From Octopus sinensis (Eukaryota): 64,000 nt of DNA. Both the position numbers and the translations under genes were made by a program. Of this stretch, positions 1-64,000 are shown in pieces (within the stretch, counting starts at the first letter, position 1; the number at the start of each line of letters is the position of its first letter). Under the pieces are notes generated by a model, which was not told where the DNA came from, ran no database searches, and saw only the letters and a list, made by a program, of their open reading frames with translations. The DNA is taken from contig NC_043012.1 in assembly GCF_006345805.1 (NCBI RefSeq), forward strand, positions 22,258,001 through 22,322,000, given 5' to 3'.

Positions 1-304
1 AATATCTTGGCAGAAATTTTTTTATTTTCTTAGTTTTAGCTTTGTCTCGTGTATAACTTTTATCCCAGTTTTTGTTCAGTTAACATTAAATACAAAAGAG
101 TGCGAGTGCAGTTTCTTTATAGGCACACTGCTTATTAATAAGATTAAAATAAGAATAATCTAGATAGCAGGAGTTGTTTATTGATGTGATCCCTGTTGCT
201 GGCGACCCGTAGGAGATTCTGCCATATTTGGTTCGAAATTTGACAAAAAGTCGTTGTAACTCTTCAAACTGCTTCACTTGTTTATGTAGTTTGGGTCTAA
301 ATTT

Positions 305-560
305 GGATTCCTACGTCAGCAAAAATGGATCGCAAGACGGATTCTTCAAACCGAGCCAAATGACAGGAGACCAAGGGGTAGACTTAGAATGAGGTGGTTA
401 GATAAATATCCATAGAGTCTCGGATATGGGATCCAGCAAGAATGTGTAAGAACGGTTGCTTTTGATATGGCCCTATGGAGGAGCGACCTGAGGATTCTAC
501 CTCCACGACCCTCCTAGATATCGTGGGTGGAGAAAATGCATGGATGGATAATGTGATGGA
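305..560 (+). mobile_element. Degenerate 3' end of an RTE-clade LINE
   Basis: Encodes a decayed RRPRGR(L)RMRWLD motif followed by an atgg-repeat tail. Homologous to 39850-40265 (-). Confidence 0.6.
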
Positions 561-874
561 AAAAACACAGCAATACCTTTCACAGTATAGGAAGTTTCAT
601 ATTGCATTGTAACTGAATTTCGTACAAACTTTGATTTGTCATTTTGTAACTCAACAATGGTATCATCTTCATATTCTTCATCAATAATGATAATAATAAT
701 TATAATCGTTTAACGTCCACTTTTCCGAACTTGTATGGGTCAGGAGGAATTTTATTGAGGTAGGTTTTCTATGGCCGGTTTCCCTTCTTGTCGCCAACCC
801 TCACCTATTTTCAAGCAAGCTATTTCCCCTTAGACATGTTTTCACAGAAAAATGGAAACAAATAACAGAGACGC

Positions 875-1299
875 ATAGGCGTAGGAGTGACTGTGTGGTA
901 AGTAGCTTGCTTCCCAACCACATGGTTCCGGGTTCAGTCCCACTGCGTGGCACCTTGGGCAAGTGTCTTCTACTATAGCCTCGGGCCGACCAATGCCTTG
1001 TGAGTGGATTTGGTAGACGGAAACTGAAAGAAGCCTGTCGTATATATGTATATATATATATATATATGTGTGCGTATGTATATGTTTGTGTATCTGTATT
1101 TTACCCCCCAACATCGCTTGACAACCGATGCTGGTGTGTTTACGTCCCCGTAACTTAGCGGTTCGGCAAAAGAGATCGATAGAATAAGTACTAGGCTTAC
1201 AAAGAATAAGTCTTGGGGTCGATTTGCTCGACTAAAGGCGGTGCTCCAGCATGGCCACAGTCAAATGCCTGAAACAAGTAAAAGAGTAAAAGAGTAAAG
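875..1299 (+). mobile_element. Full-length tRNA-derived SINE family A
   Basis: A-box-like TGACTGTGTGG, B-box-like GGTTCAGTCCC, central (TA/TG)n and (aaagagt)n tail. 8-bp TSD agagacgc (867-874 / 1300-1307). Many further full or partial copies occur in the window. Confidence 0.9.
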
Positions 1300-1575
1300 A
1301 GAGACGCTCCTTTACAACTATGACGCGATGTCAAAAAAGAGAGACAGAGACAAACATATACACACACACACATTCGCGCGCATACATACGAACAACACAT
1401 ACACACACACACACACACACATTCTTTCTTTCTTGTTTCAGTGTCCGTCTACAAAATCTATTCACAAGGTTTTGGTAGGTCGGGGCCTATAGTAAAACGG
1501 AACTGAACCGGAAACTACGTATATTGTTGAGAAGTAAGCTTAACCATACAGCCACGCTTCTGTGTGTGTGTTTGT

Positions 1576-1654
<79 letters not shown>

Positions 1655-2350
1655 TGTGTGTGTGTTTGGCGATGCAGGCAAGAGAAAAAGCACACAATAT
1701 GCAAAGTAGAACATACATGTCTTTATTCTTTAGCCATAAAGCTAAATAAGTAACTCAAAAGTCTGGAGTCACTTACTTTTACAGTTAAATGATGAAGAGC
1801 TGCGTGTGTGCGCCTGCGCAAGTTGTAGTTAAAAGTAACTTATCTATAATTAAGTTTCATGCCGACAGAGGCAATAATTCTTAACGAAGTGTTTTAATCA
1901 AGTGTTTGTTATTTAAACCGAAAGCTATTGAATAACTTAACTGTCGTCACTTAAATAAAATTATTCATTGAAAAATCCATCTGGTGAATGTCTTCAGTAT
2001 TTATAAACCTAAATTCACTCCGACAATGGATGTCTGCCTCTACCGTAAAGTGTGTGGGGAGACACACGAGTTTAGTCTGTACCAGTCTTAAAATGAATAT
2101 CACAATTTGGCGATGATAGGCAAAAAAGCTGCATAATCGTTAAATATGTGGGGTGCGGGGTGCTTCTTTTTTTTTTATATCTCTCACTCTTACACAAAAA
2201 TTATGGTAGCGCTTCGTGGTCCAAGAAAGATGGTTCTGTAATTTCTTGCTCAACAATCTGCACAAACGATTTGTTTATAGAGATCAAATGTTCGTGATGG
2301 ATGTTACCTCATCCATCAAATCGACGTTTCCTGAGCAGATGCACGGTATA

Positions 2351-2587
2351 TACCTATTTCTTTATTACCCACAAGGGGCCAAACATAGAGGGGACAAACA
2401 AGGACAGACATAGGTATTATGTCGATTGCATCGACCCCAGTGCGTAACTGGTACTTAATTTATCGACCCCGAAAGGACGAAAGGCAAAGTCGACCTCGGC
2501 GGAATTTGAACTCACAACGTAACGGCAGACGAAGTACCGCAAAGCATTTCGCCCGGTGTGCTAACGCTTCTGCTAGCTCGCCGCCTT
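2351..2587 (-). mobile_element. Young SINE family B with Tx1-type tail
   Basis: 11-bp TSD tgcacggtata (2340-2350 / 2588-2598). Confidence 0.9.
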
Positions 2588-3620
2588 TGCACGGTATACC
2601 ACGCGTCAGGTGTCGAAGTGATCAGAGAGCAAAATAAGATGGAATGTCTTGCTCAAGAACACAACGCACCACAGGCCCCAGAAATTGAAACCACGACCTC
2701 ATGATCGTCGTGAGAGCAACGCCTTAACCACTCGGCCATGCACCCACGCTTTACATTAAAAAAAATATCACAGTTTGGTTTATGTATCATGTATGGTCCG
2801 TATTAAAACTATACGCATGGCAAACGTGCTTAAAAGGATTTCTTTAACGTACATGAAATGCTGCGATTGGGACATTCAGAAAATTCTTTCGATAACTTTT
2901 GATTATATTCAACTGCCTTGCTATGTCTAAGAGATGTCCACAGCCTTCCCTTTCATCTGTTCCAATCCAGTGTACTGCACCTCTCGAAGATCATTGATAT
3001 CTTTCGTTTGCAAGATTTGTGGGGATGTACAGTATAGGGGGAACACTGCATGTTCAACTAACTTGACAGGATCAGCATGAAGTACTTTGCCCAAGAACAC
3101 AACGCACTGCCTTGTTCGGGAACCAAAACCCACAACATTATGATCGTCAGTCCAACTGCCTAACCACTATGCCACGCGCCTTCACCATTAGACTGCCTTA
3201 CTTTCCCACAATTCCAAATTGCATAGCAGACGTCAGTGTCATTCCCTGCAAACCAATTATTGGATTGCGTCCAAGAATGGTTTTGTTTTCAGAAGTGTGA
3301 GAGATCGATCTCTGCCAAAGAATGCATTTGGATCAGGCGTTGATACTGTTGAATCAGTGATAATGGGAGCAATAAAGACAGGGGCCGCAATGAGCCAGTT
3401 TCGGTGTAGACGGTGCTCAATTTCGTGCAGTTTATACACTGTGTTCTAATTTAAAGGAACAGGAATCACTGTAGCCACCATAAAAGAAAATATAAGATAC
3501 AGGGAGATGGCTGGTTCGGTGGCTGAGTTATTTATTACTTGGAGGGCGTTTCTCTGGTCTCATCTTCAACGTTAGTAAATCCAGCAGTCAGTAAAATGAC
3601 AGATTAATATCAATGCAGCG

Positions 3621-3935
3621 TACTTAGTAAAGCTTTTCGCTCCCTAAGGAGCATTGTCCATAAACGACCTCTGTTCTCAACTCTGGGCTGTCTTTTTCTC
3701 TCCTTGGTCTTCTTCTTGAGTTGTCATCGAAGATTCTGTAGCTTTGATTTTCCTAGGTAGAGGTATTGGCTCTCTGGAAACCCATTTTTACTTCTGGGAA
3801 GAGGTGGTCCCTATTATTGTGACCTCAATCCTTTGATCTGTCCAACACGGGAGTCCCTACCAAGAGGTTGCGCTCGGCTGACATATCTTTCAGGGTCATT
3901 GGGGCATACAAGCCACCACGTCACAAGGGCTGCAT
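3621..3935 (-). mobile_element. Decayed bipartite RTE-derived non-autonomous element
   Basis: RTE-like 5' segment (ggcttgtatgccccaatgaccctg...ctcttggtagggactccc) joined within about 300 bp to an RTE-like tail (atgctccttagggagcgaaaagc...taagta). Related tails at about 6020-6115 and 50365-50420. Recognised from memory only. Confidence 0.35.
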
Positions 3936-6329
3936 CTTGTGGTAGTGAATGCAGCGTATGATATGAGAACACCGCAGTTTGTGGAGGCGAAGGAAAGCTG
4001 AATGATTGGAGTGAGAATAAAAGAGCGGTGATGGGGGTGAAGAGAAGGGGGGGATAAATAGATTAATAATGAAGAGAATGGTTAAATGAGGAAATGGAAA
4101 GTTGATGGGACATTGGAATGATGGGAAAATTGTAAAGGAATAAAAGATGGTAGAGTATGATGAGAATTAACATCTTAGGAACATGAAGTGAAGCGATGGA
4201 AGAAAAATAGTGAAAGAATTTGGAAGATGATCGGAAGATGATCGGCAGTGAAAGAATGGAAGAAGCGAAAACGGTCGGCGAGATGGAGGAGTAGTAGTGG
4301 GAGGTAAAGTTTGGAGAATAGGAGTGGGATTGAGAGAATGAAAACTGGAGATTGGTAAATAAGAATGAAAGAATGAAATAAAGGATAAATGAGAAAAATG
4401 ACTCATAGAGGAATGGAGGAAGTAAAACGGAATATAAAGAAAGATTGAAGACAGAATATTTTAAGAAACCAAGAGAGAATACAGGATTAAGAGAATAAGA
4501 AGCTAATTAAGCAGAATTAACGAATGCTTGAAAAAGAAAGAAGAGTGAGAAGATTAAAATATAAATATCTTGGATAAGTTACTGAAAGACGCATTAATTG
4601 CTCCTTTCAGGGAATGACAGATTCGTTGTTGCTGAAGAGCCGGTCGGCTTTAAATGGGCTGACCAACAATGATCAAAGGAGTTCCAACTGTGGCCATCCC
4701 ACCTTTTTTACAGATACAAATTTAGATATTCCTCGTACAGTGTTTCCATTGTTTTTTTTTTTTTTTTTTTTTTGGATTTTTAATAGACTCAGGCGCAGAC
4801 GTGACTGAGTGGTTTAAGAAGCTCGCTTTCCAACCTGGAGGTCTCGAGTTCAGTTCCATTGTACGGTAGCTGGGGCAAGTGTCTTCTGTTATAGTCCCGG
4901 GTCGACCAACGCCTTGGAAGTAGATTTGGTGGGCGGAAACTGAAAAGAAGTCCCTCGTATATATATGTATGCATATATGTATGTGTGTGTATACTTATGT
5001 GTTGACTTTGTGGTTGTAAATGGGTGTCATCGTCATAAAGAGTTCATTTCCAGTCTTCCGAGAAAATATGCTTGGCCATGGGGAAACAGGTAAGGATTGA
5101 CAACAGGAACGAAATTCGACCTTAGAAAATCTGACTCAACAAATTCCGTCTGGATCACGGAAAAGTGGTCATCAAATGATATGAATAAAGGAAGATTTGG
5201 CTGCTATTTTTAGTTGCTGGGGATTGTATTGCGTGCTGAAACTCAGTGCCTAAAGTGTTAAGTGGATAACATATTCCCCCTGGATATGGCGCTAATTTCT
5301 TGTGTATATAACCTTAAATTTGAATCGATAAGTGTTAAATTGAGGCGAAGTGTCCTGACAAGAGATAATTGTCAACAGCGACGGATAAACTATAAGGATT
5401 TGAGAGATTTTTATAAACCGTTTCACCTCTTACTAAACCATAAAAGGAATATGGTAAATTACTAGAAAGAAAATTTCTGAAATCATCTTCTATAGCAACG
5501 TTTTTATGTCCACTTTTCCACACTTGCATGGGTCGGACGGATATGTTAAGACAGATTTTCTACAGTCGGATGCCCTCTCTGTCGCCAACTGACACCTGTC
5601 TTCCAAGTAAAGTCATATTCTGCCATAGCCAAACGTTTTTACGGAAGACTGAAAACGAAGGATACCCCTCACATGACGGTGACACTTGCTTACAGCTACC
5701 ATAAGATGTCAAGGCAAGGAGACAGTAACACACATGCACACATAAATGACAGGCTTCTTTCAGTTTCCGTCTAGAAAATTTACTCACAAGGCTTTGGCCG
5801 GCCCAAAGCTATAGTAGAAGACACTTGCCCAAGGTGCCACGCAGTAGGATCGAACCTGGAACCATGTGGTTGGGAAGCCAACTTCTTACCACACAGCTAC
5901 GCCTGCACCTATGGGCCATTTCTTCCCAGTGGTCAAATGGGTTTGCGTAAGGCCAACATCCTAACATAGAAACGAAAGCAAAGTTACAGAAGCGTCGATG
6001 ACCATTCAAAACAAACTGGGAGAGGAAAAGACGGCCCAGGGTGAAAACAGCGGAGAAGCGTCATCGGATGGCCTATACACCAACCAATAGGGAACGAAGG
6101 GCTTAAGAAAGTAAAGTATGATTTGAAGGAAGTTTGGCTGTTATTTCTGGAAGGTCATGTCATGTGACTACATAAAGTCTCAGCCATTGACTCACAGTTG
6201 TTGTTTAGCCCAAGGTCAACAATAATCGAGCAGATCAATGATCAATGTGCATTCTGGCCTTGACATGGAGAAAACCTAGCGAGGGGGTGGGGTGGGAAAA
6301 AAAGCGAGAATACGACTGAGTCGGTAAGT

Positions 6330-6830
6330 GGAAGGGGTGGTGATGGAGGGGTCTTGTTGATGATGATGGTAGTAATTGTGGTGATAGTGGGGGGGTGATA
6401 GGGTTGCTGATGGTGGTGATGGTAGCAGAGGTGAGGATTACGTTGGACGTTGAGAGGTGTGGTGGTGGTGGTCGAGGTGATATTTGTGAGGTTGAAGCGA
6501 CAGAGGTGGTGGGGGATTTTTATTTATGGTGGTGGTGTTGATGGCGAGGTTGCTGCTAGTAGCGGCGGTAGTGGTGGTGACCGTGGTAGTAGTTGTGGTG
6601 ATGGCGTGGGGTGTAGGGGAGGCACAAGTGATGGTTTTGATTGTGACGCTGGAGGTTTCGATTATGGTGGCAGTTGTGATGGTATTGGTGACGGTGGGAG
6701 GATTGCTGCTGGTAGTGGTAGTGGTGCTAGTAATGGTGGGGGTGGGGGTCATCGTCGTCGTGGTAGCTGTGGTGATGATGGCGATGGAGGAAGAAAGTAA
6801 AAGACAACGAACGGCCGATGTAGGTAAAAC
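6330..6830. repeat. (GGT/GAT)n-rich low-complexity tract
   Basis: Degenerate trinucleotide repeat that explains the poly-G/V/T ORFs. Confidence 0.8.
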
Positions 6831-7149
6831 ACACAAAAAAAAATAAACAATACAAACAGAAGACGATATCAAAGAAGAAAAATAGACGAAAACAAATTGG
6901 AAGACGAAAGAAAGAATAATGAAGATGCGAAAAAAAGAAAGATGAAAACAGAAAAGAAAGATAGAAGCGAAATGTATAAAAGATGAAAGAGGGGAGAAAA
7001 TAAAGCGAAAAAAGGAAGAACGAGAGAGTTGATCAAATTAAGTAGCAATCATCACTAGAGACGTCGTTGTTTCGTTTAATTGTTTCCCTTGTTTGCTGTT
7101 AACTTTGTCTTCCTCATATTTTATCATTTTTTACTTTCACTTTCGTTTT

Positions 7150-7600
7150 CTATCGTGACTGTACGGGAGTACACGTACATATATGTGCCTGTATTAATGA
7201 GGGTTGCGTATGTGTGTTTTTATGCGTCTGCCTGTGTATGCGTGTGCCTGTGTATGCGTGTGTATTTATGCGTGTGCCTTTATGTATGCGCGCACGTGTG
7301 TGTATGTATGTGTATTTATACGCGCGCCGCTGTGTATGTGTGTACCTATTCATGTGTGTCTGTGCGTACATGTGTTTGTTTATACGTGTGCCTCTGTGTC
7401 TTTAAACGCGTGCCTTTCTGTATATCTGCGCGCGTGTGTGTATTTATGCGTCTGGCTTTGTGTCTATGGGTATTTATGCGTGTGCCTCTATGTGTATTTA
7501 AGTGTGTGCCTGTTTGTATTAAGCATGTACTTGTATATGTATCTAGGCGTGTGAATGCTTCTCTGTCCTTCTATTTATGCTTACGCTGTGTGTGTGTTTC
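7150..7600. repeat. Degenerate TG-rich tandem repeat
   Basis: Recurring gcgtgtgcctgtgtat / tatttatgcgtgtgcc units. Confidence 0.75.
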
Positions 7601-8549
7601 TGGCGGTGTGTTTTTCTCATCTTACGTGTTACGTTAGTTTTATTATTATTTTTTTATTTTTTATTTAAGGTCAGTCGTCTTCCTTTCTCTCTCTTATAAA
7701 TTTGCATACAACACTATCATTGAAAAAAAAAAAATAACATGCCTTATGTGTAAATTAGTCACCATAAGGCTGTTCTGTCTTTATTGTTGTTATCGTTGTT
7801 GTTGTTCTATTTTTTATTTACTTTTTTAAAATATACATACCGTATGTGGCGAAGTTGGTGTATTTTTTTTTTTTTTTTTTTTTTAATTCGGTGGTTGAGC
7901 GGGTAAGTGTTGGTGGAGAAAAAAAAATTTAGTAGAGGCAGAAAACCACTGTCTTGTCTTTTCATCTTCACATTTTCGTGGCACCGTGTCCGGACAGAAA
8001 CAAGTATTTTTTTTCCTTTCTTTTCTTTTTTTGTTTTTGTATGTGATCTTGTTTTACGTGTGTAGCTTTTGTTTGTTGTATTCGTTAGTTGTTTTACTAT
8101 TTGTTATTGTAATATTTATTTTTATACGGTCTTCACATTGTGCGTATGTGTGTGTGTATATGAATAACACACTTGTAAGTATGTGTGTATACGAACATAA
8201 ACACACATGCTTTTGTGTGCGTGAGTGAGCGTGTGTGTATGAATATCCATGTATGCGTTTGTGTGTATGTATATGAGAATTGATGCTTGCATGTGTATAT
8301 GGGTGTTTAGTCTTTTGAGACGATGTTAATATATTGAAAGAAGGTGTGTGTGTGTGTGCGTGCGTGTGTGTGTGTTTATGTGTACTCTTTCTCTGTGTGT
8401 GTGTGTGTATTAATTTGAAGAGGGTTAGAATTTTTTTTTGTTTTTTTGCGCTTTTAATATAAACTGGCTTGATATGTGTGTCACTGATAAGATGGCAATG
8501 TGTAATCGCGTGTATACTGCTCCTCAGTGTATGTGTGTATGATGTGTGT

Positions 8550-8597
<48 letters not shown>

Positions 8598-9185
8598 CAG
8601 TGTTATGTGATGAGAAATGTGTATGAATCTGTGTGTAAGAGTGTGGGTCGAAGGAAGAGAAGTGTAGAATAAGCAGGTATCATTAGGGTGGGTGATTGTT
8701 AAGAGTTTTACTCTAGGGCCAGACCTAATTGAGCACTACTTGTTATAAAAAGTACTCCAGCCGAGGCCATTCCGCCTTTATTTGAAATATAAACATTATA
8801 GGCGCAGGTATAAATGTAGTTAGGAAACTCGATTTGCATCCACGGAATTTCGGTTTCAGTCCTACTGTGCGGCACCGTGAACAAGGGTCTTTTACTATAA
8901 CACCAAATCGACCATTACTTTGGGTTTATATATGTATAAATTAAATAATGAGGGTAGAAATTGATATTAATCAGTTTGTGGTCATTCCTCTTAATATTGT
9001 GTGTGTATATATATATATTGTGTATGTTTGTGCATCTGTGTTTGTCCTCTCAACCAATGCTGGTGTGCTTACGTTCCCGTAACTTAGCGGTTCGACAAAA
9101 GAGTCCGATAGAATAAGTCCTGGGGCGATTTGCTCGACTAAAGGCGGTGCTCCAGCATGGCTGCAGTCAAATGACTGAAACGAAG

Positions 9186-9246
<61 letters not shown>

Positions 9247-9407
9247 CGCAGAAGTGGGTGTGTGGTAAGTAGCTTGTTTACCCACCACAAGGTTCTGGGT
9301 CCAGTCTGACTGCGTGACACCCTGGGCAAGTGTCTTCTACAATAGCCTCGAGCCGACCAAAGCTTTGTTAGTGGATTTGGTAAACGGAAACTGAAAGAAG
9401 CCCGTCG

Positions 9408-9444
<37 letters not shown>

Positions 9445-9504
9445 GAATTAGAAGTAGCTCGAAATATATAAACAAAATCGAACACATACACAAGATATGT
9501 GTGT

Positions 9505-9543
<39 letters not shown>

Positions 9544-9599
9544 GTGGGTCGGCTGCGTTTTAGCTATAAGAGAGTATATTCTCAATGCGTCTATAGACT

Positions 9600-10010
9600 T
9601 ACCTTCAGGTGTTTTCAACACTAGGCGAATTGAGAATATGTTTGCTTACGGCTAAAACGCAGCCAACTCGCGACCTAACAACACACACATTCTCGCTCAC
9701 AACATCATAAGCGGAAAGTGTAACCTCTCGAAAGAGCTGTTCTTCACTCCTGTTCCAGAGCGTCGGCTGCGGGGTCATTCCGAAAAGCTCTACCTGCGAC
9801 GATTTCATCTCAATCGAAGGAGAGGAGCTTTCTCCGTCCAGGTTGCGGATCCGCGGAACAAGCTGCCAGATGAGATGGTGAAGATGCCGACGACCGCTTT
9901 GTTCAAAGTCTCCCTTGACCTCAAGTGGCCTGAACTCTTTACATGAACACCACCTTGTACTTAACTCCATGTCCCCCTACATGGCCTTGCTATTTGCTTT
10001 TGAGCCAAAT

Positions 10011-10042
<32 letters not shown>

Positions 10043-10045
10043 AAA
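9600..10045 (+). mobile_element. CR1-clade LINE 3' fragment with (TAAC)n tail
   Basis: Plus-strand translation ...RRLRGHSEKLYLRRFHLNRRRGAFSVQVADP(R)NKLPDEMV...LFKVSLDLKW matches the CR1/L2 ORF2 C-terminus, followed by (taac)n. Confidence 0.85.
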
Positions 10046-10107
10046 CAAACCTTGTGTATGTGCGTTCGATTTTGCTTATATATATGTATGCATGTATATG
10101 TATATAT

Positions 10108-10318
10108 TCTTTTAGTTGTTTCAGTCATTTGACTGCAGCCATGCTGGAGCACCGCCTTAGTCGAGCAAATCCATCCCAACCTTGTACTTATTCTATCGAA
10201 TTCTTTTGCCGAACCGCTAACTTACGGGAATGTAAACACACCTACACCGGTTATCAAGCGATTGTGAGGGGTGGGACAAACACGGACACACAAGCAAACG
10301 GAAATATATATGTATATA

Positions 10319-10349
<31 letters not shown>

Positions 10350-10473
10350 GGACAGGCTTCTTTCAGTTTCCGTCTACCAAATCCACTGTTGTAGAAGACA
10401 CTTGCATAATGTGCCACGCAGTGGGACTGAACCCAGGACCATGTGGTTGGTAAGCAAGCTGCTTAACACACAG
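10108..10473 (-). mobile_element. SINE family A copy
   Basis: Reverse complement of the 875-1299 element, with an internal deletion. Confidence 0.85.
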
Positions 10474-11319
10474 TGTGTGGCTTGTGCTTGTATCTGTCCC
10501 TTCCCACCACTTGACGAGCGGTGTTGGATTGTTTACGTCCCCGTAAGTTACCGGTTTGGCAAACGAAGACCGAAAGAATAAGTGCTAGACCTAAAAATTA
10601 ATTACCAGGGTCAGCTTATTCGGCTAAACTCCTCAATCAGGTGCCCCAGTATGGCCGCAGTCCAATGATTGGAAACGAGCAAAAGATAAAAGATTATCTC
10701 CGGTTAAGTATCTGCTTTGGTGCCTTCAGGTTGTAATTTAAGATTGTCTGGCTGCTATTTCTAGCAGATCGGGTGATTACGTAGAGGAAGTCTCTCACCT
10801 TCGACACCCGGCCATCGTGAAGGCGAAGATTGACAATGACCCCCGGTAGTGGTGATGGTGGTGGCGGTGGCGGTGGCGAGTCGTCTGGGCGGGGGTTGTA
10901 AGTGTTGGTGGTAGATGAAGGTGGGGTCGTCAATGGTGGCGGTGAGGGTCGTAGGGGGTGGTAAGGTTGATGGTGTAGGACGTCGTTGGATGGCGAAAGG
11001 TGTCTGTGATAGCAACGACGGTTAAAAGAAGGTTAACTACTTAATGATAGGAGAGAACTCAACATTCGAAAAAAAAAAGAACAAAAAGAACAAAAAAACA
11101 AATATAGTTTGCGAGGTAGGAAGGGGGCGGGGGTTAGAGTGGGGGTAGACGACAAATAATGATAGTTATTTCTTATTTAATTATATGTGTGAGTGCGTTA
11201 ATGTCTGGGTGTGTATGTGTGTGTGTTCTTGTATGTGTGAGCTTTTGTGTATTTACGTACACGTTCATTTAATTATGTATATGATGCATATATATATATA
11301 TATCTTTGTATATGGTTTG

Positions 11320-11405
<86 letters not shown>

Positions 11406-12616
11406 GGAAGAATAAAGAAAGGCAGATATAAGAGCAATGAACGAAACACTGGCGCCTCGAGCCACGTCGCTTTACAGTTGTCTCCCTTCCTCTGTCTGCT
11501 CTCTTTCTTCTCTCTCTCTCTCACTCCCCCCTCTCTCTCTCTCTCTTTCTCTCACGCAATATATAACATGACAGCAATACTAATTGCAGAGTTTGATAAT
11601 TTCTCTCAGAGGCGGAAGTAAGTGGATTACATCGAGCCTAGTGTTCAACTGGTACTTATTTTATCGACCCCCGAAAGGATGAAAAAAGGCGAAGTCGATC
11701 CCGGCGGAATTTGAACTCAGAACGTAACGATGGACGAAATGACGCTCAGCATTTTGCCCAGTGTGCTAACGATTCTGCCAGCTCGCCGTCTTACAACAGC
11801 AATACTCATCATTGCCTTAACGCGTTGGCGCTATCCGTAAAAGTTTTACGATAAATTACACACACACACCACACACACACACACGCGCGCGCGCGCGCGC
11901 ACACAATTTTATGTTTCGTAATTAGCGTAAATGCAGAGATAGGCAAAAATTAACTACGATATTCGTCCGGAAATAATCTCTCGTGTGGACGTACTGTGTT
12001 CAAACACAGTATATATCGGAAAGAGAGGAAATTTGTCTCAGCCTATATATGTATAATAGCACCTACTTAATGTGTGTTGTTAAACGTTTGTGGCTGTGGT
12101 ATTTTGTATAAAAAGAAGCCCTTGTAAAGGCGTTTGGAGTTTTTAAAAAACAATGAACATGACACCACAGCTATAAAGCCTTTCACAACACACATACATT
12201 AAGTATGTCATATTGGTAATGATTACATTACGTTTACCTTATTGATCTGCCTCTAACACAAAATTAGAATTTTGTTGTACTTGTGCGGCGCTTTTTTCAT
12301 ATCAGCAGATAGATTTTATGCTCTCTGCGTGTACTTTTGGCTGGCGATTCAAATTCGTTTCGAAAGTGAGGTGAATTATATGGCATTGATGCGCAGAAAA
12401 TACTATTAATTGTCGATATATGTTATTCCCGATCACTTCCGAAGTGGTTTCGTTTCGCCTAGCTTTGAGATATACTGTGCTGTCTTTTGTTTAAAAAATA
12501 ACTTTACGTCTTTAAAAACTAACTTTATGTCCTGAGATAAGCATTTAGCAACACACATAAATTAAGTATGTGGCAGTTTCAATGTTTATATTATTGAGCT
12601 CCATCAAACACAAAAT

Positions 12617-12688
<72 letters not shown>

Positions 12689-13688
12689 CTCATATATATA
12701 CACTTACACACACATATATGCATGCATATGTGGCTGTGGTAAGAAGCTTGCTTCCCAACCACATGGCTAGTGTCTTCTATTATAGACCCAGACTGACCAA
12801 AGTCCTGTGAGTGAATTTATTAGATGAAAATTGAAAGTATGTATGTATGTATGTATGTATGTATGTATGTATGTATGTATGTATGTATGTATGTATGTAT
12901 GTATGTATGTGCTGATTTGTATGTTTTCTGTATGTATTCTCATGCATATGGTTGCATATCTAGACATGCTCATATATATTTAGATGCTAAACTTCTGGAA
13001 AGTTTTACAGATTTTTACAGTTCCAATGACGGATTGGATCTATAGTTTTCAAATTAGCTTTCTCCTTTCTGGTTTTGAGAAGCGTAATTTCTCAAGATTG
13101 GTATTTAGGCAGTTTGTTACATATCCCAGGAACCCAATAATTACAGGTATAAGCCTGAACTTGTAATCTGGATAGAGTAACTCCATGTATGTATGTACGC
13201 TTATTTGTATGTATGTATGTATGTATGTATGTATGTATGTATGTATGTATGTATGTATGTGTGTGTTTGTGTGTATATTTGTGTTTCTGTTTGGCCACCA
13301 CCACCGTATGACAACCGATGTTGTACATCCCTCGTACTTTACGTCTCCGTAACTTAGCGGTTTGCGAAAAAGAAACCAATAGAATAAGTTCGAGGCTTTA
13401 AAATAGGTCCTGGCGTCGATTTGTTGGACTAAGCCACACAAGCTGATGCCCAGATAGCAGCCGCCATTCAAAGACTGAAACAAATGAAAGGTGAATGAGG
13501 TGCGGGGAGGCGTGTGTGTGTGTGTGTGTGACGCAAACGAAGGTGACAATATTGGCAATTTCTATCTATCTATCTCTACCTGCCTGTATGCTTGCCTGTT
13601 TATAAGCACATGATATTTTTCAACACGTATACCTATCAAAATATACTTACTTGAAACAGCATTAAATTAAAATAACGTGTATATCATA

Positions 13689-14072
13689 CTAGCAGTATCG
13701 CCCGGCGTTGCTCGGGTTTGTAAGGGAAATAACTATATAAGCATTTTTAGAGAGTTATAGCCAAAAAATGCATTAAAATGGAAAAAAATGATGGTAATTT
13801 TTTTTTTAATCGTTGACTCATCGTAGACATTTTTAGAGAGTTACTTCCCTTATATAATAGCGAAAAAATGCATTAAAATGGGAAAAAATGATGGTAAATT
13901 ATTTTTAAAATCGTAGACTCATTGTAGACGCGCGCTAATACCCGGACGGGCTCGATATGAATCACGACTATAAGATACCCGGTTTTGGTTAAACTGCACC
14001 GCAAAATGTGGGAGTAGTTAGGAATCTAAATCGTAGGAGACAGATACACAACCTTACTTTTATATATAAAGA
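13689..14072 (-). mobile_element. Non-autonomous Helitron
   Basis: On the minus strand A|TC...CTAG|T, with subterminal hairpin CCCG-agcaacgc-CGGG. Internal tandem duplication of about 90 bp. Confidence 0.8.
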
Positions 14073-16286
14073 TATGCATATAAAAACACTGCTCACACTG
14101 AATGACGTCACCGGCGTTTCGGTTTGAGGTTTGCTTCTTCATTGAATAATCACCACTGGTTATTCTGAGATGATTTGGAATTTTCATTTCAGTATAGGAC
14201 TCGAGAAATAAAGCATTCGCTGATATGTGCAAAAGCTGGACAAGTTTAAGTTATATCAAACTACGCGCTTGAAACAGCGTTAGATTAAAATAACGATGTG
14301 TATATCATTTATAAATCTACGTACAAATATAGAATAGCACTTGATGTAATATTTTCTCCCAGAGAAACTTTTCTTAAGAGATTTGAGTGCTGAAAATACA
14401 ACTTGCTAAGAATTATGTCAGCGGATCGTCAGACACCGACGTTTTGGCTTGATTTAGCTTCTTCAGTCACTGAATCTTAGATGTATAGCACTTTGCCGCC
14501 AGCCCACAATGCATATGCAACACGGAACAACTGTAAAACATTAGACCACGCAAGAGAAAACTGAAAAACATTTGTAGACAACACCTCTATACTCTACTAA
14601 ATTCTCCACAAAATAAACAATTATTGATGGGATCTATACGTCCAATAGAGAAAAATATTACAGTTGGCTGAAGGATGTTATACACCAGTCACAAACGACA
14701 ATAAATATTAAATACTACAACCAAACATGTCTGCACCAATCACATTGGCTCGGCCAACTATAATAAAGCAACAGAATACACCAAAATTTTCCATCCTGGT
14801 GATAAGATCGAGACCTTTACTATTTCAAATATAAACTAGAGGGAACTCGTGCGAAAATAAGAGGAAACAAGGTTTTGATAAAACAGAGCATAAAACAAGA
14901 TATGGTAAAACCTATTTCTGTTTTTATACAACACACACACGCAAACATTTCTTTTCTCTTCTATGTGTGTGTGCATGTGTTCGTGTACGTGTGTTTGTGT
15001 GTGCATGCGTAATGCAAATATATAGATATAAACACACACGTATGGATGGTCGAGCGCATGCTTTTGAGGGTGGATTGCTATATGAAAAGTCGTATGCATA
15101 TGTGTGTATATACACATATATACGTACATACACACATGTATATATATGTATATATGTGTGTGCATGTGCGTATATGTATATATAAACGCACACTCACACA
15201 CAACCACTTATATACATATATATATATATATATATATGCATGCATATACACATTTACATATATGTATGTGTGTTTTTGATTATGTATGTACATACACATA
15301 TATTTACATATCCACACACGCACACACACACACACATGTATATATATATATATATTTCTATATAAGATCCGTGTTGAGTATGCTTATAGTCTCTCGAGGT
15401 TTATGACGTGTGCTGTACAGACGTTTCACCTTTTACCTTTTGAAGAAAGAGTCAGACAATTAGTAAATTAGCAAAATCTTAAGTTAATTTAGCCTGCAGT
15501 CTTGATGTTGCTTGTCCTTAACCTAATGGATTGCAAAGGAAGCAGTTAACCTAAGGTCTGCTGTCGGAATGTCCGCCTAATGGCGTTATTAAAACATTAA
15601 AAACTTTAATAGTCGTCTTTTGATGTTGAATTATTGTAATCATACAATTCATCTTTGCAGGTCATAATGTATACAAGAGCGCTTAGTAATTGGCACGAAA
15701 AGAAAGGGGAGGCAATTTTAGCCAGACTCAATAATTAACTATACGCCCGGCTTATCTCGGCTATCTCTATCGATATTTTATATAGATTTACATTTTTCGC
15801 TAGAGTCCAAGTTTAACCATAGACGGCGCTATGGAGTTATATAGTTAACATTTCTCTCTAATGACGTTTTAAAACTTAATAATATTCCATGACCATGTTG
15901 TTTCTGAATTTTATACATAGTTATTTCCGTGCTTCAAAAAGTTAATTTCATTTCCCTCGTTCGCAAAATTCTAATTTGAGGCATCAACCAAAATAATAAA
16001 GTTATGAACGTTTTTGTTTTTTTTTAATGTTTTTTTTTTAATTTTTTCTTTATCGTGTACGTGCGCGTGCGTGTGGGGGTGGGTGGGGGGAAGGTCATTA
16101 TGCATCGTCATAATTCGATTCGAGTACTTGGTGTCGGTTCAGATGACTTCACTCGTTGACTGGAAATAATAATAATAATAACAATAATAGTTTCAAATTT
16201 TGGCACAAGGCCAGCAATTTCAGAGGAAGGAGTGTTGTAAATTGATTACATCGATCCCTAGTGATCAACTGGTATTTATTTTACCA

Positions 16287-16522
16287 GGCGGCGAGCTGGC
16301 AGAAACGTTAGCACGCCGGGCGAAATGCTTAGCGGTATTTCGTCTGCCGTTACGTTGTGAGTTCAAATTCCGCCGAGGTCGACTTTGCCTTTCATCCTTT
16401 CGGGGTCGATAAATTAAGTACCAGTTACGCACTGGAGTCGATGTAATCGACTTAATACCTATGTCTGTCCTTGTTTGTCCCCTCTGTGTTTAGCCCCTCG
16501 TGGGTAATAAAGAAATAGGTAG
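16287..16522 (+). mobile_element. Young SINE family B nested in an older, opposite-strand family B copy
   Basis: 11-bp TSD ttattttacca (16276-16286 / 16523-16533). The flanks reconstitute a minus-strand family B copy. Confidence 0.88.
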
Positions 16523-17159
16523 TTATTTTACCAACCCCGAAAGAAGGCAAAGTCGATCTCAACGGCATTTGAACTCAGAACGTAGTCACGGACGAAATGC
16601 TGCAAAGCATTTTGTCCGGCGTGATACTGATTCTGCCAGCCCACCACCTCAGTAGTAGTAATAATAACAATAATAACAATAATAATAATAATAATAATAA
16701 TAATCATAGTCTTGACTTGTAGGTCACACGTACTGAGAAGAACATTGAGGCTGTGAAATTTATTTTCTTTCTTTTCTTCCCCTTTATTTGTTTACGTAAT
16801 TATTTTCTCTTTTTTCTGTCTCTCTTCCCCCTTTTTCTCTATCACATGACTTTGTAAATGAACAATCTGGTGTGTTTATCTTAATGGCCTACCAATGTAT
16901 ACAGGGAGTTTCTCTGCCCTAGGTGTCAGGAAGACGCTCGGCAAGAAACGAAAACAGAATTGAAAGCAGATGTTAATGATAATAATAATAATAATGTAGA
17001 AAAGCAAACTTTGTTCTTTGTCCAAACATGTTGCCTAAATCAGTGATTGCCAACGTTTCTGCATTTACCCTACATCCTTTATGCTTAAGGTACACGACAC
17101 CCTTTTTTTTATATGGAAAATATAAGCTCCCGAGGAAAATCCTCTATTTCTACCAACAT

Positions 17160-17191
<32 letters not shown>

Positions 17192-17646
17192 ACCTCTCTC
17201 CTTCGCTCACTCCCTCCCCCATCCTTCGCTCCATCCCTACTCTCTCCTTTTCCGCATTCCTTGCTCACGCACTCCTCCGCCATACCCCACATGCTCCTTT
17301 CCCCACCTCTCGTTCCCTCCTTCCTTCCTTCCCTCACTCACTCACTCCCTCTCTCACTCACCTTCCCTCATTCACTCGCTCAATTCTCATTCAACGCTCT
17401 CTCACTCAACACTCACTCATCGCTCACTCAGCATTCGTTCATAAAATACAGTTTTTTTCCCCTTCATTTAAGTCTAAAACAACCCTAACAACCCTTAAAT
17501 ACATCCAATTACAATCTACAACATCCTAGAGCGTGTCGTAATGGCACCCTTGTTGGAAACTTCTTTTCCAAACGGTTTTTTTCCTGAACCTGTCTTTCTA
17601 TCTTTCGGCTTAAATTCACACAAGTCATCGACATAGCGCTGCAATG

Positions 17647-18084
17647 GGATTTTTTCGGTTTGAACGGCAGTTTTTTCTAGCGGTGTCATATGAAATTGTC
17701 ACCCATAATTATGACGCTAGTATCGATCTATTGCATTTCAATCTGTTTTAGGGTTAGGGTTAGTTAGGGTTGGTTAGGGTTAGGGGTGGGGGAAGGGTAT
17801 CTTTTTTTCTTCGCAAATGTAAATAAACCCAGTCTGTTTCTTAAACGAGGGACATATTCACACGGCACATAATGTTTTTTTTACCTCAATGGACGTCATT
17901 GATTGGTTGAAATTGCAGAAATTGAAGAAAAAAAACAACAAATAACTTACAAACTATAGAATTTTCTCAATAAAGCCAAGAGAAAAAGATGTTTTATAAA
18001 CACATTCTACCAGTATACGAAGTTTAAAATTTTTTAGTTACCTAGAAATTATGTTAAAAACTGCCGTTCAAACCGAAAATATCC
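17647..18084. mobile_element. MITE with ~28-bp TIRs, 8-bp TSD and internal TTAGGG repeats (Merlin-like)
   Basis: TIRs ggattttttcggtttgaacggcagttttt / aaaaactgccgttcaaaccgaaaatatcc. Flanks ctgcaatg / tagcaatg. Confidence 0.8.
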
Positions 18085-19162
18085 TAGCAATGTACACATA
18101 TCGGGTAAATAACTCGAAATTCTTTCCTCTGTTAACCCATTCAGACCAGGGTACCACAGAAAATAGCCGTCGTCCTTATTTCTTAATCGTTTATTTTTTT
18201 TTTAATTTCCCACCACCCCCATATCGCTTCTCATTTTTTATTCAAAGTTTTGTATTCAGTAAATATCCGTATCTCCGCATTCGCAGACATCAGCTTTAAA
18301 GAAAAAAAAGATGAAAGAAAGAAAGAAAGAAGACAAAAACTCCAGAGTTAAGTCGATGAATTAATTCATGAAAAGAGAATTCACGTGAATTTCTGATGGC
18401 AGGCGATAATACGGATTAATTAAAATGTCGCTGATAATTACTGCTTATGTCCTTGATACTCTTGGAAGAGGCATGAATGTTACAACACCCTCAGAATATA
18501 GATATTCCTTGTCTATACGAAAGAAAGAAATTCTTTGTCTTTTATCTTTTACTTGTTTCAGTCATTGAACTGCGGCCTTGCTGGGGCAATGCTCTGAAGG
18601 CTTTCCACGAACAAATCGAAGCTAGTACTTATTTTTTAAGCCTAGTATCTATTCTGCTAGTCCCTATGTCAAACTGCTAAGTTACAAGGATGTAAACAAA
18701 CCAACGCTGATCGTCAAGCACACATCGTAATTACCCCTAACACCCCTAATTACTGTTTACGACACCCTAGAGTGAATCCGCGGCGCCCTTGTTGGAAACT
18801 TCTTTTCCAAATGGTTGTTTTTCTAAGCCTGTCTTTCCGTCGTCCGGCTTAAATTCGCGCAAGTCGTCAATATAACGCAGCGATCGACACAAGTTCAGCA
18901 GATAACTAGGAATCCTTTCCTATGCTAACCCCTTCAGACCAGGGCACCACATTCTGAGTGCAAATTCCGCTGAGTTCGACTTTGCTTTTCATGCTTTCGG
19001 AGTAGATAAAGTAAGTCCCAGTTGAACACTAGGGTTGATGTAATCAAATTACCTCTTCCCCGAAACGATTGGCCTTGTGCCAAAATTTGAAACCATTATT
19101 ATTATTAATCCCACCAAATTTGAGGCCTTGTGCTTCCAGTGGAAAGGATTATTATTATTATT

Positions 19163-19716
19163 GAGTGAGAGAGCAGTGCATGTCATCAAAGTGACACTGC
19201 GGTAAAATATACGAAGCCCAGTATACCCATCATGACTACCCGTCTGATAAGGGTACATTAGGCACATGCATCACAACCATATGTGCGCGACATGGTGATC
19301 TCATATCAAGATAAACAGCACATGACCTTGCAGGTGGGGCCCAGTTAGAATTTTCTTCTGGTCAAGTAACTCATCCTGCTTGAAAGGTCCTTGAATAAGG
19401 GTTGTTTAAGGATGATGAAAGAACCACCCATGTTTCCAGAGGTGAGTTATTCAAATCCCAAAGAATCCCTCTCAACACATGGCTATGATGCTCCCCCACT
19501 ACTTCTGCTCGTGATCAGAGATGCACATATCGTCAGCCACTAAGGGACATGCTCAACTGATTAAGGTAAAACAACTGACAAGCAAATCTGTGGTATTGAG
19601 CAGAATATTTGTTCTAGCCCATCTTTTATACCAAGACAAAACAATGTACATGATAACACTTCCAATCATTTAAGATCAGAAGCCACGAGAGCCACTGCCT
19701 GGTACTGCATCAGGGC

Positions 19717-19720
<4 letters not shown>
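19163..19720. mobile_element. ~555-bp repeat embedded in (AAT)n tracts
   Basis: Highly similar inverted copy at 50674-51222. Both copies are flanked by (ATT/AAT)n on each side. Confidence 0.8.
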
Positions 19721-19779
<59 letters not shown>

Positions 19780-22220
19780 CATCATCATCAAAGCGGCAGG
19801 CTGGTAGAGTCAGTGCATTCTGGGTAACTGAGCATTGTGGATAGTCGCCAGGGAGCGCGTTTGCGGACCAAGTAAAATTCCCGATTGATCGCCGTCCCGT
19901 GTTATAACAGATCAATCCGTGATAAATGTAAAATGGTTCACAATTGAGTGTACAGTGTTATCCTGGGTTCGAATCAGTGATAAATGAATCATTGACAAAC
20001 GAGGCTACATGTACCATTCCTGTTAACTCACTGCCCTCGCTTCCATTTCAATATCTCCAAGTCTCCACATACAACAGAGGTTGGAGGTGGGAGGTTCTTA
20101 CACGTGACGTTGACGAGACGCTTATCGAACTGTACTGGGAGATGTCTGAAGAATATTTTCTTTAAAGGTTCCAAAATAATTCTTACCCTTTCCACTTTTA
20201 GAACATAGCAAATTAATGGGGGTTTTTTTCCTTTTATTTTGTTTTTATTCTTTTTGTCATTCCCCCACCCCACGCTGTATTTCTTCATTTCGAACATCTT
20301 CCAGTTCTTAAAACTGAATATTTGATTATTTATTCTATTAAACAACATCCACGCACAAAAATAAACGAGAGAGAGAGAGAGGGAGAGTATGGAGAAGGAG
20401 AGTTGAGGCAAAGAGAGAGAGAGAGCGAGAGAGAGAGAGTTTGGGATGAGGAAGATAAAAGCGTACAAATGTGACAGTGAGAGAAGGAGGGAGACAAAGA
20501 AAGATGGTGGCGGTAGTTGGGTTTCAGAAGATATTAAAAATTGTGGTCACACATTCACTTGTCATCCTACCCGTCCCTTGATACTATCAAATCTGAAGAA
20601 ATATGTTCAAATTCTATAAATATTATTTTAAATGTCTGCTTAACACTGGAATCTTTCGTTAGTTCTTCATTTTTTTTTTCTGGTTTTGATATTTATTATA
20701 TATATTTTTTTTTAATGTAAAGAACTTCATTAATGACAAAACAGGTCATTGCTGGCCAAAACAATAACGTCTGCTGCCAATGAATCGATCGAACGGCGTT
20801 TCATATTCCGGTGTTGGTCGCTGTATATTTTCTTGCTGACTCATAGCATTTCACTGTAACTAGGTACCATGAGGAAGTACAGATTACAGTTTTAAGCAGT
20901 AGAACTATCGTCGTCATTATCATCATTATCATCATCATTTTCACGTTCACTTTTCTATGAATGCATAGGTCGGACGAAGTTTATTGAGGCAAATTTTCTA
21001 CAGTTTGATGTCTTTCTTGTTGCAAAGCATCACCTGCTTTCAGATAAGGTAATATTTCCCCATGGCTAGACATGTTTTCAGAGAATATTCGAAATGAACG
21101 ACACTGCTTGTATGACGGTGACATTCATTTAAAACTAGAATATGGTGTCAGGACAAGGAGATGCAAGAACATGCACACATCTACGCATATTTATACGCGT
21201 GTATAAATACTCAAATATGTGTGTATACGAGGGATTTCTTTTAGTTTCCATCTACGAAATCCACTCGCATATCTTTTGGTTGACCCGGAGCCATAAAGGA
21301 AGACGTTTGCCTAAGATGCCACCGCGACTGAACCTAAAACCATGTAACTGGGAAGGAAACTTGTCAACCACACAACCTGCGCTTGCAACCATTATATAAT
21401 TATTGCATAACGCTTCTTTAACTCACAATATTGAATTGGAAATGTCTGTCAGTCATGAGCACCTGCGGCCTGCAAGTTATTCAGAATGGCACACGTAACG
21501 AAAAGTTACCTTGAATTAAAAAAAAATTTTTTTTTTAGTGCGACCCACCTCATGATGATGCATGTTTCATGCAGCCCGCTTCACGAAAATAAATTGCCCA
21601 TGCCTGGTCTATGTGATTGATAAACATAATGGCTAAATCTCTCTCAAAAAACAATGGTACAATGAATAGTTTCGGAGTTGTACTTGTTTGGTAAGTGATT
21701 TGAGGTGCATTGGAAGTGCGTCAATGACCAGGTCGCAGTGGTGCGACGAAAATTTTGACACCACCAGAAATAAATGAAAAGTTGTTTTTGGATGGTTAAA
21801 AATGACTCTTCTGTCTGGGCATGGCTGTGTGATTAAGGAGCTCACTTTGCCAGCACGTGATTTCTTGTTCAATCTCACTGTGCGGCATCTGTAGCTCTGG
21901 AACGACCAATTCCTTGTGAATGAATCTGATAGACAGAAACTGTGTGGAAGTCGGTGCACATAGTTGTATGCATGTGTGTTTCTTTGTTTGTGTATGTTCC
22001 TCCGCCATCGCCTGGCAACCAGCGTTGGCTCGTATACATCCGCGAAGTAGTGGTTCGGCAAAAGACACCGATATAATATGTACCAGACTTTCAACAAAAA
22101 AAAAACAAGTACTGGTGGTAATCTGTTCGACTAAACCCACCAATTTGATATCCCGCAGCATGGCCGCAGTCAAATACATTTATTTATCCATCCATCCATC
22201 CCTCTATCCGTTTCTCTGTC

Positions 22221-22254
<34 letters not shown>

Positions 22255-22460
22255 ATGCATATATATATAGAGAGAGAGGGGGGAGGTATTCTCCGTAGAG
22301 AATATACTTCGTTATGCTCAAGAGGTTTAAACTTGAACAGGTAGAGGAGTAAATGTAAGGACAAGAAAGTTAGGAAAGTCGATATACAAAAAGTATTAAA
22401 TAATTTGAGAGAGAAGGAATAGGCAAATATTATATATATTCAAAATATATATATATATAT

Positions 22461-22668
22461 TCAAACTGTGACCGCGCGTGTACTGTTGGCGATTTTTTTT
22501 CCTCTGTCTTCCCTTCTCTGGATCTTTCCTTCTCCTATGTTTCCGACGAAGAGCTCCGCTCGAAACGTTAAACCCTCCTTCTTTCCTGAGCGTCCAATAA
22601 TACTATAATTGTTCCACGTCCTCGCGTGTTGTTTTTTTTTTTTTTGTGCTTTCTAGTTTGGATTAACT
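22461..22668 (+). mobile_element. Penelope-like terminal repeat / retrozyme-like unit
   Basis: About 210-bp repeat with a second copy at 48872-49087. It contains a hammerhead-like core and is followed by (TA)n. Confidence 0.6.
22539..22573 (+). ncRNA. Minimal type I hammerhead ribozyme motif (core variant CCGACGA)
   Basis: GTTT-CCGACGA-A-GAGC-tcc-GCTC-GAAA-CGT-T-AAAC: stem I GUUU/AAAC, GUU triplet, one core substitution. Confidence 0.5.
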
Positions 22669-24319
22669 ATATATACATATATATATATATATAATCTTCG
22701 TTATAGGATCATAAATCAGGAGTCAAGCATACCCTATAAATATAGACCTGTTTATTTTTGTATGTGAAAAAAAAACCTTGGTTTCATATCTCGTGTGAAC
22801 TAGACACATCTTCAGTTTCTCTAAACGATAACCGTTCTCTGCAAAGAAATTATTTGCAGAGAACGGTACGTAGTCTAATTTTGTCTTTTGACGAACTGCT
22901 AAGCTGTAGGGACGCAAACAAACCAATACCGGTTGTTACGCGGTGTTGCAGGCGAGTGGGGCAAACAAGCACAATGACAAAGACACACACACGAATTGGT
23001 AGAGTCGTTTAGACTATCAAAATGCCTTGTGATGTTTGTTCTAGGTTTCTACGCTCGGGAGCTCAGCTCTGCCTTGCATCGTCTGTCAGCCAGTCTCTCT
23101 CACTCTCTTTCTCTCACTCTGCGATGTTACCATGAAAATGGAGAAGGGGTGTCAAGTGAGAAGACTAGGAAACTTTCCTCGTGGGAAAAACTAATACGGA
23201 TACTGGGATCCTCCAAAAATGGGCTGACGTCCAATACAGCACGAAACGGAAATGAAGCGCGTGCATGCACGCACACACACACACACACACACACATGTAC
23301 GCACGCAGACACGTACGCATGTGTGTATGTGAATATATGTATAATCGCACGTGTTTCAGTATATCATTTTTTTCTGTCTTTTTGTTGAATAACAATAAAA
23401 GACGATTTCACATTAAACTGACGGATTACTTAATACTTTCTCTGTAGAATGCAAATTCATTATTCATTTGCAAGAATAGTATTGATAGTGACTTCGAAGC
23501 TTCGCCTTGCTTAGACTCTGTGTTACAGTGTATATATGTATCAGGGAGGTGCAGCCTAAATAGGCAAGGTAGGCAATGCCTACTTTGAATAAAATAGATC
23601 GATAGCAGCATTTTCCTCTCATGGCAAAATATGTACCTAATTCAATAAAATTATGAAGGTTACTCTGATTACTATTCATAAAATGCAAAATATTCCCTTT
23701 TTTGGTAGATTAGGTTGGCATACTTCGCCCCTACTTTCCAATCTGAGTATTCAAGCAACGCGTAATATTGCTGTGTACACTCCTACAACACCGTTTTCTT
23801 TACGTGTTATAAAAGCAGAAGTAAATCTGCCATCAACTCAGTCGCACGTCTGTGTTTCGCTTATTATTTTTTTGTGTGTGTTTTACTAAATAAAGGTCAC
23901 CAACTGACTACCCTGAGTAATTACTAACGGCACCTGCCTGATATGTATACATGTATGTACATATTATATACACATACATATGTGTGCGTGGTCACATGTT
24001 TATATTTTATTTGGGTTAACCTGACATCCTTGTTATTCTAAACGAACATATCCCAAACCTCGCTCTCTATTACTTCAGCTTTTTTTTTTTTTTTAATTTT
24101 CTCTTTCTTTTCCTCCTCTTCTTTCTTTCATTCTTTGTTTCTCTTCTTTATTACTATATTGTACTAACTCTACAGTTCGAAATCCCAAGTTGAATATTAC
24201 AAGAATAGAGCAAGTGGCAGGTTTCCAAGAACTTATTTCATTATTTGCGAAGATATTTCAGCACGCAAAATATTTTTACCGTTATTTTCACGTTCGTTGG
24301 TTTTAGCATTTCATATCGG

Positions 24320-24466
24320 TCAAACAGTTTCCTCTTCTTCTTCTTCTTCTTCTTCTTCTTCTTCTTCTTCTTCTTCTTCTCTTTCTCCTCCTCTTCTTCT
24401 TCTTCTTCTTCTTTTTCTTCTTCTTCTTCTTCTTCTTCTTCTTCTTTTTTCTTCTTCTTCTTCTCT

Positions 24467-24521
<55 letters not shown>

Positions 24522-24960
24522 AGAGGATACAGTACACTTGTTTGTTTAGTCTTTAATAAGTGTTTCTTCCAACCAGACACGTCTGTCAGAGTAGAAGACA
24601 GTGAGAAAATGCAACATAGATAATATGTGCCACCGACCATTTTCTCTTCCACACGTTATTGCAATATATTCTACTTGGTTTCGATAGGAAAGACACATTT
24701 GTTCAGTTGTATTATTATTGTTGTTTTTATTTTTATTAAAGAAATCACTGTTAATAAAAGGAAATCTGTATCATCCTCAACATCATCGTTATTATTACTA
24801 TTATTATTATTATTATTATTATTATTATCATTATTATTATTATTGTTATTATTATTATTATTATTATTATCATTATTATTATTATTGTTATTATTATTAT
24901 TATTATTATTGTTATTATTATTATTATTGTTATTATTGTTATTATTATTATTATTGCTAT
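24320..24960. repeat. (CTT)n-(CT)n and (ATT)n microsatellites
   Basis: Directly visible at 24320-24520 and 24790-24960. Confidence 0.95.
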
Positions 24961-24967
24961 GTCTTAG

Positions 24968-25040
24968 AGTTACCAGCGGCAGACATGTTTTTATGAGCTC
25001 GTGAGTTTTTGAAAAATTATCTGATTACTTTCTAAATTGG

Positions 25041-25106
<66 letters not shown>

Positions 25107-25323
25107 CCTTTACACAGAGAGTTGAGAGTCTTGTTTTATTTACTTATTATATTTTTGCTTGTTTTTTTTTCTTGTGCTTTCCTCGTTGGGACAGGAAAGA
25201 CTATATTTTGAAACAAACTTTCTGTTTGTAAACATGGCTTCCACTGAGGCTGCAGCAAGTAGGGAAGAGCAGGCTTACACACAAATACTGTCAACATATA
25301 CAGCACCACGAAATCAGATTTAA
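24968..25323 (+). CDS. Candidate in-phase exon pair (24968-25000, 25195-25323)
   Basis: AG|33 nt|GTGAGT, a 194-nt intron with a long pyrimidine tract, then an open frame to TAA: SYQRQTCFYEL|ERLYFETNFLFVNMASTEAAASREEQAYTQILSTYTAPRNQI*. Confidence 0.25.
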
Positions 25324-26570
25324 GAGGGGGAAAAATCGGCGAGTAAACATCAGGCAAGGCTCATTGGTGCGCGGATGGCCGTGAGGTTAAGAAGCTCACT
25401 TTGCAACTACGTAGCTTGCAGTTCAGTCCCGCTGTGCGGTACCATTGACGAGTGTCTTCGACTACAGCCCCGGACCGATCAAAGCCTTGTGAGTGATTTT
25501 GGTAGAGGGGAAAGTGTGCGGAATTCCGTCGTATATATAAGTATGTGCACGTTTGCGTGTGTGTCTTTATATGTGCTTATGTGTTTGCATGTTCCAATGC
25601 TAGTTCCTTCACGTCACCAAAACCAGCGGTTCGGTAAAAGGAACTGATAGAATACAACCGGACTTAAAGGAAGAAAATAGCCGAACAAGCTGACACAGTA
25701 ACTTTGGTAAATCCATTTTTTTTTTAAATGATAAAAGTAACGTTAGTTGTATTAATGATAAGGGTAACAGCAGATTGGTTGACGTTATAAACCACAAGAA
25801 ATCATGGAACAAAGACCGTCTCTAGGAGTGGGGGGAAAACATGGAAGAGTGCTATCGGAAGACAGTTCATTTTTACCAGAGAAAGGACAAAGAAGAAAGT
25901 GACCTCTGCTTTTCAGGAAAAGAGAGGAAGTCCCAAGAAGTTGGAAGAAATCCTAATCAATCTGAGGCAGTATGTGCTCCATCGACTCTAAATACGATGG
26001 GCGTATGTGCGTGATTTTTAAGACTAAGGACAAACGGTTACCAAAACTAAGCCTCTGGAATTTGGGATGTTGTCAAACACACCCATCCATTTTTTAACCA
26101 TCGGGCAACGCGGTTACACATTTTAAGGGGGTAGGATGTGATTTGAGGGGGATTTAGGTGGTTTCTAGCTAGTCGAGTGACACCTCACGGAGAGATCTTC
26201 TTCATTTGCTCTTTTGCTTCCTCTCCTTCTCTCCCTCCCATCCCCCTCTCCCTTTCTTGAATCGCATTATCTAACGTGACTTAACTATTAAAAAAAATCA
26301 AGATGTGATTTGAGGAGCCGGGGGTAGCTGTTGTTTCTAGCTGATTGAATGATCCTCTAGAAATGAACCCTCGCTTTTTTTTTTGTTTTTGGTAAGGGAA
26401 AAATATTTCTTTAAATTTAATTCGGTGGAATAAATTATTGACAAGGAAAGCATATTGGTAATGACGCAATGGCTCCGAAAATGTGTGCAGAAGAAAACAT
26501 ATTTGATAGGAATTGCATTAGATTCCAGATTCAAGAAAATGTGTCAATGTCCATCACTCCTCTCTCTCTC

Positions 26571-26601
<31 letters not shown>

Positions 26602-26606
26602 TATAT

Positions 26607-27019
26607 ACTCTTTTACTCTTTTACTTGTTTCAGTCATTTGACTGCGGCCATGCTGGAGCACCGCCTTTAATCGAGCAACTCGACCCCGGGACTTATTCTT
26701 TTTTGTAAGCCCAGTACTTATTCTATTGGTCTCTCTTGCCGAACCGCTAAGTAACAAGAACATAAACACACCAGCATCGGTTGTCAAGCAATGCTAGGGG
26801 GACAAACACAGACACACAAACAAACACACATACATATATATATATATACATATACGACAGGCTTCTTTCACTTTCCGTCTACCAAATCCACTCACAAGGC
26901 ATTGGTCGGCCCGGGGCTATAGCAGAAGACACTTGCCCAAGATTCCACGCAGTGGGACTGAACCCGGAACCATGTGGTTGGTTAGCAAGCTACTTATCAC
27001 ACAGCCACTCCTGCGCCTA
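26607..27019 (-). mobile_element. Full-length SINE family A copy
   Basis: Complete head to tail, in reverse orientation. Confidence 0.9.
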
Positions 27020-27361
27020 TATATATATGAACTGACCTTCTCTGTAGCTTTTGTTATAGCCTTCAATGAAGCGGTATTAGGTGTTAATGTGTGCAGTGTA
27101 AGAGAGAAAATAAGAATCAGCATTATCGATTGAACGACTGATAGGAATTGGAAACGGTAAAACGGTTATGATAATTCTAACAGATTCTATCAAATATCCA
27201 TGTCACTTTCACTCAATTTTAACTGAATCGTCTAAAAATGGAGCAAAAAGGAAAAGAGAGAAAGCTTCCAAAAGACCGTTTATCTTGGTCTATATGCTGT
27301 AGTAATTATGTGTGTGTGTGTGTGTGTGTGTAGATAGATAAATAGATATACATGCATATAG

Positions 27362-27425
<64 letters not shown>

Positions 27426-27720
27426 CCTTTTATTATTTATTTTACTTGTTTCAGTCATTAGACTGCGGCCATGCTGGGGCACCACATTGAAAAATTTTAG
27501 TCGAACGAATCAATCCCAGTATTTATATTTTTACTTTCTTTAAGCTTGATACCTATCCCATCGTTCTCTTTTGCCGAACCGCTAAGTTACTGAGACGTAA
27601 ACACACCGACAACGGTTGTCAAGCGGTGGTAGAGGATAAACACGCGCAAACACACGCACACACACACACACACGCACGCACGCACACACACACACACACA
27701 CATACGCATGCCTGAGCCCC

Positions 27721-28880
27721 TCTAGGCTAGTCACCGTTCATCCAGTCGTCCAGTTATATTCAGACGCGTCCAGTTTCGTCGAGGTTCCTCCAGGTTCATC
27801 CGAGCTCGTCCAAACTCATCGAGGTGTGTCCTTGCCGAGGTGTATCCATTCTCATCAAGTTTTTACAGGCTCGTTCAGGGACATCCAGCCTCGCCCAGGC
27901 TTTCCCGGGGTCATTCAAGCTCGTCTACACCCGAATTTCTCCAGATTCATCCGGTTCTCCTGAACTTGGCTATGCTCGTCTCGAAACGCCGAAACTCCGC
28001 CAGACACATCCAAAAATATCCGGTTTCGACTAGATTCCTCCAGTTATGTCGAGGCTCGTTGAGGCTCATCCGTACTCGTGCAGACTCGTCCAAACTCATT
28101 TGATTCAGTCTTGGTCAGGCTACTCTGAACTCGTCCATGTTCCTTCAGGCGCGTCCGCACGCGTCCACCTCGATTAGGTTTAGCCAGGTTCGTCCAGGCT
28201 TTTCCAGGTTCGTCTAGGTTGTTCAAACTTGTCCGGCGTTTTTCGGTTTCGTCGAGCACGTGCGAACACGGCCTCGCTCGGCCAAGCTCGTCTCCGTGCG
28301 ACTCAGCTCTGTCGTCCAAACCCATCTAGCATTGTATTGGCTTTTCGAGGCTCTTCCTCATTTGTCCAGAATCATGCGACCGTGTCTTGACTGGTAGGTA
28401 CGCAATTGTCCAGGCTCGTCGAACTTCCTCCAACTTCTATGCACGTCCAGGATCTTCTAGGCTCGTTTAATTTCGTCAAAATCTCCGCCAACTTCATCCA
28501 GTTTTGTCCAAGTTCATCCGAACTCTGGCTGGATCAGTGCATATTGACCTGGATTTATCAGATTCATCCAGAGAGTTCCCTGGATCACCCAAGCTCTTCC
28601 ACGTCCAGAGTAATCCGGGCTAGTCCAAGTTCGTTCTTGCCCATCCATTCAGTCACGTATCGTCCAGGCAATCCAGGGACATCTAAGCTCGCTCAAGCTT
28701 ACCCAAACTTTTCCATTGTCGCTCAGCATCATCCAGTAGATTGTTCAAGGTTCGATCTACCTTCGTCTAGGATCCTCCAGTTTTTCTAGGCTCTTTCCAC
28801 TTGGTCCGACTTCATTCAGACTCGTCCAGGTTCATCCTGGGAAGTTCAGGCTTCTCCAAGTTTGTTCAGGCTAGTCTTCC
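27721..28880. repeat. Degenerate 10-bp-period minisatellite, consensus approximately CAGGYTCRTC
   Basis: Successive decamers, e.g. cagacgcgtc cagtttcgtc gaggttcctc caggttcatc cgagctcgtc caaactcatc. Much more GC/CpG-rich than the flanks. Confidence 0.8.
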
Positions 28881-29076
28881 AGTATTCTGCCGAAGCTGAT
28901 GAATCATTCTTCATCCCTGGTAATGTCCAATAGGATGGGGCTGCTGCGTCCGTTGCGCTCTTGTCGGCCCTGGTAAATCTGTGTTCGCAGCTCTCAAGTC
29001 GGTCTGTACTCACCGTCCGCAGCTGGTTTACAAGGCGTACAAACCCTTGTAAATAGCTTCAAATAGGAATTTGCTT

Positions 29077-29242
29077 TCAGCAGACGTGATCCTTACATTC
29101 AAAAGAAGGGTTGGCTTTGAGGACCGGTTTGGTCGGGCCGAGACTGCCACTGGAACACGACTTCGACTTCGGTTTCTTTGTATCGCAATGCGCGGCAGGC
29201 GTTCGGCTGGAGACTAATAGTCCATTCAGAACTTGTACGAAC
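29077..29242 (-). CDS. Candidate terminal exon of an unidentified minus-strand gene
   Basis: Acceptor ctcttcttgtaattttaacAG at 29243. Non-repetitive, GC-richer sequence, open in one frame: FVQVLNGLLVSSRTPAAHCDTKKPKSKSCSSGSLGPTKPVLKANPSFECKDHVC*. No homology recognised. Confidence 0.3.
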
Positions 29243-29819
29243 CTGTTAAAATTACAAGAAGAGTTCCCAATGAGTTCAGTTTCTACACTGCACTATAAAC
29301 ATCAAAGAATTTTGGTAAGCTCTATGTCCCTCCAGTAAATATTATTAGCGATTAAGCATAAGACAGGCTCTCATTCCACTCTCACAATCCTTCACACAAC
29401 AGCCGATATGTAAAACCCGACGGTAAAAACGTACCCTGCTACGATCCTATTAATTTATTACCCAACACATTTCTTTTGAAATGTTTTATATGTATACATA
29501 TTGTCTGTGTCTGTTTAGAAATTATTTTCGTGTATAAAAGTGGTCGCGTTGCTTGTTTTTCTATCGAAATAATCTGTCGGAACGCATTATCATTTTATAA
29601 CATGAAAATTAATTGAAAAATTAATTTAGCGTTACGACCACGTAATATGGGAATGCCTGTACATACATGCATACACACGCACGCACACACGTACAACACA
29701 CGCACACATGCAAGCACAAACATACACCTTTCCCCTTTCTTTTGCCATCAGGTTGAGCAATCCCGAGTGATTTCCTTGACATGTAGGGAAATACCAAGTG
29801 TAGGTTTGTTGTTGCTGGC

Positions 29820-30041
29820 GAGCTGGCAGAAACGTTAGCACACCGGGCGAAATGCGTAGCCGTATTTCGTCTGCCGTTACGTTCTGAGTTCAAATTCCGC
29901 CGAGGTCGACTTTGCCTTTCATCCTTACGGGGTCGATTAAATAAGTACCAGTTACGGACTGGGGTCGATGTAATCGACTTAATCCGTTTATCTGTCCTTG
30001 TTTGTCCTCTCTGTGTTTAGCCCCTTGTGGGTAGTAAAGAA
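29820..30041 (+). mobile_element. Young SINE family B
   Basis: 20-bp perfect flanking direct repeat gtaggtttgttgttgctggc (29800-29819 / 30042-30061). Confidence 0.9.
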
Positions 30042-33000
30042 GTAGGTTTGTTGTTGCTGGCCTTGGTTCTTTTTTCTCTTTTTCTTCTTCAAGACATCGT
30101 GTTGTCGACTAAATCCAGAAAAGCTTTCCGTGCCCACCTAGACTCTCAGAACGTACAAAGCTTAAACAAATTAAATAAAAGGTATTTTGTTTGACACTTA
30201 AAGATCCAGCAAATCCATCGATCTGTTAATAATTTTTAAAGAAAGGCACAAAACCGTAAATTTCGAAGTTAAGAGAGACATAGATTAAAATCGATGCCAC
30301 TGATTGATTGCTACTTTACTTCATCGACCCGAAATGATGACAGTCAAAGTTGGAATTTTGAGGATAATGGTACAAGTAGAAATATAGGAAATAATGGTAC
30401 TGCACAATAAAAAGTGATTGATCTTAGCTTAACCAAAGTAAAGTAATTAAAGCGCTTTCTATTATTGTGATTAATTGATTCATAATTAATTGGATAAGAT
30501 CAATATGAAAAATTTTTTCAAACATTGCCATTAATACTTATGCAATATACATACATATGTCATACATATGTGCGTGTATACAGACACAGACACACACACA
30601 GACAATTGTCTGTGCGTATAATAGATATTAGGTTGAAAAGTCTTGTCGCATTTTTTACTTGATCACTTTTTCAATACTTACAGTAAAATAAGTATTGATT
30701 ATTATATTTTGATTGCTTTTTCTTCTCTTACTTTACAAATCCAGCAACTTCAGGAGATCTGGGGCTCCTAATTTACATATTTGACACTTTATTTAATATC
30801 TTGTCGGCTTTAACGGATAAGTGTATATTACATATATAACCCTTGCAATATACCTTACTGTGATGAGAACGATGTGTTTGAAAAGCTATTTTGGTGTCAA
30901 AATCGTAATCTCCATTGTAGAAAATACGAACCCGGTGAAAGTTTTGATAAAATCTGTAATTGCCAATACAAACCCTCACTCTTTCGTTTACTTACTTATA
31001 CTACAGATTAGTTACCCGGTGGTCATTCAAATTTCACCACTTTTTCTTTAGCAAGTTGATTTCTACCGCATCAATCTTGTGACAGTTTTCAATATTAGAT
31101 TCTTTTCGTTCACATCGTTGAGAAAGCTTAACTGTAATAATTGCTGTTCTAAAATAATAGAGATATGATGGCTTAAATGTGAAATCTAAGCTTTACTTTC
31201 TCTTCTCAAATTTGAACACGTTTTGCCAGGAAAGTTGTTTCCGACGGCACCAATCTTAAGGTGGTTTAAGTGCATCTAAGACAAAAATAATACAGAAGTA
31301 AAGAAACTTTACTGCTTATTAGTTGCATTGGTGCGTTTCTGTTCCACGTTTTAGATTCCAACCAATTTTCTGTTAGCTGAAAATGTAGTGGAGACTAGTC
31401 CTGTTCAATGAACTAAACCACGTTTAATGTGGTTACAGAACTGGATTAGGTTGGAGTCGCAGAAGGAGAGACCAATGATATAGTTTTATGAGAAAAAGTT
31501 CTACGTTGACAGAGATGAAATTTATTAAAAGATTTTGCACATTTTGAATAATGCGATTGAAAAATAAAATGGATACATAGTGAGTAAAACAATATTTGAA
31601 AGATAAACGCATACACATATTCTAAGATATGTTTATAAGTATAAATTTATAATTAAAAAAAATTTTTTACGTGTTTCAGTCATTAGACTGCAGCCATACA
31701 GGGGCACTGCCTTGAAAAATAATTTTTAGTCGAGGGGATTCACCTCAGTACTTATTTTTGTAAAGCCTGGCAATTATTCTGTCGGTCGCTTTTCCCGAAT
31801 CTCTAAGTTACAGAGACGTAAACACACCAACACCGGTTGTTAAGCGATGGTGGGAAACAAAAAATAAACAAACACACACACGACGAGCTTCTGATATTTC
31901 CCCTCTTACTTAACCTCCACACTTTTCACCAGTATTTCACTTTACCATTTTTTTACCCACTATTTATACAGTTTTCAACCAATGTTTTACACTATACATC
32001 ACATTCTCCTTACCTTCCTTTTTAACTCCCCATCACGCCTCCCACATTTCCCCCATGCCTTCCTCTCACATACGATACATTTCCACATACACCTCCTCCT
32101 CACCCATTTCTATACACCACCTTACATTTCTATTTGGTCCTTAACCCTTTTGCTTTCATTCTTACTATATTTACTATTTCTTTTATTTTCCTGGTGAAGG
32201 ACTGACGTCCGAAATGTCAAACTTTTTCTCTTCTCTTTAAGCAATTAGCTAAAGCAACATCTGCTAAAACTTGTCCTTCCCGTGTTGGTGGTGTCTTCTA
32301 TCTTCTCGTGTTCATTGCCTTGTGTGTGTGGGTGCGTGTGTGGTGTGTGTGTGTGGGTGCGTGTGTGGTGTGTGTGTGTGTTTGTCTCGCACTGGTTAAC
32401 AACCAGTGTTATCAAGCGTTTTGGCAAAATATGACCGACTGAATAAGTACAGGGCTTAATTTGATCGACTAAATCCTTCAAGATGGTGTCTCATCGTGGC
32501 AGCGGACCAGTAGCAAAAACAAAAGGATTTTTTTTAAAAAGCATACACACACACACACACACCACACACACACACATGTCCGTATCCAAACAAATACACG
32601 CTAGCACATTTACTTACAATGAAAATTTAATAATAAAAATTAAGTAACACACCATAGATCATATGAATTCGTTCTATAGATCATGAGAACGTTATGTCCG
32701 CTTTACAATGGAATTATAACCCTAAACCGAGAACATACGGACTGAGAACTGAAGGAATACAATTTCGACCTAGTTAGGTCTCTTTCAACTTCGATTCAAT
32801 CGTAACCTTGTTTGCTATATTCGTTTGACTTTTATATAGCTCATAGAGCTTCTATATGATACATTGCTAGAGTTATTTGTCCATATCCGCTTTATATTAT
32901 CCGGTAGTGTAAATTTGGCAAGAATTGTACAAAACAATTTGCAGAACCTATAATAGATCATATCAGATAATGTATTCTCTATAACAATACAAACATGCCT

Positions 33001-33658
33001 ACACATTGTATGTGTGTGTAAAAGATGTATTTATAGAGAAAAAAAGCCTTGCTCTAAACGAATTTTGAGGTTGTGGGAAAGAAATTAGCATTGTTACTGT
33101 CTTTAGTATTGCCAACACCTTTTCTTCGAAGCATTCTTCTGCAGCGAGAGCGTCAAGCTGGCAGAATCGTTAGCGTACCGGACAATAATAACGCTAGGCG
33201 GTATTTCGTCCGTCTTTACGTTCTGAGTTCAAATTCCGCTGAGATCGACTTTGCCTTTTCTCCTTTTGGAGTCGATGAAAACCGTTTCAGTTGAGTACTG
33301 GAATGGATTTCATCGATTGTCCCCCCCCTCTCACCCATGCTTTCAGGCTCTGTGTCTGTAATAAAAAGAATGTCACTGATTGCCGATTCGCTATTTCATG
33401 GGGACGAAACAAACCAAAACGGTTGTGAAACAGTGAGAGATAATACGCATAAACCTATAACAATATCATCGAGAATGACGTCATTCATAAAACAGAAAAG
33501 AGGATCCAAATTCACCAGAGCACTTCGCGCCTGTATTGTATACAGCATTATACTTATAATTAGCGATTTTCCCATCACTATTTCATTTAGTGCTTCACTT
33601 AAGCGATCTACCGAGGCCAAAACATACCTGGAGTTATCTCCCGTGTCTGCCACAATTA

Positions 33659-34029
33659 TCTCTCTATATATAAACGGCAGTTTGTCTGTGTGTGTTTCTG
33701 TGTGTCTGTTAGGTTGTACCCTCACCCTGACCACGGCTTTCAACCGATTCTGATGAAACTTGACATACACATAGCCCAATGTCATAATTCAAAACTAACG
33801 CAGCGAAAATTTTGAAAAGTTCCCCCAGTTCTGAAAAAAATCGATAAATTCGACATGGGGTCGAGAATCAGAAACACAAACCACAGACTGTCTAGGGGAC
33901 GCAACTCGACCTTTTTAACTAAAAAAAAATTTACCATCATTTTTTTTCCATTTTTTGGCTATAACTCTCTAAAAATGCTTTATAGTTATTTCCCTTACAA
34001 ACCCGAGCAACGCCGGGCGATACTGCTAG
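33659..34029 (+). mobile_element. Non-autonomous Helitron
   Basis: A|TC...CTAG|T with hairpin at 34002-34017. About 120 bp of the 3' end is shared with 13689-14072. Confidence 0.8.
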
Positions 34030-35511
34030 TTAAACATACGTATGTGCGTGTATACAGACACACACACACACACACACACACAAATGTCTGTGCGTATAAT
34101 AGATATTAGCTTGAAAAGTCTCGTCGCATTTTTGACTTGATCACTTTTTCAATACTTACAGTATTGGATAATTATTCCTAATTAGATTTTTTTTCATGCT
34201 GTGCTCTCTACAAAGCGTTAATTTATGTGCAATTTGTTTGGTTATTTAGAAGCTCTTCGTGGTTGCCATGAGTGAACCAAATCGTACATTTGTAGCAACA
34301 TAATGTGTATATAAAGAAATATTATGTACCGTAATTATACCATTCAATTCTGTGACTTGCGAGACTTTATACTATATATTGATACCTTTAATAGTTTCAG
34401 TATTAAAGTGAAAGTATCTGACATTACAATAGAGATGTTTTTGTTTCACTTTTAACACGTAATACTGAAATAGTGGAGAAGATATGATATTGCTGTGGGC
34501 TCGCCCTAGGCAAGAAGTTAGAAATTTCTTTGCCCATGACACTACATGGACCCTAAGTAAGGCATGTGTAAAATTTGAATGAAATTGGTTGTGTAGTTCT
34601 CAGGTTTTAGGGATTCACACAGACAGACAGACACACATTCTCAGTTTTATATATATAGATGTGTGTGGGGGGTGTTTGTGTGCGTGTGTTTTTGTCTCCC
34701 ACCACTGCTTGACAACTGGTGCTGGTGTGTATACGTCTCCATAACTTAGCGGTTCGGCATAACGGAGTGATAGAATAAGTACCAGCCAAGTACTAGGGTC
34801 GATAGTAGAAATTTTGGGTGTTGTTGTTGCTGTTGTTGTTCCAAACTGGAATATGTATAAATGAGTTTATTTCGAATTTGGTTCGGAAAGAAACTGGCCT
34901 CTTTTGTTCAGTCACCAGAGATGATCTATTTCTGATTTTGCTGTAAATATAATAGTATTTGTACTTGAAAGCTCCAATCCGACCCAAGACAATTTCGGTC
35001 AGATCCAAAAAGAAATTCTTCATAACAGCACAACATGGAGTATTTTGAGAATCCCAGGAAACTTCAACAATGTGTTTGTTTGTGTGTGTGAGAGAGAGAG
35101 AGAGAAAGAGGAGGAGAAAGTGAGAGAAAGCATGTGCAGTAAACAAGGAAGGCCGCCATGTTGTTGTCGAAACCAGTATCAAAATTAAATAGATTCGGAC
35201 GTTTGATTTTTCTTTAATCTCATTTATTTTTTATTTGTCTCAATCACTGGAGTGCGGCCATGCTGGAATATCACGTTAAAAGATTTGGGGGGGGGGGTGT
35301 TGAACAAATCAGCTTCAATACTTTTTTTTTAAAGCTTGGAACTTATTTTAGCGTTGTCTTTTTCCCGAACTATTAAGTTACGGGATCTAAACAAACCAGC
35401 GTAGGTTATCAAGCAGTGAGAAAGGACACACACTCACACACATTTCTTTTTAAGAGGAACACAAAAAGGTATAAAATAATACCTTTTAACTATCGATTGG
35501 GTTGACGACTT

Positions 35512-35929
35512 GGATCTTTTCGGTTAGAACGGCAGTTTTTTTCTAGCGGTGTCATATGAAATTGTCACTCATAATTATGACCCTAGTATCGATCTATTGC
35601 ATTTCAATCTGTTTTAGGGTTAAGGTTAGTTAGGGTTGGGGTGGGGGGAATGGTATCTTTTTTTCTTCAGAAATGTAAATAAACCCAATCTGTTTCTTAA
35701 ACGAGGGATATATTCATACGGCACAGAATGTTTTCACCTCAATAGACGTCATTGAAATTGCAGAAATTGAAAAAAAAACAAAAAATATCTTACAAACTAT
35801 AGAATTTTCTCAATAAAGCCAAGAGAAAAAGATGTTTTATAAACACATTCTACCAGTATACGAAGTTTAAAAATGTTTAGTTACGTGGAAATTATTTTAA
35901 AAAAACTGCCGTTCAAACCGAAAAGATCC
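35512..35929. mobile_element. Second full copy of the TTAGGG-bearing MITE
   Basis: TIRs ggatcttttcgg... / ...ccgaaaagatcc. TSD gacgactt / gacgactc. Truncated copies at 49711-50119 and 52069-52330. Confidence 0.85.
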
Positions 35930-36721
35930 GACGACTCCTTTTAAATTGAAAAAGTCGAAGGCTGTTTGCGAGACACGAACCCACATCTCTGTCATTACAC
36001 GACAGGCGTTCTCCCATTGGACCAAAGAAATCCTTCGAATTTCTCGATTCTCCATTTTAGAATCTTTATTCTTACAAGCGCCGGGCTTCCATACAGTTTC
36101 TATCAACGAAATTCACTCCCAAAGCATTGGGCGACCCAGGAAGTACTTGCAGAACGTACTGAACCTGAAACCGTGTGGTTACTCTGTGAGTTTCTTTAAA
36201 AGAAAAAGTCATGGATAAGCAGAATCATATTAAAATATTCAAATAGACATAAAAGCATTTGTTAATTTATACTTAAGATGTCGTCTGGCACAAATACGAA
36301 AGCGTTTCTTGTATGGCAATGAGCGACGACTATCTTCTGTTTGAACCGACTGCCTTCAGGTACAATAGCAGGAACTTACTCAACGCATTCTTTATTCCAC
36401 GACGCATATTTGGTATTTTTGATCGTATGAAAGGACAGTAAACGTAAAAGAAAAAAAAAAAAAGAGGAATTTTTCTTTTTTTTTTTTTGTTAAATGGGGG
36501 TTTTCAGTAAAGATCTTACGCTGAAAGGAAATTAATAACTTAGCAGATGAAAAGAAGTGAAAGATAGAGGAAAGCAACACAACGAAATAAATAAATAAAT
36601 AAATAAATAAATAAATACAGAAATAAAGAAATAAATTTTCAAGATAAAAATATTTCTTGTTTTAAAGAGTAAGGAATATTCTGAAAATATCTAGTATCGT
36701 TGTTGCTATTTTTCATTTCAG

Positions 36722-36870
36722 GCTTGTGAAGTTACCCGATCATGGTTTCACTATAGCTAAAAATATTTGCAAAGTCATCACGTTAACTTGTTTATCAGGG
36801 TAACGTTCGTCTCCGGAAGTCCAGCTGATTTTGTTTTGCTCACTATGATGGATCTTCGTCGGCTTCGACG
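36722..36870 (+). other. Candidate exon (5'UTR plus possible start, or non-coding)
   Basis: Strong acceptor tgctatttttcatttcAG and donor CG|GTGAGT. No full-length open frame; ends ATG ATG GAT CTT CGT CGG CTT CGA CG. Confidence 0.35.
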
Positions 36871-36885
36871 GTGAGTAATTTCAGT

Positions 36886-37270
36886 TACTCTTACTCTTTT
36901 ACTCTTTTACTTGTTTCAGTCATTTGACTGCGGCCATGCTGGAACACCGCCTTTAGTCGAGCTTATTCTTTGTAAGCCCAGTACTTATTTTATCGGTCTG
37001 TTTTGCCGAACCGCTAAGTGACCGGGACGTAAACACACCAGCATCGGTTGTCAAGCAATGCTAGGGGGACAAACACAGACACACACACATATATATATAC
37101 ATATATACGACAGGCTTCTTTCAGTTTCCGTCTACCAAATCCATTCACAAGGCATTGGTCGGCCCGGGTCTATAGCAGAAGATACTTGCCCAAGATGCCA
37201 CGCAGTGGGACTGAACCCGAAACCATGAGGTTGGTTAGCAAGCTACTTACCACACAGCCACTCCTGCGCC
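36886..37270 (-). mobile_element. Full-length SINE family A copy
   Basis: Complete head (ggcgcaggagtggctgtgtggtaagtagcttgctaaccaa on the minus strand) to tail. Confidence 0.9.
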
Positions 37271-37929
37271 CTTTCTTGTTTTTTTATCTTCCAAATTCAA
37301 ATTCTACTGAAGTCGACTTTGCTTTATATCCTTCCGGAGTCGATAAAATAAGTACCAGTGGCGCACTGGGGTCGATGTAATCGACAACCTTTCTCACCCA
37401 AAATTTCAAGCCTTGTACTTATAGAAGAAAGAATCATCATCATCATCATCATCATCATCAAGGCAAAGAGCTGGCAGAATCATTAGTTGAATTTCGCCTG
37501 TCTTTGCGTCTTCAGTTCAATGTAATCGACTTTCCCCTCCCCTCAAAAATTACAAATAATTGGAAAATAGCTATCATTATTATTAGGATGTCGACCAGAC
37601 AGAATTGTTAGAGCATCGGATAAAAGTTTTGCAGAATTTCATCCGACATTTTTCTGTAGTTACATAATTTATGCGATCAAGAGTTGTGGTGTCGTTTTGG
37701 TGTAGTGGTTAGAACAGTTGCACGATTTACAATAGGCGCAGTGTTCGAATCGCGCATGTATTTTTTCCGTCGGATGTGTTGTTAAGGAGGTTACTCCTTC
37801 AGCATAAGTTTTCTCATTCAGTCTCACTGCGTGATATTTTGAGCAAACGTCTCTATTACATTCCACATGCCGACTAAAGCCCTGGGATAAACGAAAACTG
37901 AAAGAAGCTCATCGTATATAAAGGTTAAA

Positions 37930-38275
37930 GACCCCACTTCGATCATAAATGACCATGGGATTGCACCTAGAAAGTCCCCCTCCTCTGAATCACAAGTCTG
38001 GGCAAAGTTGTACATGGAAGAGTAACAGCTGCCCATGCATACCAGCCTCCCCTCTCCACACCACCAATGTTATCCAAGGGAAAGGCAAAGGGGCCGATGC
38101 GGCTTGGCACCAGTGTCGTCACAATTCATTTCTACTGCTGAGTGAACTGGAGCAACGTGAAATAAAGTGTATTGCTCAAGAACGCAACACACAGCCCAGT
38201 CCGGGAATCGAACTCACTATCTCGTGATTGTAAGCTCGATGCTGTAACCACTGAGCCATGCGCCTTGACCTTCAC
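37930..38275 (-). mobile_element. tRNA-derived SINE family C
   Basis: Minus-strand head with A box TGGCTCAGTGG and B box GTTCGATTCCC, then a ttcttgagcaa domain. Partial copies at about 2640-2750 and 3075-3185. Confidence 0.7.
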
Positions 38276-38286
38276 GTGTGTGAGTG

Positions 38287-38334
<48 letters not shown>

Positions 38335-38338
38335 CCTC

Positions 38339-38423
<85 letters not shown>

Positions 38424-38668
38424 ACATTATTTAATAGTTGTAAAAGAGTGTCGCTGTCATTCATTTCCAGTATTGTGCGTAGACACGTCTCGGTATGAAA
38501 ATATTATTTTATTGAAAATAGGTGATGGTTGGCAACAGGAAGGACATCCGGTCGTAGAAAACTTGCTTCAATAAACCCCGTCGAACCCATGCAGATATAA
38601 GAAAGTTAACATTAAAATGACGATGACAATTCTATATACACACACATAAATGTCTGTGTGCGTGTGCG

Positions 38669-38743
<75 letters not shown>

Positions 38744-38939
38744 AGTAATCAGGCAATAATCTGCGGCGGCAGATTTGAAAAAATATAGAAAAAATGTCTG
38801 TTGCAACGGGCTTTTCAAGTTGAGAGGATGTAGGCTTTGTTTGACTTTGCTTTCTCTTTTTCTCTGCCCCCTGACGAGGGATTGAATCCGAAACGTTAGA
38901 TGTTCCGCCCCTCACGACAGGTTCACTGTACCTCTTTCA

Positions 38940-38986
<47 letters not shown>

Positions 38987-39269
38987 TATCCGGAACGTTA
39001 GACTTTCACTCTGTGTCACTTTCACTTCACTCCTACCCTGAGTGTCAACCTAATAAAGTTAACTCAGACGCCTCTTCGACCTTTATTGTAATTTTGCATT
39101 TGTTTTTATTTGTGTGTGTGGGTGGATATGGTGATTGCCAGTTCTTCATAGAAGAAGGCCATCTCTTCAATTATTAAATGCTATCCTGTGATCTCATATG
39201 ACTAGCAAGTCCGGTGTTCGCACAAACAGAGCCTACCGCAGGTGTTAAAGATATTTTCAAGCACACACA

Positions 39270-39310
<41 letters not shown>

Positions 39311-39450
39311 GTGCTCGTTTCAAGACGGAGCGTTCGATTCTCAGCGTTCCAAATGCTTTAAAACTATTGTTGATCACCTCTTTCCAAACCGGTCGATTTT
39401 CCGTCATCTGCGCCTAATCTTCAACATCACACAATTTTTGTGTGTGTGAG

Positions 39451-39526
<76 letters not shown>

Positions 39527-39849
39527 TACGTTTAAACAGTGAGGAGAATGTGCTAATGGTAATAATAATGATGTTAATTATTGGAGGATTAATTTTTAAA
39601 AAGTAGTGCGAAGTACAGCGAAGATAACGCCACCGACGATGATGATGATGATACTGTAACCATTTCTGTTCTCGTGTAACCATTGGTCACCGTTGGCCGA
39701 ATATTGCTATAACATGGATGGCACTAGCTACTTATCTATCTCACTAGTTATACGATGTCTCTGTCTAACTCAGGAACATGTTGCACTCACCGACGTACCG
39801 TAATGAGCCCTAAGGAGTACAGTGTATGGACAAGTTTTATAATGAGAAA

Positions 39850-40265
39850 AATTTGGATCCATTCACCCATCTTCTCCGTCCACTATTTCTGGGAGAGTTC
39901 TCAAGTACCTTCTCCATAGAGTCCTATCAGAGGCAATCGTCATTAGACTTCTCGGCTAGTTTGCCAGGCGCGACCAACTGAGGCTATAGATATATTATTC
40001 AACCATTTCTTTCTTGGTCTATTCCTAGGATTCTTGCCGGTTTGCTCGGCTTGAAGAATCCATCTTGCGATTCTTTCCTGACACATTCTAATCACATATC
40101 CCGAACCTGTGACTTCTCAACGCGAGGTAATTCCGGCTCGACCTGGTGAGACTCCCTGATTTCCGAGCTACGCAAGCTCTCGAATAACGTTACTCCGGAA
40201 ATCCATCGGAGGAATCCGATTTAGGCCGCTTGTGTTCGCGATCGTACTTGTCGGTTATTAACCAA
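39850..40265 (-). mobile_element. RTE-clade LINE 3' fragment (RT C-terminal domain + tail)
   Basis: Minus-strand translation FLRWISGVTLFESLRSSEIRESHQVEP...EKSQ is typical of the RTE post-RT region. Confidence 0.7.
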
Positions 40266-40269
40266 AATA

Positions 40270-40409
40270 TAAGGTTGTCCCAAAAGTTCGTAGAAAGTTT
40301 GGAAAATAATGGTCTTTATTTTGAGGAATAATTTTTGTTGTTTTTGTTAGTACTTGGCGAGTAAAAATTCAATTTTCGCAAGTGTTTACGAACTTTTGGG
40401 ACAACCTAA
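40270..40409. mobile_element. Tc1/mariner-type MITE
   Basis: 21-bp perfect TIR aggttgtcccaaaagttcgta / tacgaacttttgggacaacct, with TA on both flanks. Confidence 0.8.
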
Positions 40410-41805
40410 TACATCACCATGAGTGAGGATAGACACGAAAACCGATTCGAAGATAGCAAGTTTGGCTTTTTTTTACCAACCTCTATTCTCAGCTGCAGCT
40501 GAGAGTAATGCTGATGCATTGCTACATCAGCAACCCTGCAATTCTCGCATCGAATTCAGCCTTCTTTCATCTCTTGTGACGATAAAAGAGCAATGAAAGA
40601 ATAGAGGAGGCAGGGTACGAAAGATGCCAACCACCACGACAAAGATGATGATGATGCTGATGGCGGGGAGAGAGTGATAAACATGATGATGATGATGATG
40701 ATGCGATCACAAAAAGTGATGGTTGTGGTGGTGTTGGTGATGATAATGGTGATGGAAGAAGTGATGATGACAATTATTGTTATTTATGATGATGATGAGG
40801 AGGAATATGAGGATGATGATGATGATGTTGATGGCAGTTATGTGATAGTGAACTGGCAGAATCGTTAAAGCATCGAACTAAATGTTTAGCGGTATTTCTT
40901 CCAACTCCTTACTTTTTGAGATCAAATCCCGCCGAAGTCAACTTTCCCTTTCATCTTTTCGGTGTCGATAAAATAAAGTTCTAATTAAATATTGGGGGGA
41001 GGGGGGATGTCGATGTAGTAATCGGCTTGTCCCTCCCCTCAAATTGTTGGCCTTGTATCAAAATTAGAAAGAATTGCATGATTGTGACGGGGATGGTGGT
41101 GGTGGTGGTGATAAAAATTATGATGATGATGATGATGAAGCGATGACAATTATGCGATGTTGATGGGAGTGGTGGTGATAAAAATGACAACCATCATGAT
41201 GATGATGACAACGACTAAGACGGCGGTATGTTTGTTTATCGATCTTCATTTGAATAATCCTTTATCGAACAGTTATCCATTAGAAAGTAGTTATGGACTT
41301 TTTTCTCGTTCACTCTGTTTATCGTAGTTATTGTTGTTGTTGTTGTAGTTGTTGTTTCGGTTTGTTGTTGTTGTTGTTGTTATAGTTGTAGTTGTTATAC
41401 TTTGGTTTGTTATTGTTTTGGTCACATCTTCATATACAATGAATGCAATGAGATGAAGATGAAGATGAAGAAGAATGAAACCAATGTCAATAATGTTAAC
41501 AAGTTGTATACGAAAGAAAGATGCTTTGTAAAAAGCGGGAAGGGAAAAAACATAATAAAATAAAAGTTGAAGAGAGTCTTGTTGGAAAAGTGTAAAAAAA
41601 TTGTATGGCTGTTATAATGTATTTGAATTTAAGTGGTGGCTTATGATTGTCTTAGGTGAAGTATGGAAGACAATGAGTAGTGGCGGTTCGTTATGTATGA
41701 TGTATGCATGTGTATTAATTTAATGTTTCTGTGTGTGTATGTGTGTGTCGTTTTGGCATGTGTGTATGCGAGCGTATGCGTGGTTGATATAAATCTCAAA
41801 GCGTG

Positions 41806-41838
<33 letters not shown>

Positions 41839-41866
41839 TATATATATATATATACGCATTGAGATT

Positions 41867-41916
<50 letters not shown>

Positions 41917-41933
41917 GCATTGAGATTTATATC

Positions 41934-41977
<44 letters not shown>

Positions 41978-41981
41978 GCTC

Positions 41982-42038
<57 letters not shown>

Positions 42039-42792
42039 GTTCATAATATTGTAATATACATCCATACATGTATTAGCATATACATACGAAGTTATAAGCA
42101 TACGTACATATATATATATATACAGATATACATGCATGTATGCATATATATGTATATTATACACTTACGTAAATACATTTTAACATAGACACACATACAT
42201 ACGGAGATATATACTTACGTAGATACATTCTAACGTGGTAGATACATGCATATGTAGATATGACCTGCGGGGGTAAACTCATAGTTTCCCGCCCAAGAAA
42301 AGAAGATGGCGGAACAACCCAACCCATCTCTATCCTGACTTTCTCACCCGCTATTGACTTGGCACATTACCAATATTTCAAAAGCATTTTGTGAATTTGG
42401 TACCCTGAGAAATTCCATTACCCTGCGGTTACATTCTCCACTTCAAGAAACGTCTGGTAAGAAAAGGAATTGGTGAAGTAGAATTAACATCAAAATACAT
42501 CTCACACACACACACAACTCCCCAGCTTCGCCAGTGTAAAAGATATTCCAACACCATCTGAAAATATCTTTGTGCGTATCTATGACAATTTTAATACATA
42601 CATGCATACATTATATATATGCGTGTGTATATGTGTACATTTATAAAGTATACTTAATCAACAAATTAAGTTTAAAACTACAGTATATCTATATACGTAC
42701 GTATATTTATATATGTATATATATATTTATACGCACACACGTTAGGTAAACTTAAATGATTTACATGAAAGAAATTAAGTTTAGAACTAAGA

Positions 42793-42828
<36 letters not shown>

Positions 42829-43430
42829 TGTATGTATGTATGTATGTATGTATATGCGTGTGTGTGCGTGTGTGTATACATGTGTAGGGACCATAGCTTT
42901 TTCTGTATGTACATATATTCGTCTATGCATTTTTGTGTATACGCCTGTATCTACACATACACACGTCCATGTCACTGGTGGGTCTATCTATCAGCATGTT
43001 GCATAGTTTCATATGATTAACTGTTCGTGCATCCATTGACGGTTTTGCTTTCGAATTTTGGCACCAGGCCAGCAAATTCGCGGGAGGCCATAAGTCGATT
43101 AAATCGAACCATCACCACCACCACCACCACCACCACCACCGCCTACAGTGCTCAAGGTGATACTTATTTTATCGACTCGGAAAAGATGAAAGGCGGAATT
43201 TGACCCTCAGATCATAAAAAAACGGACGAAATGCCGCTAAATATTTTGCTCGGCGCCGTAACGATTCTGCTTTTACACCTGTTGACAATATTGAAACATA
43301 AAAAAACATGGAACAGATTAAATGACCAAAAATCATTGCATGTTTGAAAAGCGAAACAGCAACAGGATTTCTTTTCTTTCTACTCTTCATCTTCACCTCC
43401 CTCTCTCTCTTCCCATCACATTCTATCTCC

Positions 43431-43434
<4 letters not shown>

Positions 43435-43476
<42 letters not shown>

Positions 43477-43580
43477 ATTATATATATATATATATATATA
43501 ATATATATATATATTTATAGTATATATATATTATATATATATATATATTATATTTATATATATATATATAGTATATATAA

Positions 43581-43622
<42 letters not shown>

Positions 43623-43643
43623 AATATATATATATATATTAAA

Positions 43644-43688
<45 letters not shown>

Positions 43689-43749
43689 ATTATATATATT
43701 TATATATATTTATATATATATATTTATATATTATATATATATATATATT

Positions 43750-43827
<78 letters not shown>
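43435..43827. repeat. ~390-bp (TA)n tract
   Basis: Almost pure A/T alternation with interruptions. Confidence 0.95.
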
Positions 43828-44460
43828 CAGTAATCCCTCGCCATATCGCGGTTCACCTATCGCGGTTTATTATTTAAGCTTACGTCGATTCCTCCGCGGT
43901 GTAGTTTTGCATTTATCATAAAATAATACATACAAATTATTAAAATAATGAAAAAAACATACAGTACAATACTCTTCTATATTTAAGAGATGAGGAATTA
44001 TGTACACTATTTACATTTGACGATATTTGTCCTCATCTTGCTTGTTAAGGTCTAAGTCCTTTCAATATTGTCCACTTTACAATCTCAGTCACTATAGCTA
44101 TCGTACAGAAGCGACTTGCCTGTTGCTCTTCCTTGCTAAAGAAAATCGGTAAGGGATCCTCACCAAGGGTTGCCTTGCACGGGTGCATACAAAATGCCTT
44201 TCGTCGCTCTGCACTCATTTCGGAGAGGAGCTGCAGCCGGTACTTCATTCCTGTATATTTTATCCTTAAAAGGCGATTGTTTCATCCTCAGTACCATCGC
44301 CACCAAAAATATCTACAAGTTGTCTCAAGACCACTGAGTGAAACTCTTTCCGAACTGTCAGTCTATTCCTCCGCATCGACATCCGGTATCTTCCCGAAAA
44401 TCTCGTCGCTAATGCCAACCACTTATCTTCAATCTAAACGCAAGGTTTGATTGGCTGTAT
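43828..44460. mobile_element. Possible pogo/Tigger-like DNA transposon remnant
   Basis: Starts TA|CAGTAATCCCTCG...atcgcgg, resembling Tigger-type termini. No matching second TIR was found and the right boundary is uncertain. Confidence 0.35.
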
Positions 44461-45158
44461 TTTCCCATTGAGAGATGATTATATAAAAACCTGCTAATAT
44501 TCCAAATGCCGAAGTCGGCGAACTGGTAGAATCCTTAGAACGCCTGAGAAAATGCTCAGCGGCATTTCTTCCTGCTTTTCGCTCCAAGTTCAAATGCCGA
44601 CGAGGTCGACTTTACTCTCATCCTTTCAATATTAATAAAATATGTACCAGTCGAGTACTTGGGTCGATGTAATCGACAAACCCCCAAGCTGCTGACCTTT
44701 TGCCATACTTAGAAATTGTACCAGGCTTTAATTTTTAAAAAATAGGTCGTTTTGTTTGATTGAAACCCTTCAGTATGGCCGCTGTCCAGTGACTGAAACT
44801 TTGGGGGATTACATCAACCACCAGTGTATCACTGGTACTTATTTCATCGACTCCAAAAGGATGAAAGGCAAAGTCAACCTTGGCGGAATTTGAATTCAGA
44901 ACGTAAAGACGGACGAAATGCTGGGGTAAGCATTTCGTCCGGCATGATAACGATTGTTTTCCCATGAAAATAGTTTACTGATGGTGGATTCGTTGTACAA
45001 ATTTGAACCATAAATGTTTTGGATTGAGCATTCCACCCTGTACTGGCGATCAGAAATTATACAAAAAGAAAGGGGAATATGAGTTAAGCCAAACAATGGA
45101 CTATCTTATAAGCTTATGTTATTACAAAAAGCCAAAATATATTCTTGCTGATAGAGAG

Positions 45159-45270
<112 letters not shown>

Positions 45271-47570
45271 TCTTTTGCTCACTTTTGTAAATTGCTGGGT
45301 TGCTTATAAAGTTTTGCATATTCTTTCTTGGTTAGTTTCTCATTACTAAGAGCATTTCAGATGGCAAACTGGCAAAATCGTGAACGCGTCAGTTAAAAAT
45401 GCTTCATGGTATTTCGTCTGTCTCCACGTTCTAAGCTCAAATTCCGCCGAGGTTGACTTTCGGGGGTCGATAGAATAATAACCAATTGAACACTAGAGTC
45501 GATGTAATCGACTTAACCCCCTTCTCGAAACTTTCTGACCTTGTGACAAAATTTTAAGCCATCGTTCAAGGCGACGAGCGGGCAAAATCGTTAACACATT
45601 GGGTAAAAATGCTTAGAAGCATTTATCCGTCTTCACGTTCTGAGTTCAAATTCCGCCGAGGTCGACTTAACCTTTCGTCTTTCAAGGGTCGGCAAAATAG
45701 GCACCAGTTAAACGCTGGGGTCTATATCATCGAATAACCCAATTTCCCCCAAAATATCAGGCCTTGTGTCTTTAACAAAAAGGATTATTACGAGCCCTTC
45801 AGACTCACTATTAAGATTTCTTTCAAACCCATATCAACAAAAATAGCCTCCATATTTAAAGACGTTTTTTGTATCAGTTGATATGGTTTATCTTGCTTTT
45901 TTTTTTTTTGCTTGTTTCAGTCATTGGACTGCGACCATGCTGGGGCACTGGACTAAAGAATCTAAGTCGAACACAATGACCCCAGTACATATGTCTCTTA
46001 AGCCTGGTACTTATTTTATCAGTCTTTTTTAGCCGAACCGCTATGGTTACGGAGACGTAAACACGCTATCCCCGGTCGTCAAGCGGTGGTGGCGGACAAA
46101 CACACATATGTATATATGACATGCTTCTTTCAGTTTCCGCCTACCACATCCACTCACAAGACTTTGGTCAGCCCGAGGATATAACGGAAGACACTTGCCC
46201 AGTGTACCACACGGTGGGACTGAACCTGAAACCATGTGGTTGGGAAGCAAACTTCTCACCACACAGTCTCGCCTGCGCTTCGTATGTGTTGTCTTTCTTT
46301 TATTTTTTGTTTTAGTCATTTGACTGCGGCCATGCTGGGGCACCGCTTTAAAGAAGTTTAGTCGAACGAATCGATTCCAGTATTTATAATTTTTTTTAAC
46401 CTGGTACTTTGTCTATCGGCGTCATTTTACGAACCGCTAAAGGGACGTAAGCAAACCAACACCAGATGTAAGCGGAGTGGGGTGGAGGACAAACAGAAAG
46501 ACACACACACACACACACACATTTATATACTTACACATCCATATATATTTATTTGTAGGATTCATTCGAATCAAGATATTTGAAAATTAAGGACACCAAG
46601 TCATGCTCGAGATTAGCATATCCGTGTATCTACCCTATATAAACATACCCGTATGTGCCCATGCATACTCGGATATATCGATACACTTACACATACATGT
46701 ACCTGCACACACGAATATAAATATGCGTATAGATATACATGAAATTATATACCAATGCACGCCGGTATGCAGTTTCACGATCCACTGTATGTTCTAGATC
46801 CAACACAGAGAAGGTTGCAGGAATGGGGCTTATATAAAATAAGAACACAAAGAGGTTTAATGCTGTTTCAGACCCGCTTTTCTTTTTTTTTATAGCTAAG
46901 TAACTCAATTACATCATGAAAAGCCAGTCTCTCTTCGTTGTTACCGAAATGAAAGAGTCAATCTACTTTCCACATCTTAGTATTACGACGTTTCTAAACA
47001 ATTAGATCGAAGATAGAAAATCTAGGGAATGGATGTATATGCAAATTTCAAGTGTTATTGCTCTTTCATCAGTACGTCATGTAACCCGTCAATCCACTCA
47101 CAAGGCTTTGGTCGACCGGTGGTTATATTGTAGATGACGCTTGCCCAAAGTGTCACGCTGTGAGACTGAACCCAGGACCACCCGCTTGGCAAGCAATTTC
47201 TTTACCAAAATATATTATGCCTATATTCCCAGGGAGATTCCATGTGGTTATCCACGGGTAATATGATAAGACAGGAGCATTATAATAACTACCAGTCATA
47301 CTCTGCGATACTTAAATGAATCAGCTATAATTTCTCCCGTCCTCTTCCACTTCACAATGTGTTGGCTACGTGCCCAGCAGAAAAATACAAAAATCAATAA
47401 TAGTACATCATTTGATGTTTATCTTCATCGCTGTTAAAATAGTCGGTGTTGACTATCAAAACTTAATGATGGAGTATATGGATGTGTGTGTGTGTGTGTG
47501 TAGATATGTGTTTGTGTATGTGTATACTTTGTGTGTATGTCTGAGCTTGGATACATATATGGATACACAC

Positions 47571-47614
<44 letters not shown>

Positions 47615-47628
47615 CAACATAAATATGT

Positions 47629-47664
<36 letters not shown>

Positions 47665-47779
47665 ATAGGTATATGTCTGAGTTTATATATATATATATAT
47701 ATAATATATATATATATATATGCATAGGTATATGTCTGAGTTTATATATATATATACATTATGCATAGATATATGTCTG

Positions 47780-47816
<37 letters not shown>

Positions 47817-48427
47817 GTGTGTGTGTGTTTTCCATGTAGATACATTTGTGGGTGTGTGTGCATGGATCTTTTTGTGTCTGTATATGTTTCTATATGGTTA
47901 CAGATGTGTGTGCGTGTATGTGAATCTTTGCCTGTGTACATCTGTGTATGCGTGTGTTTTGCCAGGACATTCTCCTTGTGATAGCCGCTTTAGATAAAGA
48001 GTAATGCAATGGAAGATACGTAGTTTTGAACTAGAAACCCACCAATCAGTAGACAGAATGCCACTAAGACCACCATAATACTCTCTCTCTCTCTCTCTTT
48101 CTCTCTCTCCTACTACTACTACTATCACCATCACCACCACTACCACTATACTATCGCTGTAACAAACACAACCACAATGGCCATCGCCATCATCATTAGC
48201 GTATTATTGCCGTAATATTAACCATCACCTCCAGCAAAACACCATCATATCTGCTACGAAACCACTATCATAATTACTACCACCACCACCACCACCACCA
48301 CCACCTCCGCCGCCGCCGCCTTAGACTGCAGCCACCATCACTGCCACAGTTACTAGCCATTACTGGCCATTATCACCATCACTATCCTCTCACATGTCTT
48401 AAAAATGATGAATGGCTTCAGATTGCT

Positions 48428-48429
<2 letters not shown>

Positions 48430-48516
<87 letters not shown>

Positions 48517-48533
48517 CAGACAGGTTGATAGGC

Positions 48534-48600
<67 letters not shown>
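48430..48600. repeat. (GATA)n-(GA)n microsatellite
   Basis: Directly visible. Confidence 0.95.
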
Positions 48601-48602
<2 letters not shown>

Positions 48603-48949
48603 AAGAAAGAGGGAGAGAACGACAGAGACAGTAATTGTTCTTTATTTCACCAAACTGCATAATCTTCGTTTCTGGCCGTTGTTAGTGTTATTTATTTGAT
48701 AACGTCGTTTAACCTCCACGTGGCCCTGATCAAACAAGTCCTATTACGATCAAAAAGATTCCAGCTAGGACCATCCTGTCTCTTTTCAGTAAAAGTGGAC
48801 TGTAGACTAATATATATATTATATATATATATATATATAATGCGGTCCACCTGATGACGGGTCATGTCCCATTCAAAATGTGACCGCGTGTGTACCGTTG
48901 GCGATTTTTTTCCTCCGTCTTCCCTTCTCTGGATATTTTCTTTTCCTAT

Positions 48950-48985
48950 GTTTCTGACGAAGAGCTCTGCTCGAAACGTAAAAAC
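48950..48985 (+). ncRNA. Minimal type I hammerhead ribozyme motif
   Basis: GTTT-CTGACGA-A-GAGC-tct-GCTC-GAAA-CGT-A-AAAAC: intact CUGANGA and GAAA cores, 4-bp stem II, palindromic ACGU stem III, GUA cleavage triplet. Confidence 0.6.
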
Positions 48986-49107
48986 CCTCCTTCTTCCCTT
49001 CCTTCCTGAGCGTCCAATAATACTATATTTGTTCCACGTCCTCGCGTTGTTGTGTTTTCTCTTTGTGTTTTCATGTTTGGATTAACTTTATATATATATA
49101 TATATAG

Positions 49108-49155
<48 letters not shown>

Positions 49156-49253
49156 ATATTTTACAGAAGGAGCTTCTACAGGACTAGAACTGTTTCATTC
49201 AAATGAAATCATCAGAAGCTTTACTGTGGTTAACCCCGACTCAACCCGAGACC

Positions 49254-49287
<34 letters not shown>

Positions 49288-50438
49288 ATGGGCAACCTGC
49301 GGCCCGCATGAGTTTTTGAATGGCTGTTTGGTCATGCTGGGGCACCGTCTTGAAGGGTTTAGTCTTACAAATTGACCCCAGGACTTACTTTTTCTATCTG
49401 GTACTTATTCTGTTGGTCTATTTTCTTTTTTAATAATGCGGTCCGCCCGATGACGAGTCATGTCCCATGTGCCCCGCTTCTTGAAAAATAATACCCATGC
49501 TTAATACACATTTTGACGTGTAGTATTTTAAGAAGTTTGAATGACATTTGGCTGCTATTTCTTTCCGGTTCAGGCAACCACCTAGAACAGGCACGAGAAA
49601 TGGCTCCTCATCAAGTGAGCCTTAAAGGAACTGATCGAACTCAATACTTACATGTAAGTCTGGCACTTAGGCTATCGGTGTCTTTTACCGAACCGGTAAG
49701 TTATGGGAATGTAAACAAACGGTGTCATATGAAATTGTCACCCATAATTATGACCCTAATATCGATCTATCGCATTTCAATCTGTTTTAGGATTAGGGTT
49801 AGTTAGGGGTAGGGTTAGGGGTGGTGGAAGGGTATCTTTTTTCTTCAGAAATGTAAATAAACCCAATCTGTTTCTTAAACGAGGGACATAGTCATACGGC
49901 ACGGAATGTTTTTTTTTACCTCAATAGACGTAATTGATTGGTTGAAATTGCAGAAATTGAAGAAAAAGACAACAAATATCTTACAAACTATAGAATTTTC
50001 TCAATAAAGCCAAGAGAAAAAGATGTTTTATAAATATATTCTACCAGTATACGACGTTTAAAAGTGTTTAGTTACGTGGAAGTTATTTTTAAAAACTGCC
50101 GTTCAAACCGAAAAGATCCCACCATCTACAACAAAATCCAGTCCTTATTGTAGTGTAGTGGCTTACATGTCTCAATGACCCTTGAGAGCTATATCAGAGG
50201 AGTGCAAGCTGGACAGGTCAGATTGGATTGTATAAGAAAAACAAAATCATCGATAACAATTCAAACCCAACAAGACCTGGGAGCGGAAGGCCTCCCCCTC
50301 AAGGAAACTTACGAAGAGGGCTACTGAGGCAGTGTTGAAGAAGCAGGCGGTCAGACTGGAGAGAAGATAGAAAAGACAGCCCAGGGTCGATGGCCTATAC
50401 TCCATTGGAAGTGAAGGGTTTGAATAATAATAATAATA

Positions 50439-50474
<36 letters not shown>

Positions 50475-50584
50475 CCTTTCTACTATAGACACAAGGCCTG
50501 AAATTTGTGGCAGGGGACAGTGATACATCGACACCAGTGTATCACAGGTACTGAATCTATCAACTCCGAAAGATGAAAGGCAAA

Positions 50585-50644
<60 letters not shown>

Positions 50645-50673
50645 TAATAGTAATAATAATAATAATAATAATA

Positions 50674-51222
50674 GATGCAGTACCAGGCAGTGGCTCTCAT
50701 GGCTTCTGATCTTAACTGATTGGAAGTGTTATCATGTACATTGTTTTGTCTTGGTATAAAAGATGGGCTACAGCAAATATTCTGCTCAATACCACAAATT
50801 TGCTTGTCAGTTGTTTGACCTTAACCAGTTGAGCATGTCCCTTAGTGGCTGACGATATGTGCATCTCTGATCACGAGCAGAAGTAGTGGGGGAGCATCAT
50901 AGCCATGTGTTGACAGGGATTCTTTGGGGTTCGAATAGTTCACCTCTGGAAACATGGGTGATTCTTTCAACATCCTTAAACAATCCTTATTCAGGGACCT
51001 TTTGAGCGGGATGGGTTACTCGACCAGAAGAAAATTCTAACTGGGCCCCACCTGCAAGGTCATGTGCTGTGTATCTTGATATGAGATCACCATGTTGTGC
51101 ACTTGTGGTTGTGATGCATGTGCCTGGTGTACCCTTATCAGACGGGTAGTCATGATGGGTATACTGGACTTCGTATATTTTACCCCAGTGTCACTTTGAT
51201 GGCATGCACTGCTCTCTCACTC
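50674..51222. mobile_element. ~550-bp repeat embedded in (AAT)n tracts (second copy)
   Basis: Same ctctctcactc|(aat)n end as copy 1. The other end is about 9 nt shorter. Confidence 0.8.
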
Positions 51223-51259
<37 letters not shown>

Positions 51260-51760
51260 GGTACACCATCACGCAAAGTAAGTAAATTCAAATCTATTAA
51301 GAACTTTTAACGAAAGATGATAAAAAAAAATAATGATTAGGAAACGAATTAATCACCTTGATTTCATTATCATTTGGATTGATCAAAAGAGAAGACATGT
51401 TGAAATTCTTATGAAAACAACAGTACGGAGTCTAGTGTTTTAACAAGAATGATTATATGCACACAGAATAGCAATTTTATTTGAGTGATAAAAATACAAC
51501 GAAAAATAACAAATCAGTTCATGATGAATACTTAAAATTAATAGAAAAATGATAGCAGTTTATAATAACAAGAAATACTTAACAAAGATGTAGCAGAGTT
51601 CATAGTCTTAAAAATATGGAAGCGATCATATTGACGGCAAACTCCATGAGAGAAAATGAAATGAGGAATATTTTAAGTAACAATCGCTGTAATTATTTTT
51701 GTCAAATCTGTTTTTGTAACATGACTTCCGACTTCCGGTTTGGAAGTTATGTTACAAACA

Positions 51761-51814
<54 letters not shown>

Positions 51815-52537
51815 GTTATGCACATCCTTCTTAATAAGAAATGCCCTCAATTCTGTCTCTCTGTCTGTCTCTCTCTCTCTCTCATTACAAGATACAAATT
51901 AGTTAATATTAGTATATGACCCATCATTTTCATTGAAATATATCTGTATAGATTCAAGAAAGAATTACGTATAAGAAGGTAAAGCAATATCGATTTAAAA
52001 TATCAAAAGGCATCTTAGTTTCTAACATTTTCATTACCATACAGGAAGTTTTGTCTGTGAGATCCTCTGGATCTTTTCGGTTTGAACGGCAGTTTTTTAA
52101 AATAATTTCCACGTAACTAAACACTTTTAAACTTCGTATACTGGTAGAATGTGTTTATAAAACATCTTTTTCTTTTGGCTATATAGAGAAAATTCTATAG
52201 TTTGTAAGATATTTGTTGTTTTTTTTCTTCAATTTCTGCAATTTTAACCAATCAATGCCGTCTATTGAGGTAAAAACATTCTGTGCCGTATGAATATGTC
52301 CCTCGTTTAAGAAACAGATTGGGTTTATATAAACAAACAAACAAGACATACATTCGTACATACATACATACATACAACATACATACATACATACATACAT
52401 ACATACATACATACCCTGTTGCTGATGTTGAAATTCCAATGAAGGAACCTTAGATCTAGGTTAGAAACCGGCTCTTTCTTGAAATAAAACTGAACAATGA
52501 CATACATACGTGTGTACGTACCTACGTGCGGTCGTAT

Positions 52538-52762
52538 GAGCTGGCAGAAACGTTAGCAACGCCGGGCGAAATGCTTAGCGGTATTTCGTCTGCGTTACGT
52601 TGTGAGTTCAAATTCCGCCGAGGTCGACTTTGCCTTTCATCCTTTCGGGGTCGATAAATTAAGTACCAGTTACGCACTGGGGTCGATGTAATCGACTTAA
52701 TACCTATGTCTGTCCATGTTTGTCCCATCTGTGTTTAGCCTCTTGTGGGTAATAAAGAAATA
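52538..52762 (+). mobile_element. SINE family B with Tx1-type tail
   Basis: Near-identical to the 16287 and 60307 copies. Confidence 0.85.
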
Positions 52763-53046
52763 CGTATATATATATATATGCTTGTATAATCAGGTTATTA
52801 ATCTTATCACTCAGTCAATTCATCTGATTCTTATTCCATTCACCCAAGAACTAAGCAACGCACGAAGTAGGAAGCGAAAGGATTTCGCCATAGAAAAGAC
52901 AAGATAAGCATCCTCCTCCTCTCCTTCCAGCGTTTCCCCCTTCCTTATTTCTCCCTCCTTCTCTTTTTACCGCCATTAGCAAACACTATCAGCATCAAAT
53001 CTCCCGCCACACGCTCATCTATCGCCTATTCTTACTGTCAGTATGG

Positions 53047-53084
<38 letters not shown>

Positions 53085-53138
53085 GTGCGCGCGCGTGTGT
53101 GTGTGTGTATCACCCTTTTCCGAGTTCGCCCGAAGATT

Positions 53139-53151
53139 GTTGCCTAGCAAC
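53139..53151. promoter_or_regulatory. RFX X-box-like palindrome
   Basis: GTTGCCTAGCAAC fits GTNRCC-N(0-3)-RGYAAC and lies in a non-repetitive CpG-richer island (about 52860-53240). Confidence 0.35.
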
Positions 53152-53559
53152 TAACGATCCCCTTCAAGTCCCGGCATTCTCCGTGAAATTCAGCTTCCAG
53201 GCACACACGCCAGCCCCATAGATTTCTCCAAATGCTTCTTTTGCTTGGGATATACACTCAGCCAAGAAATTAGACGTGGAGAGCCGGAGAATAAGTGTTG
53301 GCCTTTGGGAAATATTTCGCTACGATGGACATGCAATAAGCGCAGGCATAGCTGTGTGGTCAAGAATCCCCACTTTGCAACGACGTGGTTTCGAGTTGAT
53401 CCCCACTGCGTGGCATCTTGGACAGGTATCTTCTATCCAGCCATCGCATTGTGAGTAAATAAGGGGTAGATGTTTGTTTTGCATAGTAAAATGTCTGGAA
53501 TTTCTTTCCGCGCTGACGGTAAAGGTACATGTTTAAAAGGTTAAAAGTATTATTTTGCT

Positions 53560-53875
53560 CTGTTGTGTCTGGGGAGAGTCATTCTCTTTTTTGTGCCTTA
53601 TACTATAACACACTCACCGGTAAAATTTCCACTTATTTCTTATTTTTATTTTCCTAAAATTTTCGTTGCGTCTTGCAATCTTTTCAATGGTTTTGTGTGT
53701 GTGTGCCCATGCATGCATGGGCACACACACACACACTGACCCACATACATGCGCACAAACAAACAAAAAGGAACGCAGTGTGAGTAACGGACAGAGTCAA
53801 GACTATTGAAAAGCTTGCAAGACGCAACGAAAATTTTAGGAACAAAAAGAAAATGACTCTCCCCAGACACAACAG
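53560..53875. repeat. Nested inverted repeat / foldback
   Basis: 24-bp perfect outer arms (53560-53583 / 53852-53875), 37/38-bp inner arms (53651-53688 / 53805-53842) and a 40-bp perfect palindrome (53694-53733) in the loop. Confidence 0.85.
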
Positions 53876-54254
53876 AAAATGCTTCAACACACGAACTCAC
53901 ATAAAGAATCTTGCAAACCAAACCCCAAAACGAAGTATTTTGCTGTTTTTAAATAATGGTTTCCTTTAAAAATCGAATTATTGTATTGATTTCCAATTTT
54001 TACCTTCCATATATTGCGTATAAAAAAGTGGATTTGTGTAACAAAGGCGATTCCTGAATGCACCTATGATGCTCTGATATATAAGATCCGACTAGTTAGT
54101 TTTTCTTTATTATCCAAATCTTTGTGAATCAATATTATATAATGTTGAATATTCAAATTGATGTTAAATGTACGTAGATAATTGAGAATACTTAAATTAA
54201 TACTAATACTGGATGAAAAATTTCGAAACGGATGCAATCATATTATATATATAT

Positions 54255-54558
54255 ATCACCGTGACCGACCAGGCTATCAGAAGTTGCTACACATCGCTGG
54301 TCACAATGCGCTTCGCATTGTTTTAGTCTTTAAATGTCGCCACCCCGCTGGCTAAGCGAGCAGGCCAACAGAAGAAAGAGTGAGAGAAAGTTATGGCGGA
54401 AGAGTACAGCAGTGATCGCCACCATCCTCTGCCGGAGCCTCGTGGAGCTTTAGATGTTTTCGCTCAATAAACACTCACAACGCCCGGTCTGGGAATCGAA
54501 ACCGCGATCCTACGACCGCGAGTTCGCTGCCCTAACCACTGGGCTATTGCGCCTCCAC
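54255..54558 (-). mobile_element. tRNA-derived SINE family D
   Basis: Minus-strand head ggaggcgcaaTAGCCCAGTGGttagggcag...GGTTTCGATTCCC, followed by about 230 bp of non-tRNA body. Confidence 0.7.
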
Positions 54559-54562
54559 ATTT

Positions 54563-54626
<64 letters not shown>

Positions 54627-54629
54627 GAG

Positions 54630-55850
54630 AGGGTGCGATAGGTAAATTATCGCCATCTTATATTTTTAATTTTGCTCATGCGCATTGTTTTTGATTTTGT
54701 TGACTACACAGTATAGTAGGATCAGTTGGGCACTGTCTATGAGAAAAACAACACCAAGATGCAATTCACTCTGTCAGATATTTGGAAATGACATGCAATT
54801 CTGCTTGGCATTCGCGCTGGAAGCTCCAATACGGACATTTCAGAGTGTTTGGGTGTCAATCGGAAGACATGGATCGAGAGTGATAAAAATCAAACATCCA
54901 GTCAACATCATGGTGTTTGGAGTGATCACCAGTGATGGCGACGTTATGCCTCCATTCATCTTCCCACGTGGCCTTAGGTCCAACACGGTGGCCTACATCA
55001 AGTGCCCGGAGGAGGTAGTGCTGCCTTGGGTCAAGAGGGTGGCTGCTATGTCTGGCAACAGGACTCTGCACTATGCCACACAAACAGAACCTAGTCATGG
55101 CTGTCAGACAATTTCTGCGACCACATCAACCCTAACATCTGGCCACCTAACTCCCCAGACTGCAAGCCCCTTGATTAATATGTGTGGGGCGCAGTTGAGC
55201 GAGATACCAACAAAACTCCTACTCTTTTACTTGTTTCAGTCATTTGACTGTGGCCACGCTGGAGCAACGCCTTTAGTCGAGCAAATCGACCCAGGACTTA
55301 TTCTTTGTAAGCCTAGTACTTATTCTATCGGTCTCTTTTACCGAACCGCTAAGTTACAGGGACGTAAACACACCAGCATCGGTTGTCAAGCGATGTTGGG
55401 GGGACAAACACAGACAAACATACACACACACATACATATATACATATATACGACGGGCTTCTTTCAGTTTCCGTCGACCAAATCCACTCACAAGGCTTTG
55501 GTCGGCCCGAGGCTATAGTAGAAGACACACTTGCCCAAGGTGCCACGCAGTGGGACTGAACCCGGAACCATGTGGTACGTAAGCAAGCTACTTACCGAAG
55601 ATGAAGTGAAGGCTAGGATTATGGCAGCATTCACCAACTTAAAAAAGGAGACCGCCCAGAAGAGTTGCAGAAGACTCCGATGTTGTCTGGCGGTCGTGGT
55701 TGAAGCCAATGGCGATTTTATTGAATAATTTTACTCTTTAGTATTTCAAGACATTTTCATGTAATTTTGGTAAATATATAAGTTAAAATGAGACGACATA
55801 GTTATTTTCCTTTACACGTTATTTAGACGAGAGCTTATTCACTACACCAT
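54630..55850 (+). pseudogene. Internally deleted Tc1/mariner (maT/DD37D-like) transposase remnant
   Basis: Decayed segments: HTH-like WK*HAILLGIRAGSSNTDISECLGVNRKT; KHPVNIMVFGVITSDGDVMPPFIF; YVWQQDSALCHT...WPPNSPDCKPLD*YVWG; and after the SINE EDEVKARIMAAF...VVEANGDFIE*. Confidence 0.85.
55218..55595 (-). mobile_element. SINE family A copy inserted in a DD37D-like transposase
   Basis: Family A sequence splits the transposase between ...ERDTNKT and TEDEVKARIM... Confidence 0.85.
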
Positions 55851-56012
55851 ATGTGTGTGTGTATGCGTGTGAGGGAGAGAGAGAGTGTGTGTGTGTGTGT
55901 GAGTGAGTGGTGTTATTACCTGTTCGAATATGTCAGTGGTACGTTCGAACTCGTAAACAAGCTATACATTGAGTTTTGTGATGGAGAAAATTTCTCGCTG
56001 TACACAAATGGT

Positions 56013-56051
<39 letters not shown>

Positions 56052-56254
56052 AACAAACAACTAGTTTCCACACAATTCCTGTCTACCAAATTCACTCACA
56101 AGGCATTGGTCGGCCCAGTACTATAGCAGAAGACAATTTGCATATGAGGCCACGCATTGTGTGTGAACCCGAACCGGAAACCAGCTGGTTGCAGAGCGAA
56201 CTTCATAACCACATAGCCATGACTGTTTGATTCTGATACAACACACAGCTTTAA

Positions 56255-57383
56255 GGAGTCCAACGCGGTAAACTGGAGAGGATATGGGGTAGAACTGTGT
56301 TTGATGGCCACAAAAGAGGACATTGAAAGGTTCCCCTACAGAATAGAAATTGAAGATGAGAAAACCCTCAGTGTAATTGTAGAGGGAAGAAAGCCAAACT
56401 GCTACTTGTGCGGGACAAGGGGTCACATTAAAAAAGAGTGCCCGTTATACGAATTCGTAGCGGAGTGCGAGCAGGAACTTGAAGAAAAGAAGAATACGGT
56501 AAATGAAAAAGAAAACATAGAAAAGGAAACAAAACAACAAGAGAAAGGAAATAATAAGTCAATGAAGGAAAAAGAAATAAAAGAAAAGAAGAAATAGAAC
56601 CAAAACAGAGGCAGGAAAAAAAAAGGAAAAAGAAACAACAGGAAAAAAACAAGAGAGAGATCAGAATCAAACGAAAAGAAAAGACGGCACACAAAAAGAA
56701 AAAGAAAAGGAACATAAAACACGAGAGAAAGAGAGAACAGACAAAGAACCAAAAAGACAAGAGAAGGAAGAAGAAAGAAAAGAAGGCAAAAGAGAGAAAG
56801 AGAGAAACAAAGAGAGGAGAACAAGGAAGAAATAAGCCCGAAAAGAAAAACGAGGGAAAACGTAGGACGGAAACAAGATTACTACTTCTACAAGTTAGTA
56901 ACCTTCAATTTCTGCCTGAAATGAAAGAATTGACATGTAATACGGAGGACATATATGGGTCAACAGGATGACCGATCAGTGGCAGGAGACTGCTCTAATC
57001 CCCGAAGAAAGAGTCGCTGAGTTCCTCAGAGCTGCCGGAGAGAGTGTAACGTTTTACACGAGTGTTCGAGTGGAGAGAGCGGCTGCCTGAGGGCTCAGTG
57101 ACTGACTTTAGAGAATTGAAAACTATTATGGAATACGTATAGAATTGTGAGAAGAGAGAGAAGAAAGAAGAGAAAAAAGAAAATATTGTGAAATATATGT
57201 GACGAAAATGTAACCTCTCGATTCCGGGGATCGAGTGGGCATTTACATCTCATTGTAAATATTCTTTCATATGTCATTTTTTACTTTTATTTTTTTCCTT
57301 TTCTTGTCATTCGCTTTCTTATTTTAAGTTCCCCGATTGTATTGTCCCCTCTATGTTCGCCCCTTGTGGGTAATAATAAAATC
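56255..57383 (+). mobile_element. 5'-truncated ORF1-only (HAL1-like) retroposon
   Basis: Perfect 14-bp TSD acacacagctttaa (56241-56254 / 57384-57397). It starts mid-ORF1, then has a K/E-rich A/G tract and a 3'UTR ending in ttgtcccctctatgttcgccccttgtgggtaataataaa. No ORF2. Confidence 0.85.
56256..56597 (+). pseudogene. ORF1 fragment with zinc knuckle
   Basis: Open frame from the 5' junction: ESNAVNWRGYGVELCLMATKEDIERFP...VIVEGRKPNCYLCGTRGHIKKECP. Confidence 0.85.
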
Positions 57384-57819
57384 ACACACAGCTTTAACAG
57401 ATGAGTGCGAGGCAATGAGCATCAGAAGAGGTTAAAGCAAGACAAAGAAAGGATCTGCACTAGATTAGGAACGAGAGGCGATGAGAAGGATCTAGAAGCT
57501 ATCTTTACTACGGTACGAAGCGAGGCCAATCCATTTGAAGTTGGGGGCCACTGACCCTTTTACATCTGTCTTTCGGTGTTGTTTGCTTCTGATAAGGTGA
57601 AGCGAGACTTGTTGGAAGCGGAAGAAGTTTAGTGTCAGCAGCTTTACATATATTTGCAAAGAAAGAGTGAAGAGAGAGAAAGTGATTGATGCGTTCTTCG
57701 ACCCAATCAAGCATCAGAAACTTGTAACGTTGGTGTGTGCGTGTGTCTGCATGTATCTGAGTGTGTGTGTATCTGTGTGTGTCTATGTTACACACACACA
57801 CACACACACATATGTGTAT

Positions 57820-57866
<47 letters not shown>

Positions 57867-57869
<3 letters not shown>

Positions 57870-57898
57870 AGTGGCTGTGTGGTAAGTAGCTCGCTAAC
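57867..57898 (+). mobile_element. Isolated tRNA-like head of SINE family A, broken by retroposon insertion
   Basis: aggagtggctgtgtggtaagtagctcgctaac matches the head of intact family A copies (e.g. reverse complement of 37231-37270). The remainder of the SINE does not follow. Confidence 0.8.
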
Positions 57899-59383
57899 GC
57901 GCATGTGTCGAGTTATTTGCTGTGTTGAGTTTTTGACTAGGCGGACAGAATCTTTTGAGCTGCTCGCCAGCGGTTTGTTGGCAAGTGGAAAAGAATGTAT
58001 TCAGACCTTAGCGAGTACGAACTATCCACATCAGAGGAGGAGCTCGTTAAGGCGGTAAACAGAATGGACGAACATTTGGAAAGAACAAAAAGTTTTGCTG
58101 ACGCGGCAGAGGTAAAGAAAAAGGAAGTAGACCTAACAGAACTGAAGGAGCTGTATAAGATGACACAGAAGGTGGGAAGTGACGTAAAGTTATTACCCCC
58201 GAAAACGGTTATGGCAAATATGGAAAAGAAGACAATTACCTACAAGGTGCACTCAGTGGAGAGTAGGAGGGTGGAGCAGATGAAGATGGAAAAAGTAGAA
58301 AAAGCTCTCAAGGGGCTTTCGAAGGAAGTAACATATATAGCAAAAGGAAGCGGATATGGGACGGTTGTTGTCCAGTTTAAAACAGAAGAGGAGGCAAAGA
58401 GGCTGGCAAGTACAACCGTAAAAACTGAGGAACTAGTACTTCTACCCTCCTATCTTAGAAGAAAGAATTCTAAGGTGAGGGTAGAAGGAATTCCACCTGA
58501 CATAAAAAGTGGCTTGGGTTGCGGCAGCCGTCCTCGTTGGAAGTGAGGAGGTGACTGTCCTCCAAGCCACAGAGACAGAGGAAGGAAGCTACAAAGGAAA
58601 ATTACTGGAAATGATCATACAAGCGGAGGCGAAGGAGCTGGAAAATTTGGCGGAAACGGTGACAATGGGAGAAATAGTATTGAGAGTATGGGTAGAAGGC
58701 AGAACCCCGCGGTGCTTTAAATGTGGCCAAAAAGGCCACATTAGAGCACACTGTCCCCTACAGAAGAAAAAGATAGAGGAAAAAATACATGAACCAGTTG
58801 CGGAGACAAAGAAGAAAAAAGAGGACGAAGACAAAGACGGACGAAAGGAGGAAGAATGGATAGTAGCAGAGAGCAGAAGTAAGAAGAGGAAGAAAAGAAA
58901 GAACACTGAGTGTGAAATGGTACCCCAGTCCAACACCATCCCACCTAAGACCACTCAGACCCACCCGCCCCATACAGACACCAGACCCACCAACTCCCTT
59001 TCCCCACAAGAAAAAAAGAAAAAGAAAAAGAGCAGACACCACAGAATTTAGAAAACCCCTCCCCCGGTGAAAAAGGTTGCGAAAGAATGTTGTCTTTAAG
59101 CGATAGTGAGAGTGGAAAAAGAAGGACTAGACCAGAGATTAGAGAAGAATTCAGACTCAAAGGCAGCGAGTGGTGTTGCTCAGAGTGGGGTGAGTAGCAC
59201 ACTCGTCATATTTCATTTTCAGATATCATGCATGTTATCATAAACTTAATTTATTTTCTCACGTTCATTTTCATGTCACTCACAGTATCATTTTATTTTT
59301 ACATATTCTTAATTGTTATATGTCTCCACATGTTTTGTAGTGTCCCCTCTATGTAATGCCTTTATGGCAAAATAATTGAAATA
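57899..59383 (+). mobile_element. Full-length ORF1-only (HAL1-like) non-autonomous retroposon
   Basis: Flanked by a 15-bp imperfect TSD (aagtagctcgctaac 57884-57898 / aagtagcttgataac 59384-59398). It has a short 5'UTR, ORF1, about 330 bp of 3'UTR with no EN/RT, and an A-rich tail. Confidence 0.85.
57995..59051 (+). pseudogene. Tx1-type ORF1 with one frameshift near 58505
   Basis: ORFs 57995-58546 and 58509-59051 join into one protein. It aligns without gaps to the LINE ORF1 (37/94 identical by hand count) and contains VWVEGRTPRCFKCGQKGHIRAHCP. Confidence 0.85.
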
Positions 59384-59761
59384 AAGTAGCTTGATAACCT
59401 CACTGACTGAAGAGTGACTTTGCTTACCTTACTACGGTTTGGACGCGTTTTCTTCCCGGTAAGAGTTTTGCTGTGTTGTTAATTGTTGAATTTTACTACT
59501 GAACGTTGTTGAACTGTCTTGTTCTCCGGTTTTACCGGGGAATAATTGGATAATTTGTTACTGTTGAACTGTTAGCCATTGTGGCTTTTTTATCTACGTG
59601 ACTATATATAGTCTTGCCAGACTATTTTCGTGCCCCTTCCCCCGAATGGGGGTGGGAATTGAAATTTTTTGAACTGCTTTTTACCACTTATTGAACTGCT
59701 TTGGAAGAAAAACTTTCTATAGGTTTCCCAGTTTTGTGGGAAACCAATATTCGTAATTTTT

Positions 59762-61447
59762 GTGTTGTCTAATTTCAACAGAATAACGTCTGTTGAGATT
59801 ATTCACGAAAATAGTGCTCTTGAGGAGAGCAATGTTAACTGTAGTAAAAAATTTTCTGCGGTAGCCGCAGTGGCTACCGAGAACATTGACATCAATGTCA
59901 ATCAGCTCGTCGAGCTATTTAAAAGAATGAAAGAGGAGGGTGGTGATGTTAAAATATCACCCTCCGCCAGTATCGTGGAGACCGAGAAGCGGACCGTAGT
60001 GTTTAAAACCTTCTGTCCACAAAGCAGAAGGTTCAAACACTTTGAAAAAAACACCATCGAGAAATGCCTGTCCCCGATTTGGAAGGACATTGTGTACGTC
60101 GCCAGGGGACGGGCATATGGCACTGTGGATGTCCGCTTCTCGGGGGAAGAGGTGGCCCGCGGGCATTCTGTGAACCCCCTAAAAACCAAGGAGGTGGTAC
60201 TTTTCCCAAGCTATAGGGGACGCAGGACGTCCTGGGTCAGGATTGCAGAAGCCCCGCCGGAAGTAGATCCGGTAGAGGTAGTGGCCGCCCTGTTATATAA
60301 AAGGACGGCGAGCTGGCAGAAACGTTAGCGCGCCGGGCGAAATGCTCAGCGGTATTTCGTCTGTCGCTACGTTCTGAGTTCAAATTCCGCCGAGGTTGAC
60401 TTTGCCTTTCATCCTTTCGGGGTCGATAAATAAAGTACCAGTTTCGCACTGGGGTCGATATAATCGACTTAATCCCTTTGTCCGTCCTCTCCATGTTTAG
60501 CCCCTTGTGGGTAGTAAAGAAATATATATAAAAGGACGGACAAAATTAAAATACTACAAGTAACATGCTCTGCCCCTCTATATTGGCTTGGGCGAGACAT
60601 TAATATAATAATTCAAGGAACACCGGAGGACCTGCAGCTCCTTCCTGAGAGGGTGCTCGTGGGCGAGAACGTGGCCCTCAGGGTACAGGTCGAAGGCCGA
60701 AAACCCACCTGTTACGCCTGCGGCAAAAAGGGCCACATTCGTGTAGACTGTCCAGACAAGCAAAAGAAACCGCAGACACCAGGCCCCTCAGATAATTAAA
60801 AAATCCCTACCCTTGCAAACTCACCTACCCCTACAAAAACAAAAAATCCCACTCCTGCTGTTACGGTGCCAACCCCAAAACAAACTGAAGAAAAAACCCA
60901 GCCCTCGCACTCACATACCCCTACACTATTAAAACCTCCCACCTCCTTAAAAACTGCGGCGCCTACTGAACAAACTATTGCTACCCCAGACGATACCATG
61001 GAGGTATCAGAGGGGGGATTTACAACAGTTCGTAAAAGAATTCGTGCATCATTCCCATCCACATCCCCTACAAAAAATAATAAAAACAAAGACACACCAC
61101 AGACACGAAAAAAAAAATCCCGCTCAGCTGGCCCAGAAAAAGAAGACAAAAAAAATGAACTCATATTAATTGAATTCGACACACAAAACAAATACATAAA
61201 CGATATTGTGGTTCCGCATCAGTCAGCAAGACTGTACAACAAATACAAAGATCGAAACGAGAGATGTGCGTGGATTGCGGAAACAACGTTCAAACAATTA
61301 AAAGACAGACAACCAAACGCCATCCGGCATATGGCGAACTTGCCGGACTATCTGAAGAAGGAGGAGAAAGAAGGGGTCCACAAATGTGTGGTGAGGTCGG
61401 CCCCAACCTTTCCAATGAAATGTAAGAAGAACTTTTACTTTTTGTAA
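59762..61447 (+). pseudogene. Tx1 ORF1 (gag-like, RRM-like region + CX2CX4HX4C knuckle), interrupted by a SINE and one in-frame TAA
   Basis: Removing the SINE and one TSD copy restores the frame: ...VAALLYKRT|DKIKILQVTC...VQVEGRKPTCYACGKKGHIRVDCP. After one in-frame TAA the same frame continues through the P/T/K-rich ORF 60866-61447. Confidence 0.9.
60307..60524 (+). mobile_element. Young SINE family B inserted into Tx1 ORF1
   Basis: Near-consensus ggcgagctggcag...gccccttgtgggtagtaaagaaata. TSD tatataaaaggac(gg) at 60294-60308 and 60525-60539. Confidence 0.92.
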
Positions 61448-64000
61448 TGGCTTCTCTTAACCTTGGTTGTTTAAATGTGCGTGGTCTGAGTTCGAAGTGG
61501 AAGCAGGCTTGTTTCCTCGACGACCTCAGATCACATGATATACATGTGATGGTTGCTACAGAGACCAAGCTGGACAGCCTACAAACCTTCTCGCCTCTCC
61601 TGAATGGCTACGAGAAAATCATGTCTCCTGGCCAGACCGGAGGGCGAGGGGGTGTAGTGGTACTGATCCGTAAAGACTTGGCTCTGCAGACATGTACAGT
61701 CTATGTAGACCCAGAAGGTGGGCTGGTCGTCCTTGATGTGACATACAGCAGTAAGGCCTTCAGGTTGATCGGACTCTATGCACCTTGTGCTAGAGGTTTC
61801 CAAACTGATTTTTATCGGCGCCTAGAGGGCTTTCTCGTGACGTCGAAGACTTTAGTGATATTAGGGGACTTTAATGCTATCGTTGACGTACACATCGATA
61901 GCGTTGGCTCGATCTATAGGAAAGTGAACTCACGTCTCGTGGATCTGCTTAAGCGGTTTCAGCTGGCAGATCGTTACAGACTTGACCATCCGAACGTCCC
62001 AGAGTGGACCTGGATGAGTGGCGACGGAAGGTTCAAGTCTTATCTAGACAGGATAGTGATAAGAACTAGAGATAAGTCTAGTTTTAGTTTTAGCTCGTCC
62101 AGGTGCCCTATACTGACCATAGAATGGTCACGTGTAGACTGGACATAGATAGCACACTTAAGATAGGAACCGGCTACTGGAAGCTGAACAAGTCTATTTT
62201 GACTCGCGAGGCATACCGTAGCCGGATTAAGGAGTTAGTGCAGAGGGCGTTAACCGGAGCCGTGGTTAATAACCGGTGGTGGTTCGCCCTCAAAAGAGCC
62301 ATTCGATTCGAGTCCATTAGATTTAGTAAACAACTAAGACTAGATAGGGCTAGAATTGAAGGGCAACTAGTTAAGAACTTAGAGGAGGCGTTGAGGTTGG
62401 GCTCTGCATCTCACATTTTAGCGGCGAGAACGGCATTAGACCGTCACCTCAAAACCAAACATGAGGGATGTAGAGTTCGGGCTAAAGTACGAGCATTGGG
62501 CCGTGAGGGAATTAATGTTGCCGGATGGGCCCGTACGATAGAAACACAGCGTGGCAACGATGCCACAATTGGGTCTCTTGTTGATGAAAACGGATGCACG
62601 ATCAAGAAGCGGGACGAGATGTGTGAGGCACTTCACAAGCACTTCGCCGAGTTGTTCGGGAGGTGCGGGACGCTGGATCATGTTGAAGCCCTTAGGGACT
62701 TCCTGTCTGGTGGCCCGCGCCTCTCGACACAAGAGGCTGAGTGCTGTGAAGGGCCAATCACAGCCGAAGAAGTAATCGAGGTGTTGGGCAAGTGCCGCGG
62801 GGAGAAGTCGCCGGGTCTCGATGGTCTGCCCTATGAATTTTATAAAAGTATGCCAGACTTGTTCGGGCACCTGCTGGCTAGCGTCTACGCCAACTGGCAG
62901 CAGAATGGGAGAATTCCCAAGTCTGCGAGCCGGGGGGCGGTGACGTTGATCAGGAAGGACCCGAACAAGGGGGACGAAACTTCAGGCCCATAACTCTGTT
63001 GAACACAGAGTTAAAGATTCTGGCCAAGGTGCTAGCAAAAAGGTTGGCGCGGGTCGTGGACAAACGTGTCGGGGAAGCGCAAACGTGCGCTATCCCTGGC
63101 AGAACGATCTACGACAATCTCCACCTTATACGCTACTCCTTAGAGAGGGTGGGGAAGCTTTCTGGCGCAGGGGGAGCACTGGTACATTTAGACCAGTCCA
63201 AAGCATTTGATAGGGTCGACCATCAGTACTTGGCGGCGGTCCTCGGTGAGGCTGGCCTAGGCCCGACCTTTCGAGGTTGGATCGCTGCTTTGTATAGCGA
63301 CATCGAGTCTGTAGTCAAGGTGAACGGTTTCTTTTCGAAGCCGTTCAGGATCAAGCGTTCAGTTCGTCAAGGGTGTCCCTTGTCCTCGCTCCTATACGTA
63401 TTGGCTCTTGAGCCTTTGCTGCGGAAGTTGGAGGCACTAGGGGGCGCCCCGCATGATCTATGGTGTGGAAGAGGAGCTACGGCGTATGCGGATGACACCT
63501 CCATCATCGTGGCAGACGAAGGCCAGCTTCCAGTGGTGGAAGAGGTCATCAAAAGCTACGAGGCGGTCGCAGGATCAAAGGTTAACAAGGACAAGTCGGT
63601 CGGTTTGCAACTCGGCACCTGGAGGGGCAAGCCGATGCCGTCCAATAACGTCGTAGGGCGTTGGACGGAAGGTCCTGTTAAGCTGCTCGGAGTCTAGTTC
63701 GGGCCAGACCTCCAGATTGAGAAAAATTGGAGTGAGGTGGCCAACAAAGTGACCGCTCTAACCCAGACCTGGTCTGGGCGGGCGTTATCCCTGCTAGGAA
63801 AGGCGGAGGTGGTGCAGATGTTTATAGCATCAGTAATCACCTACCGTCTGACCGTGGTGCCTTGCCCCGATTTGTGGCTGAACAAGTTGGAGAGAATCCT
63901 TTTCCGATTTTTGTGGAAAGGAGGAAAGCCACTTGTAAAGCGCTCTGTCTGCTGCCAGAAACCGCTAAAGGGTGGGCTAGGGATGCCTTGGCTGAGGATG
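61447..64000 (+). pseudogene. Tx1 ORF2: APE endonuclease + reverse transcriptase (two frameshifts, one TAG)
   Basis: APE motifs NVRG, ETK, YAP, GDFN, SYLDRI, TDH. RT motifs KSPGLDGLPYEFY, LDQSKAFDRVDH, VRQGCPLS, AYADD, VNKDKS. Frameshifts near 62100 and 62990; TAG at 63695 followed in frame by FGPDLQIEKNW...GGLGMP. Confidence 0.95.

What the first reader, a model, noticed from the sequence alone, without database searches (positions are those of the whole stretch)
57342..59385. SINE family B, and both half-LINEs share one 3' tail with a compensated stem-loop
Seen: the tail of element 1 (ttgtcccctctatgttcgccccttgtgggtaataa, 57342-57376) matches the family B SINE tail (reverse complement of 2351-2400) at 34/36 aligned positions. 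Element 2 keeps tgtcccctctatgt (59341-59354) followed by TGCC-tttat-GGCA, whereas element 1 and the SINE have GCCC-cttgt-GGGT: a different stem with the same 4-bp stem / 5-nt YUURU-loop geometry. Established: SINEs of 'stringent' LINEs carry the partner's 3' stem-loop for RT recognition, while mammalian L1 needs only poly(A). Inference: a three-tier parasitic system (autonomous Tx1, ORF1-only elements, tRNA-SINE) using a stringent Tx1 RT-recognition hairpin.
Basis: partly seen in the sequence, partly recalled or inferred. Interest (0 to 1): 0.78.

Follow-up and report, generated by a model that had tools for sequence, protein, structure and literature searches.

The report
Octopus LINE, half-LINEs, SINEs share tail
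In this octopus-like window, a short non-coding repeat (SINE) and two LINE derivatives that keep only the first gene end in the same ~50-base tail with a tiny hairpin that related full-length LINEs also carry, a well-supported new example of the known way such parasites borrow a LINE's copying enzyme.

Summary
Element 1's tail (57342-57376) matches the SINE B tail at 34/36 positions. Element 2 keeps the 14-mer TGTCCCCTCTATGT, followed by a different 4-bp stem with a 5-nt loop.

- Full-length LINE relatives carry a homologous tail at their extreme 3' end. They have APE, RT and zf-RVT domains and are 43-68% identical in RT to the window's LINE. One is from the cuttlefish Acanthosepion pharaonis.
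- The tail maps to the same LINE group as the window's LINE.
- It is not an inserted SINE fragment. 14- and 13-bp target-site duplications enclose ORF1 plus tail, and 3'UTR similarity runs beyond the part shared with the SINE.

Across 26 tails the hairpin is 92% paired, against 62% in shuffles. Three of its four pairs show compensatory changes, and the loop is YUYRU. A third ORF1-only element, in Octopus sinensis, has the same architecture, so this tier replicates.

The window also holds a second SINE tail type, GGC-CTTGT-GCC-(ATT)n.

Caveats:
- "Tx1" is shown only as L1/Tx1 superfamily.
- The SINE's tRNA head is not detected.
- The window LINE's own 3' end lies outside the window.
- RT recognition is inferred.

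This is a new member of a known kind.

The parts
56255..57383 (+). Element 1: an ORF1-only LINE derivative, 5'-truncated inside ORF1. It is flanked by the 14-bp target-site duplication ACACACAGCTTTAA (56241-56254 and 57384-57397).
   Evidence: read directly. The CCHC knuckle ORF at 56301-56597 hits Pfam zf-CCHC. It is 38% identical to el2 ORF1 over 52 aa, E 3e-11. tblastn finds no ORF2.
57337..57383 (+). Tail of element 1: 14-mer at 57343-57356; hairpin GCCC-CTTGT-GGGT at 57359-57371; terminal AATAATAAAATC at 57372-57383. There is no poly(A).
   Evidence: (34/36 to the SINE B tail).
57899..59385 (+). Element 2: a full-length ORF1-only element of 1487 bp. Its 5'UTR is about 96 nt, ORF1 runs 57995-59051 with one frameshift near 58510, and the 3'UTR is 334 nt. 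It is inserted in the head of a different SINE (family A). The duplication is GTAGCT[C/T]G[C/A]TAAC at 57886-57898 and 59386-59398.
   Evidence: ORF1 is 36% identical to the adjacent LINE's ORF1 over 259 aa, E 1e-52. Pfam gives zf-CCHC and a weak RRM_3 hit. No ORF2 is found.
59329..59385 (+). Tail of element 2: 14-mer at 59341-59354; hairpin TGCC-TTTAT-GGCA at 59357-59369; terminal AAATAATTGAAATAAA.
   Evidence: The UUUAU loop recurs in the O. sinensis half-LINE (L091).
59400..64000 (+). Autonomous-type LINE that runs off the window end. The 5'UTR starts at about 59400. ORF1 runs from about 59762 to 61447 and is interrupted by a SINE B. ORF2 starts at 61447 (APE), with RT from about 62999. ORF2 has two frameshifts and one stop. 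Its 3' end is not in the window.
   Evidence: (Exo_endo_phos E 3.6e-13; RVT_1 E 1.3e-22).
2355..2585 (-). The tail hairpin is GCCC-CTTGT-GGGT, with the loop at 2375-2371. The duplication is TATACCGTGCA.
16287..16517 (+). SINE B copy with loop CTCGT and the duplication (GGTA)TTATTTTACCA.
29817..30041 (+). SINE B copy with a 20-bp duplication, GTAGGTTTGTTGTTGCTGGC.
52530..52762 (+). SINE B copy. Its stem is GCCT/GGGT, a single-sided change to a U-G pair. No clear duplication was found.
60307..60524 (+). SINE B copy inserted into the LINE's ORF1. The duplication is TATATAAAAGGACGG.
16202..16212 (-). Hairpin core of a second SINE tail type ('family C'): GGC-CTTGT-GCC followed by AAAATTTGAAAC and (ATT)n. 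Other copies lie at 19071-19081 (+), 19124-19134 (+), 43060-43070 (-), 45760-45770 (+) and 50488-50498 (-).
   Evidence: (6 matches against 0.49 expected). The SINE body is the same as in family B. The hairpin version is the same as in the cuttlefish-type LINE tails.

Best explanation
The roughly 50-60-nt tail is the 3' end of a cephalopod LINE lineage of the L1/Tx1 superfamily. It consists of a C-rich motif (UGUCCCCUCUAUGU in octopus), a 3-5-bp G+C-rich stem closed by a YUYRU pentaloop, and then AAUAAAGAAAU(A/C). There is no poly(A).

Three kinds of element in this genome end in it:
- full-length LINEs with ORF1 and an APE-RT-zinc-finger ORF2;
- about 1.5-kb ORF1-only derivatives (elements 1 and 2), which have lost ORF2 but keep their own 5'UTR, ORF1 and 3'UTR;
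- about 230-bp SINEs (family B, and family C with another stem version).

The most likely mechanism is the "stringent" one described for other LINE/SINE pairs. The LINE's ORF2 protein recognises the hairpin tail on an RNA, nicks the target, and starts reverse transcription at the very end of the tail. Any RNA carrying the tail can therefore be copied in trans.

Shown here: the shared tail, the hairpin covariation, the duplications, the absence of poly(A), ORF1 homology, loss of ORF2, and the presence of the tail on autonomous relatives.

Inferred: that the hairpin is the reverse-transcriptase handle, and which LINE subfamily serves which parasite.
For: **Shared tail.**

**Autonomous relatives carry it.**
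- L001: ORF2 C-terminus with zf-RVT, 68% RT identity to the window's LINE. It ends ...ATGTTTCCG-GGCC-CTTGT-GGCC-AATAAAAGAAATC-(ATT)n. Its local alignment to the SINE B tail scores 41, against a null of 13 +/- 2.4 (0/2000).
- L003 (two copies), L004 (Acanthosepion pharaonis) and L089 (two copies) have GGC-CTTGT-GCC. L085 (two copies) has AAGGC-CTCGT-GCCTT. In each, the hairpin lies at the extreme 3' end, after a C-rich motif and before AATAAA.

**Hairpin covariation.**
- 15 tails: 91.7% of cells paired against 60.4% in shuffles (0/500). Three of four pairs change on both sides.
- 26 tails: 92.3% against 61.9% (0/500). Slid controls give 26-50%.
- RNAalifold predicts the same hairpin unaided.

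**Retrotransposed as units.** Element 1 has a 14-bp duplication and element 2 a 13-bp one. The SINE B copies have 11-20-bp duplications. None has poly(A).

**The ORF1-only tier is a family.** L091 in Octopus sinensis is 55% identical in ORF1 to el2. It has the same 5'UTR-ORF1-334-nt 3'UTR-tail layout, its own 12-bp duplication, no ORF2, and a UUUAU loop like el2.

**LINE superfamily.** ORF2 has Exo_endo_phos, RVT_1 and zf-RVT. The best solved-structure relative is human L1 ORF2p at 1.5e-21, against R2 at 2e-12. An RRM/CCHC ORF1 in non-mammalian animals is described as consistent with Tx1 (PMC5203782). L1-Tx1 is the only L1-like class listed as active in O. vulgaris (PMC13282606).
Against: - The 3' end of the window's own LINE is beyond base 64000. 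No autonomous LINE from an Octopus genome with the exact SINE B stem (GCCC/GGGU) was recovered. The closest autonomous tail, L001, comes from a metagenome contig of unknown host.
- The hairpin is tiny, at about -3 kcal/mol. Single-sequence folds are not better than shuffles, and for SINE B and element 1 the minimum-energy fold does not use it.
- The tails for the covariation count were partly found by looking for the hairpin, and they represent only about 8 independent lineages. The numbers therefore overstate independence.
- AAUAAA next to the hairpin allows a role in 3'-end processing.
- No functional data exist.
Confidence: 0.75

Rival explanations
1. The conserved tail serves the transcript's own 3'-end biology, not recognition by the reverse transcriptase. 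Candidate roles are a polyadenylation or cleavage signal with an upstream element, RNA stability, or export. On this view the SINEs and half-LINEs simply inherited it.
For: AAUAAA follows the hairpin directly in L001, SINE B and element 1, or within 17-47 nt in L003, L004, L085 and L089. The hairpin is thermodynamically weak.
Against: Family C SINE tails keep the hairpin but have no AAUAAA. Inserted copies end a few bases after AAUAAA with no poly(A), so reverse transcription starts inside the tail rather than on a poly(A). Compensatory stem changes with a fixed loop are the signature reported for stringent LINE tails (PMC3472496, PMC4176376).
Confidence: 0.12
2. The ORF1-only elements are not a replicating tier. 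They are dead, internally deleted LINE copies that happen to lie here.
For: Only two copies are in the window. Element 1 is 5'-truncated, element 2 has a frameshift, and the two differ strongly from each other.
Against: Element 2 and the O. sinensis element L091 have diverged to 55% ORF1 identity. They still share the same ORF2-less layout, homologous 5' and 3' UTR stretches and the UUUAU loop, and each has its own duplication. The deletion therefore predates many rounds of copying. Element 2's ORF1 is only 36% identical to the neighbouring LINE's.
Confidence: 0.08
3. The tails on the half-LINEs are SINE B fragments. They were either inserted later at the elements' ends or joined by template switching during reverse transcription.
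For: Element 1's tail is 94% identical to the SINE B tail. SINE B does insert into LINEs; one copy sits in ORF1 at 60307-60524.
Against: The duplications flank the whole element, not the tail. No SINE body sequence precedes the tail. Elements 1 and 2 and the L001 3'UTR share TTGTA(T/G)(C/T)GTCC, and element 2 and L001 share ATTCTTAATTGTTA (read). Neither motif is present in SINE B. Autonomous relatives carry the tail natively, twice per locus and at the same distance from ORF2.
Confidence: 0.03
4. The similarity is due to chance or low complexity.
For: The regions are short and partly A/T-rich.
Against: The 14-mer search gave 6 matches against 0.28 expected. BLAST E values are 3e-10 and 1e-8. 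Shuffle tests gave 0/2000.
Confidence: 0.01

Closest known systems
Stringent LINE/SINE pairs with a shared 3' stem-loop, for example eel UnaL2/UnaSINE1 and zebrafish ZfL2-1/ZfL2-2 (L2 clade). Sources: Kajikawa and Okada 2002, as cited in PMC4824008; Hayashi et al. 2014, PMC4176376.
   Same: The SINE and LINE share the last tens of bases. A small hairpin has a conserved loop and a variable, compensated stem. There is no poly(A), and short repeats can follow the tail, as (ATT)n does here.
   Different: The LINE clade differs: here it is the L1/Tx1 superfamily, not L2. The sequence and loop differ (YUYRU pentaloop). Function is untested here.
L1-clade LINEs with stringent-type tails: maize/sorghum LINE1-1_ZM with its SINEs, and Chlamydomonas L1-1_CR/SINEX-3_CR (Ohshima 2012, PMC3472496).
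   Same: These are L1-superfamily LINEs whose conserved 3' hairpin, with compensatory changes, is shared with SINEs. [quoted passage not shown]
   Different: Those cases are in plants and a green alga and end in poly(A). This case is in an animal, a cephalopod, and has no poly(A). It also adds an ORF1-only tier.
HAL1 ('half-L1') elements of mammals. This comparison rests on my own knowledge (Smit 1999; Bao and Jurka 2010) and was not checked in the library.
   Same: They are non-autonomous LINE derivatives that keep ORF1, lack ORF2, and spread as families.
   Different: HAL1 belongs to relaxed, poly(A)-dependent mammalian L1. The elements here carry a specific hairpin tail and a CCHC-type ORF1.
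Tx1 group of the L1 clade: Xenopus Tx1L, and Keno, Kibi, Koshi, Mutsu and Dewa (Kojima and Fujiwara 2004, as cited in PMC3747384 and PMC5203782).
   Same: ORF2 has APE, RT and a zinc finger. ORF1 has RRM-like and CCHC parts. RepeatMasker-type surveys list L1-Tx1 as an active class in octopus (PMC13282606).
   Different: Tx1-group elements are known for target-specific insertion, whereas the seven insertions read here lie in unrelated sequences. No phylogeny with reference Tx1 elements could be made.

Membership tests
Stringent-type LINE/SINE partnership (shared 3' tail) | The SINE 3' end is homologous to the 3' end of a LINE. | tested here: met
   The SINE B tail matches the L001 LINE tail with score 41 against a null of 13 +/- 2.4 (0/2000). 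It matches half-LINE element 1 at 34/36. The autonomous partner in the same genome was not seen, because the LINE's 3' end lies outside the window.
Stringent-type LINE/SINE partnership (shared 3' tail) | A conserved stem-loop in the tail, with compensatory stem changes and a conserved loop. | tested here: met
   92% of cells are paired against 62% in shuffles. Three of four pairs change on both sides. Loops are CUUGU, CUCGU or UUUAU.
Stringent-type LINE/SINE partnership (shared 3' tail) | Copies end at the specific tail or at short repeats, not at poly(A). | tested here: met
   Duplications abut ...AAAATC...GAAATAAA and ...GAAATA. (ATT)n follows in L001 and in family C.
Stringent-type LINE/SINE partnership (shared 3' tail) | The tail is required for retrotransposition by the partner's ORF2 protein. 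| not testable with these tools
   This needs a retrotransposition assay.
L1 clade, Tx1 group | ORF2 with an N-terminal APE endonuclease, an RT, and a C-terminal Cys/His zinc-binding domain. | tested here: met
   The window LINE has Exo_endo_phos and RVT_1. Relatives P0001 and P0281 add zf-RVT. The best PDB relative is human L1 ORF2p.
L1 clade, Tx1 group | A type I ORF1 protein with an RRM and a CCHC knuckle. | tested here: inconclusive
   zf-CCHC passes its cut-off. RRM_3 scores 16.9 bits, below its cut-off of 22.9. The AlphaFold model shows two beta-alpha-beta-beta-alpha-beta-like units, but its pLDDT is 47.5.
L1 clade, Tx1 group | The RT groups with reference Tx1 elements in a phylogeny. 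| not tested
   No reference Tx1 or L1 sequences could be fetched, and cluster members carried no names.
L1 clade, Tx1 group | Target-sequence-specific insertion. | tested here: not met
   The seven duplications differ: ACACACAGCTTTAA, GTAGCTCGCTAAC, GTTAGCACGCCG, (GG)TATACCGTGCA, (GGTA)TTATTTTACCA, GTAGGTTTG... and TATATAAAAGG.... The only shared trait is a start with GTA, GTT or GGTA in 5 of 7.
ORF1-only non-autonomous LINE derivative (HAL1-like) | It encodes a homologue of LINE ORF1 and has no ORF2. | tested here: met
   Element 2 against the LINE's ORF1 gives E 1e-52. There is no tblastn match to ORF2 outside 61456-64000. L091 has none either.
ORF1-only non-autonomous LINE derivative (HAL1-like) | It spreads as a family: diverged copies share the deleted architecture, and each has its own duplication. 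| tested here: met
   This holds for element 2, element 1 and L091. Only three copies were seen.
tRNA-derived SINE | The head is recognisable as a tRNA. | tested here: not met
   ARAGORN finds no tRNA in the window. Rfam gives no tRNA match on a SINE B copy at E <= 1. Box A-like (TAGCAGAAGCG) and box B-like (GAGTTCAAATTCC) motifs are visible by eye only.
tRNA-derived SINE | It is short, non-coding and dispersed, with duplications and a LINE-type tail. | tested here: met
   There are five copies of about 230 bp, four of them with duplications.

The most novel reading that the evidence does not exclude
One small pentaloop hairpin (stem plus YUYRU) has been kept at the 3' end of an L1/Tx1-like LINE lineage since before octopuses and cuttlefish split. 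It is the handle by which several octopus SINE families (B and C here) and at least two ORF1-only lineages are copied.

This would name a partner LINE for part of the large, mostly "unclassified" octopus SINE load. It would also give an animal example of stringent template recognition inside the L1 superfamily, supporting the idea that L1's poly(A)-only mode is derived.
Probability: 0.4. Interest if true: 0.6.

Novelty: new member of a known kind. Interest (0 to 1): 0.5.

Why it matters
SINEs make up about 12% of octopus genomes, and most families are unclassified with no assigned partner LINE (PMC13282606). The LINE so far highlighted in octopus is an RTE element (PMC9115989).

A shared, compensated hairpin tail ties at least two SINE families and an ORF1-only family to L1/Tx1-like LINEs. 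That gives a concrete, testable partner assignment.

SINEs with L1-clade tails were reported as very rare and were known from plants and an alga (PMC3472496). An animal case would bear on whether strict tail recognition is ancestral in the L1 superfamily.

The principle itself, that SINEs copy the LINE's 3' tail, has been textbook knowledge since the 1990s.

Tried and rejected
- An exact look-up of the window's APE ORF, meant to extend the window past 64000, found nothing on record.
- A metagenome scan with the ORF2 alignment returned only distant LINEs at 22-45% identity from unrelated samples. None was useful.
- A protein search with the window LINE's ORF1 found no hits.
- Contigs L002, L088, L090 and L092 stop before a 3' tail or show none.
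- L086 and L087, a lineage at 38% RT identity, have an A/T-rich 3'UTR with no convincing hairpin.
- Cluster names, hoped to give a clade label, were all absent.
- Rfam gave no family on the window at gathering thresholds and no tRNA on SINE B.
- Single-sequence RNA folds had z-scores from -1.6 to +0.8, so the hairpin cannot be argued from energy alone.
- The AlphaFold model of element 2's ORF1 had pLDDT 47.5, too poor for a fold search.
- A long-range pairing between the UUGU-rich upstream stretch and AAUAAA, seen in some minimum-energy folds, was considered. It was not pursued because it is not conserved in element 2 or in family C.
Full report
**What is in the window.** The window is rich in SINEs and has about 40% G+C. 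Its ORF1 proteins have their closest named relatives in Octopus sinensis and O. bimaculoides, so it is almost certainly an octopus genome.

Three related elements lie head to tail between 56.2 kb and the window end.

- **Element 1 (56255-57383).** It is flanked by a perfect 14-bp duplication, ACACACAGCTTTAA, at 56241-56254 and 57384-57397. It starts inside an ORF1 that still has its CCHC knuckle (Pfam zf-CCHC). It has no ORF2.
- **Element 2 (57899-59385).** This is a complete 1487-bp unit: about 96 nt of 5'UTR, an ORF1 at 57995-59051 with one frameshift near 58510, and a 334-nt 3'UTR. It sits in the head of an unrelated SINE (family A). Its 13-bp duplication, GTAGCT[C/T]G[C/A]TAAC, lies at 57886-57898 and 59386-59398.
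- **A LINE from about 59400.** It has its own ORF1 (interrupted by a SINE B at 60307-60524) and an ORF2 with APE and RT domains. ORF2 has two frameshifts and one stop, and the element runs off the window at 64000.

tblastn with related ORF2 proteins finds ORF2 only at 61456-64000. Elements 1 and 2 therefore truly lack it.

Element 2's ORF1 is 36% identical to the LINE's ORF1 over 259 residues (E 1e-52). Element 1's remnant is 38% identical to element 2 over the knuckle region (E 3e-11).

- The 14-mer TGTCCCCTCTATGT is exact at 57343-57356, 59341-59354 and 2383-2396 (minus strand). Near-exact copies lie in three more SINE B copies. In total there were 6 matches against 0.28 expected.
- BLAST gives 94.4% over 36 columns between the SINE B tail and 57342-57376.
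- Element 1 has GCCC-CTTGT-GGGT. Element 2 has TGCC-TTTAT-GGCA.
- The window holds five SINE B copies: 2355-2585 (minus strand), 16287-16517, 29817-30041, about 52530-52762, and 60307-60524. Four of them have duplications of 11-20 bp.
- None of the elements ends in poly(A). The duplications abut ...GAAATA, ...AAAATC or ...GAAATAAA.

**Do autonomous LINEs carry the tail?** The window LINE's own 3' end is out of reach. An exact look-up of one of its ORFs found nothing, so I went to relatives of its RT.

- **L001.** This is the closest relative, P0001, at 68% identity, on a 2.1-kb metagenome contig. It encodes the ORF2 C-terminus with the zf-RVT domain. After a 270-nt 3'UTR it ends ...CTGTCCTTGCCTTTTGTATCGTCCTTAATGTTTCCG-GGCC-CTTGT-GGCC-AATAAAAGAAATC, followed by (ATT)n. 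It aligns to the SINE B tail over about 58 nt, with score 41 against a null of 13.0 +/- 2.4 (0/2000 shuffles). The stem is compensated relative to SINE B: GGCC/GGCC against GCCC/GGGU.
- **More distant full-length relatives** are 43-52% identical in RT.
  - L003 has two copies.
  - L004 is from the cuttlefish Acanthosepion pharaonis.
  - L089 has two copies. These three loci end with a C-rich motif, GGC-CTTGT-GCC, and then AATAAA 17-47 nt later.
  - L085, with two copies, has AAGGC-CTCGT-GCCTT.
  - Where a locus holds two LINE copies, both have the hairpin at the same distance from ORF2, so it is an integral part of the 3'UTR.

**Not inserted SINE fragments.** Several points argue against this.
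- The duplications enclose ORF1 plus tail as one unit.
- No SINE body precedes the tails.
- Elements 1 and 2 and the L001 3'UTR share TTGTA(T/G)(C/T)GTCC just upstream of the part shared with the SINE.
- Element 2 and L001 share ATTCTTAATTGTTA, read.

**The hairpin.**
- On 15 loop-centred tails the 4-bp stem is paired in 91.7% of cells, against 60.4% in column shuffles (0/500). Three of four pairs change on both sides, and slid controls give 23-47%.
- Adding the family C and O. sinensis tails gives 26 sequences. These are 92.3% paired against 61.9% (0/500), with slid controls at 26-50%.
- Pair types found:
  - the loop-closing pair is C-G in 25 of 26;
  - the next pair is C-G or G-C;
  - the third pair is C-G or G-C;
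  - the fourth pair is G-U, A-U, U-A or G-C.
- RNAalifold finds the same hairpin unaided.
- Loops are CUUGU (most), CUCGU (the L085 lineage and one SINE B copy) and UUUAU (element 2 and the O. sinensis half-LINE). The consensus is therefore YUYRU, not YUURU.

Three caveats apply. The hairpin is worth only about -3 kcal/mol, and single-sequence folds are not better than shuffles. I located some of the tails by looking for the hairpin. The sequences also represent only about eight independent lineages.

**The ORF1-only tier.** A protein search with element 2's ORF1 found O. sinensis LOC118767527 at 55% identity and an O. bimaculoides CCHC protein.

The O. sinensis locus, L091, holds a 1.6-kb element at 9458-11063. 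It has a perfect 12-bp duplication (GTTAGCACGCCG), a 5'UTR and ORF1, and about 330 nt of 3'UTR with stretches homologous to element 2's. There is no ORF2. The tail is ...TGTCCCCAATGTG...CCC-TTTAT-GGA-TAAATAAAGAAATC.

Two copies that have diverged to 55% protein identity still share the deleted architecture and the UUUAU loop. ORF2 was therefore lost before much of this lineage's spread. It is a replicating, HAL1-like family rather than a chance deletion.

**A wider pattern.** Other SINE copies in the window have the same body as family B but a different tail: GGC-CTTGT-GCC-AAAATTTGAAAC-(ATT)n. They lie at 16202 (minus strand), 19071, 19124, 43060 (minus strand), 45760 and 50488 (minus strand), giving 6 matches against 0.49 expected. 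The same tail occurs in O. sinensis.

This is the stem version of the cuttlefish-type LINE tails. L001 combines the AAUAAAAGAAAUC of family B with the (ATT)n of family C. At least two SINE families and two half-LINE lineages therefore use versions of one hairpin.

**Mechanism.** The best-supported reading is the stringent LINE/SINE model (PMC4824008, PMC4176376, PMC3472496). The LINE's ORF2 protein recognises the hairpin tail, and reverse transcription starts at the tail's end. Any RNA with the tail is then copied in trans.
- The half-LINEs supply their own ORF1 protein but need ORF2 from a full-length element.
- The SINEs need both proteins.

All structural facts above are shown. The recognition step is inferred. 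The main rival is that the tail serves 3'-end processing, since AAUAAA is adjacent. That reading fits poorly with family C tails, which lack AAUAAA, and with the absence of poly(A).

**Which clade?**
- ORF2 has Exo_endo_phos, RVT_1 and zf-RVT.
- Its best solved relative is human L1 ORF2p at 1.5e-21, against 2e-12 for R2.
- ORF1 has a CCHC knuckle and a sub-threshold RRM.
- Ivancevic et al. describe RRM/zf-CCHC ORF1s in non-mammalian animals as consistent with Tx1 (PMC5203782).
- L1-Tx1 is the only L1-like class listed as active in O. vulgaris (PMC13282606).

I could not obtain reference Tx1 sequences or names. "Tx1" therefore remains a reasonable label, not a tested placement. The target specificity typical of Tx1 is not seen here: the seven target sites differ, although five begin with GTA, GTT or GGTA.

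The SINE's tRNA origin is not confirmed by ARAGORN or Rfam. Only box A-like and box B-like motifs are visible.

**Novelty.** Shared SINE/LINE tails with compensated hairpins are long known. Within the L1 clade they were reported as rare: three SINEs, in maize, sorghum and Chlamydomonas (PMC3472496).

None of the papers I read assigns a partner LINE to octopus SINEs or mentions ORF1-only elements in cephalopods. Repbase entries, which I could not consult, may already note it.

I rate this a new member of a known kind. It is well supported and of moderate interest.

Noticed in passing
window 16202-16212(-), 19071-19081, 19124-19134, 43060-43070(-), 45760-45770, 50488-50498(-): A second SINE tail type ('family C') sits on the same SINE body as family B. 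It reads GGC-CTTGT-GCC, then AAAATTTGAAAC or ..GAAAGG, then (ATT)n. This is the stem version found on the cuttlefish-type LINE tails.
   Followed up: partly
window 19071-19134: Two family C hairpin tails lie 53 nt apart behind one SINE body. The tail is either duplicated or there are nested or tandem insertions.
   Followed up: no
window 60307-60524: A SINE B copy is inserted inside ORF1 of the LINE, with the 15-bp duplication TATATAAAAGGACGG. The parasite has disrupted a copy of its presumed helper's family.
   Followed up: yes
window 57868-57898 and 59386-59410: Element 2 and the 5' end of the LINE lie within about 10 bp of each other in the head of one family A SINE. This could be coincidence or re-use of one target site. 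The LINE's 3' junction, which would decide between them, is outside the window.
   Followed up: partly
window 56241, 57886, 2350, 16518, 30042, 60525; L091 9446: Five of seven target-site duplications begin with GTA, GTT or GGTA. SINE B copies read GAAATAGGTA at the junction. This suggests microhomology between the RNA's 3' end and the nicked target, or a weak nick-site preference.
   Followed up: partly
window 36860-37290(-), 26800-27035(-), 860-1080: Family A SINE (head GGAGTGGCTGTGTGGTAAGTAGCTTGC...) ends in (GTAAAAGA)-like repeats and has no such hairpin. It presumably uses a different partner LINE.
   Followed up: no
window 60001-64000: The LINE is markedly richer in G+C (0.48-0.53) than the rest of the window, where most 2-kb windows are 0.33-0.44.
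   Followed up: no
L004 8590-8612; L089 9198-9225: In the cuttlefish-type LINE tails a second small hairpin lies between the first hairpin and AAUAAA. It reads UUGUAC...GUGCAA in L004 and UUGUAC...GUACAA in L089, with one U-A to U-G change between the two lineages.
   Followed up: no
window 54685-55730: A 277-aa ORF and the sequence after it look by eye like a decayed DNA-transposase remnant. Pfam finds nothing at E <= 0.01.
   Followed up: partly
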